The position numbers and the translations under genes are program-made. Below, in pieces: positions 1 to 64,000 of a stretch of 64,000 nt of DNA. The stretch lies in NCBI GenBank assembly GCA_965247265.1, contig OZ252002.1, positions 1,205,031 to 1,269,030 on the forward strand, written 5' to 3'. How positions within the stretch are numbered: the first letter of the stretch is position 1; each line of letters opens with the position of its first letter. Origin of the DNA: Gammaproteobacteria bacterium. GTDB lineage: Bacteria; Pseudomonadota; Gammaproteobacteria; UBA4575. The notes under the pieces are model-generated. The model made no database searches, was not told the origin of the DNA, and saw only the letters and a list, made by a program, of their open reading frames with translations.

Positions 1-948
1 ATATCAAAGCTTGAGGCTGGGGTGGTAGAAACTAATATCGCGGATTTTTCTATCGCGGTAATACTTAAACAATTAGATACTGAATACAGCCTACAAGCTC
101 AACAACGTAGATTAACTTTTCGATATGTACCTTCTACAATAATAGTGCGTAGTGATTTAGTGTTATTGGGTAGGGTGCTTAGTAATTTTATTTCTAATGC
201 TATGAGGTATACGAATAAGGGTAAAGTATTATTGGGTTGCAGAAGAAAAAAAAATGCTCTCAGTATAGAAGTTTGGGATACGGGAACTGGTATTCCTAAA
301 AATGAAATGGAAAATATATTTAAAGAGTTTCGTCAGTTATCAAATGCTGACAAAAGTAGCGAGAAAGGACTTGGACTCGGATTGGCTATAGTAGAACGCA
401 TTGCTCGAATACTAGAAGTGAAAATTTCGGTTAGATCTGTTGCGCGAAAGGGCTCAGTGTTTTCTGTAGAAGTACCCTATGGAAATCCTAATATAGCTGC
501 AGAAAATAGGATGAGTATTCAATTTTTCCGCGCTAACGAGAATTTTTATAATAAAACAATATTATTAGTTGAAGATAATAAACCTTCGCTAGAGGCGCTT
601 AAAACCACTTTGGAAAGTTGGGGTTGCGAAATTGTTGGAGCAACTTCTCTTAAGGAAATTAAAGTTAAGATGCGAAAATTAAGGCAGCTTGAGCCTGATT
701 TAATTATCGTGGACTATCATTTGGATGAAAGAACTAGTGGTGTAGAAGTGCTTAAGTATTTTAAAGATAATTACAACATGTCTTGTCCTGCATTAATCGT
801 TACCAGCGATCAGTCGGCAAAAATTAGACGGCTAATAGAAAATAATGGTTATAATTATATGTATAAACCAATAAAGCTAGCAAAACTTAGAGCTTTTCTT
901 AATCACACACTAAGTAGTAACCCCCCCATTGGTATTCATCATTCCTAA
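1..948 (+). CDS. hybrid sensor histidine kinase (HATPase_c plus C-terminal receiver), 5' end outside the window
   Basis: Frame is open from nt 1 (ISKLEAG, the end of a HisKA helix). N-box NFISNAMRYT, G1 DTGTGI, G2 GLGLGLAIV. A CheY-like receiver follows (LLVEDN ... IIVDYHL ... YKP). Confidence 0.85.
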   Translation: MSKLEAGVVETNIADFSIAVILKQLDTEYSLQAQQRRLTFRYVPSTIIVRSDLVLLGRVLSNFISNAMRYTNKGKVLLGCRRKKNALSIEVWDTGTGIPKNEMENIFKEFRQLSNADKSSEKGLGLGLAIVERIARILEVKISVRSVARKGSVFSVEVPYGNPNIAAENRMSIQFFRANENFYNKTILLVEDNKPSLEALKTTLESWGCEIVGATSLKEIKVKMRKLRQLEPDLIIVDYHLDERTSGVEVLKYFKDNYNMSCPALIVTSDQSAKIRRLIENNGYNYMYKPIKLAKLRAFLNHTLSSNPPIGIHHS

Positions 949-1557
949 TTGTTTAGCTACAAGAACTGCTTCAACACGATTTCTAACTTTGAGTACACGA
1001 TAAATTGCAGCCACATGTGATTTAACTGTCCACTCACTAATTTGTAGTTCATGCGCGATTTGTTTATTGGAGAGGCCTTGTAAAACAAGCTCTAAAACAG
1101 CGCTTTGTCTTTTGGTTAAGGTGTACGTGTCTTCAGCGGTTTCTGTATCCTCATAATCTATCAGCTGTTGCGGTATAAATACTCCTCCAGATAAAACGAG
1201 CTGAATGGCTTGAGAGATTAATTCCCGGGTAGTGGATTTGGGGATGAACCCAGAAGCTCCACAGCGAAGCGCACTTTGTACGGTTTCACTGTCTTCGATA
1301 TGAGAAACGACAACAATTGGGGTTGAAGGCGTATGAGATCGTAATGCAACAAGTGCACTGAGCCCCTCTGCACCTGGAAGTTTGAGATCTAATAATATTA
1401 AGTCGAAATCCATTTTTGAGACTAAATCTAAGGCATCATTGAAGTTTCCTGCTTCTTCAAAAGCAATATCTGGGATGTTGCTTTCCAGCACACTTCGAAG
1501 AGCATCCCTTACTAGAGGATGGTCATCTACAATCAAAAATCTGCGACTCACCGTCAT
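910..1557 (-). CDS. NarL/FixJ-family response regulator (receiver plus LuxR-type HTH)
   Basis: Receiver motifs FLIVDDHP, ILLDLKLPG and SGFIPK. LuxR HTH LTKRQSAVLELVLQGLSNKQIAHELQISEWTVKSHV. The ATG at 1557 (MTVSRRF) is preferred to the alternative start at 1575. Its 3' end overlaps the kinase gene convergently. Confidence 0.85.
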   Translation of the reverse strand: MTVSRRFLIVDDHPLVRDALRSVLESNIPDIAFEEAGNFNDALDLVSKMDFDLILLDLKLPGAEGLSALVALRSHTPSTPIVVVSHIEDSETVQSALRCGASGFIPKSTTRELISQAIQLVLSGGVFIPQQLIDYEDTETAEDTYTLTKRQSAVLELVLQGLSNKQIAHELQISEWTVKSHVAAIYRVLKVRNRVEAVLVAKQLGMMNTNGGVTT

Positions 1558-1625
1558 CTCAAGATCTACTACCAAAGATTGTATGCACCTAGAATAGTTA
1601 ATCCTAACACTAATAGGTGTAATTG

Positions 1626-1696
1626 ACCCTAGACAGATGCCACTTATTAGTCATTGAAATTGCGTGTATTTGCTCCAAGATTCAACACATTAAGTG
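1626..1696 (+). promoter_or_regulatory. conserved promoter/operator module, copy 1 of 3
   Basis: GGTGT, 20 nt, CACTTATTAGTCATTGAA, 17 nt, AAGATT ... TTAAGTG. The same layout occurs at 4195 and 15529. It lies upstream of the 1808 gene. Confidence 0.5.
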
Positions 1697-1807
1697 GTTG
1701 AATTTCAAAATGAATTCATCGTGCCATAGCGCGTGATTAGTCTTCGGCAAATCAATGTATGATGATTTATAAAAGGACACTAGTTAAATAACATTACGAG
1801 GTAGATT

Positions 1808-2188
1808 ATGACAGATGTAAACGCTCATATAGCAAAGATAGATCAGCAATTTATGTCAACTTTTGCAGAACTTAATGCGGCAGGAATAGCATCGCTTTAT
1901 ACAAATAATGCAACTTTACTACCACCAAATACCGAAGCTGTAGTCGGGATTAAATCTATCCAAGAATTTTGGCAGCATGTATTTGATAGCGGAATTGTAA
2001 AAGTTACATTAAAAACTATCGAGATCGATGAATTTGGAAATAGTACTGTTTGTCAACATGGGAAGTATGGGCTTTATGGAGTTGGCGGGGAAATCATTGA
2101 TGAAGGTAAATATCTCATGATTTGGAAGAAAATTGACAATAATTGGATGATCCATAAAGACATGTGGAATAGTGATAAACCTGTTTAA
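1808..2188 (+). CDS. SnoaL-like / DUF4440 (NTF2-fold) protein
   Basis: 126 aa. NTF2-like pattern (LYTNNATLLPPN ... GKYLMIWKKIDNNWMIHKDMWN). Confidence 0.6.
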   Translation: MTDVNAHIAKIDQQFMSTFAELNAAGIASLYTNNATLLPPNTEAVVGIKSIQEFWQHVFDSGIVKVTLKTIEIDEFGNSTVCQHGKYGLYGVGGEIIDEGKYLMIWKKIDNNWMIHKDMWNSDKPV

Positions 2189-2429
2189 TTATTAATTACA
2201 CACGCGACATTTATACTCTAGATACTAATATAAACATTCTTGTAAAGCTCTGATCTGGTTTTATACCGGTGTAGTCTAGTTATCTAAATCATTTTAAATT
2301 CAAAAGGGCTTTTTTAATTTATTTTATAAATATTTACAATTACTTATGTTTGTTGCGAATATCAATTATGAAACTCAAGTTTATTGATTGCTCGATATTT
2401 TTATACAAACTATTAATCATTAGATATTT

Positions 2430-3590
2430 ATGACGAAATCTGTACGATCCCGCGGTGCAATAATCGGTATAGGTGAGTTAAAACCAATTCGCCAAACAAT
2501 AGGGCGTACGACGCTAGATATGATTGCAGAAGTATCCTGTCTTGCGGTGTTAGATGCTGGGCTTGAACCAGGCCAAATTGACGGACTTCTTGTTGGGCCG
2601 CAAGTTGGCGAAACTCCACAACATGTTCCTGCTACGGTCTGCGAATATCTTGGCGTAAGACCCAATATGGCAAATGTTGTTGATCTTGGAGGCGCTTCGG
2701 GTGCGGGCATGATTTGGCGTGCGGCTGCAGCCATTGAGGCAGGTATGTGTGAAGCTGTTTTATGCGTGCTTGCAAATATTCGCGAAGAAATGCCCGCTCA
2801 TTCCACAAACAGAAATCCAATTCGCGAATTTGATGTGCCATTTGGTGCGTCTGGAGCTAACCTTTCATATGCTTTATTAATGCAAGCGCACATGGCCAAA
2901 TATGGATCAACTGCGGAAGACTTTGCATCGATTACGGTTTGGGCTCGTAAAAATGCACAACTTAATCCAAATGCAATATTTTATGGAATACCTGCGGAAT
3001 TAGAAGATGTTTTAAATTCTCCAATGATTGCATCACCGTTACACCTGCTAGAAATAGTGATGCCTGTTGCAGGTGGTGAAGCAGTTGTTGTAGTTTCAGC
3101 TAAACGTGCACAGCAACTTGCTAAAATAGCTGTGCATCTAATTGGTGCTGGTGAAAACATAACGCATCGTTCAGTATCACAGTCACCAAACCTAACTTCC
3201 GGTCCATTAAAAGTTGCAATTGCACGTGCTTTTACTCAATCACACACAAAAGCTACCGACATGGATTTATTATCACTCTATGATTGTTACACCGTCTTGG
3301 CAGCGCTTACGATTGAAGATGCGGGTATTTGTGCACCAGGTGAATTTGGGCGTTGGGTTCATGATCATGATCTTGGACATACTGGTGATAATCCATTGAA
3401 TACACATGGTGGTCAGCTCGGATTTGGGCAACCTGATTTAGCAGGTGGTATGACGCATATCGTTGAAGCCGTACGACAATTACGCGGCGAGGCCAATGGA
3501 AGACAAGTTAATAATGCATTGACTGCATTGGTAACAGGCAATGGCGCAACGATGAGCGAAGCAACGGCTTTAATTTTGAGAGCAGGGTAA
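2430..3590 (+). CDS. thiolase-fold protein of the SCP-x/Ltp type (possibly an aldol-lyase rather than a thiolase)
   Basis: 386 aa. IIGIGELK N-terminus, NTHGGQLGFG and VRQLRGEA C-terminal motifs. The expected nucleophile position reads LGGASGAG, with no Cys. TAATG overlap with the next gene at 3590. Confidence 0.75.
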   Translation: MTKSVRSRGAIIGIGELKPIRQTIGRTTLDMIAEVSCLAVLDAGLEPGQIDGLLVGPQVGETPQHVPATVCEYLGVRPNMANVVDLGGASGAGMIWRAAAAIEAGMCEAVLCVLANIREEMPAHSTNRNPIREFDVPFGASGANLSYALLMQAHMAKYGSTAEDFASITVWARKNAQLNPNAIFYGIPAELEDVLNSPMIASPLHLLEIVMPVAGGEAVVVVSAKRAQQLAKIAVHLIGAGENITHRSVSQSPNLTSGPLKVAIARAFTQSHTKATDMDLLSLYDCYTVLAALTIEDAGICAPGEFGRWVHDHDLGHTGDNPLNTHGGQLGFGQPDLAGGMTHIVEAVRQLRGEANGRQVNNALTALVTGNGATMSEATALILRAG

Positions 3591-4006
3591 TGAGTGTTGA
3601 CCTTGATCAATTGAAAATACCTGGTCCAACAATGACTGCATTGACCACACCGTTTTGGGAAGCGGCTGCAAAAGGCCAGTTGATGATTCAATACTGTGAG
3701 GACTGTGCGAATGCTGTGTTCTATCCGCGCACAATTTGTCCTATATGTTGGAGCCATCAATTAATATGGCGTGAAGCATCAGGGTATGGGACGTTGAAAT
3801 CTTTCTCAGTTATTTACAAGCCTGGTCATCCAGGTTGGTTGCCGGCAACACCCTATGTTGTGGGTTTAGTCGAACTAGAAGAAGGTCCGACGATGTTAAG
3901 TTTTATCGTAACGGATCCCGAATATATATGTACGATTGGGGCAACGCTAGAACTGGCACCGACCAATATTGGTGGACGAGTGCTCCCAGCATTTAAGACG
4001 ACATAA
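3590..4006 (+). CDS. DUF35 OB-fold / zinc-ribbon protein (thiolase partner)
   Basis: 138 aa. C4 ribbon (CEDC ... CPIC) followed by an OB-fold segment (YVVGLVELEEGP). Translationally coupled to the thiolase-fold gene. Confidence 0.75.
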   Translation: MSVDLDQLKIPGPTMTALTTPFWEAAAKGQLMIQYCEDCANAVFYPRTICPICWSHQLIWREASGYGTLKSFSVIYKPGHPGWLPATPYVVGLVELEEGPTMLSFIVTDPEYICTIGATLELAPTNIGGRVLPAFKTT

Positions 4007-4194
4007 TTCTGTCGCTATAAAAATTTAATGATACATTTTTAAAACAATTAAATCAGTTATCTATTCGAGAATATAATTATCTGAGTTTCTTATACCAATT
4101 TATCGTCCAAGATTAATAGAAATACCTTTTTTTACTTAAGTTTGCTCATACTTTAGACGATATCGCGCAGTACAAAACAGTACTAATACTTTTG

Positions 4195-4272
4195 GGTGTA
4201 ATAGGGTATAGATTGATCGCACTTATTAGTCATTGAACTGATGTAGGTATGCGTCAATATAGCCTTAATGTG
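4195..4272 (+). promoter_or_regulatory. conserved promoter/operator module, copy 2 of 3
   Basis: GGTGT, 20 nt, CACTTATTAGTCATTGAA, 17 nt, AATATA ... TTAATGTG. It lies about 40 nt upstream of the ALDH start. Confidence 0.5.
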
Positions 4273-4304
4273 ACCTCAAAAAAAACATAAATGCGAGAAA
4301 TGAA

Positions 4305-5765
4305 TTGGCTAATCAATCTCAAATAACAAAAATCTTCAATGATTTAAACAATGCTCACTATATCGATGGAAAATTCGTTGAGCCAATTGATCGTGAGAGT
4401 ATAACCCTCATAAATCCTGCTACAGAAGAATTAATTGGTAATATTGCGAAAGCATCTGAAACCGATGTGGATCATGCGGTAAGTATCGCTAAAAAGGCAT
4501 TTCGTAGTTTTGGAAGAACCTCTCGGAAAGAGCGTGTAGTGCTGATGGAAAGTATTCTTAAAGCTTACGATGCGCATGCAGAAGAGTTCGCGCAGTGTAT
4601 GACGCTTGAAATGGGAACACCGATTACCTTTTCACGAGAAGTTCAAGTACCTATTGGGCATGCACATATCGATGTAAACATTAATGTACTTAAATCTTAT
4701 GATAATTCTTCGTTAATTGGATCAACTAAAATCGTTCGCGAGCCAATTGGTGTTTGTGGGCTTATTACTCCTTGGAACTGGCCAAATTTGCAAGTAATCA
4801 CTAAGGTTGCTCCAGCTATTGCAGCCGGTTGTACGGTGGTTCTTAAGCCTAGTGAATTTTCTTCAATTAGTGCCATGTTATTTGCACAAGTAATGGATGA
4901 GGCAGGTGTTCCGGCCGGTGTATTCAATATGCTAACGGGGGACGGTGCTACTACTGGAACAGCTATTTCAACTCATCCAGCTGTGGATATGGTGTCAATC
5001 ACTGGATCAACACGTGCAGGTGTGTTGGTTGCTAAAAATGCTGCAGACACTGTTAAACGTGTGCACCAAGAATTAGGCGGTAAATCAGCAAATATTATTC
5101 TTGAAGATGCCAAGCTTGAAGACGCAGTAACTAAGGGAGTTGCAGCTTGTTATCTTAATAATGGTCAATCATGTAGTGCTCCTACACGCATGTTTGTTCC
5201 AAAACATTTACTAGAACAATCTGAAGCGATTGCAAAAAAAGCAGCCGAATCTTACGTAGTAGGGCCACCTTATGATGAAGAGACGGAGTATGGTCCAGTT
5301 GTAAATGCTAAACAACATGAACACATTTTTGAACTAATTCAAAGTGGAATTGATGAAGGCGCTAAACTTGTTACCGGAGGGGTTGGACGGCCTGAAGGTT
5401 TAAGTAAAGGTTACTATGTGAAACCTACAGTTTTCTCATCAGTGACTCAAGAAATGACAATTGCCAATGAAGAAATATTTGGAACGGTTCTTTCAATGCA
5501 CCCCTATGATGATGTCGAACAAGCAATTGATATGGCGAATGATTCACACTATGGATTGGCAGCATACGTACAATCTGCTGATGTTAATAAAGCTAGAGAA
5601 GTTGCTTCCCAACTTGAAGCAGGCGATGTCTATATAAATTATCCTGCTGGTGATCTTGCTGCGCCATTTGGCGGTTACAAAAGATCAGGTAATGGTAGAG
5701 AATATGGAGAATGGGGTTTAGATGCGTTTCTAGAAGTTAAAGCTATCTTTGAAGATGTTGCGTAA
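4305..5765 (+). CDS. NAD(P)-dependent aldehyde dehydrogenase
   Basis: 486 aa. ALDH family with the catalytic Glu in ELGGKS and Cys in NNGQSCSAPTR. TTG start as given in the ORF track. Confidence 0.9.
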   Translation: MANQSQITKIFNDLNNAHYIDGKFVEPIDRESITLINPATEELIGNIAKASETDVDHAVSIAKKAFRSFGRTSRKERVVLMESILKAYDAHAEEFAQCMTLEMGTPITFSREVQVPIGHAHIDVNINVLKSYDNSSLIGSTKIVREPIGVCGLITPWNWPNLQVITKVAPAIAAGCTVVLKPSEFSSISAMLFAQVMDEAGVPAGVFNMLTGDGATTGTAISTHPAVDMVSITGSTRAGVLVAKNAADTVKRVHQELGGKSANIILEDAKLEDAVTKGVAACYLNNGQSCSAPTRMFVPKHLLEQSEAIAKKAAESYVVGPPYDEETEYGPVVNAKQHEHIFELIQSGIDEGAKLVTGGVGRPEGLSKGYYVKPTVFSSVTQEMTIANEEIFGTVLSMHPYDDVEQAIDMANDSHYGLAAYVQSADVNKAREVASQLEAGDVYINYPAGDLAAPFGGYKRSGNGREYGEWGLDAFLEVKAIFEDVA

Positions 5766-5976
5766 TAAAGTTTAGTAAATTTAATTCAGCGAGTACTCTT
5801 GTTAGATAATATGAATTAATACAGAAAATAAATATTAATCGAAAATAGTATAGTTTTAAAAATAATGTTTTATATCGACCACGGTCGCTACTAAAAACAA
5901 TCTGATCCAAATATGTCTCGAAATGGGTTAGATATAATTAAATCGAGGCATTTTAGAATAAAGATGGAGAAAGGCT

Positions 5977-7320
5977 ATGTTAAATATTTCTAATTTTCGT
6001 GTCTTGATTGCATTAGTGATCTTATTTGGCGCGATACAAACAATACCTAGTATTACCTACGCGGGTGATAAATCTCAAACACTCTTGATTCCTTCCTACC
6101 GTGTTGGACCGTTTGCTCCAAACGGCATACCACTTGCAGATGGCTTTATGGATTATTTCACATTAATTAATGAACGAGATGGGGGAATTAATGGCGTTAA
6201 ACTTGTACTCCAAGAGTGTGAAACACAATATGAGAATAATCGAGGTATCGATTGTTACGAGCGTTATAAAGACGCTGGGGAAGCGGGTATTCCAATTCTT
6301 GCGCCGATGAGTGCTGGTATTGCAGCCTCGCTTTATGAACGGATGAAAACTGATCACATACCGCTGATCACTGAAGGTCATGGTCGACTTGGTGGTGCTT
6401 ATGGAGCGCTATTCCCATATGATTTCCCCATTATGGGTAACGATTGGGATTTGACCAATGCAATGCTCAAGTTTATTGCTGAGAAAGAAGGCGGCGAAGA
6501 AAAGCTAAAAGGAAAGAAAATTGCTTTGGTCTTTTTGGAATCGGCCTATGGAAGAAATCCGTTTCCAGTTCTTGATGAAAAAAGTAAGCTTCTGGGTTTT
6601 ACTTGGGAAGGTTATCCTGTCTTAGGTTCTGCCATGGTTGAACAACGCTCCATATGGCTTTCGATCCGTAAGACTAAACCAGACTATGTCTTAATTTGGG
6701 GTTGGGGTGTAATGACACCGACTGCGATCAAAGAAGCGGCAGCCACTGGTTATCCAGTTGATCGGGTAATCGGGAATTGGTTCAGCGCTGCCGAGCCAGA
6801 TGTAATACCTGCTGGAGAGGCTGCTATCGGATACGTAGGCGCGACATTTCGTATGCCGGGAAAAGATTTCCCAATCTTCGACGAACTCAAAACAGTTCTT
6901 TATGATAAGGATAAGGGTAAGAGTGATTGGGATAAGCATGTAGGTTCTGTTAATTATGCTGCAGGATTTGCAGTAGCTATGGTTATGACCGAAGCAATGA
7001 AAGTAGGCATGGCTAAGTACGGCAATCGACCTCTAACAGGCGAAGAGGCTCGCTGGGGTATGGAGCATTTAAATCTAGATGAAGCAGCTCTAAAGAAGCT
7101 TGGATTTTTAGGCATGGTTGCACCACTGAAACTTACCTGTGAGGATCACAAGGGAGCAGGTAGTGCACGTTTTATTCAATGGGATGGAACAAAGTGGAAT
7201 GCTGTCACGGATTGGATCGATGGTCGTGAAGATACTTCTAGAGCAAAAATCAAAGAAGTCGCTGAAAAAACTGCTGCTGAAGTAGGGCACACTCCACGTG
7301 ACTGTGCAGCTGAAGGATAG
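5977..7320 (+). CDS. ABC transporter substrate-binding protein, Leu/Ile/Val-binding-protein-like (type I SBP)
   Basis: 447 aa with an N-terminal signal peptide (LIALVILFGAIQTIPSITYA). It is the first gene of a Liv-type ABC cluster. A 447-aa paralogue lies at 19031-20374. Confidence 0.8.
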   Translation: MLNISNFRVLIALVILFGAIQTIPSITYAGDKSQTLLIPSYRVGPFAPNGIPLADGFMDYFTLINERDGGINGVKLVLQECETQYENNRGIDCYERYKDAGEAGIPILAPMSAGIAASLYERMKTDHIPLITEGHGRLGGAYGALFPYDFPIMGNDWDLTNAMLKFIAEKEGGEEKLKGKKIALVFLESAYGRNPFPVLDEKSKLLGFTWEGYPVLGSAMVEQRSIWLSIRKTKPDYVLIWGWGVMTPTAIKEAAATGYPVDRVIGNWFSAAEPDVIPAGEAAIGYVGATFRMPGKDFPIFDELKTVLYDKDKGKSDWDKHVGSVNYAAGFAVAMVMTEAMKVGMAKYGNRPLTGEEARWGMEHLNLDEAALKKLGFLGMVAPLKLTCEDHKGAGSARFIQWDGTKWNAVTDWIDGREDTSRAKIKEVAEKTAAEVGHTPRDCAAEG

Positions 7321-7383
7321 AGTTTAATAGCTACTCTACCTGTGATAACAAAACTGATATGGTTACCTCATTAGAAAAGTTAA

Positions 7384-7415
7384 GCGTGCCAATTAAATAT
7401 TGGCACGCATTTCTT
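7384..7415 (+). terminator. rho-independent terminator/attenuator after the SBP gene
   Basis: Perfect 10-bp stem GCGTGCCAAT / ATTGGCACGC with a 5-nt loop, followed by ATTTCTT. Confidence 0.6.
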
Positions 7416-7464
7416 AATCAGGCGTAATGGCATGATCTAGATTTGATTCCATATAAGATCGACT

Positions 7465-9354
7465 ATGGAAAGTACCGAAATATTTAATCAAAAAACGTGT
7501 CCGGGTACATTCCCAGAAATATTTTTTTCTCGATCAAAACATTTTGCGAATCAATGTGCATATCGTACAAAATTTCAAGGAATATGGTTGAGCTGGGCAT
7601 GTGCTGATGCATGTAAAGAAGTTGAGAGACTTGCTGCAGGTCTTCAAGAGAAAGGAGTAAACACAAATTGTCGTGTCGCGATTACTGGACATAACCAACC
7701 TAAACTTTACTGGGCTATTATCGCATTGCAAGCAATTGGTGCAGTGCCTGTTCCAATCCATCCTGATATAAGTGCTAACGAACTCATAAGTCTTAAAGAT
7801 CAGCTTCAAATCGAATTTATAATTTGTGATGAAATAGAGCGTGCACAATCATTAATTGACGCACTTGGTGATGAAACTGGAATTAAAGGACTTATTGCAA
7901 TTTCTCATGGCAAAAATTTTGAAACAAAGGAAGTCTTTCGGGTCAGCTACCAAGAAGTTATTGATGCAGGAAAAGTTGTAATTGAACAACATTCTGATTG
8001 GATAGCGGAAGTATTGTCAAAAAGAAAAAAGACTGATTGGGCGATAATTACTTTTACTTCAGGTGAGATCAATCCTACCCGCGCTGTAATACTCAGCCAT
8101 GCAATGATCTTACAAGCGGTAGAAATTATAACAGAAAGAGCAAATCTTGATGGTGATGATGAAGTATTTGCTTTTCTTCCTATTAATAGCATAGAAGATC
8201 AGCTTCAATTCTTTGTCTCGGTCGTGGCAGGTTGTACATTTAATACACCAGAAAGTACGGCAACTGTTTTTTCTGATATTCGTCAAATTGCACCAAGTTT
8301 CATTTTGACCACTCCAAATGTGCTTGCTAAATTCTGGGGAAGACATGAAGAGCGTATGTCTAGAGCAAGCAAATTGGTTCGGTCAACATTGAAAGCTGCG
8401 CTGTCAAATTCTATTCGTGTACGAACGGGTCACGGTTTAAAACTTGGCGATCGATTTGTGTACATATTCGCACGTTTGTTTTTTACAAAGCCTATTTTAC
8501 AGCAACTGGGTTTTTCGCATGCACGCATGGTTATATCTACAGGTTTTGCATTACCTGCCTATCTGAAAAAATGGTTTACATCAATAGGAGTTGATATCAC
8601 TGAGCTCTATAGCGTGGTGGAAGTTGGTGGAGCAGTCGCAATTTCAGATTCTGTGAACTACTCTAACGATTCCATGGCTCGATATAAAGTAAATAAAAAA
8701 ACGATACGTGTTGTTGAAGACGGTAGAGTTGAAATATTACTGTTATCAGGAGGAGCTAACTATCTCGATACCAATGGAAAGCCGCTACCTTTTGCTAACG
8801 AGGCTGGCTGGTTTTTTCCTGGAGACCAAGCAAATCTTAATAGTGAATCATTCAGGCTTATTGGTCGGACTGCATCGCAGTATCAATTAAGTGATGACTC
8901 AGTGTTTCAACCTGAGATATGTGAGCGTTTATTAAATAATTCACCTTATGTTCGTGCTGCATTCGTGTTTGGAAATGATCAATCAAAGTTAAAGGCACTT
9001 TTCTATCCTGCGTTTGATCGTTTAAAAACATGGGCGCACTTATCAGAGATTTCCTATGCGGGATACGACGAATTATGTATTAACGAAAAAGTTCAAGCAT
9101 TATTTAATGAGTTGGTTTTATCAGCTAACCGTGAAATGAAGAACTCCAGTATCCCTTGTGTCATCACGGAGTATGTAATTTGCACGCACTCTCCAAGACC
9201 AGAAAAATCAGAGATTACAAAGAATGGCAAGATATTACGCATGAATAACTGGCAAGAAAGTACTGAGCTAGTTGATAGCGATACAAAAATTTGGTGCACA
9301 GCTGATTTATCGAAAATACCACTTACAATTAGAAAAGTACCGCGTACCAACTAG
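7465..9354 (+). CDS. AMP-dependent synthetase/ligase-like protein with a degenerate P-loop
   Basis: 629 aa. ANL-family layout (FPGD, GRTAS, C-terminal KNGKILR). The A3 motif reads TSGEINPTRA instead of TSGTTGxPKG. The gene sits between the SBP and ATPase genes. Confidence 0.7.
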   Translation: MESTEIFNQKTCPGTFPEIFFSRSKHFANQCAYRTKFQGIWLSWACADACKEVERLAAGLQEKGVNTNCRVAITGHNQPKLYWAIIALQAIGAVPVPIHPDISANELISLKDQLQIEFIICDEIERAQSLIDALGDETGIKGLIAISHGKNFETKEVFRVSYQEVIDAGKVVIEQHSDWIAEVLSKRKKTDWAIITFTSGEINPTRAVILSHAMILQAVEIITERANLDGDDEVFAFLPINSIEDQLQFFVSVVAGCTFNTPESTATVFSDIRQIAPSFILTTPNVLAKFWGRHEERMSRASKLVRSTLKAALSNSIRVRTGHGLKLGDRFVYIFARLFFTKPILQQLGFSHARMVISTGFALPAYLKKWFTSIGVDITELYSVVEVGGAVAISDSVNYSNDSMARYKVNKKTIRVVEDGRVEILLLSGGANYLDTNGKPLPFANEAGWFFPGDQANLNSESFRLIGRTASQYQLSDDSVFQPEICERLLNNSPYVRAAFVFGNDQSKLKALFYPAFDRLKTWAHLSEISYAGYDELCINEKVQALFNELVLSANREMKNSSIPCVITEYVICTHSPRPEKSEITKNGKILRMNNWQESTELVDSDTKIWCTADLSKIPLTIRKVPRTN

Positions 9355-9374
9355 CTGAAAAAGATAGTTCAATT

Positions 9375-10175
9375 ATGAATTCTACAGAAGCTGAGGATGA
9401 CTCAATACTTGTTGTTGATGATGTTAGCCTTGCTTTTGGTGCTGTAATAGCTCTAAAAAATGTTAGTTTCAATATGCCGCGCGCAGGAGTGCTCGCGATC
9501 ATTGGCCCGAATGGTGCCGGCAAGACTTCTTTACTTAATTGTATTAACGGATTTTATATGCCAACAACAGGCAGAATTTTCTTTAAACAAATTGAAAGAC
9601 GTTACAGAAACGCAAATCTAGCGCTTTGCGACGGAATCGCCCGAACGTTTCAAAATATTGCACTGTTTGAAGGGTTGACGACTCTTGAAAATTTAATGAC
9701 TGGCAGAAGTGCAAAGATGAAAACTAATATTTTCCAGGCTGCGTTATTCGTTGGCGCCACTAAACGTGAGGAAATTGCGCACCGAAAAAAAATTGAAAAT
9801 ATAATTTATTTCCTCGAGCTTGAAGCAGTACGAGATACATTAGTGAATGAACTTCCCTATGGTATTCAAAAGCGTATTGAGCTTGGTCGTGCAATTGCTA
9901 CTGAACCAGACTTAATTTTGCTCGATGAGCCGATGGCAGGCATGAACTTCGATGAGAAACGAGATATGTGTCGCTTCATATGCGATTTAAATTCAACGCA
10001 GGAATTGTCGATTATACTTATTGAACATGACATTGGTGTCGTAACGGGTATTTCAGATCGAATTATAGTGCTTGATAACGGAGAAAAAATTGCTGATGGA
10101 GTACCTAAATTAGTAGTTAATGATCCAATAGTTATTGAGGCTTATCTTGGTACACCAAATTCTGAACCGGTGTAA
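9375..10175 (+). CDS. Liv-type ABC transporter ATP-binding protein (LivG-like)
   Basis: Walker A GPNGAGKTS, signature YGIQKRIELGRA, Walker B LILLDEP, C-terminal EAYLG. Confidence 0.9.
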   Translation: MNSTEAEDDSILVVDDVSLAFGAVIALKNVSFNMPRAGVLAIIGPNGAGKTSLLNCINGFYMPTTGRIFFKQIERRYRNANLALCDGIARTFQNIALFEGLTTLENLMTGRSAKMKTNIFQAALFVGATKREEIAHRKKIENIIYFLELEAVRDTLVNELPYGIQKRIELGRAIATEPDLILLDEPMAGMNFDEKRDMCRFICDLNSTQELSIILIEHDIGVVTGISDRIIVLDNGEKIADGVPKLVVNDPIVIEAYLGTPNSEPV

Positions 10176-10177
10176 TT

Positions 10178-11068
10178 ATGGCTGATATATATTTCTTTTT
10201 TGAAATGCTGATATCAGGGCTGCTCAGTGGAGTTCTGTATGCACTTATTGCGCTTGGGTTTGTCCTTATTTATAAAGCATCAGGTGTTTTCAACTATGCA
10301 CAAGGTGCGATGGTAGTTTTTGCTGCGCTAAGTTATGCAGGTTTGGTAGATGCAGGTGCTTCTGCAATTGTAGCTGGGTGTTTAGCAATTGTAATGATGA
10401 TAATTGTAGCTATTCTAATCGAGTTTCTCGTACTACGACGTATGATAAACCGGTCTGAGATAAGCTTGTTTATGGTCACCATTGGTGTGGCTTATGTAAT
10501 CAATGGTACTGGGCAATGGATGTGGGGTAGCGATGTCTCATTAATTGATATCAACATGCCGAGCGGGTTGTTACAAATAGGCGAAATTCTCATTGATAAA
10601 GCAGATGTTACAACTGCAATTATTTCAAGTATTTTGGTTCTAATTTTGTCGGTATTTTTTAGTTATACCTCTATGGGTCGTGCGCTTCGTGCAGTGGCAG
10701 ATGATCATCAAGCCGCGGTTTCTGTTGGTGTTTCTATGCATAAGGTATGGATGGTTGTATGGGCAACAGCAGGAATTATTGCCTTCATTACAGGACTCAT
10801 CTGGGGTGCACGCCTCGGGGCACAACCAGCTTTAAGTATAATCACCCTAAAAGCACTACCTGTTCTCATTTTGGGCGGATTAACCTCTGTACCAGGTGCA
10901 ATCTGTGGAGGGTTAATTATTGGAGTGAGTGAGCGATTATTTGAGGTGTATGCAGGGCCACTCATTGGCGGATCTACTGACAGTTGGTTTCCTTATGTTG
11001 TCGCGATTCTTTTTTTGGCTGTACGGCCTCAGGGTCTATTTGGTGAACGCCCGATCAGGAGGATCTAG
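10178..11068 (+). CDS. Liv-type ABC transporter permease (LivH-like)
   Basis: 296 aa polytopic protein. LIYKASGVFNYAQGA N-terminal motif typical of LivH-type permeases. Confidence 0.85.
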   Translation: MADIYFFFEMLISGLLSGVLYALIALGFVLIYKASGVFNYAQGAMVVFAALSYAGLVDAGASAIVAGCLAIVMMIIVAILIEFLVLRRMINRSEISLFMVTIGVAYVINGTGQWMWGSDVSLIDINMPSGLLQIGEILIDKADVTTAIISSILVLILSVFFSYTSMGRALRAVADDHQAAVSVGVSMHKVWMVVWATAGIIAFITGLIWGARLGAQPALSIITLKALPVLILGGLTSVPGAICGGLIIGVSERLFEVYAGPLIGGSTDSWFPYVVAILFLAVRPQGLFGERPIRRI

Positions 11069-11075
11069 ATCTTAA

Positions 11076-12146
11076 ATGTTTTATAGTCAAGCAAGACAAT
11101 TACGCACATCTTTTGGTGAGGATCTAATTTTATTACCGGCTCGTGAAGATCGAATTGTAATAATAATCTTACTCGCGATTCTTTTTATATTTATTCCTTT
11201 TTTTGCAAATGAATATTGGATCGGAAGTATCTTTATCCCGGTAATGATTTTGTCGATAGCCGCTATTGGGGCAAATTTGTTAATGGGTTATGCCGGTCTA
11301 TTTTCGTTAGGTACTGGTGGGTTGATGGCGGTCGGAGCTTACACGAGTTACAAATTAGCCACTAATGTGCCTGAAATACCTGTGATTATCGATTTTTTGA
11401 TTGGTGGTTTAATGGCAGCGATAGTTGGTGTCTTATTTGGACTTACAAGTCTGCGCTTGCGAGCTTTTTATCTTGCAATTGCCACCCTTGCTGCACAATT
11501 TTTTCTCGAATGGATATTTTCGAGAGTAGCTTGGTTTTGGAACTATCACCCTTCAGGAGTCGCTTCAACTTCTAGCATCACGGTCTTTGGTTTCTCATTA
11601 GCGTCTGAAGTAAATGCATATTTATTTGTATTGATTGTTACAATTATTTTTGCCGTACTTGCAAAAAATATTGTCCGTAGCCATTTTGGCCGTCAATGGA
11701 TCGCTATTCGCGATAATGAAATTTCAGCTGAATTTATTGGAGTAAATATACCCGTGACAAAATTGGTGGTGTTTGCAGTAAGCTCTTTTTATTGCGGGGT
11801 TGCAGGTGGTCTTTGGGCGTTTTTGTATTTACAAAACGTTACTGTTTCTGCATTTACAATCGACATGTCATTTAAAATAATGTTCATAGTAATAATTGGA
11901 GGGTTGGGTAGCATATTCGGATCATTCATTGGCGCTATATTTATATTCCTATTGCCTCTGGCTTTATATGAAATGCCAGCACTTCTAAATTTTCAAATTA
12001 ACTCGCAAGTGCAGTCATACATAGAGATCATAACTTTTGGCATCCTTATCATATTTTTTCTTATTGTCGAACCATTAGGTCTAGCAAAGCTATGGTTCAC
12101 AATGCGCGATAAGCTTCGTGCATGGCCATATCCTTATAATGATTAA
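11076..12146 (+). CDS. Liv-type ABC transporter permease (LivM-like)
   Basis: 356 aa polytopic protein. NLLMGYAGLFSLG motif typical of LivM-type permeases. Confidence 0.85.
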   Translation: MFYSQARQLRTSFGEDLILLPAREDRIVIIILLAILFIFIPFFANEYWIGSIFIPVMILSIAAIGANLLMGYAGLFSLGTGGLMAVGAYTSYKLATNVPEIPVIIDFLIGGLMAAIVGVLFGLTSLRLRAFYLAIATLAAQFFLEWIFSRVAWFWNYHPSGVASTSSITVFGFSLASEVNAYLFVLIVTIIFAVLAKNIVRSHFGRQWIAIRDNEISAEFIGVNIPVTKLVVFAVSSFYCGVAGGLWAFLYLQNVTVSAFTIDMSFKIMFIVIIGGLGSIFGSFIGAIFIFLLPLALYEMPALLNFQINSQVQSYIEIITFGILIIFFLIVEPLGLAKLWFTMRDKLRAWPYPYND

Positions 12147-12170
12147 AATAACAAACCAAACTTATTATCC

Positions 12171-12989
12171 ATGATGATTAACAAATCAAGCAAGCAACCA
12201 TTATTAGAACTGCAAGATGTAAGTGCCGTTTATGGACGTTTAAGTCTTGCTTTGAAAGGCATTTCTCTGAACGTACAACATGGGTCAATTGTAGCATTAG
12301 TTGGTGCAAACGGTGCGGGCAAAACCACGACGCTTAAATCGATCTCAAATTTAATATCGATCGATGGAGGAGCTGTTACACAAGGATCAATATTCTATGA
12401 AGGCGAGAATATTTGTGGTGTAGATCCAGAAGTTCTAGTTTCTAAAGGAATTGTACAGGTGCTCGAGGGACGGCGTTGCTTTAATCATCTGACTGTAGAA
12501 GAAAATCTACTGGTGAGTTGCAAACGCAACGGTCGCAGTCGTTCTGATGTAAGAAATGAGATCGAAGAAATCTACGAATATTTCCCGATCCTCAATAAAA
12601 TACGACGTTCCTATGCAGGGTATATCTCTGGTGGCGAGCAACAAATGCTTGTCATAGGGCGTGCAATATTAGCCAAGCCAAGACTTCTTTTGTTAGACGA
12701 ACCATCGATGGGTGTAGCGCCAATTATAGTTGAAGAAATTTACGAGATATTATCTAAATTGGCGAAACAACTAGATATTAGTATCTTGCTTGCGGAACAA
12801 AATACTCGCTTAGCATTAGATTATGGTGACTATGGCTACATTATTGGTAATGGTCGGGTTGTGATAGAAGGCACATCCAATGAGTTGAAGAACAATCTAT
12901 TAATTCAGGAATTTTATATGGGTGTTCATGAGGATGGAAATATTTCAATCGAAAAGCGTTCAACTCGAGAGAATAGCTGGCTAATTTAA
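12171..12989 (+). CDS. Liv-type ABC transporter ATP-binding protein (LivF-like)
   Basis: Walker A GANGAGKTTTLK, signature SGGEQQML, Walker B LLLLDEPSMG. Confidence 0.9.
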   Translation: MMINKSSKQPLLELQDVSAVYGRLSLALKGISLNVQHGSIVALVGANGAGKTTTLKSISNLISIDGGAVTQGSIFYEGENICGVDPEVLVSKGIVQVLEGRRCFNHLTVEENLLVSCKRNGRSRSDVRNEIEEIYEYFPILNKIRRSYAGYISGGEQQMLVIGRAILAKPRLLLLDEPSMGVAPIIVEEIYEILSKLAKQLDISILLAEQNTRLALDYGDYGYIIGNGRVVIEGTSNELKNNLLIQEFYMGVHEDGNISIEKRSTRENSWLI

Positions 12990-13044
12990 ATAAGTAGCTC
13001 TAGCTATAATATTTCATAAGAATAAAAAGTTACTGCAATATAGC

Positions 13045-14242
13045 TGTGCGTGGCGAATTGGTAGTTACGCAGGAGTTGGGAGTTGATAGAGTCCACGACA
13101 AAGAGAATTCCAACCATAATTTACTAAAGTTGCGAGCGAGGAAGTTCTTTCTTGGCTAAATTTTTCAGGCACTGCTCCATTAATAGAAGCATGGACGCGG
13201 TGATTGTTGTAATAGTCGGCAAAGTCATCCAACTTATTCTGTAAATCGACTTCATTCCAAAATAACATTTGATCGAGAAACTCTCTTCTGACAGTGCCGA
13301 TCAATCGCTCTACATAAGGATGTGAGATGGGGGTAAAGGGGATCGACTTTACTTCGTCAATTTCGAGTATTCGAAGATTGGCTTTCCAGCGATGAAATTG
13401 AAAGAGAGGGTCGTGATCCGTACTTATATAGTGAGGGATATTCTTCTTAGAAATAATCTGATTGAATATTCGACAAATCGTTGGGCCATCGACGGATCCT
13501 TTATTCACCGAGAGTCCAATGATCCGTCGACTCCACACATCCGTCACTACCAACACCCAGTGGGTTTTGAGTGAAATCGATTCACAGCAGAATAAATCGA
13601 TACTCCAAAGACTGTCTTTCATATTTGCTATAAAGGATAATCATGACGGGCCACTGCTATCTCCAGGTCTTGGATGGTAATACTTCATCAGCACGCGCCG
13701 TACTACATCTTTGTTGATCTCAATACCAAACTTATTCATAATAATTAAAGCGATACGCGGACAACCAAAACTGGGATTGCGGAGCTTAATTTCCAGAATC
13801 GCTTTGATCAGATCACTGTTAGGGCCTTTGGGTCCCGACTTTCTGTTTCCATGAGAAGAAAAGAGTCGTAAGTATTTGCGTTTAACGAGTACTTTGTGAA
13901 ACGAAAGTAGGGTAGAAGGTTTTATAATGATGGCAGATCGAGTCAGTCGTTTAGGTGATAACAACATCGCAAGCCAGCCAAAGATGAATCGATCCATGGT
14001 GGTGAGGTTGGGCGCTCTTCCTCGTGCGCGTTGAATGACTAATAGTTGTTTCTTTAGTACTAAGTTTTCGGCAGCAACCGCCTTCATTCCACCTGGCTGG
14101 AGCAGGCGAACAAGTAGGCTAATTAAATGAATAACGAGTAGGAGAGTATCCTTCATGCAGACTCATCATAGAGCGAACTTAATCCATTGCAAGACTGCGA
14201 ATTCAACTAAAATTATTGCAAACTACCAATTCGCCATGTACA
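13045..14242 (-). mobile_element. insertion sequence (about 1.2 kb) with 22-bp imperfect terminal inverted repeats; DDE/rve transposase, IS family not assigned
   Basis: IR at 13045-13066 is TGTGCGTGGCGAATTGGTAGTT. The reverse complement of 14221-14242 is TGTACATGGCGAATTGGTAGTT (20/22 match). The IRs enclose the transposase reading frame. No clear target-site duplication was seen. Confidence 0.8.
13065..14156 (-). pseudogene. rve (integrase-core) transposase interrupted by one in-frame TGA
   Basis: ORFs 13641-14156 and 13065-13622 are in the same frame. The sequence reads ...GDSSGPS-TGA-LSFIANMKDSLWSIDLF. The C-terminal part carries DDE/rve motifs (VVTDVW ... ISTDHDPLF ... HPYVERLIGTVRREF). 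Confidence 0.8.
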
Positions 14243-14255
14243 GGAGAAAAATAAT

Positions 14256-15119
14256 ATGAAACAAGAAATTATGTTAGATGGTATAAAGCTTAACATCAAC
14301 ATCGAAGAATCGGGTTCAGGAGAAACAACAATTCTCTTTGTGCATGGTATTCCTACAAATGCACGGTTGTGGAGACATGTTCAAGACCATTTAAAGGACC
14401 GCTATCGAACACTTGCAATGGATATGATCGGTTATGGTCAATCCGATATGCCTTTGGATGATGTTAAACATACACTAACCAATCAAGCAGAGGCCATAAA
14501 GGGTGTGATTGATGGATTAGGACTAAAAGGAAAAGTGGTATTAGTCGGCCATGATCATGGTGGCGGTGCTTGCCAAATATTTGCTTCCAAATTCTGTGAC
14601 TACATAAGTCGCTTAGTATTAATCAATGCAGTTGCTTTTGATTATTGGCCGGTATTGGAAGTAGAAGCCTTTAATGCATTAGTAGGTGCTCCAGATGAAA
14701 CACTCCAATTGGCGATGGGCCAAGCTGCCGCAGCCTTTCCTGGTCTATTGCGAACCGGCAGTTACGATAAAATTGCCTTTACGGACCAAAACGTGAAACA
14801 AAACTATCTAGGATTTTGGGCACGAGGACCGGGATTGCACGGGTTTAAATCATTAGTAAAAGTGTGTAGCGAACCCTCAAGTGAAGAAACCCTCGGTGTA
14901 GATCACAGCAAGATTACCTGCCCCACGATGATTTGTTGGGCTTTGCATGACGCTTGGATGCCGGTGGAATCAGGTCGGCGACTCAAAGCAGCAATAAAAG
15001 GTCCGACTCGTTTTCATGTTATAGAAAGAGCAGGGCATTATGTTCCCGAAGATCGCCCCGATGTCGTTGCAGAATATATAGACGATTTCATTACTGAATG
15101 GCAGGGTGTAAATATTTAG
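14256..15119 (+). CDS. haloalkane dehalogenase-like / epoxide hydrolase-like alpha/beta hydrolase
   Basis: 287 aa. ILFVHGIPTNARLWRHV and VGHDHGGG (Asp nucleophile elbow as in the HDWG-type hydrolases). C-terminal GHYVPEDRP. Confidence 0.75.
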   Translation: MKQEIMLDGIKLNINIEESGSGETTILFVHGIPTNARLWRHVQDHLKDRYRTLAMDMIGYGQSDMPLDDVKHTLTNQAEAIKGVIDGLGLKGKVVLVGHDHGGGACQIFASKFCDYISRLVLINAVAFDYWPVLEVEAFNALVGAPDETLQLAMGQAAAAFPGLLRTGSYDKIAFTDQNVKQNYLGFWARGPGLHGFKSLVKVCSEPSSEETLGVDHSKITCPTMICWALHDAWMPVESGRRLKAAIKGPTRFHVIERAGHYVPEDRPDVVAEYIDDFITEWQGVNI

Positions 15120-15528
15120 CTCAAAACGTTTTTCTATGAAATGTAAATTTGAAAGGACAATAAGGACTTAGCTATTTAGGAACATGATTTGCACAGTATT
15201 TTCCCATTTGGCAAGTTTCTAAAAGCCTAATATGGGTTACCATGAATGTCCCGATAGGGGCTTTCCCAAAGAATAACTAAACGACGAAGTTTTTTACTCC
15301 AATTAAGGAGTGCAATCTGTTATCAGGTCATGAGTAGAGCAATAAGACTAAGTTTTATTCGATCAAAATATACGGTACTGTCAAATTAACTGATTTTATG
15401 GCGTGACTACTATAGTCACGTAGCTCTAAGCCATTGATTGTTTGTCGCGGAGAAGGCACATTTCGCCTACAAAATAATAATATTTACATTAACTTGACTG
15501 TACCAAATAGAAGTATTGTACTTAAGGG

Positions 15529-15602
15529 GGTGTTTTCGCCTAGCCATATGCTACTTATTAGCCATTGAATTGATCTGAGCTTGCTTCAGTATAGTTTAAG
15601 TA
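15529..15602 (+). promoter_or_regulatory. conserved promoter/operator module, copy 3 of 3
   Basis: GGTGT, 18 nt, TACTTATTAGCCATTGAA, 17 nt, AGTATA ... TTTAAGTA. It lies about 450 nt upstream of the 16045 ABC/amidase/NHase operon. Confidence 0.45.
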
Positions 15603-16044
15603 TATTTAGATAAATAATTTCATATATTACGGTGAGAATGCGAATAATCTCAATCAAAATGAATCAACGATTATTCATTAGGTAGGTTTTATATTGATGG
15701 GCGTGAATATATTTGTTGCACTCTGTGTGCAGATAGACGTGCTACTGACGCAATTTCTTCTTTAAGTACGATCAATACTGATGCAATTCGACATATGAAA
15801 ATAGAAGTTTCTCGCCTTGGTTAAAAAGATGAATGGATTGTTATAACAGCAGTTTAAAGTTTTGTAGTAAGAGCACTAATATGACAGTAGCTTTGATGCA
15901 AGTACCTTGTAGTCGTTGTAGTATATGGTGTTTCAAATAATAAAAAATATGTTTTAAGAAAGAGGGAGGTGGTGTGTCAGCTATAATTTTTGATGATGCT
16001 CGAGCTCGCCTGGGGAAAATTAGATTGCATACAGAGATGCGTGT

Positions 16045-16857
16045 ATGCAAACAGCTAATTTAGCGTCCAACGATGCATCCATCAGCAATGAAGCGCTTCT
16101 GGAAACTAATGATATCTCTCTATCATTCAAGGGGGTGACCGCCCTTTCCGATGTTAGCTTTAATGTTCACAAAGGCGAAATTTGTGCACTGATCGGTCCA
16201 AACGGTGCTGGCAAAAGTTCGTTACTAAATGTCATTAACGGCGTTTATCGACCACAACAGGGCGAAGTTGTTTTTGATGGCAAACATTTCCAAAAGATTA
16301 CTCCTATCGATGCGGCGCGACGTGGTATCGGGCGAACTTTTCAGCACAATGCATTATTCGAACGGCTGACTGTTTTAGACAATGTTCTTGCCGGTTTGGC
16401 GCGTCGTGGCAAAACCACGTTCTGGGAAAATGCTTTTCGTATTGGCCGAGATCGTGCTGAAAGACAGCAGTTTCTTGCATGGGCCGACAAGATCATAACT
16501 TTTCTGGGACTTGAAGAGCATGCCCACACAATTGTCTCAACACTTCCCTTTGGTATTCAAAAGCGGGTCGATCTAGCACGTGCACTGGTTGCAGAGCCCA
16601 AACTCCTGCTGCTCGATGAACCTATGGCGGGAATGAACCAAGATGAAAAGCATGAAATGAGCCGTATCGTCTCAGAGGTGAATTTACGCTTTGGAACCAC
16701 CATCGTGCTGATCGAACATGATATAGGCATTGTGATGGGATTGGCACATCGTATTGTGGTGCTGGATTATGGACGCAAGATTGCCGATGGAATACCGGAG
16801 CAAGTACGAAATAACCCAGATGTGATCAAGGCTTACCTTGGTGAAGATTACGAATAA
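16045..16857 (+). CDS. Liv-type ABC transporter ATP-binding protein (LivG-like), second system
   Basis: Walker A GPNGAGKSS, signature FGIQKRVDLARA, Walker B LLLLDEP, C-terminal KAYLG. Confidence 0.9.
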   Translation: MQTANLASNDASISNEALLETNDISLSFKGVTALSDVSFNVHKGEICALIGPNGAGKSSLLNVINGVYRPQQGEVVFDGKHFQKITPIDAARRGIGRTFQHNALFERLTVLDNVLAGLARRGKTTFWENAFRIGRDRAERQQFLAWADKIITFLGLEEHAHTIVSTLPFGIQKRVDLARALVAEPKLLLLDEPMAGMNQDEKHEMSRIVSEVNLRFGTTIVLIEHDIGIVMGLAHRIVVLDYGRKIADGIPEQVRNNPDVIKAYLGEDYE

Positions 16858-16875
16858 GAATTAATGGAGTCGTAG

Positions 16876-17751
16876 ATGTTTCTTGAAATATTGTTAGGTG
16901 GGTTGCTGGCGGGAGTGATGTATTCGTCAGTAGCGCTCGGATTTGTGCTCATTTACAAGGCGTCCGGCGTATTCAATCTTGCACAAGGCGCCATGGTACT
17001 GTTTGCAGCCTTGATGTATGTGACCCTGATCGAAGCCGGTGCCCCTTTTTGGCTCGCGCTATTGGCGGTACTAGTTGTGATGATTTTATTTGCTGTGTTG
17101 ATTGAGCGCTTGATACTGCGTCCTATGGCGAATCGCGATCCTATGGTGCTGTTTGTGGCCACATTGGGGCTAAGCTTCATCATTGAAGGTATGGCACAGC
17201 TAGCGATGGGAACTGATGTCCACATTTTAGAGCTTGGGATTGCGAACGGTACCATTCAAATTGGTGATTTATGGTTGAGTGAATTCGACCTATTTGCTAC
17301 CGCAATAGCTATCCTTTTGGTGGTTGTAATTTCAATTGTTTTCAATACCACGCGTATAGGGATTTCGCTACGTGCGGTTGCCGATGATGTTGTGGCTGCG
17401 CAATCGATTGGCATTCAGCTTCCACGAGTCTGGCGGATTGTATGGAGTGTGGCAGGATTTGTAGCCCTGGCTGCAGGTCTTCTATGGGGCGCGCGTCAAG
17501 GTGTTTCGTTTTCATTGACACTATCTGCACTTAAGGCATTACCAGTTCTTATCATAGGCGGTTTCTCTTCTATGCCTGGAGCGATCATTGCTGGATTGCT
17601 TGTCGGATCAACTGAAAGCCTAGCTGATTTCTATATTGGCCCGATCTTTCATGGCAGTGTATCGACTTGGTTTGCATACGTCTTGGCGATTTTCTTCCTA
17701 TTGATTAGGCCGGCTGGTCTTTTCGGTGAACGTGAGATCGAGCGGGTTTGA
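16876..17751 (+). CDS. Liv-type ABC transporter permease (LivH-like), second system
   Basis: 291 aa. LIYKASGVFNLAQGA motif. Paralogue of 10178-11068. Confidence 0.85.
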   Translation: MFLEILLGGLLAGVMYSSVALGFVLIYKASGVFNLAQGAMVLFAALMYVTLIEAGAPFWLALLAVLVVMILFAVLIERLILRPMANRDPMVLFVATLGLSFIIEGMAQLAMGTDVHILELGIANGTIQIGDLWLSEFDLFATAIAILLVVVISIVFNTTRIGISLRAVADDVVAAQSIGIQLPRVWRIVWSVAGFVALAAGLLWGARQGVSFSLTLSALKALPVLIIGGFSSMPGAIIAGLLVGSTESLADFYIGPIFHGSVSTWFAYVLAIFFLLIRPAGLFGEREIERV

Positions 17752-17754
17752 ACC

Positions 17755-18834
17755 ATGTCTGATAGCAAAACTTCAACTGCAGCTAACACTAGCGTGCCCC
17801 AACCGGTTTCCCGTTCCGAGGTGCTTAAGCGAAGCATTATTGGAGTATCGACTATCGCAGCTTGCATCCTTCCGTTCAGCTTCAGTGACTATTGGATTAA
17901 CTCGATTATCATTCCAATGCTAGCGATGGGCGTTGCGGGCATTGGTCTCAATTTGCTGATGGGTTACACTGGATGTATTTCACTGGGTTCTGCTGCCTTC
18001 ATGGCTATTGGTGCTTTTTCGGCCTACAATTTGTTACTGCGAGTACCGGTGTTGCCGCTACCAATAGTCATCGTCCTGGCCGGACTGATTGCGGGATTGA
18101 TTGGCGTACTATTTGGGTTGCCTAGCCTGCGCATCAAAGGGTTTTACCTGGCGGCATCAACGCTTGGGGCGCAGTTTTTTTTCGAATTTTTGTTTACTAA
18201 TTTCCCTTGGTTCTGCAACAACAATCTAACATTAACCATTACGGCTCCGCGCTTAGAGATTTTCGGTTGGGATCTTAAATCTGCCCAAGGCCGTTACATG
18301 ATGGTTATTGTTACAACGCTTAGCTTAGTGGTGCTAGCGTATAGCATCGTACGCAGTCGCATCGGCCGAGAGTGGATGGCGCTCAGTGACATGGAAACTT
18401 CTGCCAACGTCTTAGGAATCAAAGTTGCAAGTCGCAAACTTCTGGCCTTTGGCATCAGCTCTTTTTACTGTGGCATCGCCGGTGTACTGTGGGCGTTTGC
18501 TTATCTGCGAACCAGCAATGCGTATTCGTTCGATCTCGATAAGTCTTTTGAAATTTTGTTTATTGTGATCATTGGTGGTACCGCTAGCATCTTCGGTAAT
18601 TTTATCGGCGCGGCATTCATAATATTGGTCCCTGTTTTTCTCGATCTTGCGGTCACTGGTATGGGTTTAACGGAATACGTGCATATCGGAATCACTACAA
18701 ATCTGCAACGAGTATTATTCGGCGTCATGATTATCTACATCCTAATACAAGAACCAGACGGTCTTTACAGATTGATACAACGAGTCGCCACATCGCTACT
18801 TAGCTGGTTTCGACAGTTGCGGACAGTTTCATGA
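17755..18834 (+). CDS. Liv-type ABC transporter permease (LivM-like), second system
   Basis: 359 aa. NLLMGYTGCISLG motif. Paralogue of 11076-12146. Confidence 0.85.
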   Translation: MSDSKTSTAANTSVPQPVSRSEVLKRSIIGVSTIAACILPFSFSDYWINSIIIPMLAMGVAGIGLNLLMGYTGCISLGSAAFMAIGAFSAYNLLLRVPVLPLPIVIVLAGLIAGLIGVLFGLPSLRIKGFYLAASTLGAQFFFEFLFTNFPWFCNNNLTLTITAPRLEIFGWDLKSAQGRYMMVIVTTLSLVVLAYSIVRSRIGREWMALSDMETSANVLGIKVASRKLLAFGISSFYCGIAGVLWAFAYLRTSNAYSFDLDKSFEILFIVIIGGTASIFGNFIGAAFIILVPVFLDLAVTGMGLTEYVHIGITTNLQRVLFGVMIIYILIQEPDGLYRLIQRVATSLLSWFRQLRTVS

Positions 18835-19030
18835 TACTAATCCTTTACACAGTGCTGAAAATAGGGAGTCAATAATGAAAAAAGTGCAGAACAATCAGTC
18901 TTTTAGACTTTCTAATAACACACTACAAAGAAAGGAGTAGAATTTCATTACCTTGCTATAAGTAATTGTGCTTGTCGCCTTTTAGGCGCAAGTTTCTTAT
19001 AACAAACGAAAAATAATAGGAGAAAATACA

Positions 19031-20374
19031 ATGTTTTTACCTCAACTCAAGTACATGTTGCTTGCACTCACACTAAGTTTGGCAAGTTTTCAAACTGTGT
19101 TCGCGGCGGGGGCACACGAAGGAGAGCAATTCTATCCTTTGTTTACCTACCGGACGGGGGTCTACGCAAATGTAGGTACTACAACAGTTGGTGGGCAGAG
19201 AGACATGCTGACTTACCAGAATGAAACTGATGGTGGTGTAGATGGTGTCAGGCACCACATGGTGGAGTGCGAGACTTCATACGATATCGATAAGGGCATC
19301 GAATGCTTCGACCGACATATTAACGGTAATCAAGGCGCACCTACTGCTACAATTTCAAGTATGTCATCAGGTTTATTTGCCGCGACTCAACAGAGAAACC
19401 GTGAGCATAAAGTGCCTCATATGATTCCTGGCGGTGGTACCGCAACGGCTATTGATGGACGCTTCAATGAATATCAATTCTCAGTGATGTTCGACTACTG
19501 GAGACAATCACAAATAATTGTTGAATATATTGCTAGTCGCTTAGGTGGTCATGACAAACTCAAAGGTCAAGTGATCGTAACCTTGTACCACGATTCTGGA
19601 TATGGTCGTGAAACGCTTGAACCCATGAAAATTTTGTCTGAGCAGTATGGTTTCAAAGACGTGCAGATCTCGGTGCCTCATCCAGGTGTTCAACAAGATG
19701 GGCAATGGAAACAAATTCGTAGTGTAAAAGCCGATTGGGTATATTTACGCACATGGGGTGCACAGACCCCTGCATCAATCACAACTGCTAAGCGAACCGG
19801 GTTTCCAGTGGACCATATTATTGGTGACATCTGGGCAACCTCGGAAGATGATGTACGTCCCGCTGGTGATGCTGCAATAGGCTACACAGGAGTCAATATT
19901 TTCCCCCCGGGCGAATTTGAAATACATAAGAGAATCAAGAAAACCCTTTACGATGATAGTGATAAAGGTGATCTCAAAAACATGGAACGATTTGGCACGG
20001 TCTATTACAACTGGGGGTTAATCACAACATTGGTTTATTCGGAGATGCTACGCACCGGCCACAAGGAGTTTGGCAATCGGCCCATTAGCGGTGAGGAAGC
20101 CAGATGGGCTTATGAGAATTTGGACATTGATCAAAAACGCCTTGAGGAATTGGGTGTGGTAGGTTTGTTAGCGCCACTGAAGCTCTCACGTTGCAATCAC
20201 CAGGGTGAAAAAATCCTAGCCAAAGTGATTCAATGGAAAGGGGATGGATGGGATTCAACAAACTGGATCGAGATCGATACACAGATGTTCGTGCCTACTT
20301 TCACTGCAAAAGCTGAAGCTATTGCAAAGGAACAAGGTGTGCCGAAACGTGATTTGCCTGAGTGCGAAGTCTAA
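19031..20374 (+). CDS. ABC transporter substrate-binding protein (amide/branched-chain-type SBP), second system
   Basis: 447 aa with a signal peptide (LLALTLSLASFQTVFA). Clear paralogue of 5977-7320, with shared blocks ECET.Y, GYGR, PAG.AAIGY and LKL..C.H.G. Confidence 0.8.
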   Translation: MFLPQLKYMLLALTLSLASFQTVFAAGAHEGEQFYPLFTYRTGVYANVGTTTVGGQRDMLTYQNETDGGVDGVRHHMVECETSYDIDKGIECFDRHINGNQGAPTATISSMSSGLFAATQQRNREHKVPHMIPGGGTATAIDGRFNEYQFSVMFDYWRQSQIIVEYIASRLGGHDKLKGQVIVTLYHDSGYGRETLEPMKILSEQYGFKDVQISVPHPGVQQDGQWKQIRSVKADWVYLRTWGAQTPASITTAKRTGFPVDHIIGDIWATSEDDVRPAGDAAIGYTGVNIFPPGEFEIHKRIKKTLYDDSDKGDLKNMERFGTVYYNWGLITTLVYSEMLRTGHKEFGNRPISGEEARWAYENLDIDQKRLEELGVVGLLAPLKLSRCNHQGEKILAKVIQWKGDGWDSTNWIEIDTQMFVPTFTAKAEAIAKEQGVPKRDLPECEV

Positions 20375-20396
20375 ATGATAGATACGCATAACCGTC

Positions 20397-21167
20397 TTGA
20401 GCACAAACGATTTTCTTAAAGTTTCCAATGTTGAGGTTCACTACGGCCAAGCTGTTCTTGCCGTACAGAATGTGACGATGACCGTCGAACAGGGATCAAT
20501 TGTGTCCCTGTTTGGTGCCAATGGTGCGGGAAAATCTACTACACTCAAGGCAATATCCAAACTTCTCGAACAAGAGCGAGGTGAGGTCACTAAAGGTGAA
20601 ATCACTTGGCGCGGAGAGTCGCTTAGGCGTCTCTCCGCTTCCGATCTCGTTGCCAGGGGTATAGTTCAGGTGCTGGAAGGCCGACACGTTTTCCCACAAC
20701 TTACTGTGGAAGAAAATCTTAAGGCCGGCGCGTTTGTGCGTCGGCCCAATCGCGCCCAAATGGCTACAAGTTTGGAGCAGGTATACGAGTGGTTTCCCCG
20801 TCTTAAAGAGAGACACAAAACTAAAGCGGGGTTAACCTCAGGTGGTGAACAGCAGATGCTTGCAATTGGGCGTGCGTTAATGACCAAGCCTGTCCTGGTT
20901 CTGTTGGACGAACCTTCAATGGGTCTTGCACCCGTCATTATTCATGAAATTCTCGACATCATTAAGTCGATGAATCGCGAAAACGAAGTCAGTTTTTTGA
21001 TCGCTGAGCAAAATGTCAACCTCGCCATGAAATACGCCGACTATTGTTACATTTTAGAAAATGGCACCGTCGTTGTATCCGGCGACGCCGCTGAGCTATC
21101 TGCGCGTGACGATATTAAAGAGTTTTATCTTGGCTCGAATAGTTCTGAACCATTTAAGGAGAATTAA
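20397..21167 (+). CDS. Liv-type ABC transporter ATP-binding protein (LivF-like), second system
   Basis: Walker A GANGAGKSTTLK, signature SGGEQQML, Walker B VLLDEPSMG. TTG start as in the ORF track. Confidence 0.9.
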   Translation: MSTNDFLKVSNVEVHYGQAVLAVQNVTMTVEQGSIVSLFGANGAGKSTTLKAISKLLEQERGEVTKGEITWRGESLRRLSASDLVARGIVQVLEGRHVFPQLTVEENLKAGAFVRRPNRAQMATSLEQVYEWFPRLKERHKTKAGLTSGGEQQMLAIGRALMTKPVLVLLDEPSMGLAPVIIHEILDIIKSMNRENEVSFLIAEQNVNLAMKYADYCYILENGTVVVSGDAAELSARDDIKEFYLGSNSSEPFKEN

Positions 21168-21170
21168 GTT

Positions 21171-22685
21171 ATGGCAATAAAACGCCCAACCCAAGCTCAA
21201 ATGGAAGCGATTGTTGCAGATCTTGGTATGTCAATGAGTTCTGAGCGCGTTGCCGAATTTCTAACTGCAATGGAAGGGAATTTTCTAGCATATGATTTGA
21301 TCGAATCATTACCTGATGAAAAACCAAATGTTAAATATCCTCGTACACCTGGGTATCGGCCCTTACCTGAAGATAATTTACACAATGCTTGGTATGTGAA
21401 GTCCGAAATCAAAGGGAATGATACGGGTAAGCTTGTTGGTAAGACAGTTGCAATAAAAGACAATGTATGTGTTGCAGGTGTTCCAATGATGAATGGTGCA
21501 TCAACTCTTGAGGGTTATGTACCAGACATAGACGCAACGATAGTAACTCGCATTCTAGATGAGGGCGCTACGATTAAAGGTAAAACACATTGCGAATATT
21601 TCTGTTTGTCGGGGGGAAGTCACACTAATGCGACAGGTCTAGTTCACAATCCTTATAAAATGGGCTATTCCGCTGGTGGATCTTCTTCTGGCAGTGCAGT
21701 AGCAGTAGCGCTTGGCGAAGTTGACATGGCAGTAGGTGGTGATCAAGGTGGCTCCATTCGGATGCCATCGTCTTTCAGTGGTACATATGGAATGAAACCA
21801 ACTCATGGCTTAGTGCCTTACACCGGAACGATGCCAATTGAAAGTACTGTCGATCATGTAGGACCTATTACTAGTACAGTTGCTAATAACGCCTTAATGC
21901 TTGAAGTCATTGCCGGTGAGGATGGTCTTGACCCAAGACAATATAATGCGAAAGCTAAGCAATACACTAAGGCTCTCGGCAAAGATATTAATGATCTCAA
22001 GATTGGTATTGTCACCGAAGGTTTTGGGTTTGAAAACAGTGAAGCTGACGTCGATAACAGTGTGAGAGCGGCAGCTGATCGTTTAAAAAAACTTGGGGCC
22101 ACAGTGGGTGAAGTTTCTATTCCCATGCATCTTACAGGCCCAGCGATTTGGACACCAATAGTGATCGAAGGTCTTCAGTGGCAAATGATGCGCGGCAATG
22201 GTATGGGTATGAACTGGAAAGGGCTTTACAATACGGGTTTAATGGATGCTCACGCAAACTGGCGTGATCGTGCGGATGAGCTCTCTGATTCATTGAAGAT
22301 CTGCATGTTTATCGGCGAATATTTTATCCGCCAATATCGCGGTCGCTATTACGCCAAAGCACAAAACTTAGCGCGTCGATTAACCGCTGCTTATAACGCT
22401 GCTCTCAACGAGTACGATCTTCTATTAATGCCAACGACTCCGATGAAGGCAACACCATTACCAGATGCAGATGCACCGCTTGATTTATACTTGCAACGAG
22501 CGTTCGAAATGCTTTCCAATACTTCGCCATTTGACACAACAGGGCATCCGGCAATGGCCATACCTTGTGGCATGAGTGATGGTTTGCCAATAAGTATGAT
22601 GTTGATTGGTAAGCATTATGATGAGATGACAATTTATCAAGCTGCTGATGCTTTTGCCTCATCGGTAGATTGGAAAACGATCTAA
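21171..22685 (+). CDS. amidase (amidase-signature family)
   Basis: 504 aa. AS-family Gly/Ser-rich block AGGSSSGSAVAVA, upstream Lys in AIKDNVCVAG, GGSIRMPS. Confidence 0.9.
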   Translation: MAIKRPTQAQMEAIVADLGMSMSSERVAEFLTAMEGNFLAYDLIESLPDEKPNVKYPRTPGYRPLPEDNLHNAWYVKSEIKGNDTGKLVGKTVAIKDNVCVAGVPMMNGASTLEGYVPDIDATIVTRILDEGATIKGKTHCEYFCLSGGSHTNATGLVHNPYKMGYSAGGSSSGSAVAVALGEVDMAVGGDQGGSIRMPSSFSGTYGMKPTHGLVPYTGTMPIESTVDHVGPITSTVANNALMLEVIAGEDGLDPRQYNAKAKQYTKALGKDINDLKIGIVTEGFGFENSEADVDNSVRAAADRLKKLGATVGEVSIPMHLTGPAIWTPIVIEGLQWQMMRGNGMGMNWKGLYNTGLMDAHANWRDRADELSDSLKICMFIGEYFIRQYRGRYYAKAQNLARRLTAAYNAALNEYDLLLMPTTPMKATPLPDADAPLDLYLQRAFEMLSNTSPFDTTGHPAMAIPCGMSDGLPISMMLIGKHYDEMTIYQAADAFASSVDWKTI

Positions 22686-22703
22686 CGTTTAAAGGAGAAG
22701 CAA

Positions 22704-23330
22704 ATGGCGCAAAAACATAATCACCCGCACAACAAACCTCTTTCTGAAGTTGAATTGCGTGTTAAAGCATTGGAATCGGTGCTGACAGAAAAGCAATTGA
22801 TCGACCCTGAAGCGGTTGATCTTATTGTTGAGACTTATGAAACCAAAATTGGCCCACGCAATGGTGCGAAAGTCGTTGCTAAAGCCTGGACAGATCCGGA
22901 TTTCAAGAAGCGGCTTTTGAAAAATGCGACCGACGCAATTAAAGAGCTCGGTTTCTCCGGTGCACAAGGTGAAGATATGGTTGTCGTTGAGAACACGGAT
23001 AAAGTCCACAATATAGTCTGCTGTACTCTTTGCTCGTGCTATCCATGGCCCACACTTGGATTACCACCTGTATGGTATAAAGCGGCTCCGTACCGCTCGA
23101 AAGTGGTTAAAGACCCACGTGGTGTATTAAATGAATTTGGCGTGGAAATATCTGAAGATAAAGAGATCCGTGTCTGGGACAGTAATGCGGAGTTACGTTA
23201 TTTAGTACTTCCTCAAAGACCAAGTGGTACTGACGACATGAGTGAGGAACACCTTGCTGAGCTGGTGACACGAGATTCTATGATAGGCACCGGTCTCGCG
23301 CAAATTCAAAATAATTCTATCCTTAATTGA
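22704..23330 (+). CDS. nthA: nitrile hydratase alpha subunit, cobalt type
   Basis: 208 aa. Metal-binding claw [10 protein letters not shown] (Thr/Tyr variant, the cobalt type), [26 protein letters not shown]. Confidence 0.92.
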
Positions 23331-23345
23331 TAGGAGGAAATAAAT

Positions 23346-23657
23346 ATGAACAGTATGCATGATCTTGGTGGTATGGATGGACACGGTCCCATCGAACCTA
23401 AGCAGAATGGACTTGTATTTCATGATGAATGGGAAAAACGCGTATTTGGTATGTTTATGGCGTGTTTTGCGGGCGGTCACTTTAATGTTGATGAATTCCG
23501 TCACTCCCGTGAACGAATGAACCCTGTAGATTACCTAAAATTCAGCTACTACGAACACTGGCTTGCATCAGTAGAGACACTGATGACAGAAAAAGGTGTT
23601 ATCTCCAAGAAAGAGCTAGATGAGCGTAAAAAACGTATTGAGATGGAGGGTGTCTAA
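23346..23657 (+). CDS. nitrile hydratase beta subunit, N-terminal half as a separate gene
   Basis: 103 aa. MNSMHDLGGMDGHGPI ... FHDEWEKRVF ... YYEHWL matches the N-terminal helical domain of NHase beta. Confidence 0.85.
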   Translation: MNSMHDLGGMDGHGPIEPKQNGLVFHDEWEKRVFGMFMACFAGGHFNVDEFRHSRERMNPVDYLKFSYYEHWLASVETLMTEKGVISKKELDERKKRIEMEGV

Positions 23658-24010
23658 TGCCAACACTTACAAAAGAAATGGTGCCTGGTTTAATTAGTAA
23701 TGGTGGTACATGTCGGGTTGACAAAGATGTTCCAGCCAACTTTTCTGTTGGTGATGCTGTAGAAATTAAAAACATTCATCCAGCACACCATACTCGTCTA
23801 CCGCGTTATATACGTGGTAAGGAAGGAATTATTAATAGAGACCATGGTGTATTTGTTTTTCCTGATACAAATGCTAATGGTAAAGGAGAAAAGCCACAGC
23901 ACGTGTACTCTGTTAAATTTTCATTCCAAGAGCTTTGGGGAGAAGACCAAATAGATAATATGTATCTTTATATCGACATGTTCGATGATTATATGCTGAA
24001 ACCCTCATGA
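23657..24010 (+). CDS. nitrile hydratase beta subunit, C-terminal half as a separate gene
   Basis: 117 aa. FSVGDAVEIKN ... HTRLPRYIRGKEG ... QHVYSVKFSFQELWGED matches the C-terminal beta-barrel domain of NHase beta. TAATG overlap with the previous ORF. Confidence 0.85.
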   Translation: MPTLTKEMVPGLISNGGTCRVDKDVPANFSVGDAVEIKNIHPAHHTRLPRYIRGKEGIINRDHGVFVFPDTNANGKGEKPQHVYSVKFSFQELWGEDQIDNMYLYIDMFDDYMLKPS

Positions 24011-24396
24011 ATGATTTGATCCAAAACTCAGACCTTAAAAAAACACCACATTTACCTCACGATGAAAGTGGCCCCGTTTTCGCAGCACCTTGGGAGGCGA
24101 AATCCTTTGCAATAATGCTCAATCTCCATCAACGGGGGTTATTTGATTGGACTGAATGGTGCGATACGCTATCCGAGGAAATTAAAGCAGCGCAGGCAGC
24201 GGGTGGTCCCGATTTGGGTGACACTTATTATATTCATTGGCTAGGTGCACTTGAAAAGTTAATTACTAAAAAAGAATTTGTCAGCATGGAAAAACTTGTT
24301 GAGTTTAAAGAAGATTGGGGGACTGCGGATAACCGCCGTGAATTTGGTGAAGCACCTGTTTTTGTAAGGGGAGCAGGCGAAACTGGTCATCATTAG
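24007..24396 (+). CDS. nitrile hydratase accessory (activator / metallochaperone) protein
   Basis: 129 aa. PVFAAPWEAKSFAIMLNLHQRGLFDWTEW ... YYIHWLGALEKL is the typical beta-like accessory-protein pattern. ATGA overlap with the preceding gene. Confidence 0.8.
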   Translation: MNDLIQNSDLKKTPHLPHDESGPVFAAPWEAKSFAIMLNLHQRGLFDWTEWCDTLSEEIKAAQAAGGPDLGDTYYIHWLGALEKLITKKEFVSMEKLVEFKEDWGTADNRREFGEAPVFVRGAGETGHH

Positions 24397-24470
24397 TCAA
24401 ATTTTGGAAGATGTCGCAAACGATTAGATTCTGCACACTAGTAATTATGAAAGTTGTATGTCAGAGAGTC

Positions 24471-24493
24471 CTGTGCATGGCGAATTCGTAATT
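24471..24493 (+). repeat. solo copy of the IS left-end inverted repeat
   Basis: CTGTGCATGGCGAATTCGTAATT versus CTGTGCGTGGCGAATTGGTAGTT at 13044-13066 (20/23 match). Same orientation. No IS body follows. Confidence 0.6.
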
Positions 24494-24757
24494 TAAGTAG
24501 CTAAAATATAATCTTACGAGGAAAATGTAAAAATGAATTCTCTGATGTTTCCCTGTTAATGAATTCGCAGAATTAAATTGAAGCTGTCCAAGTGATTGGT
24601 TTAACAATAGAATATCGGGCGTAGTTAGTAAAGACTACTTTATGATAGCTAGAGTAAAATTTTGTAGGTAGTGCTGTCGTACTTTCCTATTCGACACACT
24701 ACTGAAATTTTAAATGTTGGCCTATCTGTATTGTTTACAGTATTGTTAACGATGTTG

Positions 24758-25057
24758 CTAAGCAGCCACTTGGTGAGAAACAACCTCTTTTTTTATCTTC
24801 TTAAGACAAGTTGCTTTAGCCTGTTCCAAGTCGTAATGACTTTGTAAGTTCAACCAAAATTGTGCTGAATTTCCAAAATACTCCGATAACCTTAATGCAG
24901 TTTCAGCGGTAATTGCTCTCTCGCCATTAATAATTGAATTGATGCGAGATGGTGATACGTTAATACGTTTCGCTAGCTTATTTTGACTCACTTCCATAGG
25001 AATGAGGAATTCTTCAAGAAGAACATCACCAGGGGTAATAGATAGAGCTGTGTTCAT
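24758..25057 (-). CDS. higA: HigA-type antitoxin (XRE-family HTH)
   Basis: MNTALSITPGDVLLEEFL ... QNKLAKRINVSPSRINSIINGERAITAETALRLSEYFG. The ATG at 25057 lies 11 nt after the higB stop. Confidence 0.85.
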   Translation of the reverse strand: MNTALSITPGDVLLEEFLIPMEVSQNKLAKRINVSPSRINSIINGERAITAETALRLSEYFGNSAQFWLNLQSHYDLEQAKATCLKKIKKEVVSHQVAA

Positions 25058-25068
25058 AGTGGTTACCT

Positions 25069-25353
25069 TCAATCGTGATAATCGATTATATGTACTTCGT
25101 AACAATCATTCCCTTTAAATTGGAAGCATAATCTGTATTGGTCATTTATCCATATCGCCCAATAACCTTTCATATCTCCTTTTAACTTATGCAGTTTATT
25201 ACCAGGCTGTACCTTCAAATCATTAAATTCAGTTACAGCATGAATTAACAAAAGCTTTCGTCTAGCAACCTTTTGTAAATTCCTCGGTATACAACTTCCA
25301 TATCTACCTGCAAATATTTTCTGTGTCTCTTCGCAGGAAAAGGTCTTGATCAT
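25069..25353 (-). CDS. higB: HigB-type toxin (RelE/ParE superfamily, plasmid maintenance system killer)
   Basis: 94 aa. IKTF ... KIF ... ARRKLLLIHAV ... PGNKLHKLKGDMKGYWAIWINDQYRLCF. The toxin gene lies upstream of the antitoxin gene, as in hig loci. Confidence 0.85.
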   Translation of the reverse strand: MIKTFSCEETQKIFAGRYGSCIPRNLQKVARRKLLLIHAVTEFNDLKVQPGNKLHKLKGDMKGYWAIWINDQYRLCFQFKGNDCYEVHIIDYHD

Positions 25354-25758
25354 TGGTGGTTACTATACCGCAATACGGAATAGATCTGGTTATATAGACC
25401 ATATATCAGTTTTTAGAGTTCTCTCTATCATTAAGTACAATCATTCATATATACCCTACAGATAATATGGATATGTAATCACATTTAAATTTTCAAAAAA
25501 TTACTCTCACTGGGCACCTACTTTCTACTACCACGATTCGGGTTTTTGCCCCCACCCCCTCACATGATGGAAAATAAGAATGTTTTTATTTCAAAAGCTT
25601 ACACACTGGGAACAGTAATCCTGCTACTACAGCAGGTCTGATTGATCCCGTTTTTTGGGGGTTATCACCTATATAAATCAATAACTTACACATGGACTGT
25701 CAACGATTTGACGGGTATTAGCTATCAATCCATCTAATGTTAATCACTTTATTAATTC

Positions 25759-26025
25759 CTTTTAGTGTGAGAGTGAGACGGAAACGCGGTCCCACAGGCA
25801 GTTTTTTATTTCTTTTAGTGATGGGATAAAGCACCAACACGCTCCCATGTTAGATAAATTCTCTTTTTAGTGTTGAGGTAAAGCGCTTTCAAGCACCCAA
25901 GCACAGGTTTATTAATATATTTTACTGTTTGTCTAGATCAAAAGCACGTACCCATACAGTTTAATTAGCTCTTTTTTTGTGATGGCTATGGACTTGTAAA
26001 AGCACTTATTGCTGCTATACATTAC
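25759..26025. repeat. degenerate ~52-55-bp tandem repeats (iteron-like), 4-5 units
   Basis: TTTTAGTG occurs at 25760, 25813 and 25865, and TTTTGTG at 25975. Each unit also carries AAAGC about 15 nt later and then CCCA. The array is non-coding and lies between higB and the polymerase-like gene. Confidence 0.55.
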
Positions 26026-26415
26026 CGTTCATTCTTAAATTAATTTGATTATCACACCTAAAGCCTCATGAAGGGCAGGCGGGTTAGATACCCGCAGACA
26101 TACAGCCAACAAGTCAGTTACATTGATTAGATATTAGCTATTCATAGACTTGAATTAACATTACATAGACAGTTAACTTACTAGTAACAGTAATAATATA
26201 AAGTAAGGACAGGAATACCACGCCAGTGTGCCCAAAGCCTCTTGGGGGGCCGGCATGCGTGGATAAGTCCAGTACAGGAATAAGTACAGTACTTCTACAT
26301 TACTAACGGATCATCTATTGAGAATCTAAGCAGCTTTCTTTTGTTTACGGATCTGCACGACATCCCAAAGAGTGTAGTACCGTGAATAGTCTCGTCGATC
26401 ACGACTGGGATTTAC

Positions 26416-27902
26416 TCATGCAATTAACTCATCGAAAGCTGACTGATCAAGAATATTCTCAAGATCAAAATCATTATCCTTATCCAAATGGTCTGCATAA
26501 TGCTTTCGCAGATCACTCATGCTCTGTTTTCTTGATATAGGGCAGGGCATCTCAAATTTATCTAAAAACGCCTGATGCATTGATTTTTCGAGTACATCCC
26601 TAGCTCCAACTGGTGCTATGAAACTATCATGCATGGGAAGTACAACCCAGCCTTGATCAAGCATTTCTAACATGACTCTTTCTGCAATACCTGAATCTTT
26701 CCGCTGCAGCCTAAGTCCTTCACCTGTTCCGAATTCATGAGAAATCTTAGCGTGATGTTGTTTTACTTTCTCTAGAACCTGCTCACCGTTCATCCCAAGG
26801 TTTGGTAATAGACCATAATTGATGTTCTTCTGAACAGCCTTCCTGGCCTCTTCAGATGACTCGGCATTAACCATAGTGTAGAACGCGTCCTTAATTAGCT
26901 TCCTGTATTCTGGAATATTTCGATGTATCTCAAATGGATCTTGATCACCCCAATACTTATTTATCGATTCTTTGTATAGCATTCGCGCATGCATAACATC
27001 GAAATCTAGCTCAATTACTTCATCATCATAAGCATCCCAATTCCCAGGTTGATTTTCACAGATACGAATAAATTTTCGATATTCTTTTGGAATGTTCTGC
27101 CACCAACCACCATAAAATCTACCGCCTTGATTAAATTCATCCATTCGATTAAAGATTCTACATAGACGCTTTGCATGAAAATTGATGGGTTGTTTTTGGG
27201 GATCAGGATTCTGAGCTAGGCGCTTGTTAAGCTCTTTCAGTTCTGAATCCGGGATATAAAGCCCTATAAAAGTATCTCGTAGTTCTCGGTTAATCTTTTT
27301 AAGGTTTTTACGCATCTTGGTAGTTGTAATGCTTTCTTGGTAATCAATTGGGATTTTCTTTTTTTTTTCTTTTCATATGAAGCACGCAAGATAATGATTT
27401 CTTCAAGCTCTTCTCTATTAGGATGCTCATAGACCATATCTTGTGTAACTTCACACATTACAATTTTTTCCATTAATTTGGTTTTTGCCTGAATTCTGCT
27501 GTATCTACTTTTTCTAGTTTTATGGTCAATCCAACCATTTTTCCAAAACAAATAATCTAAATTCTTCAAATGATCAATTATAGTTTTTAAATATTCGTAA
27601 CCAATGTGTAACTCGTTGTACCTTCCATGTTTATAGTCATTTTCATTCATTGAATAGGCTATATACATAGTTGGATCATATAAATATGCATCGTACAGAT
27701 TTAGCACAATAAGCTTTATATGCTCACGTACTTTCTTTTTGCTTGGGACTTTCTCGTAGATAGGAACTTGCATGAGCTTTTCATAAAGCTCTTCTACAAC
27801 TTTTTTGACATTAGGATGATCTGAGTACGTGTAAACGTCTAAGAGCCAAGAGTTGTCGTACTCGTTTGCTGCCATACCAACCTTCCCTGGTGAGCAATTC
27901 AA
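26416..27902 (-). CDS. hypothetical protein with Pol A / T7-like single-subunit polymerase motifs; reading frame broken by a -1 change in an A10 run
   Basis: ORFs 27264-27902 and 26416-27315 overlap, and both frames are open across the A10 run (T10 at 27359-27368 on the plus strand). The C-terminal part has GGRFYGGWWQNIPKEYR (T/DxxGR-like), LDFDVMHARMLY (motif A-like), YRKLIKDAFYTMVN (motif B-like) and LPMHDSFI (motif C-like), in the canonical order. Confidence 0.45.
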
Positions 27903-28204
27903 TGATGATAGATAGCTAAATCATCCACCGACAATGATTGTCCATAATCAGAATAGGGATAAAAGGCTGTGATATATGGCTTGGAACGGCTGTGATACAG
28001 CTAGAGAGTGTCTAAACCTTGAAATTAATCAAAAAGTATTTGTAAAGTATATCATACAATGACAAGGCATAACCATATATTAGACATATATAACATACTT
28101 AAGGATAAGGGCTGATTTGCAATTGTTGATGCCAGTCATAAGGAAAATAGTTTAAATATTGTAGATAGTAAGATTTATAACTATTACTAAAAGGATTTAG
28201 TTAA

Positions 28205-28375
28205 ATGAAGAAATGTATATTTATGCTTCCTTTCTTACTCACTGCGATAATTGGGCCGCATGTAAGTAAACAATCCTATTTAGAGTGGATTTTAACTAAT
28301 GGATGGTGGTTAGCCATTCTATTTCTAATTGGATTTAGTTATTGCACACATCCTGAAATGTGGAGTAAAGATTAA
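28205..28375 (+). CDS. small hydrophobic protein (56 aa), hypothetical
   Basis: ATG ORF below the track threshold: MKKCIFMLPFLLTAIIG ... WWLAILFLIGF. First of three small same-strand ORFs. Confidence 0.3.
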   Translation: MKKCIFMLPFLLTAIIGPHVSKQSYLEWILTNGWWLAILFLIGFSYCTHPEMWSKD

Positions 28376-28387
28376 AAGGATTTAATT

Positions 28388-28654
28388 ATGATTACCATTT
28401 TGTTAATTATTATAGCGATTTTATTAGGAGTAATAGCTTACGCACTTAAACCAGAAGCTATTGGTGTATTGATAGGCGGTGCAGGTATTTTAGTAATTGT
28501 TGTAATAGGGCTAGTAATATTGGCCGCTGCAGGATTTTATCTATGGTACTGGTACAGCAACTTTGATAATGCAATGTGGTGGCAACATGCTATTGGTGGG
28601 TTTCTGACTTTAGTGGGACTAGGTGTTGTCATGGAAATTTTAGGCATAGAGTAG
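28388..28654 (+). CDS. small integral membrane protein, hypothetical
   Basis: 88 aa with three hydrophobic spans. AGGA-type RBS upstream. Confidence 0.5.
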   Translation: MITILLIIIAILLGVIAYALKPEAIGVLIGGAGILVIVVIGLVILAAAGFYLWYWYSNFDNAMWWQHAIGGFLTLVGLGVVMEILGIE

Positions 28655-28663
28655 GGGAATAAT

Positions 28664-28918
28664 ATGAAATGGATTTCTATTTTAATTTTACTATTTGCTA
28701 CATCAGTAGTAGCCAATGAAGAATTAATGTCATGGGATTTAGAAATTATGTATTCCGATGGTACATATGCGAGAGGCTTAGTGTATCTAAATAAGCAAGG
28801 GGAATTAGTTGGTACTTTGTTAGATGAAGATAATGAAGCATTTGTACAGGCTTATGGAACCCCAACTAATAATATGGAAGAGTGGTTAGGGATTAACACA
28901 AATCGCATAGAACTATAA
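28664..28918 (+). CDS. small secreted protein, hypothetical
   Basis: 84 aa with an N-terminal signal peptide (ISILILLFATSVVA). Starts 10 nt after the previous ORF. Confidence 0.5.
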   Translation: MKWISILILLFATSVVANEELMSWDLEIMYSDGTYARGLVYLNKQGELVGTLLDEDNEAFVQAYGTPTNNMEEWLGINTNRIEL

Positions 28919-28956
28919 TGGAAAGAAGTACATACATGGCCTCACAGTTCAAAAGC

Positions 28957-28990
28957 TGAATGACCGCTAACGACCCAAAGCGGACGTTCA
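28957..28990 (+). repeat. palindromic intergenic element, copy A of 8
   Basis: TGAATGACCGCTAACGACCCAAAGCGGACGTTCA. Confidence 0.8.
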
Positions 28991-29224
28991 ATACTTCATA
29001 GCTTCTTTAACTCTCGACTCTATCCTTAAATATACGATTTCCATTCCCAAAGCTTCACATCGTTGCTTTTGATTCATAGATGGGATGCATCGATTTCATA
29101 TTATTTAATTAAGTTGTGCATGGTTCAGAACTGTATTGAGGCAAGCATCTTTTACTACTGTGTAATAAACTAGGCGTGTAAAGCCTACACACTAATAATA
29201 AAAAACTAAGAAAGGCAAATTATT

Positions 29225-30271
29225 ATGGTCTTAAATCAACAACCTATTAAAGGTTTCTTTCTGATTATTGTCTCAATAGCCTTCGCCCTGGTCCTAGGTG
29301 GGATTCTGATCGGAGTGATCGGCCTCAACGAGGAACAAGGCACGTTGGTTTTTGCGGTCTGTTTCGCACATTTTTGGCATCTTGGTGTCTCATGGGGTGG
29401 TTGGCCGGGGGGCCTAGTCACCCAGAACCGCATACTGCGAGGGTTGATCAATTGGTTATTGGCGATGCTCTCGGCCCTGATTACTCTAGGAATATGGTCC
29501 TGGGGTTATGGGCTGCCCTTCTACGAGACTCCAGTAGCACTGTGGGCCCAGACTTGCATCTTCATGGCAGTGATGCAGATCTTTTTGTTCCGTAACCGCT
29601 TGATCACACCATGGGATTTGGCCGACACCCTCGAGTGGGAAAATAACTCAAGACAACCACTTAACGGTATCGTAAATTTTCTGTTCGCGATTTTGTTCAT
29701 GCCCACGGCTTTATTCTTTGTACCGTCGATGTGGGGGATGGAACCGCTCTACATCCCATGGTATTGGTTCCCACTGTCCGTGGTGGTGGTGGACTTTTGC
29801 GATTGGTGGCCCTTTGACCGGCTTGGTCAGCCCCGTGCAGGGATCCTCAACACAGGAATGGTCGTGGTCGGCACAGTGCTCATGATGATTGTTTTCCACC
29901 ACCTCGGATTCGACTTTTTCGATGAGGGTGTGCCGGGGACGCAGGCGGCTATCTTTGCTGCGGTGTGGACGGCATTCGCTCTTATGCAGGGCTGGACGTT
30001 GAACATGTGGCCCTTTGGTCATTGGCACCGAGGTAAGAAGGCGGGTATAGCCCTCATTGTGACGCTATTGTTCTCAGCCGTTGCCTTTGTTGCTATTTTA
30101 AAATTTATATCCGTCGAACACTACAATGCTGTGATCTTCTGGCTGTTTGCCTGGTTATGGGCACTTGTGTGTCTAGCCGCACCGGGCTACTTCCATCTCT
30201 TTTTTTGGGGCTATGAGAAAAACCCCCATGCGGCGGGTACGCAGGGCGCAGGTTATTGTGGAAGCGCGTAA
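29225..30271 (+). CDS. Trp-rich polytopic membrane protein, hypothetical
   Basis: 348 aa with about 9-10 hydrophobic spans and no motif I recognise. GC is clearly higher than in the flanking DNA. Confidence 0.6.
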   Translation: MVLNQQPIKGFFLIIVSIAFALVLGGILIGVIGLNEEQGTLVFAVCFAHFWHLGVSWGGWPGGLVTQNRILRGLINWLLAMLSALITLGIWSWGYGLPFYETPVALWAQTCIFMAVMQIFLFRNRLITPWDLADTLEWENNSRQPLNGIVNFLFAILFMPTALFFVPSMWGMEPLYIPWYWFPLSVVVVDFCDWWPFDRLGQPRAGILNTGMVVVGTVLMMIVFHHLGFDFFDEGVPGTQAAIFAAVWTAFALMQGWTLNMWPFGHWHRGKKAGIALIVTLLFSAVAFVAILKFISVEHYNAVIFWLFAWLWALVCLAAPGYFHLFFWGYEKNPHAAGTQGAGYCGSA

Positions 30272-30486
30272 TTTTAAGGTACTCAATTCAATCGACGACA
30301 ATTGTAACCGGCGACGCATAAGATTCTTTTAGTAAAATCTAAAGGTATTACGACATTTCTCCATTATGCACTTCCATTGGCTGCAGTAGTTGTTTTGGCT
30401 TTCTAAATTTGTACGTTGAATGCATATTATTTCGATCGCCTAATGAGTAATAGATTCCTAATAAGTGATTTATAAAGTCTACCTTT

Positions 30487-30519
30487 GGAATGACCGCTAT
30501 TGGCTGAAAGCAGACATTC
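30487..30519 (+). repeat. palindromic intergenic element, copy B of 8 (divergent)
   Basis: GGAATGACCGCTATTGGCTGAAAGCAGACATTC. Confidence 0.7.
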
Positions 30520-30854
30520 GGTAATATAGAAATTATTTGTTTCTGCCAGAGCTAGTAAGTATTTGATTTGATGAAAATTCGCTTATCGATTTTATTAATA
30601 CTTATTTATTATCAAATCTTATTTGAGGGTTCTAAAGTATACCTATTACTATCTAATAGACGATCTATAAGAAAAGTAAATTTTACCGATTAATCAAGTA
30701 GTTAATACTTAATTTTTTCTGTGAGTAGGGTGATAAGAAATCTTTTTGAAGGCTCATGAGGTTAATTCGAGACTAGAATTAGAACCTGTCGATGCCACAT
30801 AAAATATTTTTTCGAAAATAATAATCTAGAGGTAATTACAGGAGGATCCATCCA

Positions 30855-31967
30855 ATGATAATTCGAGATAAAGAAGTACTTGTTCCTACCAGTATAGTGG
30901 GCAACTATCCTAACCCACGTTGGTGGGATCAACTATGGGCACATAATTTTACCGGAGATCAAGCATGTCCTGATGCGAAGGAGCGTGAAGCGTTGGAAGA
31001 TGTAATTACATCTATCGCGCATGACCAGGAAATGGCCGGGCTAGATATCATCTCAGATGGTCGCGTGCAAGGTGATAATTATGTCGATCAGATTGTGTAT
31101 TACTACCTGAAGCGTCTTGGCTACAGTATGCATGGGGAATATATGACTACACCACTTTATAGCGACTTGCACACGGTAACATGCTATCGAGATATTAAAC
31201 GATATGGGCCTATCATGATTCAACAGGCTAGAGCGTTGCAACGGGCTACGGACAAACCGATTAAAGTCCAATACACAGGAGTTCAAGCATTAGCTCAATG
31301 TACAAACGATAAATTTTATAAGTCCAGTTACGATCGCGCGATGGCGATAGCCGCAGCCTTGAACGAAGAAATACTTGAATTAGATGGCATGGGTATAGAT
31401 TTCATACAATTGGATGAATTTACATGGCCTTACTTATTTGAGGACTGGGCAATCGAAGCATACAACCGATGCGTTGATGGTGTGAAAAATTCTAAGATTG
31501 TAACGCACGTCTGTTGGGGAAATTACAAAGGTACTTACGGGTATTACATGGAAGAGGGAGCAGAGGATTTTGATATTACCAAACGAAAAGGTGAAAACCC
31601 GAGTAATAAAGCGGAGACCATTATACCAAAGTGTTATGAAGCTAATTTGGATGTAATTAATATTGAAAATTGCGGACGTTGCGAGGGTGAGCTGGATGTT
31701 CTGAAAAATCATCCACTGCCGGATAACATGTACTTTTGGGCGGGTGTTATCGATATTAAAAGCACTATTGTAGAGACTGCTGATGAAGTCGCAGATCGCA
31801 TTCGTAATTTACTCAAGTATGTTCCTGCAGATCGCCTTGGCATTACTACCGATTGTGGCCTGATTCATTTTTGGCGCTACATTGCTTTCGAAAAGATGAG
31901 AGCACTTGTAGAAGGTACCAAGATTGTGCGGGAAGAGTTACAACAAAAATCCAAAAAAGCGGCCTGA
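30855..31967 (+). CDS. MetE C-terminal-domain-like Zn-dependent alkyl/methyltransferase (candidate epoxyalkane:coenzyme M transferase-like enzyme)
   Basis: 370 aa. N-terminal VPTSIVGNYPNPRWW. Zn-ligand pattern His-x-Cys (THVCWGN) plus a distal Cys (TTDCGL), as in cobalamin-independent methionine synthase family proteins. Confidence 0.7.
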   Translation: MIIRDKEVLVPTSIVGNYPNPRWWDQLWAHNFTGDQACPDAKEREALEDVITSIAHDQEMAGLDIISDGRVQGDNYVDQIVYYYLKRLGYSMHGEYMTTPLYSDLHTVTCYRDIKRYGPIMIQQARALQRATDKPIKVQYTGVQALAQCTNDKFYKSSYDRAMAIAAALNEEILELDGMGIDFIQLDEFTWPYLFEDWAIEAYNRCVDGVKNSKIVTHVCWGNYKGTYGYYMEEGAEDFDITKRKGENPSNKAETIIPKCYEANLDVINIENCGRCEGELDVLKNHPLPDNMYFWAGVIDIKSTIVETADEVADRIRNLLKYVPADRLGITTDCGLIHFWRYIAFEKMRALVEGTKIVREELQQKSKKAA

Positions 31968-32002
31968 TAACCTATAAAAAATGAATTAAGGAGAATTAAT
32001 CA

Positions 32003-32212
32003 ATGCCTGTTCTTACACTGCATTGCCCTAACTGTGAACGAAACTTCAAAGGTATGGTGATGTTCGGAGCAACAATGCCTGAAGTATGGGTTTGCTCGGT
32101 ATGTAAAAGTGACCGAGCAACTCCTATACACGAAGAGAATCATTCTCATCCTTGGGCGAAAGATCCATGTGATCATGATTCCCATAAAACCTGTCCTTGT
32201 TGCGTGGTGTGA
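32003..32212 (+). CDS. small Cys/His-rich zinc-ribbon protein, hypothetical
   Basis: 69 aa. CPNC ... CSVC ribbon, then a HEENHSHPWAKDPCDHDSHKTCPCC tail. Wedged tightly between operon genes. Confidence 0.5.
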   Translation: MPVLTLHCPNCERNFKGMVMFGATMPEVWVCSVCKSDRATPIHEENHSHPWAKDPCDHDSHKTCPCCVV

Positions 32213-32214
32213 CG

Positions 32215-33159
32215 ATGAGTGCACTCTCCATTTCAACTGCTGAGAACAAGTGTACTGATATCGAAGCATTAGCTTTAATGGTAGAAAGTGGAAATTGTTT
32301 GGCAGTTGGCGGTGGCTTATCTTCACGCGAACCAATGGCGCTGATCCGTTCAATTATTCGCAACAATGTTAGCAATCTAACGGTTGTTGGTTCTGCTCAT
32401 GGTATCGATATTGATTTGTTATGTGGCGCTAATGCTGTATCTGCATCGCAAGAGAGCTATGTAGGTTTTGAACAAGATTTTGGCATGGCGCAAAACTATC
32501 GGCAGGGTTGCGAAAGTGGAAAAATAGAAATACAAGACAATTGTTGTTATACCTTGGTGCAACAACTTCGTGCCTCGATTCAAGGTCTGCCGTTTATGCC
32601 TATACAGTCTGTTCGAGGCACTGATTTTGAAAAAAATCCACGATATAAAACGATACAGTGTCCTTATTCTGGCGAGGACATATTAGTGGTACCTTCACTT
32701 ACACCTGATGTTGCAATTCTTCATGCACAGTATGCTGATTCTCATGGTAATTTGAGAATAGAAGGTCCTCCTGTCGTTGATTTACTATTTGCGCATGCAT
32801 CTAAAAAAGTATTAGCAACTGTGGAGAAAATTGTAACGAGCGAGGAAATGCAACAACTGGGTGGTGCAAATATTCCTTATTTTTACGTAACAAATTTTGC
32901 AAAAGTACCAATGGGTGCGCATCCAACGGCTTGCTATCCTTTTTATGCATATGATCGTGAGCATACAAAATTGTACGTGTCTGCTGCTAAAGAAGGACCA
33001 GCTGCATTCCAAAATAAATATTTAAAGCATTTTGTTTATGACTGTGAAAGTCATGATGAATATCTTGATCGAATTGGTGGCGCAAACACGAAATCAAAAT
33101 TATCGAGTTGGAAAGAGTCAAATGATGCATGGATGGAGCTGTATAAGGAAAGTGCGTAG
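32215..33159 (+). CDS. glutaconate CoA-transferase subunit A-like protein (family I CoA-transferase fold)
   Basis: About 314 aa from the ATG at 32215, which is 2 nt after the upstream stop. ESGNCLAVGGGLSSREPMALIRSII ... LTVVGSAHG ... ILHAQYADSHGNL. Confidence 0.75.
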   Translation: MSALSISTAENKCTDIEALALMVESGNCLAVGGGLSSREPMALIRSIIRNNVSNLTVVGSAHGIDIDLLCGANAVSASQESYVGFEQDFGMAQNYRQGCESGKIEIQDNCCYTLVQQLRASIQGLPFMPIQSVRGTDFEKNPRYKTIQCPYSGEDILVVPSLTPDVAILHAQYADSHGNLRIEGPPVVDLLFAHASKKVLATVEKIVTSEEMQQLGGANIPYFYVTNFAKVPMGAHPTACYPFYAYDREHTKLYVSAAKEGPAAFQNKYLKHFVYDCESHDEYLDRIGGANTKSKLSSWKESNDAWMELYKESA

Positions 33160-33161
33160 AC

Positions 33162-34016
33162 ATGGAACACAGCTGTACACTGGGTGAGTTGCTCATCGAT
33201 CAATTAGCGCGAACTGTTGATGACAACTCATTAGTATTCCATGGTTTCGGATCACCTTTAGTTCAAATAGCACTGCATGTTGCTAAACGTGTATACGCTC
33301 CCAACTTAGTGCTAGTAGCAGGCGCTACCTATGGCGTTAACCCAAATCCTCCTTTTATTGCACCCACGACTAACGACTGGGTACATGATCGAAATGCCGA
33401 ATGCCATTTGAGTATTGGAGAATTATTCGATTTGTCTGCGAGTGGACGTCTGGGACGAATGTTTTTATCAGGTTTACAAATTGATCGGTGGGGTAATACC
33501 AACGTCACTCAACTGGGACGTAAAGCTCTTAAACTAAAACTACCAGGTGGTGGTGGTGCCTGTAATTTATCGTGTAATACTAAATACATTACGTTGTGGA
33601 CTGCTGCTCATCGTGCAGAACCTGTAAAAGGAAAGCGACGCTATCGCATTGTTTCACAGTGTGACTACATTACCGGTTTAGGACACAGGAATACAGATGG
33701 AACTACAAGACAGCAACTTGGATACCGAGGTAACGGACCGCAGTGGCTGGTAACTGACTTAGGTGTTTTCGACTTCAATAAAGATGGGCATTTACGATTA
33801 CATTCCCTATACCCTCATACTTGCGTAAATGATGTTATTGAAAATACGGAGTTTGAACCAAAAATCAAAAAAGAACTTAAGACCGTTTCACTTCCTTCGA
33901 TTGAAGTGCTTTCGATAATTCGAAATCTGGATCCTCTTCGAATTTATGAAAGAGAATTATTACCTAAGGACCGTTCCGTGACATTAAATGGAAGTAAGCA
34001 TGCAGCAATTTGTTGA
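33162..34016 (+). CDS. glutaconate CoA-transferase subunit B-like protein lacking the catalytic Glu motif
   Basis: 284 aa. VAKRVYAPNLVLVAGATYG, LQIDRWGNTNVT, PQWLVTDLGVFDF, DVIENTEFEP. No E(S/N)G motif anywhere in the protein. Confidence 0.7.
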   Translation: MEHSCTLGELLIDQLARTVDDNSLVFHGFGSPLVQIALHVAKRVYAPNLVLVAGATYGVNPNPPFIAPTTNDWVHDRNAECHLSIGELFDLSASGRLGRMFLSGLQIDRWGNTNVTQLGRKALKLKLPGGGGACNLSCNTKYITLWTAAHRAEPVKGKRRYRIVSQCDYITGLGHRNTDGTTRQQLGYRGNGPQWLVTDLGVFDFNKDGHLRLHSLYPHTCVNDVIENTEFEPKIKKELKTVSLPSIEVLSIIRNLDPLRIYERELLPKDRSVTLNGSKHAAIC

Positions 34017-34944
34017 AAAAAGTTCAGAAGATAATACTCAATCAGATTCTTTAACTAGGTATCGAGATAAAAAAAATGTAGTTCCATTACCTTATCGGGG
34101 AACTAGTGTTCAGAAATATGCAGGAGAAATGACTGAAAAAGCAATTCAATCAGCATTCCTAGGAAAAGAAGCCTATCGACGTACCGAATTCATTGTACTT
34201 AAAGGAAGTGATAACAATAATGCAGTTGTCGCGATTCAGAAATCAGACTATGAGCCTTTATTTTCAAATATTACTCATGTTGAAGTACTAGGACTCCCAG
34301 ATAATTGCATATATATAAATGACAGTAGTGTGGATTGTGCTAATCGGTCTGCATTGGCAGAACTCGCATTTCGCAATCAAATTGGAAAAGAGCAGATATG
34401 TATTGTTGAAGGTAAGTATGATCATGTAAATTTCATATATCGGCCTGATCCGCTTGTGTTACAAGTATTGGAAGTAGAGCCACCGTCACCTCCTAAACTA
34501 TATAGCATGGTACAACAGGTATTAGGCTATGCTGATTTACCGCCTATTCGTGTTGAACTGAAAACAATCGATGTAAGAGATTTATGTAGCAGTGTAGATC
34601 CTGAATGTTATTTGTTGCCATGTAGATCTGGCGGCATGGATCAGCTAAAAAAACCAGTATATTTCTTGGATGAACGTCCCAAGCAACGTCAAAACTGGGT
34701 TTTGATCGGCTGTGAAAGAAGTCTTCAATTTCATCGACACTACTATGGTGATGAGCCACCACGTGTTGAGATGTGTCCTCGTAAACTCAATTCAACTGAC
34801 GACGAAGCTACTATACTTAAGTGTTGTTTGCTTGAGTTTGATATTGAGAGAGAAGGTAACACGATGATTGTTCCATGGGGTGCTGATCTGGCAATGGTAG
34901 AAGCAGCATTGCGAGAACTTTCAAGGGAGATTGAATATGTTTAA
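33988..34944 (+). CDS. hypothetical protein (Cys-rich, no recognised domain)
   Basis: 318 aa with an alternative ATG at 34000. It overlaps both neighbours, so it is translationally coupled inside the operon. Confidence 0.55.
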   Translation: MEVSMQQFVEKSSEDNTQSDSLTRYRDKKNVVPLPYRGTSVQKYAGEMTEKAIQSAFLGKEAYRRTEFIVLKGSDNNNAVVAIQKSDYEPLFSNITHVEVLGLPDNCIYINDSSVDCANRSALAELAFRNQIGKEQICIVEGKYDHVNFIYRPDPLVLQVLEVEPPSPPKLYSMVQQVLGYADLPPIRVELKTIDVRDLCSSVDPECYLLPCRSGGMDQLKKPVYFLDERPKQRQNWVLIGCERSLQFHRHYYGDEPPRVEMCPRKLNSTDDEATILKCCLLEFDIEREGNTMIVPWGADLAMVEAALRELSREIEYV

Positions 34945-35803
34945 GTCTGCTTGGGATGGGATTCACGTAATCAGTGACTCCATGAAAGAGCGTGTGGAGC
35001 GACCCAAAAACATAGGTATGACAATGGTGATCGATACTTGTGTTGGTCTACAGATGTTGAGGGATGTGCTCCAGCTTTCAAATAAATATATAGATCATTG
35101 GAAGTGTAGCTATGGGGTATCTGCAGTGATGCCTTCTAACATTCTTCATCAAAAACTCGAGATGCTAAATGAATATAACATTAACACTTTCCCCGGAGGA
35201 ACGTTATTAGAGGCAGCTATCATTCAGAAAAATTGTCAATCATATATGGTGAGAGCTAAAGAAATTGGATTTCATTCAGCTGAAATTTCTGATGGGACCA
35301 TAACATTACCAAGTGTGCGAAGACGTAATGCAATTTTGTGCGCACTAGAAAATGGATTAATTCCAATTACAGAGGTTGGAAAAAAAGATCCCACGAAGCA
35401 GCCAAGTCCTGAGGAGCTTTCCGACCAAATTCTGCAAGATTTATATTGGGGCGCTGAGTATGTGATTGTCGATGCAAGGGAATCTGGATGTGGAGTCGGT
35501 ATATTTGATCAGCAAGGCGATATGAAATTGGATGTATTTATGAAAATTTTATCGGCAATTGGTAAAAAAGTAGAAAAAGTTATTTGGGAAGCACCGTTAA
35601 AAAAACAACAAGTCGAACTTATAAAGAAAATTGGACCAAACGTAAATTTAGGAAATGTCAATCCAATGGATATTTTGCTCTTGGAATCATTGCGACTAGG
35701 ACTTCATTATGAATCATTGCGGGAAATTGCAGATGAATCTGTACAAAGTGGTAGATGGGATCCAGAAGCAATCGAATCTACTGATAAAAAGAAAACTGCC
35801 TGA
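34931..35803 (+). CDS. comA: (2R)-phospho-3-sulfolactate synthase (ComA family)
   Basis: 290 aa. FPGGTLLEAA, AEISDGT, TEVGKK, DARESGCGVGIFD, WEAPLKKQQVELIKKIGPNVNLGNV, LESLRLGL. This is near-diagnostic of the ComA family. Confidence 0.9.
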   Translation: MNMFKSAWDGIHVISDSMKERVERPKNIGMTMVIDTCVGLQMLRDVLQLSNKYIDHWKCSYGVSAVMPSNILHQKLEMLNEYNINTFPGGTLLEAAIIQKNCQSYMVRAKEIGFHSAEISDGTITLPSVRRRNAILCALENGLIPITEVGKKDPTKQPSPEELSDQILQDLYWGAEYVIVDARESGCGVGIFDQQGDMKLDVFMKILSAIGKKVEKVIWEAPLKKQQVELIKKIGPNVNLGNVNPMDILLLESLRLGLHYESLREIADESVQSGRWDPEAIESTDKKKTA

Positions 35804-35816
35804 GAATTAGAAAAAA

Positions 35817-37334
35817 ATGAGAGAAGTAATTCCAGATTCCAATATGGCGTTGTGTATCGATGGTCGCTTATCACAACCTCCTGAAGAAGTATTGGTTTCA
35901 AGTGCATTCGCACAAGAACTTCATGAGCAGTTATGGTTATTAAAAGAAATGAGTTGGGTGGATATGGCGCATGTAATCAGCTTAATTGAAGCCGGTGTCA
36001 TAGAGAATAAAGTTGGCGCTGACTTATTAAGTGCATTACGTAAATTACAAGAAAATTCAACAGAATTTCAGCCAGATCCAATGTGCGGCGATCTATTTAC
36101 AAACAGAGAAGTATGGTTAGAGCAACACACTAGTGCAGTGGGATGGTTATGCGCAGGAAGAGCACGTAGAGAGGGTACTACAGTATCTTATCACTTAACA
36201 ATTAAAAAGTTATTACTTACGTTGGCAGATGAGATATCAAAACTAATACACGCAATGTTAGTGCAGGCAGCCTCCCACAGTGCATCAATCATGCCTGATT
36301 ACACCTATATGCAGGCAGGACAACCAACATCATTTGGACATTATTTACTTTCATTTGTATTCATGCTTACGCGTGACCTTGCGCGCATCAATTCTCTCTA
36401 CGATAGAGTCGATTGTTGTCCGGCCGGATGTGGAGGTATTAACGGATCGACGTTACAGATTGATAGAGACAAATTAGCAACACTATTAGGTTTCGCTAAG
36501 CCCGTCATGCATACAAGAGATGCAATGTGGCAATCCGATATTTCCATTGAAGTAGTATCAACATTAACTTCTATATTTATTACTTTAGATCGATTAAGTG
36601 AAGATTTGCTCTATTTCGTTACGAAAGAATTCGATTACATTGAATTACAAGATGCCTATTCAAGAGCCAGCAAAATCATGCCACAGAAAAAAAATCCCTA
36701 TGGGCTAGCGTATATTCGCGCACTGGCAAATAAGGTGATTGGAATACAAACTATGGTGGTTGCAACACAACGCACACCAACAGGGCAAATCGATAATCGC
36801 ATATTCGTATATGGTGAAATTCCAAATGCTCTCAATATGTGTATAGATGGCATTTGTTTATTAACTAAAATATTAGAAGGATTGCAATTTAATACTCCAC
36901 GTGCACTCAATAGAGTAAAAGAAAGCTTTGCTATGGCCACAGAGTTGGCTGAATTAATTTCGACTGAAAATAATTTGGATTATAGAACTGCACATAAGAT
37001 TATTGGAAAGATTGTTCGTAATTATTCTCAATCTAAAAAATATTTATCTGAGCTAACAGAATTAGAGTTAAACGAAGTTGCAAACGAGGTAATAGGCCGT
37101 TCAATATCATGTCCTAAGCATATCTTGGAGGCATTGAAATCACCGGAAGCTGCTATCGAGAAAAAGTCTGGTTTGGGAGGGGCGTCTCAAGCCAGAGTAA
37201 ATGAGATGATTGAATATAATAAAGGTGAGGTAAATCATTATCAAAGTTGGATAACAAATGAACGAGGAAAATTAAAACATGCAGAAAGTTCATTATTAAA
37301 ACATACAGAAAAAATAATAAATCAAGCTCAATGA
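35817..37334 (+). CDS. aspartase/fumarase-superfamily lyase, argininosuccinate-lyase-like
   Basis: 505 aa. Signature loop SRASKIMPQKKNPYGLAYIRA (compare GSSLMPQKKNP of ArgH). Confidence 0.8.
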   Translation: MREVIPDSNMALCIDGRLSQPPEEVLVSSAFAQELHEQLWLLKEMSWVDMAHVISLIEAGVIENKVGADLLSALRKLQENSTEFQPDPMCGDLFTNREVWLEQHTSAVGWLCAGRARREGTTVSYHLTIKKLLLTLADEISKLIHAMLVQAASHSASIMPDYTYMQAGQPTSFGHYLLSFVFMLTRDLARINSLYDRVDCCPAGCGGINGSTLQIDRDKLATLLGFAKPVMHTRDAMWQSDISIEVVSTLTSIFITLDRLSEDLLYFVTKEFDYIELQDAYSRASKIMPQKKNPYGLAYIRALANKVIGIQTMVVATQRTPTGQIDNRIFVYGEIPNALNMCIDGICLLTKILEGLQFNTPRALNRVKESFAMATELAELISTENNLDYRTAHKIIGKIVRNYSQSKKYLSELTELELNEVANEVIGRSISCPKHILEALKSPEAAIEKKSGLGGASQARVNEMIEYNKGEVNHYQSWITNERGKLKHAESSLLKHTEKIINQAQ

Positions 37335-38683
37335 CTTCACTATTTTTAGAGTCTTCTATTTATCAAAATTCTTGGAGCACAGAATCGCTTCGTAAAATTT
37401 TTGATGAAAAAGCAAGAATTAGAACGTGGTTGGGAATATTAACTGTATTAGCTGAAGTTCAATCAAAATTTAAGTTAATACCAGAAACAGCTGGAAACTC
37501 TATTAAGAATTTTTGTAATGAAATCACAATTGATGATGAGTTTCTTAAAGATACAAAAATAGGATTTGAGCAAAGTGGCCACTCTATGCAAGGGTTCATT
37601 GATGCTTTAACAAAGCGTGGAGACGAAGATGTAAAGAATTGGCTATATTACGGTGCTACTGTACAAGATGTAACAGACACTTGGTTTTCAATTGTTTTAA
37701 GAGACGCTCGTGAGCAATTTCTTTTAGATTTAAATGCGATACGTTTAACCGCAAAGAATCTTATAAGTGAGCATCGCGATACTATCATGCCAGGGCGTAC
37801 CCATGGTCAACATGGTTTGCCCATAACGTTTGGGTTTAAAGTTGCGGGCTGGGCATGTGAGCTCGATCGTCATCGAACTCGATTATCACAGCTAGGAAAT
37901 CGCATGGACGAGGGGCAATTATGCGGAGGAGTTGGATCACTGTCATCACTCGGTAGTCAAGGTTTGGAGATACAAAAGGAATTTTGTGACCAACTTGGAT
38001 TACGTGAACCGATCATTTCTTGGACTTCTAGTCGTGATGTATTTGCAGAGTGGGGTCAATTATTAGTACTTATTACTGGAACTGCAGATCGTATTGGTCA
38101 TGAGATTTATAACCTTCAGCGTACAGAAATAGCAGAGCTAGTTGAGAACTCACCAATAGACACTGTAGGCAGCATTACAATGCCGCATAAACAAAATCCA
38201 GAAATATCAGAACATTTGGGTACGCTTGCTAGAGTCGTTCGTCACAATGCTGCAATTCTTCTTGAAGGACTGGTAAATGATCATGAACGGGATGGTCGCT
38301 CTTGGAAAAGTGAGTGGCATGTTTTACCGCTTATTACTTTAGTATCGGGTAAATCATTAGAGCTTCTAAAATTAATATTATCTAACTTAGAAGTGCATAC
38401 AGATCAAATGCAAAAGAATTTAGAAATTAGCGCCGAGCAAGTATTTTCAGAAGGTGTAATGTTGGCATTAGCTAAAATTCTTGGGAAAAATCAAGCTCAA
38501 AAAATAGTTTACAGAGAGGCCAAATATGCACGAGAAAAAGGAGTGTCTTTTAAAGAGTCTATTTTACGTAACCCCGAAATTTCATCTAATTTAAGTAAAG
38601 AGAATATTGAAGAAATTTTCAGCTATAAGAATCGGTTAGGCTTATGTACTGCGATGGTTGATAGGGTGCTTGATAAGATATGA
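37331..38683 (+). CDS. aspartase/fumarase-superfamily lyase, adenylosuccinate-lyase / CMLE-like
   Basis: 450 aa. MPGRTHGQHGLPITFG and signature loop GSITMPHKQNPEISE (compare GSSAMPHKRNP). ATGA overlap with the previous gene. Confidence 0.8.
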   Translation: MTSLFLESSIYQNSWSTESLRKIFDEKARIRTWLGILTVLAEVQSKFKLIPETAGNSIKNFCNEITIDDEFLKDTKIGFEQSGHSMQGFIDALTKRGDEDVKNWLYYGATVQDVTDTWFSIVLRDAREQFLLDLNAIRLTAKNLISEHRDTIMPGRTHGQHGLPITFGFKVAGWACELDRHRTRLSQLGNRMDEGQLCGGVGSLSSLGSQGLEIQKEFCDQLGLREPIISWTSSRDVFAEWGQLLVLITGTADRIGHEIYNLQRTEIAELVENSPIDTVGSITMPHKQNPEISEHLGTLARVVRHNAAILLEGLVNDHERDGRSWKSEWHVLPLITLVSGKSLELLKLILSNLEVHTDQMQKNLEISAEQVFSEGVMLALAKILGKNQAQKIVYREAKYAREKGVSFKESILRNPEISSNLSKENIEEIFSYKNRLGLCTAMVDRVLDKI

Positions 38684-39672
38684 ATACTCAAGTTGTTACG
38701 CCCAATATGGTTGGCGAGTTTCATCGTTGTGAGCTTGCAGAATTTCCAACTCCTTTACAACGATTTAAAAAACTAGAGAAAAATGCAAATAATATTGAGC
38801 TATGGGTGAAACGCGACGATTTAATAAGCTTTGGTTTTGGAGGTAACAAAGTTCGAACGCTTGAGTTTATTGCTGCAGATGCCTTAAATCGTAGAGCAAA
38901 AACATTAATTACGGGCGCAGGAGTGCAATCCAATCATGTGCGTGCAACCGCTGCAGTGGCGGCTTATCTAAATCTAGAGTGCATTGCGATTTATTGGGGG
39001 AATCCACCTGAAGACATAAAAGGTAACTATTATCTTACCAAAATGTTGGGTGCAGAAACTAGATTTACAAACGATACCGATCGAAGTTCCGTAGATACAA
39101 TGATTCGGTTTATAGGACAAGAAGTGATGATTGGTGGCGGACTACCCTATTTAATCCCACGTGGAGGAGCCTGTGCGTTAGGAGTTATCGCTCATCTTTT
39201 TGCGGCACAAGAACTTTTTGAGCAATGTAAAAGAAACAGTGTGAAAGCGGATCTTGTTACGCTTGCCGTGGGATCTGGTGGGACGATAGCGGGTTGGATT
39301 CTTGCAAAAATATTATATAAACATCCTTGGCGTATCGAAGGCTTCACCGTTAGTCGACCTTCTTCAGAGTTAAAAGACATTATTCAAAATTTAGTGTATG
39401 ACGCAGCTAAAATATTAAACGAAAAAGTAAATATAAGTTTAGAACAAATTGTCATTCATGATGGATTCATTGGTGATGGTTATGGAGTACCAAGTGTCAA
39501 AGGAAACAATGCCATTAAAGAGGTTGCGATACAGCAAGGAGTATTTTTTGACCCAGTGTATACAGGAAAAGCATTTGCTGGGTTTTTGGAATATGTACAG
39601 AATGGTTATTACAAAGATATTCATACTGCAGTGTTTTTACACACAGGGGGAGAGCCAGCTCTATTTATATAA
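38680..39672 (+). CDS. PLP-dependent enzyme of the D-cysteine desulfhydrase / ACC deaminase (DcyD) family
   Basis: 330 aa. FPTPLQRF, KRDDLISFGFGGNKVRTLEFIAADAL (PLP Lys), GVQSNHVRATAAVAA, DPVYTGKAFAG, HTGGEPALF. ATGA overlap with the previous gene. Confidence 0.85.
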   Translation: MNTQVVTPNMVGEFHRCELAEFPTPLQRFKKLEKNANNIELWVKRDDLISFGFGGNKVRTLEFIAADALNRRAKTLITGAGVQSNHVRATAAVAAYLNLECIAIYWGNPPEDIKGNYYLTKMLGAETRFTNDTDRSSVDTMIRFIGQEVMIGGGLPYLIPRGGACALGVIAHLFAAQELFEQCKRNSVKADLVTLAVGSGGTIAGWILAKILYKHPWRIEGFTVSRPSSELKDIIQNLVYDAAKILNEKVNISLEQIVIHDGFIGDGYGVPSVKGNNAIKEVAIQQGVFFDPVYTGKAFAGFLEYVQNGYYKDIHTAVFLHTGGEPALFI

Positions 39673-39687
39673 TTGTGGCTTAAACAT

Positions 39688-41133
39688 ATGACTAACAATA
39701 AGCATAAAAATTTTAACGAATCACAATCGGATGTCACTTCTGTAGAAAACGAGATTAGTGATATTATGAATCTAGTTGAGAAAGCTAGACAGGCTCAATC
39801 GCAAATAAGTGCTTATACACAAGAAGAGGTAGATGAATTAGTAGCTTCGATAGCATGGAATGTCATTAAAAATAGAGAAGAGCTCGCACGCATAGCAGTG
39901 GAAGAAGGAGGATTTGGAAATTATGAAGATAAAGTAGCAAAAATCTACAACCGTGTAACCGGGACGTTAGCCGATATGCAGTCGATTAAGACAGTTGGTG
40001 TGGTTGAAGAGTTGCCCGATATCGGAATCATCAAGATTGCAAAACCTGTAGGAGTCATCGGTGCACTCATTCCAGCAACGGGCCCGGATGCTACGCCTCC
40101 TGTTAAAGCATTATGTGCCATGAAGGGAAGAAATGCGCTGATCGTGGCACCACATCCTAGAACAAAAAGAAGTTCAGCAAGAGTAGTCGAATGTATACGA
40201 GAAGGCTGTATACAAGTGGGTGCGCGAGAGGATTTGGCACAAGTGATTACAGATCCTTCGATTCAAAAAACAAAACTTTTAATGGAAAACGTAGATCTAA
40301 TTGTAGCAACTGGTGGCATGAATATGGTCAAGTCTGCATATAGTTCAGGCAAGCCTGCTTATGGTGTAGGTGTGGGAAATGCGGTACATGTTGTTGATGA
40401 GACTGCAGATTTGGATGATGCAGCTGAAATGATTGCCAAAGCAAAGACCTTCGATTATGCAACGAGTTGTTTAGCAGACAATGCTGTTGTAATTCATGAA
40501 AGTGTTTATGAGAAGTTAATTGATAAGTTGGTAGCGTTAGGTGCTCATTTATGTAATGAAGAAGAAAAATTGAAACTTCAAAAATTAATGTGGCCAGATG
40601 ATGCGCATATACCTTCTGCCGATGTAATTGCAAAATCTGCGCAATCAATTGCAAATAAAGCTCAAATCAACATTCAGCCCGGTACAAATTTTCTTTTAGT
40701 TAAAGAAACTGGAGTAGGAAATGATTATCCGTTTTGTGGGGAAAAGCTTTCTGTGGTTTTGACGATTTATCAATATGCCGATAGCATCGAAAATGCAATA
40801 GATCTCGTAAACAGCATTACAGATTATCAGGGATTGGGGCATACCTGTGGAATTCATTCAAATTCACAAGCCAATATAAATTCTGTTGCACATAATACGA
40901 AAACTGCTCGAGTAATGGTGAATCAAAACCTCAATGAAGGTGCAGGGAGCCCTCGCAATGGACTTCCTTATACATTGTCGCTTGCTTGTGGAACATGGGG
41001 TGGCAATATAACAACTGAAAATGTCAATGTTAGAAATTTTATCAACTTAACTTGGGTCTCCACACCAATTCAAGCTCGAACCTTTACTGAGGAACAGTTG
41101 TTTGAAAATTATTGGACTAAGTATGGTAAGTAG
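39688..41133 (+). CDS. CoA-acylating aldehyde dehydrogenase-like protein (EutE/PduP/SucD-type ALDH)
   Basis: About 481 aa from the ATG at 39688. PVGVIGALIPATGPDATP, IVATGGMNMVKSAYSSGKPAYGVGVGN, Cys in FDYATSCLADNA. Confidence 0.7.
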   Translation: MTNNKHKNFNESQSDVTSVENEISDIMNLVEKARQAQSQISAYTQEEVDELVASIAWNVIKNREELARIAVEEGGFGNYEDKVAKIYNRVTGTLADMQSIKTVGVVEELPDIGIIKIAKPVGVIGALIPATGPDATPPVKALCAMKGRNALIVAPHPRTKRSSARVVECIREGCIQVGAREDLAQVITDPSIQKTKLLMENVDLIVATGGMNMVKSAYSSGKPAYGVGVGNAVHVVDETADLDDAAEMIAKAKTFDYATSCLADNAVVIHESVYEKLIDKLVALGAHLCNEEEKLKLQKLMWPDDAHIPSADVIAKSAQSIANKAQINIQPGTNFLLVKETGVGNDYPFCGEKLSVVLTIYQYADSIENAIDLVNSITDYQGLGHTCGIHSNSQANINSVAHNTKTARVMVNQNLNEGAGSPRNGLPYTLSLACGTWGGNITTENVNVRNFINLTWVSTPIQARTFTEEQLFENYWTKYGK

Positions 41134-41175
41134 TCGAAATATAGCAAGTCTAAAGTTAATTTAGAGGCATACAAA

Positions 41176-42684
41176 ATGAAAGAATATACATTAGGTAATG
41201 TAGAAGATTTAAAAAATTCAAAAGATAGAAGACATAATCGTCTCAACGATGTTGGTATAAAAAGAAAACCTCCATCCGCTATCAAGCCAGTTCAAAACAT
41301 AGAAGAACTGATTGAGGATATTAATAGTAAAAATTATGATGCCGTCATCGTGGGAAGCGGTCCAGGTGGTTCAACCGTAGCAAGAGAGTTAGCCAGAGCT
41401 GGAAAAAAAGTAGCCGTTCTTGAATTTGGGAAAGATCATAGAGAAAAATGGTATTACGGTACAGTTGCAGGGCCCTTTATCTACACTGAGCAACGAGGCT
41501 TCTTAAAATCAAAAGAAGGGGTCACGATTGTTCGCCCGATGCTAACAGGAGGGGCTACTAATATGTTTGCAAGTGCCGCATCAGGACCTCCATCTTGGTG
41601 GCTAAGTAAAACGGGTGTAGATATCGAATCTGAAGTTAACGAGACCATTGATGAACTTCAAATTGAAGCCTTACCAGAAGAGTTGATGGGCTCGGCATCA
41701 CAACGTATTGGGGAAGCAGGTCGAGATCTTGGGATGGATTGGGTGCCACAAATAAAATTCATCCATCCAAAACGTTGTTATTCGAAATTAGATTGTGGTG
41801 ATAAGTGCATGTTTGGGTGTCGTTGCGGCGGAAAGTGGACTGCAAATGATTATTTAGATCAGGCTATTGAAGCTGGAGCCACTGTTATTACCGAGTGTAA
41901 TGTTCACAAAGTTGAGACACAAGATGGTGTCGCTACGGGTGTTAGTGCAGAAGTACAAGGAAAACACTTTACACTTAACAGTAAGGTCGTGATCGTTTGT
42001 GCAGGAGGCATCGGTACGCCTCGTATCCTACAGAATTCTGGTATCCATGATGCTGGAGATGCATTGGGCGTTGACACTACATTTGTAGTCTATGGTGTGA
42101 TTCAAGATAAAGGCAATACGGGCGATCCGCCTATGACGATCAGTTGCTGTGATGATGAAAATGGTTTGATGTATTCCACGCTTACCCAGCCATTCGGTTT
42201 ATTTACACTGACTCAATATTACAAAGGCTGGGGACATTTGAAAAAAGTACCTAAGTTCCCACGTATGCTTGGAGTCATGGTTAAGATAAAAGAAAATTTA
42301 AAAGGCTATGTGGCGCCCCATGGAGAAATCAGTATGCCTTTGCTACAAGAAGATCATCTTCGAGCCAATATTGGGTTTAGTACAAGCAAAAGTATACTTA
42401 TGAAAGCGGGATGTGATCCTAATACCATATTTTGGAATCCTCCCAGAGGAACTCATCCATGTGCAACCGTACGAATTGGAAAGCATCTAGATTCTGATTT
42501 AAAAACGGTTGCTTTTGATAACTTATATGTATCAGATGCCAGCACATTTCCTTTACCTTTGGTTCGTCCTCCCACGCTTACAATAATCGGACAAAGTAAG
42601 AGATTAGCCAAGCATCTTGTTGGGACTACACTCAAAGACAGTCAATATAAAGATAAAGAGCAAAAAGCAGAATTAGTATCATGA
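41176..42684 (+). CDS. GMC-family FAD-dependent oxidoreductase
   Basis: 502 aa. N-terminal dinucleotide fold YDAVIVGSGPGGSTVARELARAGKKVAVLEFG. C-terminal GTHPCATVRIG ... NLYVSDASTFP. Confidence 0.8.
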   Translation: MKEYTLGNVEDLKNSKDRRHNRLNDVGIKRKPPSAIKPVQNIEELIEDINSKNYDAVIVGSGPGGSTVARELARAGKKVAVLEFGKDHREKWYYGTVAGPFIYTEQRGFLKSKEGVTIVRPMLTGGATNMFASAASGPPSWWLSKTGVDIESEVNETIDELQIEALPEELMGSASQRIGEAGRDLGMDWVPQIKFIHPKRCYSKLDCGDKCMFGCRCGGKWTANDYLDQAIEAGATVITECNVHKVETQDGVATGVSAEVQGKHFTLNSKVVIVCAGGIGTPRILQNSGIHDAGDALGVDTTFVVYGVIQDKGNTGDPPMTISCCDDENGLMYSTLTQPFGLFTLTQYYKGWGHLKKVPKFPRMLGVMVKIKENLKGYVAPHGEISMPLLQEDHLRANIGFSTSKSILMKAGCDPNTIFWNPPRGTHPCATVRIGKHLDSDLKTVAFDNLYVSDASTFPLPLVRPPTLTIIGQSKRLAKHLVGTTLKDSQYKDKEQKAELVS

Positions 42685-42742
42685 ATTAACGCTCATGCAA
42701 ATTTAATATTGCATTAGGTTTTTTTATATTAAAGATAGAACA

Positions 42743-43405
42743 ATGGAAAAACTAGAATTAGTTAGCCGTAGACTGTGTCCTTTTGCACAAAGAGCAGCCA
42801 TTGTTTTAAACCATAAAAACGCAAATTATAAAATTACATATGTGGATTTAGAGAATCCACCAGATTGGTTTAATAAAATCTCACCATTAAAGAAAGTCCC
42901 GCTTCTAAAAATTGGTGAAAATAATGTTCTATTTGAATCAGCGGTTATTTGCGAGTACATAGATGATGTTACGCCTAGCAACATAAGGCCAGAAAACGCT
43001 CTCCAGTTGGCATTCAACCGAGCATGGATTGAGTTTGGTTCAACTTGTATCATTGATCAATATATGCTGCTATTAAAAAAAACGGAGCAAGAGTTTAAAG
43101 AACAAGCAGATCAAATTGTTAATAAATTGAGATTGGTAGAGAACAAATTAGAAAGTTTGCCATTTTTCAATGGTGAGACATTCTCATTAGTGGATGCTAC
43201 CTATGCACCATTATTTATACGTTATGAAATAATTAATAAAATTATACCCATTTATACAACGCTTGATTTTAAAAAGCTATCAACATGGTCCAAGTCGCTT
43301 CTTGAATTAAGCTTTGTAAAAACATCCAAAGAATCTGATTTCAACACTCAGTATATTAATAAAATTAAAAATTTTGATGGTTACTTGTCTTTAAATGTCC
43401 GCTAG
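42743..43405 (+). CDS. glutathione S-transferase-fold protein with an active-site Cys (omega-class-like)
   Basis: 220 aa. RRLCPFAQRAAIVL ... PDWFNKISPLKKVPLL ... LFESAVICEYIDD. This parallels the CPFA active site and fold of omega-class GSTs. Confidence 0.75.
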   Translation: MEKLELVSRRLCPFAQRAAIVLNHKNANYKITYVDLENPPDWFNKISPLKKVPLLKIGENNVLFESAVICEYIDDVTPSNIRPENALQLAFNRAWIEFGSTCIIDQYMLLLKKTEQEFKEQADQIVNKLRLVENKLESLPFFNGETFSLVDATYAPLFIRYEIINKIIPIYTTLDFKKLSTWSKSLLELSFVKTSKESDFNTQYINKIKNFDGYLSLNVR

Positions 43406-43428
43406 AGACCGTTTCTATATAATTTAGC

Positions 43429-44568
43429 TCAATGGTTCAGATTATTTTTCGTAGTATCCTCTTGGCTTAAAAAAGATTCTTGATAAAAAGCGGCTCGGTG
43501 TTCGGGGCGATTTCGCGTATAGCGATCATTCAGCACTTTACGATCCAGGTGTCCGGTTTGGCGTTGACGCAATTCATCCATTATCCCACGATCAGCCAAT
43601 TGAGTCGCATTTTCCAAGCGAATGTTATGAACGATTAAATCGGGTCGTTGCAGAACATCTCTACAGGCGTCCTTAAATAGTTTCCATATGTAGGCGCCTT
43701 TGCTTTTATCTTTCTCAGGCGTAAATTGAAATACCCGTTCATCCTCAGTCGGGCGCCCCATGACTTCTTGAATGGCTTTTATAGCCACAGGTGTGAGCAT
43801 TACCACCTTGGGTTTCTTATTTTTATGTTCCGATCCTGGGATACGAATGTGAGGAGGTGCTTCAAAACGAATCCATTCTTTTCTAAGTTTAATGACTTCA
43901 CCTTTGCGCATGGCCGTCTCATAAAGCACAATTAGCACGAGGGTAACTTCATGATCTAATGTATCAACATAGTGTAATATCTTCTTGAATTCACGAAGAG
44001 AAATGGGTTCTTGATCGCGTCGTCCACGGATCTCATCTTCGGCTCTGAGATCTTTTGGCAGGTCCGGTTCTAATGGCCAATCAAAGGGATCAGCAGGTCG
44101 CCATCCAAAGTTACGTTTGGCATATTCCAAGATGCGTTTAATGGCTTCAATTTCTCTTTTCAGCGTCACCACACTGATGCCACCCTCATCGACTCTTTTA
44201 TAGGCATAGTCTTCGAGTAAGCGTGTGGTAAATTCAAAGAGCTTGTGATGGCCAAGACGCTTTTGGAGTCCGTTGTACATTGAGGTGCCATTTTGTTGAT
44301 AGGATTTATAGCGCAAGGCGCGGCGCTGGATGTATTCATGGGTGACGGCTGCAAATTGGTTGTCATGAGGCAGGCGACCATTTTCCATCGCATACAGGTG
44401 GGCCGCTGGATTGCGTTTTTTCAGCGCTCGTTTTAAATCAAATTCGAGCTCATCCGCCCAACGCTTGGCCGCATGTTTTTCCTCAAAACGTTTCCCAAAT
44501 CGAGCGCCGTCGACTTGCACTTGGGCAAACCATTTTTTACGCGATTTATCAAAAAAGATGCTTGGCAT
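43429..44568 (-). CDS. tyrosine recombinase / integrase (paralogue 1)
   Basis: 379 aa. LYETAMRKGEV (Arg), HNIR (HxxR), TGH, DRYT (Tyr). About half its residues are identical by eye to 48665-49801. Confidence 0.85.
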   Translation of the reverse strand: MPSIFFDKSRKKWFAQVQVDGARFGKRFEEKHAAKRWADELEFDLKRALKKRNPAAHLYAMENGRLPHDNQFAAVTHEYIQRRALRYKSYQQNGTSMYNGLQKRLGHHKLFEFTTRLLEDYAYKRVDEGGISVVTLKREIEAIKRILEYAKRNFGWRPADPFDWPLEPDLPKDLRAEDEIRGRRDQEPISLREFKKILHYVDTLDHEVTLVLIVLYETAMRKGEVIKLRKEWIRFEAPPHIRIPGSEHKNKKPKVVMLTPVAIKAIQEVMGRPTEDERVFQFTPEKDKSKGAYIWKLFKDACRDVLQRPDLIVHNIRLENATQLADRGIMDELRQRQTGHLDRKVLNDRYTRNRPEHRAAFYQESFLSQEDTTKNNLNH

Positions 44569-44740
44569 TGGTACTTTCCTCCCATTAGTTATCGGGTGGT
44601 AGTACTGGGCCTATAATTTATGACAGCATATTTCAGCTAAACGGTTGATTTGCTTGATGACGGGTAGGGCAGAAACTTAATTCCCACTCCTTTAAACCTG
44701 TCTTCTATATAAAAGCATTTGCTCCCAATCATGTTAATCT

Positions 44741-44772
44741 TGAATGACTGCTAACGACCCAAAGCGGACGTA
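44741..44772 (+). repeat. palindromic intergenic element, copy C of 8
   Basis: TGAATGACTGCTAACGACCCAAAGCGGACGTA. Confidence 0.8.
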
Positions 44773-44843
44773 ATAAGCTATCAAGATTAGTTATTTTTTA
44801 ACGTTGATAAACATATAAATGACACCACGAGAAGGAATAACTC

Positions 44844-45029
44844 ATGAAAACACTAAAATGTGATCTATGTGATGTAACAGCGGAAGGTGAAATATTCGAA
44901 GATTGGATGAAGGCACTTCAACCACACTACATGGAGGCTCATGCGGATGGAATGAATGATCCCAGTCATGGCAAGGAAGAAATGGAAAAGTGGATGGCTG
45001 AGAACAAAGCAAGGTTTGATGCCGCTTAA
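44844..45029 (+). CDS. small Cys/His protein, tentatively DUF1059-like
   Basis: 61 aa. MKTLKCDLCDVTAEGEIFEDWMKALQPHYMEAH. Flanked by element copies C and D. Confidence 0.35.
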   Translation: MKTLKCDLCDVTAEGEIFEDWMKALQPHYMEAHADGMNDPSHGKEEMEKWMAENKARFDAA

Positions 45030-45040
45030 AATGCATGCAA

Positions 45041-45073
45041 AAAATGACCGCTAACGACCCAAAGCGGACATTT
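45041..45073 (+). repeat. palindromic intergenic element, copy D of 8
   Basis: AAAATGACCGCTAACGACCCAAAGCGGACATTT. Confidence 0.8.
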
Positions 45074-45088
45074 ATCTAAGCTTTTAAT

Positions 45089-45565
45089 ATGATTAAAAGA
45101 AAAAATGAAATTTTGCTTTGGCTAATTTTGGCGTTTGTTTCATCAAACATGGCTATAGCAGAAAATGGACTTAATCGAGATAAATGCCGAGCATCAACTA
45201 ATCCTGAGCTAGTCGCAGATTGTATAGAAGCAAATGTTTATGATCCGTGTGATGATGCAGGTGGCTATGTTCATAGAGCTTTATGTGGATCAGCTCATAC
45301 TGTAGTCGCAGACCGAAAAATAGCTAGTCTTATGCAAAAAATTAGAAAGATTTCAATTAAAGCAGATACATTAAGAGAGTATCAATTACTTGAGTGGTCA
45401 CATCAAAACTGCTCTATATATAGAGAACAATATTGTCGATTTGAGAGTGCTGCAAGCCAAAAGCCCAAGTATTTTGGTGGAGAAGCTCAAGTTTTTTGTA
45501 TGAGAAGAATCACAAAACAAAAAGTTAAGGATTTAAAGAACATTCTGTCAAATAAGTCTGAATGA
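45089..45565 (+). CDS. secreted Cys-rich protein, tentatively DUF1311 (LprI-like)
   Basis: 158 aa with a signal peptide. Contains ADRKIASLMQKI ... EWSHQNCSIYREQYC. Its stop codon lies inside element copy E. Confidence 0.35.
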   Translation: MIKRKNEILLWLILAFVSSNMAIAENGLNRDKCRASTNPELVADCIEANVYDPCDDAGGYVHRALCGSAHTVVADRKIASLMQKIRKISIKADTLREYQLLEWSHQNCSIYREQYCRFESAASQKPKYFGGEAQVFCMRRITKQKVKDLKNILSNKSE

Positions 45566-45591
45566 CCGCTAACGACCCATAGCGAACATTC
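45559..45591 (+). repeat. palindromic intergenic element, copy E of 8
   Basis: TGAATGACCGCTAACGACCCATAGCGAACATTC. Its first TGA is the stop codon of 45089-45565. Confidence 0.8.
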
Positions 45592-45760
45592 GCAGATCTT
45601 TTAGGTAACTGTCTGTATTGAATAATAGTTGTGATATATATCACTACTTACTAGTGTTATTTGTTACGTATTATTTATAACAATGTAGATACCCTTTGAC
45701 TTTATTTAATTCGCAAGATTATGTGTCTAGCTCAAGAACCAGAATAAAGGGTAAATCTAA

Positions 45761-47122
45761 GTGAAAAATTTAACTTTAATTTTTCTAGTCTCATTATTTT
45801 TGCTTCCGAATTTGCTACAAGCAGATAACGAAGTCATCTCAGCTAAATGCCAAGAAATCTACCGAACCTGCTTTCAAGAAAAACTTAAAGAAATTTGGTC
45901 TGCATGGGATTGGTGGAATGCTGGTCAGCTAATGCTTTCCAATGAAGAATGGGATAAAAAGCAAGGAGACTTGATTTTTGAAATGTTAGCCTGTGACGAA
46001 GTTGCAGCAGCATGTGTAACTGACTCAATTTCTGATACAGAAGGATTCCTTTCTAAACTTGAATCGACACCTGATATTAAGTGGGAGATAGCAGATCCAA
46101 TGAAAGAAGGAATTGATGCTACAACCTTAAACAAAGCAATAGAAGAGGCGAAGAATATTAATCAACTAAGAAGTTTTCTTGTAGCAAAAAATGGGAAATT
46201 AGTGATAGAAGAATACTTTGATCTAAAGGGCGACCCGAGACCACAGCGAATCCAATCAGCTACTAAATCGATCACTTCACTCTTAATAGGCATTGCAATA
46301 GATAAAGGATTTATCGATTCAGAAGCAGAAGCCATTAAATCGTATTTTCCAGAGTACTTTGCAGAGTATCCTGATGAAGAGAAAGAAAATATTACTATTC
46401 AGCAATTACTGACGATGAGCTCACGGTTAAATTTTGTAGATAACAGCGCATGGAGTAAATATGAGAATACTAAGAGTTGGAGTGAGCCTGGTGCATACAA
46501 AGCCTACTGGTTTGCAGATAACGCACGTGATCAAGCGCTTGGATATGAATTAGTCAAGTCGGACGACGATCAAGTTATGCTTTACAGCACACCCGCATGT
46601 GATCTACTCACTACAGTAATTCGCCGATCTACCGGGATGACGAGTAAAGATTTTGCAGATAAATATCTTTTTAGCCCTCTTGGGATAAAAAACTATCTCT
46701 GGATTCATGATTCAGCATTTAATTATCATGGAGGATTTACTATTTTTCTAAGACCACGTGCACTTGCACGAATTGGTCAAATGGTACTAGACGGAGGTAG
46801 GGTTAAGGATCAACAAATAGTTTCTCAGTCGTGGTTAGATACATCATTTCGTGTATACGTGCCTGAATTTGTGACAATGGATACAATTCCTACAACGGTT
46901 GATTACGGGTACTTGTGGTATGTAGGGAGCATAAAAGGTTATAAGTATCGATTCGCCTGGGGCTATGGCGGGCAGTTTATATTTATGATTCCAGAGGCGA
47001 ATACATTAGTTGTAACTACCGCATATCCTGAACCAGACGGACAAACTCACTGGGACAAATCACAACAAATCATTAAAAGTCTGATGCGCACTGTAATCGA
47101 AGCATTACCTAAAAAGCGTTAA
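45761..47122 (+). CDS. beta-lactamase-related serine hydrolase (class C / PBP4*-like)
   Basis: 453 aa with a GTG start and a signal peptide. SxxK motif in QSATKSITSLLIGIAIDKG. Confidence 0.7.
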   Translation: MKNLTLIFLVSLFLLPNLLQADNEVISAKCQEIYRTCFQEKLKEIWSAWDWWNAGQLMLSNEEWDKKQGDLIFEMLACDEVAAACVTDSISDTEGFLSKLESTPDIKWEIADPMKEGIDATTLNKAIEEAKNINQLRSFLVAKNGKLVIEEYFDLKGDPRPQRIQSATKSITSLLIGIAIDKGFIDSEAEAIKSYFPEYFAEYPDEEKENITIQQLLTMSSRLNFVDNSAWSKYENTKSWSEPGAYKAYWFADNARDQALGYELVKSDDDQVMLYSTPACDLLTTVIRRSTGMTSKDFADKYLFSPLGIKNYLWIHDSAFNYHGGFTIFLRPRALARIGQMVLDGGRVKDQQIVSQSWLDTSFRVYVPEFVTMDTIPTTVDYGYLWYVGSIKGYKYRFAWGYGGQFIFMIPEANTLVVTTAYPEPDGQTHWDKSQQIIKSLMRTVIEALPKKR

Positions 47123-47173
47123 CTGAATTTTCAGGTTATATACAAGAGAACCATACTCATTCCTAATAAATCT

Positions 47174-47206
47174 TGAATGACCGCTAATGGCCGTAAGCGG
47201 ACATTC
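47174..47206 (+). repeat. palindromic intergenic element, copy F of 8 (variant loop)
   Basis: TGAATGACCGCTAATGGCCGTAAGCGGACATTC. Confidence 0.8.
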
Positions 47207-47260
47207 GATAAAGAAATTTAGGACGAGCAAGGTTGGCATTATCAAATCAGAGTAATTTAA

Positions 47261-47288
47261 GGTCTGCTAACGACCCAAAGCGGACATA
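47261..47288 (+). repeat. palindromic intergenic element, copy G of 8 (5'-truncated)
   Basis: GGTCTGCTAACGACCCAAAGCGGACATA. Confidence 0.65.
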
Positions 47289-47414
47289 CAATGCATATAT
47301 AATAGAGGTAAGACCATACATTAACAGTTAATTTGTTTAATGTACCGGCACAAATTAATAGAATTATGTTTTCGTTATTTTCAAGATTAAAATACAAATT
47401 AGCGTTTACTATGT

Positions 47415-48532
47415 TTGACGGTAGATAAAGTGGTCACAGACTCGCAGGATGTAGATTTATTCACTCCGATTGAAGTCGGAGCTATCAAATGCTCAAATCG
47501 CTGTGTGATGGCACCAATGTCACGTAATAGATCCGGACGCAAAGGTGTGCCACCAAGCATGATGGCAACATATTATGCTCAGCGCGCCTCAGCGGGGCTT
47601 ATCATTAATAAAGCAACATGGATTACTCCGGGTGGCGGAAATTCCAATACACCTGGTATCGCCAACAAAGAACAAGTCGAAGGATGGAAACGTGTAACCG
47701 GTGCAGTGCACGAGCATGAAGGGCACATCATTTTATAACTTTGGCATGTTGGTCGTATCTCACATCCAACCATGCAGCAAAATAATGAATTACCGGTTGC
47801 GCCTTCTGCCATTACGCCGGCGGGAGAAGCAGAAACGTATACTGGTAATTTACCCTATGTGAAACCTCGTGCTCTTTCTACTACAGAAATACCGCACATC
47901 ATGAGTTATATGCACGTGCCGCTGAGCGAGCCAAACAAGCAGGCTTTGATGGTGTTGAAATTCATGCGGGTAATGGTTATTTGCTAGATCAATTTTTACG
48001 TGACGGTAGCAATCAGCGTGACGATCAGTATGGTGGATCTATCAATAACCGCTGTCGAATCGTCCTTGAAATTACTGAGGCAGTTTGCTCGATATGGCCA
48101 GCCAGTCGGGTTGGTGTTCGTATCTCTCCGCTAGTTGCACGTAACGACATCCGTGACTCCAATCCAGAAGCACTATTTACATATGTAGTGGATCAACTAA
48201 ATGGCTATGAATTAGCATATTTGTTCATTATGGAGAATTCGCCTGGATCAAACGAAGATGCAGGACTTTCTTTTGATACCCAAATTCTACGTCGACAGTT
48301 TAATGGCGTCTATATAGTTAATGGCGGTTACGATCGGGATCTAGCTAATGCTGCATTGCGCCAAGGTCACGCTAATATGGTGTCTTTTGGTACACCATTT
48401 ATTTCCAACCCGGATCTAGTTGAACGCTTCGCCAAAAGCGCAAATCTTAATGAGGTTGATTTCACTACCGCACAGGGTGGTGATGAACATGGGTTGACTG
48501 ATTACCCATTTTTAACAAATAAATTAATTTGA
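47415..48532 (+). pseudogene. Old Yellow Enzyme-family NADH:flavin oxidoreductase, inactivated
   Basis: In-frame TAA at 47736-47738 inside the OYE motif (GHIIL-stop-LWHVGRISHP, where Gln is expected). A frame change near 47905-47910 precedes AGFDGVEIHAGNGYLLDQFL. Confidence 0.85.
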
Positions 48533-48626
48533 ATTAACTAAATATTTGCCTAATCTATCTATATTCAACACTAAGAATAAAAGATTCTTTTACAGCGTAT
48601 ATACGATCTATCATTATGCGAAACAT

Positions 48627-48657
48627 TGATGACTGCTAATGGCCGTAAGCAGACATT
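48627..48657 (+). repeat. palindromic intergenic element, copy H of 8 (variant loop)
   Basis: TTGATGACTGCTAATGGCCGTAAGCAGACATT. Confidence 0.7.
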
Positions 48658-48664
48658 AAACTCA

Positions 48665-49801
48665 TTAAATATTAACTACTTTATCTACACCTAGGAACGA
48701 TTCACGATAAAACTGAGCACGGAATTCTGGTGGTAATAACGTGTACACTTGATCCATAACAGATTTATCAATATGCCCTGTCTGACGTTGTCGGATATCG
48801 TCGTCAATTCCGCGCATACGTTGCTGTGAGGCATTTTCCTTGCGAAGTTGATGTATTATTAAAAATGGACGACCTAATACTTCAGTAGCAGCTTGCTTAA
48901 ATAATCTTAGGATATATGCGCCTTTACCTTTATCGGTTTTAGGTCCAAATTGGAATACACGACCATCATCAGATTCACGTTTCATTAATAGCTCAATAGC
49001 ATTAGCTGCAAGTGGCGTAAGCATTACAACTTTAGGTTTCTTGTTCTTGTGCTCTATATCAGGAATACAAACAAATGCTGGCTCTTTAAGAGATACAAAA
49101 TTTTTCTTAAGCCTAATTACTTCTCCACGTCTCATGCTGGTTTCATATAAGACGATCATTGCCAAATGCACATCAAAATCACGTCGACGTAACCATTCCA
49201 ATAATTTTTTAAACTGCAAAGGGGGTAGGGGTGCGGTATCTCTAAGTCCGCGTTTTTCAGAATCGTATCTATTGTCTATAGGGATGTCAGGGTCTAGTGG
49301 CCAATTTCTAAAATCAGGTTGCCATGCATAATGCTTCTTGGAAAATTGCAAAACTTGTTTAATTGCATGTAGTTCACGTTTAACAGTAGTAACAGTCACA
49401 CCGTCTTGATCATGTCTTTTATATGCATAGTCAGTTAAATAAGGTGTAGTAATCTCAGACAATTTAATGCATGAGCCTATATGTTTTTGAGTTCGACGAA
49501 ATAGTGATCCATTATCTTGTTTATAGCTCCTATATCTCAATGCAACTGTGTTGATATAATTCTCACAAGCATCTATAAATAGAGGATCTGGAGAATGAAC
49601 TAATTCTCCGCGACTGTGATTGGGAGCTGTTTTAGGGGAAGTGCCTTCGAGCCGATATAAGTATTGTTCTTTTTCAGCTAGCCAACTCTCGGCTTTGTAC
49701 TGATCATTGAACCGCTGTCTAAAATTATGTGTAACTCCATTGATTTTACGCTGAGTATATGCAGTGTACTTGCTGCGAGATTTCTCGAAATGAATTCCCA
49801 T
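48665..49801 (-). CDS. tyrosine recombinase / integrase (paralogue 2), next to tRNA-Leu
   Basis: 378 aa. LYETSMRRGEV, HQLR, TGH, QVYT. Blocks shared with 43429-44568 include EHKNKKPKVVMLTP, RVFQF and RQRQTGH. Confidence 0.85.
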   Translation of the reverse strand: MGIHFEKSRSKYTAYTQRKINGVTHNFRQRFNDQYKAESWLAEKEQYLYRLEGTSPKTAPNHSRGELVHSPDPLFIDACENYINTVALRYRSYKQDNGSLFRRTQKHIGSCIKLSEITTPYLTDYAYKRHDQDGVTVTTVKRELHAIKQVLQFSKKHYAWQPDFRNWPLDPDIPIDNRYDSEKRGLRDTAPLPPLQFKKLLEWLRRRDFDVHLAMIVLYETSMRRGEVIRLKKNFVSLKEPAFVCIPDIEHKNKKPKVVMLTPLAANAIELLMKRESDDGRVFQFGPKTDKGKGAYILRLFKQAATEVLGRPFLIIHQLRKENASQQRMRGIDDDIRQRQTGHIDKSVMDQVYTLLPPEFRAQFYRESFLGVDKVVNI

Positions 49802-49931
49802 AATTGTCCCTCATTGGCCAATTGTTGATCATTGGTAATACGGGAATACGATTCAAGATCGAGTCACGTGATAAGTGGTTGAATCTATGATGAATGGTAA
49901 TATGTAAACAGATCCTAGCCTCCATTTTTTT

Positions 49932-49954
49932 GCCCGGGTGACGGAATTGGTACG
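49932..49954 (+). other. tRNA-Leu 5' fragment (acceptor plus D-arm remnant)
   Basis: GCCCGGGTGACGGAATTGGTACG versus the tRNA 5' end GCCCGGGTGGCGAAATTGGTAGA (20/23 match). No downstream cloverleaf completes it. Confidence 0.5.
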
Positions 49955-50070
49955 ATATGCAGGATGCACAAGTGCCGCGAGAGGCAGGATGTTGATAGAG
50001 GTAGCAAGCCCAGTGCGAAGTGCTGGCAGAATTTAATTTACAATTAGATTTTTAAGACCATCACGTATTA

Positions 50071-50158
50071 GCCCGGGTGGCGAAATTGGTAGACTCAAGG
50101 GACTTAAAATCCCTCAGGATAATATCCTGTGCCGGTTCGAGTCCGGCCCCGGGCACCA
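50071..50158 (+). tRNA. tRNA-Leu (anticodon UAA), class II with a long variable arm and encoded CCA
   Basis: Acceptor GCCCGGG / CCCGGGC. Anticodon stem-loop AGGGA-CTTAAAA-TCCCT. Variable arm CAGGATAATATCCTG. T-arm GCCGGTTCGAGTCCGGC. Confidence 0.9.
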
Positions 50159-50559
50159 ATTAAAATAACTAGATATTTAATATAACTTGACTAAATTCAC
50201 ACAATTTAAATAGTGAATTGACATAATGCAGAAAAAGAACAACAAGGAGCCTCCTCCCCGCCAGGATGCCGGCCAAGTGTGTGTTAGATCGCCTAAACTT
50301 ACCCGTTTTTAAACTTGATAGGAGTTGATTTGTTTGGTTTGTCAAAAGCCTTGCGAAGACCCAGTTCGCCTCCCTGTCGCGGCTATTCGCAGAATGCGGC
50401 AACGCAGCTGCCTATAGCTCAGTCCGCCAACGGATGGTATGGCAAAGTAGCAACTCGGATTAGAACCTACTCACTATCGAATGCAATTATCTTTACATTA
50501 GCTCGCTTCTATAGCATTCGAGTAATGATTAGAATTGGCCGCTGGATTAGGGGTGGTGG

Positions 50560-51135
50560 TTGGGCAGATCGGCTAATACATTACAGCCTGTTTCAGAGTT
50601 AATTGTCGGCCCGCCTTTAGAGGAGGCCCTGAACAACATTCGCTCTGACGGATGGTGCCCTGGATTTTTTCTGAATGGCGAAGTAGTACAAGAGTTACTG
50701 AACTATATGGATAATCAGAGATATACCTGTCGCGTGCTCCCGAGCGAAATGAAGTTACGACTGAACCAGCGCGAGTATCTTGATAATAAATATGGCACAT
50801 CGATTTGTTTTGCTCAGTGTGCAGACCCGGATGGTTCTCAACTTGTTCAATCAATTGCCAAGGATCAAATACTGCGCAACCTTGCAACGCGGTACTTTGG
50901 GTACCCGCCAATGAAAGTCGAAGTAAAATTGTCCGTAAGCTTCGCTACTAATACCCCAATGGCTGAACGTCTGGCTCAAGGTAGAGCCGGTCTTTTCCAC
51001 TATGATGTAGATCATTTTTTTCATACACTATTTTTCATCTTCTACCTAACACCGGTTGATGAGGAGTCCGGTGCTCATGTCCTCGTACCAGGATCACATG
51101 GAGCGAAACGCCGTGATCATGCATCAGCAAGATAG
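50560..51135 (+). pseudogene. PhyH-like 2OG/Fe(II) oxygenase, probably truncated
   Basis: HxD in LFHYDVD and GAHVLVPGSH, typical of phytanoyl-CoA dioxygenase-like proteins. The frame ends about 60-80 aa early and overlaps an unrelated ORF. Confidence 0.4.
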
Positions 51136-51469
51136 CTCAGAGAATCGAACATCCGGAGTATCAACGACACCGATTTTTGAGAACGCTACATGCTACGCGA
51201 CTCATAACGGCAAGTACACTGGTGGGTTCGTGTACAAGATCGACACTCAGCTCTTAGCACGCTTCGGCGTTACGGCATATGAGGTTGCGGAGCACGCGAC
51301 GAAACCGGTTATTCCAGATGATCAGGAAATAATTCTGGTTGCAAGCGATTATGGATCGTTACCAAGAGAAATCGTCATTGAGGTCATTAATGTATAGCTG
51401 TATAACAATTTACTCCAGGCGATCGGTTGCGCTCAATCGTTATGTGTTTCAAATAAAAAAAGTTCAAAC

Positions 51470-52210
51470 ATGAATCGGAAGCAATTTATAGAATCCCAGG
51501 GTGCTACGTGTCGAAATTGGACATGGAGTTGGTCATTTATAAATGAAAATGAAAAAGTAATTAAATTTGGAGCGTGGGATATTCATAAACAGGGAAATAC
51601 GTCTTTGATTTTAAGTGAAAGTTGGGAAACTAACGATAAAGGAAGAAAACTACCAGGATATGAACAATCACGAGAGCACATTCGCCTTGTTGAAGAAGAA
51701 GGATATAAATTAAAAACACTCCCTATAATTTATTCTAATGCTAATAAGGATGAAAAAGGTATCGGGCCTGCAAAAATTGAGGAATTTATTCCTGAATTAA
51801 GCGAGAAGTCTTTAAAGAGAGTCGGAAGCAATTGGTATGCTTCTGATGACTCAATTAGCATTAATTTACCTGAGGAGATAAATAACCCTGAGCAATTTAT
51901 TGAGGGTGCTTCAAAAACAATTTCAGTTAATACTTATGAGCGCAATTCAGTGGCTAGGTTAAAGTGTATCGAACATTATGGATATGAATACGTCGTATGT
52001 TCTTTTAATTTTGAAAAAATTTATGGTTCTATTGGTGAAAAATATATACATGTCCACCATATAGTCCCACTTTCTAAGATAAAAAAAGAATATAAATTAG
52101 ACCCAATTAAAGATTTAGTGCCCGTGTGTCCTAATTGGCATGCCATTATTCATAAGACACAACCAGCATTAACTATTGAACAGTTGAAGCAACACATAGG
52201 TTTGAAATGA
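51470..52210 (+). CDS. HNH endonuclease-domain protein with an uncharacterised N-terminal domain
   Basis: 246 aa. C-terminal HNH core IHVHHIVPLS ... LVPVCPNWHAIIH. Two of the usual Zn-binding Cys positions are substituted (VCSF, CPNW). Confidence 0.7.
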   Translation: MNRKQFIESQGATCRNWTWSWSFINENEKVIKFGAWDIHKQGNTSLILSESWETNDKGRKLPGYEQSREHIRLVEEEGYKLKTLPIIYSNANKDEKGIGPAKIEEFIPELSEKSLKRVGSNWYASDDSISINLPEEINNPEQFIEGASKTISVNTYERNSVARLKCIEHYGYEYVVCSFNFEKIYGSIGEKYIHVHHIVPLSKIKKEYKLDPIKDLVPVCPNWHAIIHKTQPALTIEQLKQHIGLK

Positions 52211-52446
52211 AAGAAGCACATGATAAGGCGCACAACCTGAAAGTTATCGTATCAGTTAAGTCTATGTGTTGAATGCCCGCTGTTGATTTTAAATAGAAGT
52301 TCAGGTTCTGGAATAGTGCAAATTTCAGCTAATCATATAGAATTAATTCGGTAGTTCTAGCATCAATCGAGTTAGTTATATAAATATTTGATATTCAATG
52401 AAATGTGTAGTTTTCAATTTGCGAGTAGCCCCAAAAGTTGCCCCTT

Positions 52447-53574
52447 CTAGCATGATGAATTACGCAATTCTCTAGCTATAGCATTCGCAAGTAGTTCAAT
52501 ATCAGGATGGTTAGTTTGAGTAGGTATTGACCCCATGCCATGAATAATCTCAGCCTGACGCTGATTTGGAACTTCACCGTAGCTAATAAATGTAGTCATA
52601 ACATCATCATGTCCAAGATTTTGACTCCATGCTTTAAAGTCCTCTGGTGTTTTGCAGACAGATTGACCGAACATAGAAAGGGTATTCCTAAAACTGTGTG
52701 GGTTGAAATAGGGCAGACCAGCATTTGTAAAAGCATCTTTAAATATTTTGCGTATAGGCGACGAATTACTCCAATGTTCTCGCGTAATCCCAACTGCTTC
52801 AAATAACTGGTTTTCGCCGACAGATACTTGTGTTGAAGGAAACATAGGATCGTCATGACTAAATAGTAAATCCTCAATTAAGTGTGTTACCCAGACTTCT
52901 ACAATTTGACGAATTTCATCGCCGACCGGGAAAAAATACGTATTAAACGTTTTGCTAAATTTTGTACGTACTTCTCTAGCGTCCTGAAATACGTATCCAG
53001 ATGTAAAATCTATGTGTTTTAATTTCAATGAAGCAATAGCACTGTCTCTTGCTCCAGTCAGGATCGTAAAAGCAATTATCGCGCGATTTCTTTGTGTTAT
53101 GTCAGAATCTCCTGACATTGAATCGATGACATGTTTGATTTGATCAAGTGTGGGTACTGGCTTGGTCCTATGAGCTGTGGCAATACGTGCGTCTTTTTCA
53201 GATAAATTGAAATACTCGGCCTCTGAATAGGATATACGGGATTTATAGCCAGGCTGCTCTGAGAGCCATTGAAAAAAACGCTTTATATGTCCAAGTGTCG
53301 TACTTAGCGTGGCCTTGCTTAAATTCTTACCTGTTTGTTGATTTTTCTGTTCAGATAAATGTTTCTTGAAGGCAATGGCCTGTTCGTAGTGAAATGCCTT
53401 AAAGTCACGAAACTTTGTGTACACTTCAAATCTATTCATAGCTTTTGCTATTGCGTCAATTGTAGCTTCATTTTGACGCTTTGCTTCTTTAGTAAATATA
53501 AAATATTTACGTTTAATACGTTCATTATTTGGGTTGTAATTTTTCATAGTATTCACCACATTAGTTAAAGTCAC
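52447..53574 (-). CDS. tyrosine recombinase / integrase (third, unrelated type)
   Basis: 375 aa. TGARDSAI (Arg), HSFRNT (HxxR), LGHDDVMTTFISYG (His and Tyr). Its start abuts the GC-content switch. Confidence 0.85.
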   Translation of the reverse strand: MTLTNVVNTMKNYNPNNERIKRKYFIFTKEAKRQNEATIDAIAKAMNRFEVYTKFRDFKAFHYEQAIAFKKHLSEQKNQQTGKNLSKATLSTTLGHIKRFFQWLSEQPGYKSRISYSEAEYFNLSEKDARIATAHRTKPVPTLDQIKHVIDSMSGDSDITQRNRAIIAFTILTGARDSAIASLKLKHIDFTSGYVFQDAREVRTKFSKTFNTYFFPVGDEIRQIVEVWVTHLIEDLLFSHDDPMFPSTQVSVGENQLFEAVGITREHWSNSSPIRKIFKDAFTNAGLPYFNPHSFRNTLSMFGQSVCKTPEDFKAWSQNLGHDDVMTTFISYGEVPNQRQAEIIHGMGSIPTQTNHPDIELLANAIARELRNSSC

Positions 53575-53604
53575 TGTTTACGGAGGACTAACTGCTCTCA
53601 CTTA

Positions 53605-53853
53605 GTGGAAGTTCATGAGGTGGGTGGCGATCCACGCTCCGATCTGCTCAAAGATGCAGACAGCATCTCCTATTTCGATGTCAATCTCCCGCTCTACTAT
53701 CAACGCGAGGGTTGGCAGGAGACCAAGCGGCGATCAAGCTGGGGCTATCGGCGCCTATCCGCACGAGCAAAAGAGCTCGTCAACAAGATCTACTATCAGG
53801 ATGATACGCTAATGCAGCTGCTGCAAGAGGTGATTGATGAAGATGTCCACTAA
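53605..53853 (+). pseudogene. 3' fragment of a DUF4202-like gene (tentative)
   Basis: An 82-aa ORF. LLKDADSISYFD ... WGYRRLSARAKELV resembles the C-terminal third of DUF4202 proteins. The N-terminal ~100 aa are missing at the composition junction. Confidence 0.3.
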
Positions 53854-53899
53854 CGGCTTTGTCGCAGCAATGAGTAAATTGTGTCCGGTCAGTTAGGCC

Positions 53900-54055
53900 A
53901 TGCCAAAAGTACCACCTAGAGTCGGTCGTTTCTTTTGTTGGTTGGGATGGCATGATTTTCGCGTCATCGATACAACTTTCGGGTTCGGCGCCGCAGGCAA
54001 TATCGAGAAGGTAAAGTGCCGACGTTGCGGTGTGACTATCACCCGCCAAGCTTGA
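53900..54055 (+). CDS. small zinc-ribbon-like protein (51 aa), prophage-type, hypothetical
   Basis: ATG ORF below the track threshold: MPKVPPRVGRFFCWLGWHDFRVIDTTFGFGAAGNIEKVKCRRCGVTITRQA. Confidence 0.3.
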   Translation: MPKVPPRVGRFFCWLGWHDFRVIDTTFGFGAAGNIEKVKCRRCGVTITRQA

Positions 54056-54155
54056 TCAGATTTGCCCATGCTGGACTCAGGACGAGTTGAACGCCTTACG
54101 ATTTCCGACCGAGGGGAATTTTGATCGATGTACCAAAGGTTTGACAATTGAAGGA

Positions 54156-54195
54156 GTGTAGAGGCGTGCGAAACTTTTTTGCGAAACATGCGAAA
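54156..54195 (+). repeat. left arm of a perfect 40-bp inverted repeat
   Basis: GTGTAGAGGCGTGCGAAACTTTTTTGCGAAACATGCGAAA is the exact reverse complement of 54962-55001. Confidence 0.95.
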
Positions 54196-54344
54196 CTTAA
54201 GTGCGTAATTTTTTTAGAAAAATAAAAAATCAACAATGTGTTGACGGAAGCATGTGAAATTATGCGGAATTTGGCGGAAGGATTTTCAGAAGAAACGCTA
54301 CGATTCCCGGTCTGGCCGGTGTTAGTGCACCGGTCAGTTGATAC

Positions 54345-54608
54345 CTATCCATCATCGAGATAGTCGTGCAGGGTGTTAAAGATCGTGACCTCGTCTTGCC
54401 GGGAGATACCAAGAAACGGTCGCGCGGGAGTGTTGCCCCAGGGGATGGGGAAGGAGCCGGCCTTGGTCCTGTAGTGACCGGTGCCAAAATCGCCTCGCTG
54501 TGCGCCGAACTGGTGGATAGCGCCATACTCTCTGTCGGTGCCCAACTCCAGTGCGGTATTGCTGGCCCGGTAGCGCAGGGTACTGCTCAGGTGCTGGTTC
54601 AGCACCAA
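54345..54608 (-). pseudogene. phage virion morphogenesis protein (Mu gpG-like) fragment
   Basis: EYGAIHQFGAQRG ... TPARPFLGISRQDEVTI matches the C-terminal part of the Mu G / Phage_tail_S family. The N-terminal portion is absent. Confidence 0.5.
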
Positions 54609-54961
54609 AATGAGGTGTTGATTCTTTTTCTTGCGTCTTTGTGCGGGGACAGAATTAATTAAGAATCCGGAAGAACCCGGAAGTAGATGGAAGAAGACGG
54701 ACAGGCCTTGTATTTTCTAGGGTTTCCGGCGTTGGGGCCGGTACCCTAAAACAGAAAATAATTAAGAATCTCGCCCTAAAATCCCATTGAAAGGCCGAGA
54801 AACGACTATTTTCCAGCAAAGATCACTCCAGAAAATCCGGGAACTTTCCAGCCATTCTTAATTACTTTCTGCCCAAATTCTTAATTATTTTTGTCCGCTA
54901 ACATCCGCTAACAATCAAAATCAATACCTGTTGACATAGTCAACACCCCTGCGCAGCTATC

Positions 54962-55001
54962 TTTCGCATGTTTCGCAAAAAAGTTTCGCACGCCTCTACA
55001 C
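54962..55001 (-). repeat. right arm of a perfect 40-bp inverted repeat
   Basis: TTTCGCATGTTTCGCAAAAAAGTTTCGCACGCCTCTACAC. It contains three TTTCGCA heptamers. Confidence 0.95.
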
Positions 55002-57813
55002 AGCACAGCTTCAGGGTTTCTGATGTCTTTTCCTACTACGCCCGCGCCAGACAACGCTTCGAAGACTATGTACGGAATCTTCCCGCGGATCCCTATCCCG
55101 AGCCCTGCGCTCATTGTAATTTTTGCGCATGGCAGAATCACTGCACGGCTGGCTGGGAAGCGGACAACCATTTAAGCCTAGTTGCCAACATCCGGCGCTC
55201 CCAGGTAGCCAAACTCCACAAGGCCGGGATCGGGACCGTCGCACAACTGGCCGCTACCGCTCCCGATAGGGAAATTCCTGACCTGAACCGCGATGTTTTT
55301 TCTCGCCTTCGTTCATAGGCCGCGCTGCAAACAGACAAGACACACGGGCACGGACAGACTCGAGATTGTCCCGTGTCCGGCCGACAGGGGGTTTGCACGC
55401 ATGCCGATGCCTGATGAAGGTGATCTGTTCTTCGATATGGAAGGCGGCCCGCTGTATCCGAACGGTCTGGAATATCTGTTCGGGGTGCATTACATGCTTG
55501 ACGGAAGTGGGACTTTCAAACCGTTCTGGGCACACACAGCCGCGAGGAAGAAAAAGAGGCCTTCAAACGCTTTATGGGGTTCCTGGCCGATCATCTGGCG
55601 AAATACCCACATGCTCATATCTACCACTACAATCATTATGAAACGACAGCTCTGAAACGCCTGGCCTGTCGTTATGCAGCATGCGAGGAGCAACTGGATA
55701 CCCTGCTTCGGGCGCAAAAATTTGTTGATCTGTATCAGGTCGTGCGCGAATGCATCCGCACATCCGAACCCGGCTATTCAATCAAGAACCTTGAAACCTT
55801 CTATATGGACAAGCGGGAAAATGTAGTGGCCACGGCAGCAGACAGCATCATCGTTTACAACGAATGGCGTGAAACCGGCGAGGATACGTTGTTGCAGGAA
55901 ATCGTTGAGTATAATGAAATGGATTGCATTTCAACCCATTTGCTGCGTAACTGGCTTCTGAAGCTGAAACCTGATGGCGTACCGTGGTTCAAGGGTCTGC
56001 CGGAATACGGAGAAACAGAACCGCCGCAGCGAAAAGACTGGGAAGTCAGCTACGAAGACTATCAAAATCGCCTTGACGTGCAGCAAGATGAATCACCCAC
56101 CATTCGCGAGCGGCTTTTACATCTTCTGGAGTTTCATAACCGTGAAGCAAAACCCCGGTGGTGGAGCAGCTTTGAACGGCAAAACAAGTTCGAGAATGAA
56201 CTGATAGACGATACCGAGTGTCTCGGGGGGTTGCGGCAAATCGGACGCCCGGAAACTGAAGAGCGCACGCTCGTCTACACCTTTGAATTCCCGCCGCAGG
56301 AGTACAAGTTGAGAGTCGGAAACCCTGTTGTCAATGCTGCCGGGATGGAAACCGCGGGTACGATTGTTGAGCTGGATGAAGACCGCTGTATCGTCAGGAT
56401 CAGGCGCGGTGCAGACAGGAAACCGTTGCCGACACGCTTTTCTGCGGGCCCATCCGGCCCGGTCAACAGCCGGGGTATCCGCTCTGCCATTTACCGTTAT
56501 GCCGACCATGTCATTCAAAGACCCGGCGAAACCCATGCGGCCACCGAGCTTCTGGGTCGTCGCCAGCCACGTATTCGCGGCAAGGCGGCCGGGGTGAGCC
56601 AATCGTTACCTCACAGAACGTACAGGCCGAGATGCTGCAAGCTGTTGCAGGCCTGGACCACAGCTATCTGTTTATTCAAGGCCCGCCCGGCTCAGGCAAG
56701 ACCTATGCCAGCAGCCACGTCATTGTGGAACTGCTCAAGCGCGGCAAGAAAATCGGCATTACCTCCAACTCGCATAAAGCCATCCATAACCTGCTGGAAC
56801 GCGTGGTGAATGTTGCCGTTGAAAAAAATGTGCATTTTCATGGTGTGAAGAAGGCTACCCGCGGCACCGATGAAACCTTCTTTGACGGGCAGTTCATCCT
56901 GAACGAAACCCGGACAGAGAACATCGACCTTGATGTCGACCTGCTTGCGGGTACGGCGTGGCTGTTCTCTCACTAGTATCTGCAAGGGCAGCTTGATTAC
57001 CTGTTCATTGATGAGGCCGGACAGGTTTCGACCGCCAACGCAGTCGCGATGGCGACATCGGCACGGAATATCATTCTGGTGGGTGATCAAATGCAACTCG
57101 GCCAGCCGGTCCAGGGTGTACATCCAGGTGAAGCCGGGCTTTCGATGCTGGAATTCTTGCTGGGTGAACACTCGACCATTTCGCCCGAGCGCGGTATTTT
57201 CCTGGACCGGACGTACCGGTTAAGACCGAGCATCTGCCGCTTCATTTCCGATGCGTTTTACGATGGGCACCTGATGCCCCATGAAAGCACCTCGCTGCGA
57301 AGCCTGGACCTGCATGATACAGATTTGCCCAACGAAGGAATTGTCATGATCGCCGCCGAGCATGAAAGCTGCTCTCAAAAGAGTGTCAAGGAAGGCGAAA
57401 TCATCAAGACCCGATACCGGGAATTACTGGGCCAGTCTTTCCGGGACCAGGACGGCAGCACACGGCCAATCAGCGAAGGCGACATTCTTGTGGTCACGCC
57501 TTATAACGTACAGGTGAATCATCTGCGCTCCCTGTTGCCAGAAAATGCCAGGGTCGCAACGGTCGACAAGTTCCAGGGACAGGAAGCCCCTGTAGTGCTG
57601 ATCTCCATGGTGACATCGAGTGCTGAAGACCTGCCCCGGAATGTCGAGTTTCTGTACAGCAAAAACCGCTTGAATGTAGCGATTTCCCGTGCCCAGTGCC
57701 TGGCGATAGTGGTTGCCAATCCAAGGCTGCTCGAAATCCCATGCAAAACGATTGAACAAATGAAGCTGACAAATACCTTCTGCCGGCTGGATGAGTATGC
57801 TACCTCTCTTTGA
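54968..57813 (+). pseudogene. RecB-family (TM0106-like) nuclease fused to a superfamily 1 (Upf1/Dna2-like) helicase, heavily degraded
   Basis: Homologous segments lie in three frames: CAHCNFCAWQNHC; GDLFFDMEGGP ... YLFGV; HIYHYNHYETTALKRL; IQGPPGSGKTY; LFIDEAGQ; VDKFQGQEAPVV; RLNVAISRA. There are in-frame TAG codons at 55316 and 56974, and frame changes near 55350, 55540 and 56590. Confidence 0.8.
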
Positions 57814-57904
57814 TTATCCATTCGTATGAAAAAGAGGTATGTTAAACTCAGCATCGGACAAACCCGACGTGACATGTTATGCAGATTTTGATGAGAGGAA
57901 AGAC

Positions 57905-58171
57905 ATGGTGCACACCACTACCCCGTTTACTCTCGCCTCTAACTTGCGCTTGCCGGGGTTGCTACAAGGCTTGCTGGCCATGCTTGTATTGGTGCTGATA
58001 TCCTTTGGCACGAGTGTTCGTGCTGCCGATGGACCTTACATCGGGATTAGCAGCAGCCTCAGCCTTATGGAAGACTCCGACGTCACGGCTCTGGCCCGTG
58101 ACCCTTCCCTCCCGCTCACATCTCCGCCATCTCAGCTGTATCTTATGCGTAAAACCGGCCAGACTATTTAA
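57905..58171 (+). pseudogene. N-terminal fragment of an outer-membrane beta-barrel protein (tentative)
   Basis: Signal peptide LLAMLVLVLISFGTSVRA, then ADGPYIGISSSLSLMEDSD, typical of the first strand of OmpA-like/opacity-type barrels. The frame decays after about 60 aa. Confidence 0.35.
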
Positions 58172-58331
58172 TACGGACTTCATCCTCCGGCGGATGACAG
58201 GAAACCATTTTAGAGGCTGATGATGAATACTTTTTATGGCAGGATACTGTCCGGTGAGAAGATATGCCGTGGTACACATGGGGTTGGACTGATGCTTACA
58301 TCAATTGCAAAAATAAAGATGAGTTAGCAAA

Positions 58332-59012
58332 ATGAATAAACTGCAAAGCTCTTTGGAGCTGTTATTAAGCCTGGGTGGGCCAGTTGTACTGGCTCTTTTA
58401 GTGTTTTCTGTTATTGGAACTGCGATAATTTTACTGAAAATCTGGCAGTTTTTAGCACTGCGCCTGGGGTCGTCCAGGTTTGCGGAAACTGCTTTACAAG
58501 CGTGGCGCAAAAATGAACAGGAAAAAGCCATGGGTATCGTCAAGAACAGGAGCCATCCCGTTGCAAAAGTTCTGCACACGGCCTTTGCACACCGCCAGGC
58601 AACGCTGAAAATCTCCATTGAGAATGCGCGGGAAGAAACCCTCCGTGTTGCCCAGGTACAACTCGAAAAACTCAGGAGTTATCTACGCATCCTGGAAGTC
58701 ATTGCCGCATTAAGTCCTTTGCTTGGGCTGCTAGGAACCGTGCTTGGCATGATCAAGGTTTTCCGTGAGCTGGAACTGGCGGGCAGCAAAGTGGACCCTT
58801 CTATCCTGTCTGGTGGAATCTGGGAGGCCTTACTGACGACCGCCCTGGGTCTGTCCATCGCGATCCCTGCCGTGTTGATGGTGAATTATTTTGACCGCGT
58901 AATCGATCGTATCAGACACCGCATGGAAGATACGGCAACCCAGGTGTTTACCGGTGATGCGTCATCGCAAGAGATCCATGCCATTGAAGGCGGCTCAGCC
59001 TCTGCGACCTGA
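58332..59012 (+). CDS. exbB: ExbB (MotA/TolQ/ExbB proton-channel family)
   Basis: 226 aa. LEVIAALSPLLGLLGTVLGMI and GGIWEALLTTALGLSIAIPAV. Confidence 0.9.
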   Translation: MNKLQSSLELLLSLGGPVVLALLVFSVIGTAIILLKIWQFLALRLGSSRFAETALQAWRKNEQEKAMGIVKNRSHPVAKVLHTAFAHRQATLKISIENAREETLRVAQVQLEKLRSYLRILEVIAALSPLLGLLGTVLGMIKVFRELELAGSKVDPSILSGGIWEALLTTALGLSIAIPAVLMVNYFDRVIDRIRHRMEDTATQVFTGDASSQEIHAIEGGSASAT

Positions 59013-59014
59013 CC

Positions 59015-59425
59015 ATGCAGATTGCTGCAGTTCAAAAAAACCGTAATCTGATCAGCCTTACACCGCTTATCGATGTGGTGTTTATATTGCTGGTATTTTT
59101 TATGCTGATCACGGACTTTGCACAGTTTTCCATCGTTACACTCAGCGTCGCTAAGGATGAAAATGCAGTCGACACAGAACAAACGAGCTCAATTGTGCAT
59201 ATATCCAGTAACGGAGAACTGCGGTTTGATCACAAGGAAATCAACTTTTCCCAATTAACAGCACTGGCGAGTAGCAAGCTCACTGAAGATGAAAAGCATA
59301 TTTTTTTCATTCGCCCGGACGATGAAACACTCCTGCAGGATACGATTTTTGTGCTGGATGAACTGATACCTCTGGCCCCGAACAATATCTCGTTCCTGCG
59401 TGACCTGGCGGAAGATTTGCAATGA
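59015..59425 (+). CDS. exbD: ExbD/TolR family protein 1
   Basis: 136 aa. ISLTPLIDVVFILLVFFML single-TM N-terminus. Confidence 0.85.
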   Translation: MQIAAVQKNRNLISLTPLIDVVFILLVFFMLITDFAQFSIVTLSVAKDENAVDTEQTSSIVHISSNGELRFDHKEINFSQLTALASSKLTEDEKHIFFIRPDDETLLQDTIFVLDELIPLAPNNISFLRDLAEDLQ

Positions 59426-59820
59426 CCCTTACGGATTCAAGCAGGCTACAGGACTTTGAAAGCGTCCTGCCGCTGATCAACGTTATCTTTCTGTTGCTGA
59501 TCTTTCTTGTCCTGGGTGGCATCTTCACAGCACCCGAGCTGTTTGATGTGCATCCGCCTGAGTCGATCAGTGACAAACAGGCTGTGGATGAGCCGGTACA
59601 GATACTGCTCGGCAAAGAAGGCGAACTCGCCTATGATGGAAAGGTAATTTCAGTAGAGCGATTCCAGCAACTGGCGCAACAGGTCATATCGAATAACCCG
59701 GAAGCCTTTATTCAGGTCAAGGCCGACCAGAAAGTTGCCATGCAAAAAGTATTTGAAATCATGGAGATTATCAAACGAACCGGGCATGAAAACTTTCAAC
59801 TGCTTACCCTGAAAATATAG
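59422..59820 (+). CDS. exbD: ExbD/TolR family protein 2
   Basis: 132 aa. VLPLINVIFLLLIFLVLGG. ATGA overlap with the previous gene. Confidence 0.85.
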   Translation: MTLTDSSRLQDFESVLPLINVIFLLLIFLVLGGIFTAPELFDVHPPESISDKQAVDEPVQILLGKEGELAYDGKVISVERFQQLAQQVISNNPEAFIQVKADQKVAMQKVFEIMEIIKRTGHENFQLLTLKI

Positions 59821-59825
59821 CCACT

Positions 59826-60596
59826 ATGCGTCAGGAAATGGAAATCGGGATCAAGCACTGGTTTAGCGTACTCAGCTTGGCTGTGCTTTTGCATGTGTAC
59901 GCAGCCTTGCATGTAAACCTCACCGGTTATTCATCAGAATCCGTACATCCGTTCGATCAATACATAATTGATCTAACGACGCTCGCCCTGCCTCCAAAAC
60001 AGATCAAGCTGGAACCTTTTGTACCTCCCACACCCCAGAAAACCAGGCCGCCTGAAACAAAGCCTGAGCCTGAAGTCAAGCCACCCAAACCGGAGCCTAA
60101 ACCTGAAAAACCTAAAACCCGTGCACCTGAGGTTACACAACAGAAAGTCGTTGTACCCGAGTTTGAACAACCTGCTCGAGAAACACAAACCGAACCTGTA
60201 CAACCGTCATCGACACCACCAGCCCCTGCACAAGTACCGGGGACTGGAAAAGCAGCACCTGAAAATACTTCGGCTGCAATCCCAAAACCCAGGACCCAGG
60301 TTGAAAAAGCAGATTACGGATATTATCAATTGATACTGGACAGACTTGAACGGTTGAAGAAGTATCCGTCACGTGCGCGTAGGCGTGGTGAGCAGGGAAC
60401 GGTAGTCCTGTCCTTTACGTTAAACAGGGATGGCAGCCTGAAGCATTATAAAATCAGGCAAAGCTCCGGCTCCAAGGCCCTGGATATTGCGGTAAAGAAG
60501 CTGATCAAACGTGCAACCCCTTTTCCGACAGTGCCGGAAAACATCAGCACGGACAAGCTTGAATTGTCGGTACCCATCTCCTTTGCCCTGAACTGA
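59826..60596 (+). CDS. tonB: TonB energy-transducer protein
   Basis: 256 aa. N-terminal TM, Pro/Lys/Glu-rich spacer (PETKPEPEVKPPKPEPKPEKPK), C-terminal domain YPSRARRRGEQGTVVLSFTLNRDGS. Confidence 0.9.
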   Translation: MRQEMEIGIKHWFSVLSLAVLLHVYAALHVNLTGYSSESVHPFDQYIIDLTTLALPPKQIKLEPFVPPTPQKTRPPETKPEPEVKPPKPEPKPEKPKTRAPEVTQQKVVVPEFEQPARETQTEPVQPSSTPPAPAQVPGTGKAAPENTSAAIPKPRTQVEKADYGYYQLILDRLERLKKYPSRARRRGEQGTVVLSFTLNRDGSLKHYKIRQSSGSKALDIAVKKLIKRATPFPTVPENISTDKLELSVPISFALN

Positions 60597-60733
60597 AAAA
60601 GTACGGGCAGCCTTTCACTATGCCGGACCCAAGCATCCGGACTCTGGGCAGCATGACTTGCAATTCTGTACTAAATCCTGGCCAAGACAATGCCGGCCTG
60701 TCCGATCACAGGGAAATGACAGGCGGGCCAGAA

Positions 60734-63349
60734 TCAGAACTGATACTCGAATGACGTGTAGTAAAACCCGCCGTTAAAGCCAAACGGTGCGGCACGACGG
60801 GAGTACGTGAATACCCCGTCCGAGTCGACGATCGTATTACCCTCGGCATCCACAATCGTGCCCGCGCGTGCGCGGCTGATCTTGTCCTTGTCCGGTTCCA
60901 CATCGAAGACATTATCGGCGCCCAGCTTGAATATGCCAGGGCCCAGCTCGTAGCTTAACTGGATATCCGTAATGAATTCAGCATCATAGGACTGTTTTCT
61001 GCTACCTTCCGTAATTCTGTATCGGCCGTATCGCTGTACCGAAGCCAAGGCTGCAAACTTCCCAACCCTGTACAGAGCCGACAAGGCGGCCCGGCTTTTC
61101 GGCTGCCATTCCTCGATAATTGACCGGTCCAGTTCAGTGAACAGTGTCCCTGGGAGTCCTGCCGGTAAATTGACCGATTCGATTTCCGTATCCGTCCACG
61201 ATCCCAGCAGCTGCAGCGTCAGGTTCCCTTTTATGTTCATCGAAACCCCCCAGGTCATTACAATGTCGGCCCCCTCGGTCACCGTGTCGACACCGTTCAT
61301 GAAAAACTGGGCCTTTTCGACACCCAGATTTTTCAATTCAGCTCGTATAGAAGCTGAAACCGGATTCGGGACCGGCATGTCAGTGTCGCAGTCGGGTATG
61401 CAGTCGGCGGCTTCTATTTGTCCGCTGATGATGATCCGATCGTCCACCTCGATCCGGTAGAAGTCTGTGGTCAGCGAGAATGAGGGCGACGGCTGCCAGA
61501 CAAAGCCACCGCTCCAGTTGACGGACTCCTCTTCTTCCAGTTCCGGGATACCGATGGCCTGAGCTAGAGCACCATCGTTGCGGAACGTTCCCACCTGAAA
61601 TCCCTGAACTGTCTGCTCTACAGTTCGGAACTGGGTGCTGATGTTGTTGAAGTAAAGCTGCTGCATGGAGGGCGCCCGGAACCCTGAACTGACCGAAGCA
61701 CGCAGGGAAAACGTATCGCTAAGCTCCAGTTTCGAGGCAATTTTGCCGTTCAGTGTATCGCCAAAATCGCTATAGTCCTCGTAGCGCAGCCCCAGCCCTA
61801 CCTGAAGCTGATCGTTCCACTGGATATCGGTATCGACGTAGAATGACTTGGCATGCCGGGTTTCGTCGACTTCATTCTCTGGCTTGAATCCGGGGAAAAC
61901 CTGGATTCCGGCATTACCCCCGTCTTGGCCGTCATAATCCTCGTAGGAATAAGGCTCACCGGCTTCGATTTCGTAACGGTCCCGTTTGTATTCGGTTCCC
62001 CAGCCAATATCGGCTTTTTTGTATGGCATCGTGAAATCCAGATTCACCGTGGTCAGGTCCAGGCTCAGTTCGCCTGAATCGGCACTGGTCTGCGTGGTCC
62101 CGGAAAAATCGACCCCGGGAAAATCCGGATAAGTACCGTCAGGAGTCAGCATCCTGTTTACCCATGAGGCGTTAAGTGAATTACGTATATCAAATTCAAA
62201 ATTGTTGCCTCCGTGGACGAGGCTCAAATCGACCGTCATCCTGTTTTCAAACTCGCGGCGCACCCCGGCACCAACGGAATAATCCTGGACGGTGGTGTCG
62301 ATCAGCGGCAGAAAACCATCAAGGTAGATGGACCCCCGTGGATTATTGTTGGGAGTCTGGTTTGCGCGCCGGTAAAACCCGCCGCTCAGGTTAGTCGACC
62401 GGGAAAAATCCGCAAAGCCATACATCTCCCCCTGGTCACCCCAGACCGGCTGTACAAAATTCAGGGTCCCGATGACCTGCTCCCGCTCGGCATCCCCGAT
62501 GCGGTAAACGCGCCGGTCGAAATCCCGTTCCTTGTTATCCGGATCACTAGTAATCGTCGTTACGCCGTCGGCAGTCGTGACTTCAGTATCCGGATATTGG
62601 ATTTGAGCGGTTTTCCCGGTGCGGTTGGTCCGGTCCCGCTCATTGTACTCAAGCGCCACGTGCAATACGCCGTCGTTGCCCAGAGCAAATCCCTTGTTAA
62701 AGCCAAGCGAACGGCGCTCGCCGTCCCCTTTGTAGGTGGATCCATACAGCCCCTTCAAGGCTCCCTCGTAATCTTCCTTGAGAATAATATTGATGACCCC
62801 GGCAACGGCATCCGAACCATACTGGGCCGAGGCACCGTCCCGCAGGATCTCTACCCGCTCGATCGCACTCACCGGAATGGCATTCATGTCTGTGCCGGCC
62901 GTGCCCCGACCGACCGAGGTGTTTACATGGATCAGCGCGCTTCCATGGCGCCGCTTGCCATTGACCAGCACCAGCACCTGGTCAGGCCCCATCCCCCGCA
63001 AGGTCGCCGGGCGCACTGAATCGGTCCCATCACTGATCGACGAATTCGAAAAATTGAATGAGGGTATGAGGGCCTGAATCGCGCGCCCCAGTTCACTCTG
63101 CCCGGTTCGCAGCAGTTCTTCCCCGCTTACCACGTCTACCGGAACGGGAGAATCGGCAACACTGCGCTCTCCAAACCGGCTGCCGACCACGACAATCTCA
63201 CCGAGTTCGACAACCTCCTGGCCCTGCACCGTCATTGCAGCCAGTGAAAGAACCAGGGCCATGGCTGTTCGGCCCCAGAAACGGGTGATAAAAAAATTCT
63301 TTTCTATTTTAATGACTTCCCCCATTATTAACGCCCAAGTAATGTCCAC
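60734..63349 (-). CDS. TonB-dependent outer-membrane receptor
   Basis: 871 aa. Signal peptide, plug domain (EIVVVGSRF ... VDVV ... RGMGPDQVLVLVNGKR), 22-strand-type barrel ending in the terminal FEYQF. The exact start is uncertain (63349 or 63325). Confidence 0.9.
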   Translation of the reverse strand: MDITWALIMGEVIKIEKNFFITRFWGRTAMALVLSLAAMTVQGQEVVELGEIVVVGSRFGERSVADSPVPVDVVSGEELLRTGQSELGRAIQALIPSFNFSNSSISDGTDSVRPATLRGMGPDQVLVLVNGKRRHGSALIHVNTSVGRGTAGTDMNAIPVSAIERVEILRDGASAQYGSDAVAGVINIILKEDYEGALKGLYGSTYKGDGERRSLGFNKGFALGNDGVLHVALEYNERDRTNRTGKTAQIQYPDTEVTTADGVTTITSDPDNKERDFDRRVYRIGDAEREQVIGTLNFVQPVWGDQGEMYGFADFSRSTNLSGGFYRRANQTPNNNPRGSIYLDGFLPLIDTTVQDYSVGAGVRREFENRMTVDLSLVHGGNNFEFDIRNSLNASWVNRMLTPDGTYPDFPGVDFSGTTQTSADSGELSLDLTTVNLDFTMPYKKADIGWGTEYKRDRYEIEAGEPYSYEDYDGQDGGNAGIQVFPGFKPENEVDETRHAKSFYVDTDIQWNDQLQVGLGLRYEDYSDFGDTLNGKIASKLELSDTFSLRASVSSGFRAPSMQQLYFNNISTQFRTVEQTVQGFQVGTFRNDGALAQAIGIPELEEEESVNWSGGFVWQPSPSFSLTTDFYRIEVDDRIIISGQIEAADCIPDCDTDMPVPNPVSASIRAELKNLGVEKAQFFMNGVDTVTEGADIVMTWGVSMNIKGNLTLQLLGSWTDTEIESVNLPAGLPGTLFTELDRSIIEEWQPKSRAALSALYRVGKFAALASVQRYGRYRITEGSRKQSYDAEFITDIQLSYELGPGIFKLGADNVFDVEPDKDKISRARAGTIVDAEGNTIVDSDGVFTYSRRAAPFGFNGGFYYTSFEYQF

Positions 63350-63442
63350 AATCCAAGGTTCGGTTCCCGGACTCTTTATGACTTGACCATGTGCTTAGGA
63401 AAACCGGGGCCTTCCGCAAGCGATATCTTTTGACTCCTGAAT

Positions 63443-63850
63443 ATGCTGGAATTTTTGCTTGAATACAAATATCTTTTGGTTTCCCCCTATTCTGGGGGTT
63501 CCCTGGCCCTTTTCATTGCAAGTATCGCCGTCACCCCCTGGCTGGTCACGAAGATCCCCGCAGACTATTTTCACAAAGAACGCCGTGCCTCGATCTACCC
63601 CGGCGGCAGACCCCTGTCGATACAATTGTTGGCTGTAATCAAGAATATATGCGGTTGCATACTGTGTAGAGGCGTACATAACTATGACGCTTGGTTGGTT
63701 GTAAATCTGTCCGACACCGACACAGAATTTTCCCTCACGACAGCACTCACATTAGAAATGGCGACCTCTTTTGATGGTCGCGCATGTTATTTCGCTGATA
63801 TATGTTTTCCAAACGTTGGTCAGTGTTTGGGAATCCGATCGCAATATTGA
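63443..63850 (+). CDS. hypothetical membrane protein, possibly degraded
   Basis: The N-terminal part (LALFIASIAVTPWLVTKIPADYF ... IKNICG) looks like a small two-TM protein family. The C-terminal part has no recognisable pattern. Confidence 0.25.
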   Translation: MLEFLLEYKYLLVSPYSGGSLALFIASIAVTPWLVTKIPADYFHKERRASIYPGGRPLSIQLLAVIKNICGCILCRGVHNYDAWLVVNLSDTDTEFSLTTALTLEMATSFDGRACYFADICFPNVGQCLGIRSQY

Positions 63851-64000
63851 TGGGCTCACCGAGCAGGAGCTTCTGAGGTGTGCAGCTCAAGTCAATCAAT
63901 CCGGTGCGTGCGGATCGTAGCTTTGACTGCTTTCTAGAATAGATATCTAACAACTAGTTCCAAATAAAGCTCGCCACACAGGCCGGGGTTGTCCTGACAT

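Follow-up and report, generated by a model that had tools for sequence, protein, structure and literature searches.

A compact operon with predicted coenzyme M synthesis and epoxide conjugation genes in a mobile gammaproteobacterial setting

Results

The operon at 30855-43405 of the window (the whole stretch of DNA analysed here, 64 kb long) appears to be a self-contained coenzyme M (CoM) module that handles short-chain epoxides, a reading to which we give a probability of about 0.75. The CoM synthesis and epoxide conjugation steps are strongly supported because the predicted proteins are homologous to characterised enzymes, and we infer the downstream roles of the GMC, aldehyde dehydrogenase (ALDH), GST and GctAB-like proteins. 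An earlier note on this DNA had read the operon as making CoM and conjugating an epoxide with it, a core now supported by NCBIfam Xcb matches and the orthology of EtnE.

ORF calls on the window gave twelve co-directional, tightly packed genes on the plus strand (Table 1), the twelfth being a Cys-rich ORF that falls below the threshold of the ORF list (at least 80 aa). Junction checks recovered the ATGA overlaps at 37331 and 38680, overlaps of 29 nt at 33988 and 14 nt at 34931, and the 2-nt gap noted at 32213, where positions 32210-32217 read TGA-cg-ATG. Because of this junction, ATG 32215 is the most likely start of gctA rather than TTG 32197. The remaining intergenic gaps measure 0-58 nt. The packing and overlaps described in the earlier note were thus all found, as was every motif it quoted from the ComA, lyase, PLP enzyme, EtnE and GST translations. 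Purifying selection acts on each of the 12 genes (dN/dS 0.03-0.2 across the operon, with 0-0.2 for the zinc-ribbon gene). The gene order is repeated in 14 related loci and, together with the low dN/dS of 12/12 genes, shows that the arrangement is more than chance.

Table 1. Features of the operon and its borders in the window
Feature	Position	Strand	Basis
Diverged copy of 30-nt hairpin repeat	30487..30524	+	Left edge of block shared with relatives
etnE/xecA, epoxyalkane:CoM transferase (2-hydroxypropyl-CoM lyase), 370 aa	30855..31967	+	XecA identity, Pfam Meth_synt_2
XecB-like zinc-ribbon protein, 69 aa, 8 Cys	32003..32212	+	Zn_ribbon_8, position after etnE
GctA-like alpha subunit, CoA_trans fold	32215..33159	+	Pfam CoA_trans, PDB matches
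GctB-like beta subunit, without catalytic glutamate	33162..34016	+	PDB matches, alignment
xcbA (DUF7714), predicted final reductase of bacterial CoM synthesis	33988..34944	+	NCBIfam, Pfam
comA/xcbB, predicted phosphosulfolactate synthase	34931..35803	+	TIGR03849, Pfam ComA
xcbC, ArgH-like, predicted phosphate elimination from phosphosulfolactate	35817..37334	+	NF052535
xcbD, PurB-like, predicted 3-sulfopropionylcysteine synthase	37331..38683	+	NF052536
xcbE, predicted PLP enzyme of CoM synthesis	38680..39672	+	NF052537
CoA-acylating aldehyde dehydrogenase, SauS-like	39673..41133	+	NF047625 below cut-off, PDB matches
Short GMC-family flavoprotein; proposed 2-hydroxyalkyl-CoM dehydrogenase	41176..42684	+	Pfam GMC_oxred_N, GMC_oxred_C
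Omega-class-like Cys-type GST; proposed thiol-dependent C-S lyase or disulfide handler	42743..43405	+	Pfam GST_N, GST_C
Tyrosine recombinase, convergent with operon	43429..44568	-	Pfam Phage_integrase
Hairpin repeat copy closing operon-plus-integrase block	44741..44771	+	Repeat search

CoM synthesis and epoxide conjugation

Five operon proteins (XcbA, ComA/XcbB, XcbC, XcbD and XcbE) scored above curated NCBIfam cut-offs, in agreement with the bacterial CoM gene set previously proposed for this operon, and the prediction that together they form the complete bacterial pathway is strongly supported. The roles of the Xanthobacter autotrophicus Py2 Xcb proteins in CoM synthesis have been shown in vitro (PMC9457059). 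XcbA matched CoM_XcbA_fam with 468 bits (cut-off 150) as well as Pfam DUF7714, is 58-61% identical to the Py2 protein and contains six invariant Cys residues; its gene was unnamed in the first reading and was found here through NCBIfam. The identification of ComA was borne out by TIGR03849 (289 bits, cut-off 280) and Pfam ComA (266 bits), and the translation carries FPGGTL, EISDG, TEVGKK, ARESG, WEAPLKKQQ and VNLGN. The two lyases reach exception-level models, XcbC (with SKIMPQKKNP) scoring 586 bits against NF052535 (cut-off 575) and XcbD (with GSITMPHKQNP) 603 bits against NF052536 (cut-off 600), whereas their scores against the argH (275.5 bits, cut-off 279.5) and purB (251 bits, cut-off 326) models remain under the cut-offs. 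Similarly, the PLP enzyme, which carries GGNKVRTLEF, was placed with XcbE (NF052537, 460 bits against a cut-off of 450) and not with CuyA (260 bits, cut-off 450), and the D-cysteine desulfhydrase models scored it under their cut-offs.

The MetE-like protein that heads the operon is, on alignment, an orthologue of epoxyalkane:CoM transferases (EaCoMTs). It is 64% identical to XecA of Py2, a biochemically characterised enzyme, 62-63% to the EaCoMT of Haliea ETY-M and 45-46% to homologues from the ethene/vinyl-chloride oxidisers Nocardioides JS614 and M. chubuense NBB4. In contrast, its identity to methionine synthases is at most 31%, and its scores against all MetE NCBIfam models fall under the cut-offs, which supports placement with EaCoMT rather than MetE. 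All three residues of H218-x-C220...C334 are invariant in the alignment, and the translation carries THVCWG and TTDCG. The XecB-like zinc ribbon directly after etnE recurs at this position in 15/15 lineage loci and in at least 36/68 other loci, including Py2, where Xaut_4866 directly follows xecA. The window protein scored 21.5 bits against Pfam Zn_ribbon_8, and its homologue in locus L074 scored 46 bits.

Genes predicted to act downstream

The GctA-like protein matched Pfam CoA_trans (1e-22), PDB 1POI_A (1e-39) and AibA (3e-31), and the GctB-like protein gave the AibB decarboxylase as its best PDB match (1.5e-22), followed by 1POI_B (8e-18). The fold resemblance implied by calling the pair GctAB-like therefore holds, but the catalytic glutamate of CoA-transferases is absent: its position is Ala/Gly (motif VAGATYG) in 68/70 cluster-linked GctB-like homologues, so the pair is probably no true CoA-transferase. 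AibA/AibB, the Myxococcus 3-methylglutaconyl-CoA decarboxylase, and IpdAB from Mycobacterium are also GctAB-fold heterodimers, whose known substrates have no relation to CoM. In both, the transferase glutamate is replaced (PMC7756340). The similarity to AibB is low (E ~1e-22), and where AibB has Cys56 the window protein has Ala/Gly.

The earlier assignment of the ALDH to the CoA-acylating class was corroborated by its best PDB matches, namely acylating SSADH, acetaldehyde DH and AdhE, and on this basis we place it there. Its best NCBIfam match is SauS (NF047625, 506 bits, under the cut-off of 600), and homologues 62-66% identical occur in 34/68 other etnE/xcb loci. Toppings et al. place the SauS-like ALDH in CoM biosynthesis rather than catabolism, a point against a catabolic role (PMC11507031).

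The short GMC flavoprotein is present in 15/15 lineage loci and 0/68 others (dN/dS ~0.05). A different, BetA-like GMC is found in 25/68 canonical clusters, which provides an independent link of GMC enzymes to the pathway. Homologues of the short GMC at 56-63% identity also occur in unrelated neighbourhoods outside CoM contexts, and this counts against the proposed 2-hydroxyalkyl-CoM dehydrogenase role.

The GST carries LCPFAQ, and its best PDB matches are insect pyrimidodiazepine synthase and human GSTO1, with the CPF cysteine aligned to that of GSTO1. The N-terminal CPF cysteine, length and domain order match these omega-class enzymes, though with E-values of only 1e-21 to 1e-23. Omega-class GSTs and LigG-type lyases cleave thioethers alpha to a carbonyl, as in S-phenacylglutathione and the LigG substrate, which is the chemistry required for CoM release. 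The gene is found in 10/15 lineage loci and 0/68 others (dN/dS 0.13-0.14), and it may be dispensable, as several relatives (L003, L010 and L011) lack it or carry a degenerate copy.

Distribution and mobile context

The core of etnE, zinc ribbon, gctAB, xcbA-E and ALDH recurs in 83 loci from many lineages, comprising 15 loci of the lineage group (the window included) and 68 of other lineages. Closest to the window operon are those of gammaproteobacterial MAGs with reduced genomes and chromosomes of 1.6-2.1 Mb (Ca. Porisulfidus, Thiotrichales and other Gammaproteobacteria), some of them from sponges. Their loci (L001-L013 and L083) contain the same 11-12 genes in the same order, with 74-92% nucleotide and 68-98% protein identity to the window operon, whereas their flanks are unrelated to those of the window and lack its hairpin repeats and adjacent integrase. 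In addition, most carry a gene for a DLD-type disulfide reductase on the upstream side and one for an MFS transporter on the downstream side, neither of which the window contains. The reductase lies upstream of etnE in 13/15 lineage loci (L002 is too short to tell) and is absent from the entire 64-kb window, so that no thiol/disulfide recycling partner is evident there.

On plasmid pXAUT01 of Py2 (xecA-(xecB)-xecC-xecD-xecE and xcbABCDE), the xcbA-E order is that of the window, with 42-61% identity. There, an alkene monooxygenase adjoins xecA and the downstream chemistry uses 2-KPCC and two SDRs, all lacking in the window; conversely, the Py2 locus lacks the GctAB-like pair and a homologue of the SauS-like ALDH and has no annotated GMC or GST. 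Family scans of the larger ORFs, and tblastn with 2-KPCC and SDR queries, detected no monooxygenase, 2-KPCC-type DSOR or SDR in the 64-kb window, as the earlier note had stated. Its suggestion that the Xanthobacter SDR/2-KPCC chemistry is replaced is supported by the comparative screen, in which 2-KPCC, SDR and NDP-forming acyl-CoA synthetase were found in 0/15 lineage loci.

The methanotrophs (Methylohalobius crimeensis 10Ki, Methylocapsa aurea and others) share with the window etnE, the "glutaconate CoA-transferase" AB, the CoM genes and the "sulfoacetaldehyde dehydrogenase", with ~60% identity for EtnE, GctAB, XcbA and ALDH. Unlike the window, their clusters include a 2-KPCC-type DSOR (the M. 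aurea protein matches PDB 1MO9 with 802 bits), an SDR, an NDP-forming acyl-CoA synthetase, often a BetA-like GMC and, in M. crimeensis, a MEDS regulator, and they lack the short GMC and omega-GST. For these organisms, a genomic island that carries mobility genes and combines etnE, gctAB, CoM genes and a SauS-like ALDH, but no alkene monooxygenase, has been published and read as a detoxification system (Toppings et al. 2024, PMC11507031). The architecture that the earlier note called unusual is therefore, in general form, already known and widespread; what is new is a compact lineage variant of 15 loci, with a GMC flavoprotein and a GST-like protein for the usual downstream enzymes.

The operon module has moved horizontally: homology with relatives ends at its edges in blastn, and the block common with L002 and L003 begins at 30486-30575, L002 having a diverged hairpin copy at the equivalent position. 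The 30-nt hairpin element occurs in 8 copies, all on one strand and only within 28957-48656 (8 matches to the degenerate pattern against 0 expected). A gap of 24 nt separates the GST gene from the integrase gene that follows it, and the integrase shares 47% identity with the recombinase encoded at 48665-49801. Hairpin-delimited cassettes and tyrosine recombinases form an array in this part of the window, and the operon sits inside it. The repeats and adjacent integrase uphold the proposed island setting, but low GC is no operon-specific sign, with 39.0% in the operon and 39.4% at 1-16 kb; only 54-64 kb is richer (51.9%).

Proposed function and alternatives

We propose that ComA/XcbB, XcbC, XcbD, XcbE and XcbA would convert phosphoenolpyruvate, sulfite and cysteine to CoM, whose thiol would open epoxyethane or a close analogue on the zinc enzyme EtnE/XecA to give a 2-hydroxyalkyl-CoM thioether. 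The GMC flavoprotein may then oxidise the hydroxyl to an aldehyde or ketone, and the SauS-like ALDH could convert 2-oxoethyl-CoM to a CoA thioester. CoM might be freed from the alpha-thioether by thiol-dependent cleavage instead of by 2-KPCC, with the omega-class Cys-GST, the glutamate-less GctAB-like pair or both as candidates; the latter could stabilise an acyl-CoA enolate as in AibAB and IpdAB, and the end product would be acetyl-CoA. The role is most likely that of detoxifying or scavenging epoxides from other community members or a host, given the absence of a nearby monooxygenase and the small-chromosome, partly sponge-derived MAGs among the relatives. This host setting is deduced from loci related to the operon, which is itself mobile.

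An acetyl-CoA end product would also suit the lower half of a growth-supporting ethene/propene assimilation pathway, in which an alkene monooxygenase elsewhere in the genome makes the epoxide and the organism gains carbon. The CoM-using EtnE-type zinc transferases of JS614 and Mycolicibacterium chubuense NBB4, model ethene oxidisers, are encoded in Etn clusters on actinobacterial plasmids with etnABCD monooxygenase genes; how these organisms proceed to acetyl-CoA is, to our knowledge, likewise a matter of hypothesis. Along with the adjoining Py2 monooxygenase, these precedents favour assimilation; the lack of a detected monooxygenase in the window and in the gene lists and homology screens of the related loci, together with the small chromosomes of the relatives, makes it unlikely. 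So does the published case without a dedicated monooxygenase, for which detoxification was proposed (PMC11507031). In M. crimeensis, which lacks an alkene monooxygenase, ethylene induces most proteins of the equivalent cluster (PMC11507031), a point in favour of the main reading.

The lineage's replaced downstream enzymes could reflect a different substrate, the EtnE-like enzyme using an electrophile other than an epoxide to alkylate CoM (for example a halogenated C2/C3 compound or some alkylating agent from the host), or CoM serving mainly as a protective thiol. Sponge tissue, the setting suggested by the relatives, is rich in halogenated, electrophilic metabolites, and a haloalkane-dehalogenase-like hydrolase is encoded at 14256-15119. 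We nevertheless consider this improbable, as the XecA identity and invariant active-site region argue for the same reaction class and the ALDH and GctAB-like genes common to canonical epoxide clusters are kept.

Catabolism of C2/C3-sulfonates (sulfolactate, cysteate, isethionate or sulfoacetate), with ComA, a CuyA-like PLP lyase, an IseJ-like GMC and SauS running degradatively, would account for the SauS and CuyA matches, and GMC followed by SauS would fit the Cupriavidus route from isethionate through sulfoacetaldehyde to sulfoacetyl-CoA. Both matches fail their cut-offs while XcbE passes its own, XcbA, XcbC and XcbD would have no role, Xsc, a sulfite exporter and a sulfonate transporter are all absent from the operon, and an EaCoMT orthologue heads it, leaving this reading very little room. 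That the lyases and MetE-like gene are housekeeping argH, purB and metE clustered by accident is scarcely credible, the near-cut-off argH score of XcbC being set against XcbC and XcbD models that outscore argH and purB by >300 bits, the far closer identity to XecA than to methionine synthases, and the conservation, in 83 loci, of both the order of the genes and their linkage to XcbA, ComA and XcbE.

Organization and Conservation of the Operon

Direct reading of the open reading frames and junctions confirmed that the operon (window positions 30855-43405) consists of twelve co-directional, tightly packed genes, as the earlier note had stated, with ATGA overlaps at 37331 and 38680, a TGA-cg-ATG junction at 32210-32217 and spacing that ranges from a 29-nt overlap up to a 58-nt gap. 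Every peptide motif quoted in that note was found in the translations.

Features of the operon and its surroundings (window coordinates)
Feature	Position	Strand	Remark
EtnE	30855-31967	+	gene 1 of 12
69-aa Cys-rich ORF (zinc ribbon)	32003-32212	+	gene 2 of 12
GctA-like	ATG at 32215	+	gene 3 of 12; longest ORF from TTG at 32197
GctB-like	33162-34016	+	gene 4 of 12
XcbA	33988-34944	+	gene 5 of 12
ComA	34931-35803	+	gene 6 of 12
XcbC	35817-37334	+	gene 7 of 12
XcbD	37331-38683	+	gene 8 of 12
XcbE	38680-39672	+	gene 9 of 12
Aldehyde dehydrogenase (ALDH)	39673-41133	+	gene 10 of 12
GMC oxidoreductase	41176-42684	+	gene 11 of 12
GST	42743-43405	+	gene 12 of 12
First tyrosine recombinase	43429-44568	-	convergent with the operon
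Second tyrosine recombinase	48665-49801	-	47%-identical paralogue of the first
tRNA-Leu(taa)	50071-50158		adjoins the second recombinase
Third tyrosine recombinase	52447-53574	-	unrelated to the first two

For comparison, an XcbA profile scan with one genome per species provided 80 etnE/xcb loci and contig look-ups three more, so that the set comprises 83 loci, two of the added ones being possible duplicates of scan loci. Fifteen of them, the window together with L001-L013 and L083, are syntenic and are referred to here as the lineage. The closest relative, an uncultured Thiotrichales MAG (L002), shares 92% nucleotide identity over the operon; further closest relatives are gammaproteobacterial MAG chromosomes of 1.6-2.1 Mb and several Candidatus Porisulfidus MAGs (L003-L013), Porisulfidus being a sponge-symbiont genus (PMC12988363; PMC5361782). 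All of these closest relatives have the window's gene order. The other 68 loci belong to methanotrophs, Burkholderiales, Alphaproteobacteria, Chloroflexi and more, and have in common the core etnE ... gctAB-xcbA-comA-xcbCDE ... ALDH with extra genes inserted.

Using orthologues in four lineage loci (L002, L003, L004 and L083), we obtained dN/dS values of 0.03-0.2 for every operon gene, including those for the zinc ribbon, GMC and GST proteins. Synonymous divergence between the window and L002 (30855-42138) is uneven, with dS of 0.07-0.16 from etnE to xcbA and 0.25-0.51 from comA to the GMC gene, which suggests a recombination mosaic inside the operon. The CoM genes of the window are all intact, unlike those of several related loci: xcbC and xcbD are interrupted in L083 (where a LysR gene is also split), L003 has a stop in xcbA, and in Xanthobacter autotrophicus Py2 xcbA is spread over two frames (L208:18729-19630). 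The interruptions in relatives stem either from errors in long-read assembly or, in some lineages, from real decay. Promoter and terminator scans over the operon gave counts at or under shuffle expectation and therefore say nothing on regulation. Altogether, the operon is genuine, intact and conserved, a predicted CoM-dependent epoxide module that was correctly recognized from sequence alone.

A Complete Set of Coenzyme M Biosynthesis Genes

The genes xcbA-B-C-D-E are contiguous (33988-39672) in an order shared with Py2 and the compared loci. All five products exceed the cut-offs of their NCBIfam models, namely XcbA (468 bits against a cut-off of 150; also Pfam DUF7714), ComA (289/280), XcbC (586/575), XcbD (603/600) and XcbE (460/450). 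Housekeeping functions for the two lyases were rejected, since the argH (275.5/279.5) and purB (251/326) models stay under their cut-offs; their placement with XcbC and XcbD, proposed from the sequence at first reading, thus held up. The same is true of the PLP enzyme, for which CuyA (260/450) and the D-cysteine desulfhydrase models also stay under cut-off. A sulfonate catabolism reading, based on CuyA and SauS, has in its favor that SauS is the best NCBIfam family of the ALDH, but was rejected on the curated cut-offs, the SauS score being 506 bits against 600.

The pathway has been demonstrated in vitro with the Py2 proteins (PMC9457059): sulfite is added to PEP to give phosphosulfolactate, phosphate elimination yields sulfoacrylate, to which cysteine is added to form 3-sulfopropionylcysteine; the PLP enzyme then produces sulfoethanethioaldehyde, and XcbA reduces the latter to CoM. 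That the five window proteins represent this complete bacterial pathway, and hence that CoM is produced, is a strongly supported prediction. Six cysteines of XcbA (C107, C212, C242, C263, C279 and C280) are invariant in 16 homologues and are candidates for [2Fe-2S] or disulfide chemistry. Recognizing the CoM genes and EtnE is in itself routine, being automatic with current NCBIfam models.

EtnE and an Associated Zinc-Ribbon Protein

EtnE is a stand-alone MetE catalytic domain of 370 aa (Meth_synt_2, Pfam PF01717, 95 bits). It shares 64% identity with Py2 XecA (2-hydroxypropyl-CoM lyase), 62-63% with the epoxyalkane:CoM transferase (EaCoMT) of Haliea ETY-M and 45-46% with the EtnE homologues of Nocardioides JS614 and M. 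chubuense NBB4. Residues H218, C220 and C334, which form a His-x-Cys ... Cys arrangement, do not vary when aligned with Py2 XecA and Haliea EaCoMT, and coincide in position with the HxC and C motifs in a core-MetE structure. We take these residues to be the zinc ligands, as in the XecA and MetE literature. A housekeeping metE identity was rejected, as the best (plasmid) methionine synthases reach 30-31% identity at most and all MetE NCBIfam models score under cut-off. These values reproduce the gap of >65% versus <35% that Toppings et al. describe (PMC11507031). We therefore assign the MetE-like protein, as the earlier note had anticipated, as a predicted EaCoMT orthologue, and its addition of CoM to epoxides is a strongly supported predicted activity.

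The small ORF that follows etnE encodes a Zn_ribbon_8-type (Pfam) protein with the motif MPVYxLxCPDCxHxFKG...WVCSxC...HPW...CPCC. Zinc-ribbon proteins of 62-69 aa lie directly 3' of etnE/xecA in most CoM/epoxide clusters across phyla, being present in 15/15 lineage loci and at least 36 of the other 68. In Py2, which thus resembles the window in this ORF as well as in its xcbA-E order, the gene is Xaut_4866 (L208:15200-15400), annotated as "hypothetical" and situated directly after xecA. By its position, the small ORF is presumably the old "xecB" ORF. It is missing from the 13 genes given for Methylohalobius crimeensis and is undiscussed in the methanotroph study (PMC11507031). Conceivably, the protein assists the zinc transferase, as a partner or as a metallochaperone.

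A Putative Downstream Branch without 2-KPCC

The lineage differs from the other loci in the genes that accompany this core. In tblastn searches (E 1e-5 or better), 2-KPCC, SDR, acyl-CoA synthetase and a dihydrolipoyl-dehydrogenase (DLD)-type DSOR were all absent from the whole window. Nor was 2-KPCC detected by tblastn in any of the 15 lineage loci, the query being the DSOR of the canonical clusters, which at 802 bits to PDB 1MO9 is a true orthologue of 2-KPCC, and no SDR homologue was found in these loci. No monooxygenase was detected in the 64-kb window, and the gene lists and homology screens showed none at related loci. The absence of monooxygenase, DSOR carboxylase and SDR from the window, claimed at first reading, was thus borne out.

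Occurrence of accessory genes in the lineage (window included) and in the other etnE/xcb loci, where counts are lower bounds because many contigs are incomplete
Gene	Lineage	Other loci
2-KPCC-type DSOR	0/15	38/68
SDR	0/15	43/68
BetA-like GMC	0/15	25/68
NDP-forming acyl-CoA synthetase	0/15	37/68
Short GMC	15/15	0/68
Omega-GST	10/15	0/68
DLD-type disulfide reductase	13/15	0/68

The DSOR that the lineage does contain is of the dihydrolipoyl-dehydrogenase type (480 bits with NF004939, whose cut-off is 435) and lies 1-3 kb upstream of etnE in L001, L003-L013 and L083. The same relatives have an MFS transporter downstream of the operon, which is likewise absent from the whole window.

The best structural matches of the ALDH are acylating SSADH, acetaldehyde DH and AdhE, i.e., the CoA-acylating class. 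The GST (Pfam GST_N_2/3 and GST_C) is omega-class-like and of the Cys type, its LCPFAQR aligning with FCPFAER of GSTO1, which contains the catalytic Cys, and with FCPYAQR of pyrimidodiazepine synthase. The GMC protein exceeds the cut-offs for both the FAD-binding N-terminal domain (PF00732, 64 bits) and the substrate-binding C-terminal domain (PF05199, 33 bits) and contains a GSGPGG dinucleotide-binding motif; its GTHPCATVRIG resembles the usual active-site His motif, and its best PDB match has an E-value of 3e-10 and covers fragments only. It is a divergent, short member of the family. More distant short-GMC homologues (56-63%, ~50% identity) occur in unrelated contexts and are uninformative on the substrate. 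At one locus with no etnE near (L084, ENA ctg3103, 2.68 Mb; positions 8596-12971), a 63%-identical short-GMC homologue adjoins a divergently transcribed GST gene and a phage-type integrase; such a pairing could be a source of the lineage-specific GMC and GST genes.

The pair described as GctAB-like in the earlier note has the CoA_trans fold in both subunits (Pfam PF01144; PDB 1POI_A, 1e-39, for alpha and 1POI_B, 8e-18, for beta), but lacks the catalytic glutamate. For the beta subunit, the decarboxylase AibB is a better match (1.5e-22) than the true glutaconate CoA-transferase (8e-18). In AibB, Cys56 stands where CoA-transferases have the catalytic Glu (PMC7756340); the beta subunit reads VAGATYG at the equivalent position, with no Glu within 2 residues. 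The pair lies directly upstream of xcbA in nearly all loci, and 68 of 70 cluster-linked GctB-like homologues are without Glu at this position, which is kept (IEGATY) only in two Chloroflexi loci (L015 and L046). As the defining residue of class I CoA-transferases is missing, a non-transferase role is more likely: the beta subunit probably does not support CoA transfer, and the pair more likely acts on an acyl-CoA enolate, by analogy with AibAB and IpdAB. This places in question the annotation "glutaconate CoA-transferase" used throughout the ethene and vinyl chloride literature.

Proposed Coenzyme M Cycle and Physiological Role

The gene content makes a 2-KPCC-independent downstream branch plausible. 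Following CoM synthesis, EtnE would open a small epoxide to a hydroxyalkyl-CoM, and the GMC flavoprotein would take the place of the SDR in alcohol oxidation. An unrelated BetA-like GMC occurs in at least 25 canonical clusters, an independent link between this enzyme class and a substrate of the 2-hydroxyethyl-heteroatom type. The acylating ALDH would then make the CoA thioester of carboxymethyl-CoM. The ALDH has alternatively been suggested to stand in functionally for XcbA during CoM synthesis (PMC11507031); the presence of both XcbA and the ALDH in the operon counts against a role as mere XcbA analogue. CoM would be freed by a thiol-dependent step that breaks the thioether bond alpha to the carbonyl, a reaction type for which omega-class GSTs provide precedents with S-phenacylglutathione and the LigG substrate. 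The Glu-less GctAB-fold enzyme may share in CoM release. Recycling would require a disulfide reductase; one is encoded upstream of etnE in 13 of the 15 lineage loci, but that of the window's organism would have to be encoded elsewhere.

How ethene and vinyl chloride oxidizers convert 2-hydroxyethyl-CoM to acetyl-CoA has, to our knowledge, never been established biochemically. The "predicted" status of this route in the methanotroph study (PMC11507031) is consistent with this. In the joint reading, to which we give a probability of roughly one in five, reduced-genome, partly sponge-associated Gammaproteobacteria would run a 2-KPCC-independent CoM cycle: EtnE would trap the epoxide, the GMC protein and acylating ALDH would convert the product to S-(2-sulfoethyl)thioglycolyl-CoA, and the omega-class Cys-GST together with a Glu-less GctAB-fold lyase (not a CoA-transferase as in the ethene and vinyl chloride literature) would release CoM by thiol-dependent C-S cleavage, with CoM-based epoxide detoxification as a service in animal holobionts. 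If true, this would fill in the ethene pathway where steps are still missing, and the service could be directed, e.g., against epoxides from ethylene co-oxidation by ammonia- or methane-oxidizing partners. CoM metabolism would also reach partly sponge-associated, small-genome relatives of sulfur oxidizers, where it points to epoxide stress, or epoxide use, inside holobionts. As the operon does without 2-KPCC, SDR and acyl-CoA synthetase, its twelve genes, compact and under purifying selection in ~15 genomes, offer a set of genes that is both minimal and distinct and lends itself to in vitro reconstitution.

Since no monooxygenase was detected in the window or seen at related loci, we favor detoxification or scavenging of exogenous epoxides as the role of the operon. 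Toppings et al. describe etnE, a "glutaconate CoA-transferase", CoM genes and a "sulfoacetaldehyde dehydrogenase" in combination, on genomic islands without alkene monooxygenase in ~10% of methanotroph genomes; the cluster proteins are ethylene-induced, and the authors propose detoxification (PMC11507031). The general kind of cluster is therefore already known, and of the unusual host and architecture proposed earlier for the window, the general architecture is not new. The GMC/GST variant and the host lineage are: our literature search found no report that ties such clusters to sponge symbionts or describes this variant.

Mobility and Genomic Surroundings

DNA similarity to the relatives begins at 30486-30575 and stops at 42621-43389, with unrelated flanks in every comparison. 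A 30-nt hairpin, (G)AATGACCGCTAACGACCCAAAGCGGACATT(C), also written (G)AATGACCGCTAAYGACCCAAAGCGGACATT(C), occurs on one strand in eight copies (28957, 30487, 44741, 45041, 45559, 47174, 47257 and 48626; span 28957-48656), which bracket the operon together with the first recombinase and delimit single-ORF units. The second recombinase closes the array, between the last hairpin and tRNA-Leu, and the third is located where GC climbs from ~40% to 52%. Compared with an integron, in which an IntI-type integrase adjoins attC-bounded cassettes, the array of hairpin-bounded single-ORF units is similar, but the recombinases match only generic Xer/phage-integrase models and converge on the cassettes, and the hairpin is shorter than a classical attC. 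It matches no Rfam family. At least 120 metagenome stretches contain the motif with a near-invariant loop; among them, 80 retrieved loci range from 35 to 65% GC, mostly have one copy and contain no homologues of the window's recombinases. A recombination site and an attC-like element are both candidate identities for the hairpin. These observations support the proposed mobile island. The low GC thought to mark the operon is not distinctive, and was rejected as a sign of foreignness, because it matches most of the window; in relatives, operon GC is 38-43%, under that of some flanks (up to 56%).

The cassettes between the hairpins (45089-48532) encode a 158-aa ORF without a family, a beta-lactamase-family/esterase-like protein (45761-47122) and a cut-down OYE/N-ethylmaleimide-reductase fragment (47981-48532) covering only profile positions 188-365 of 365. 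Further downstream, GC jumps abruptly from ~40% to ~52% at ~54 kb. Just inside the GC-rich side lies a pair of 49-nt inverted repeats (54157-54205 and 54952-55000, 92% complementary), followed by RNase_H_2-like and helicase fragments and then an ExbB/ExbD/TonB and TonB-dependent receptor locus. The boundary at ~54-55 kb is a candidate for the right-hand end of an extensive low-GC island.

On the other side of the operon, an IS remnant at 13065-14156(-), with rve integrase core and HTH_21 ORFs, lies between two ABC-transporter/acyl-CoA metabolism modules. A module of higher GC (45%; 16045-24396) encodes a branched-chain-type ABC transporter, an amidase (820 bits) and nitrile hydratase alpha, beta and accessory proteins. 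The beta gene is split at 23657, with its N- and C-domains in different frames, which could be explained by a frameshift, by a naturally split gene or by an error in sequencing.
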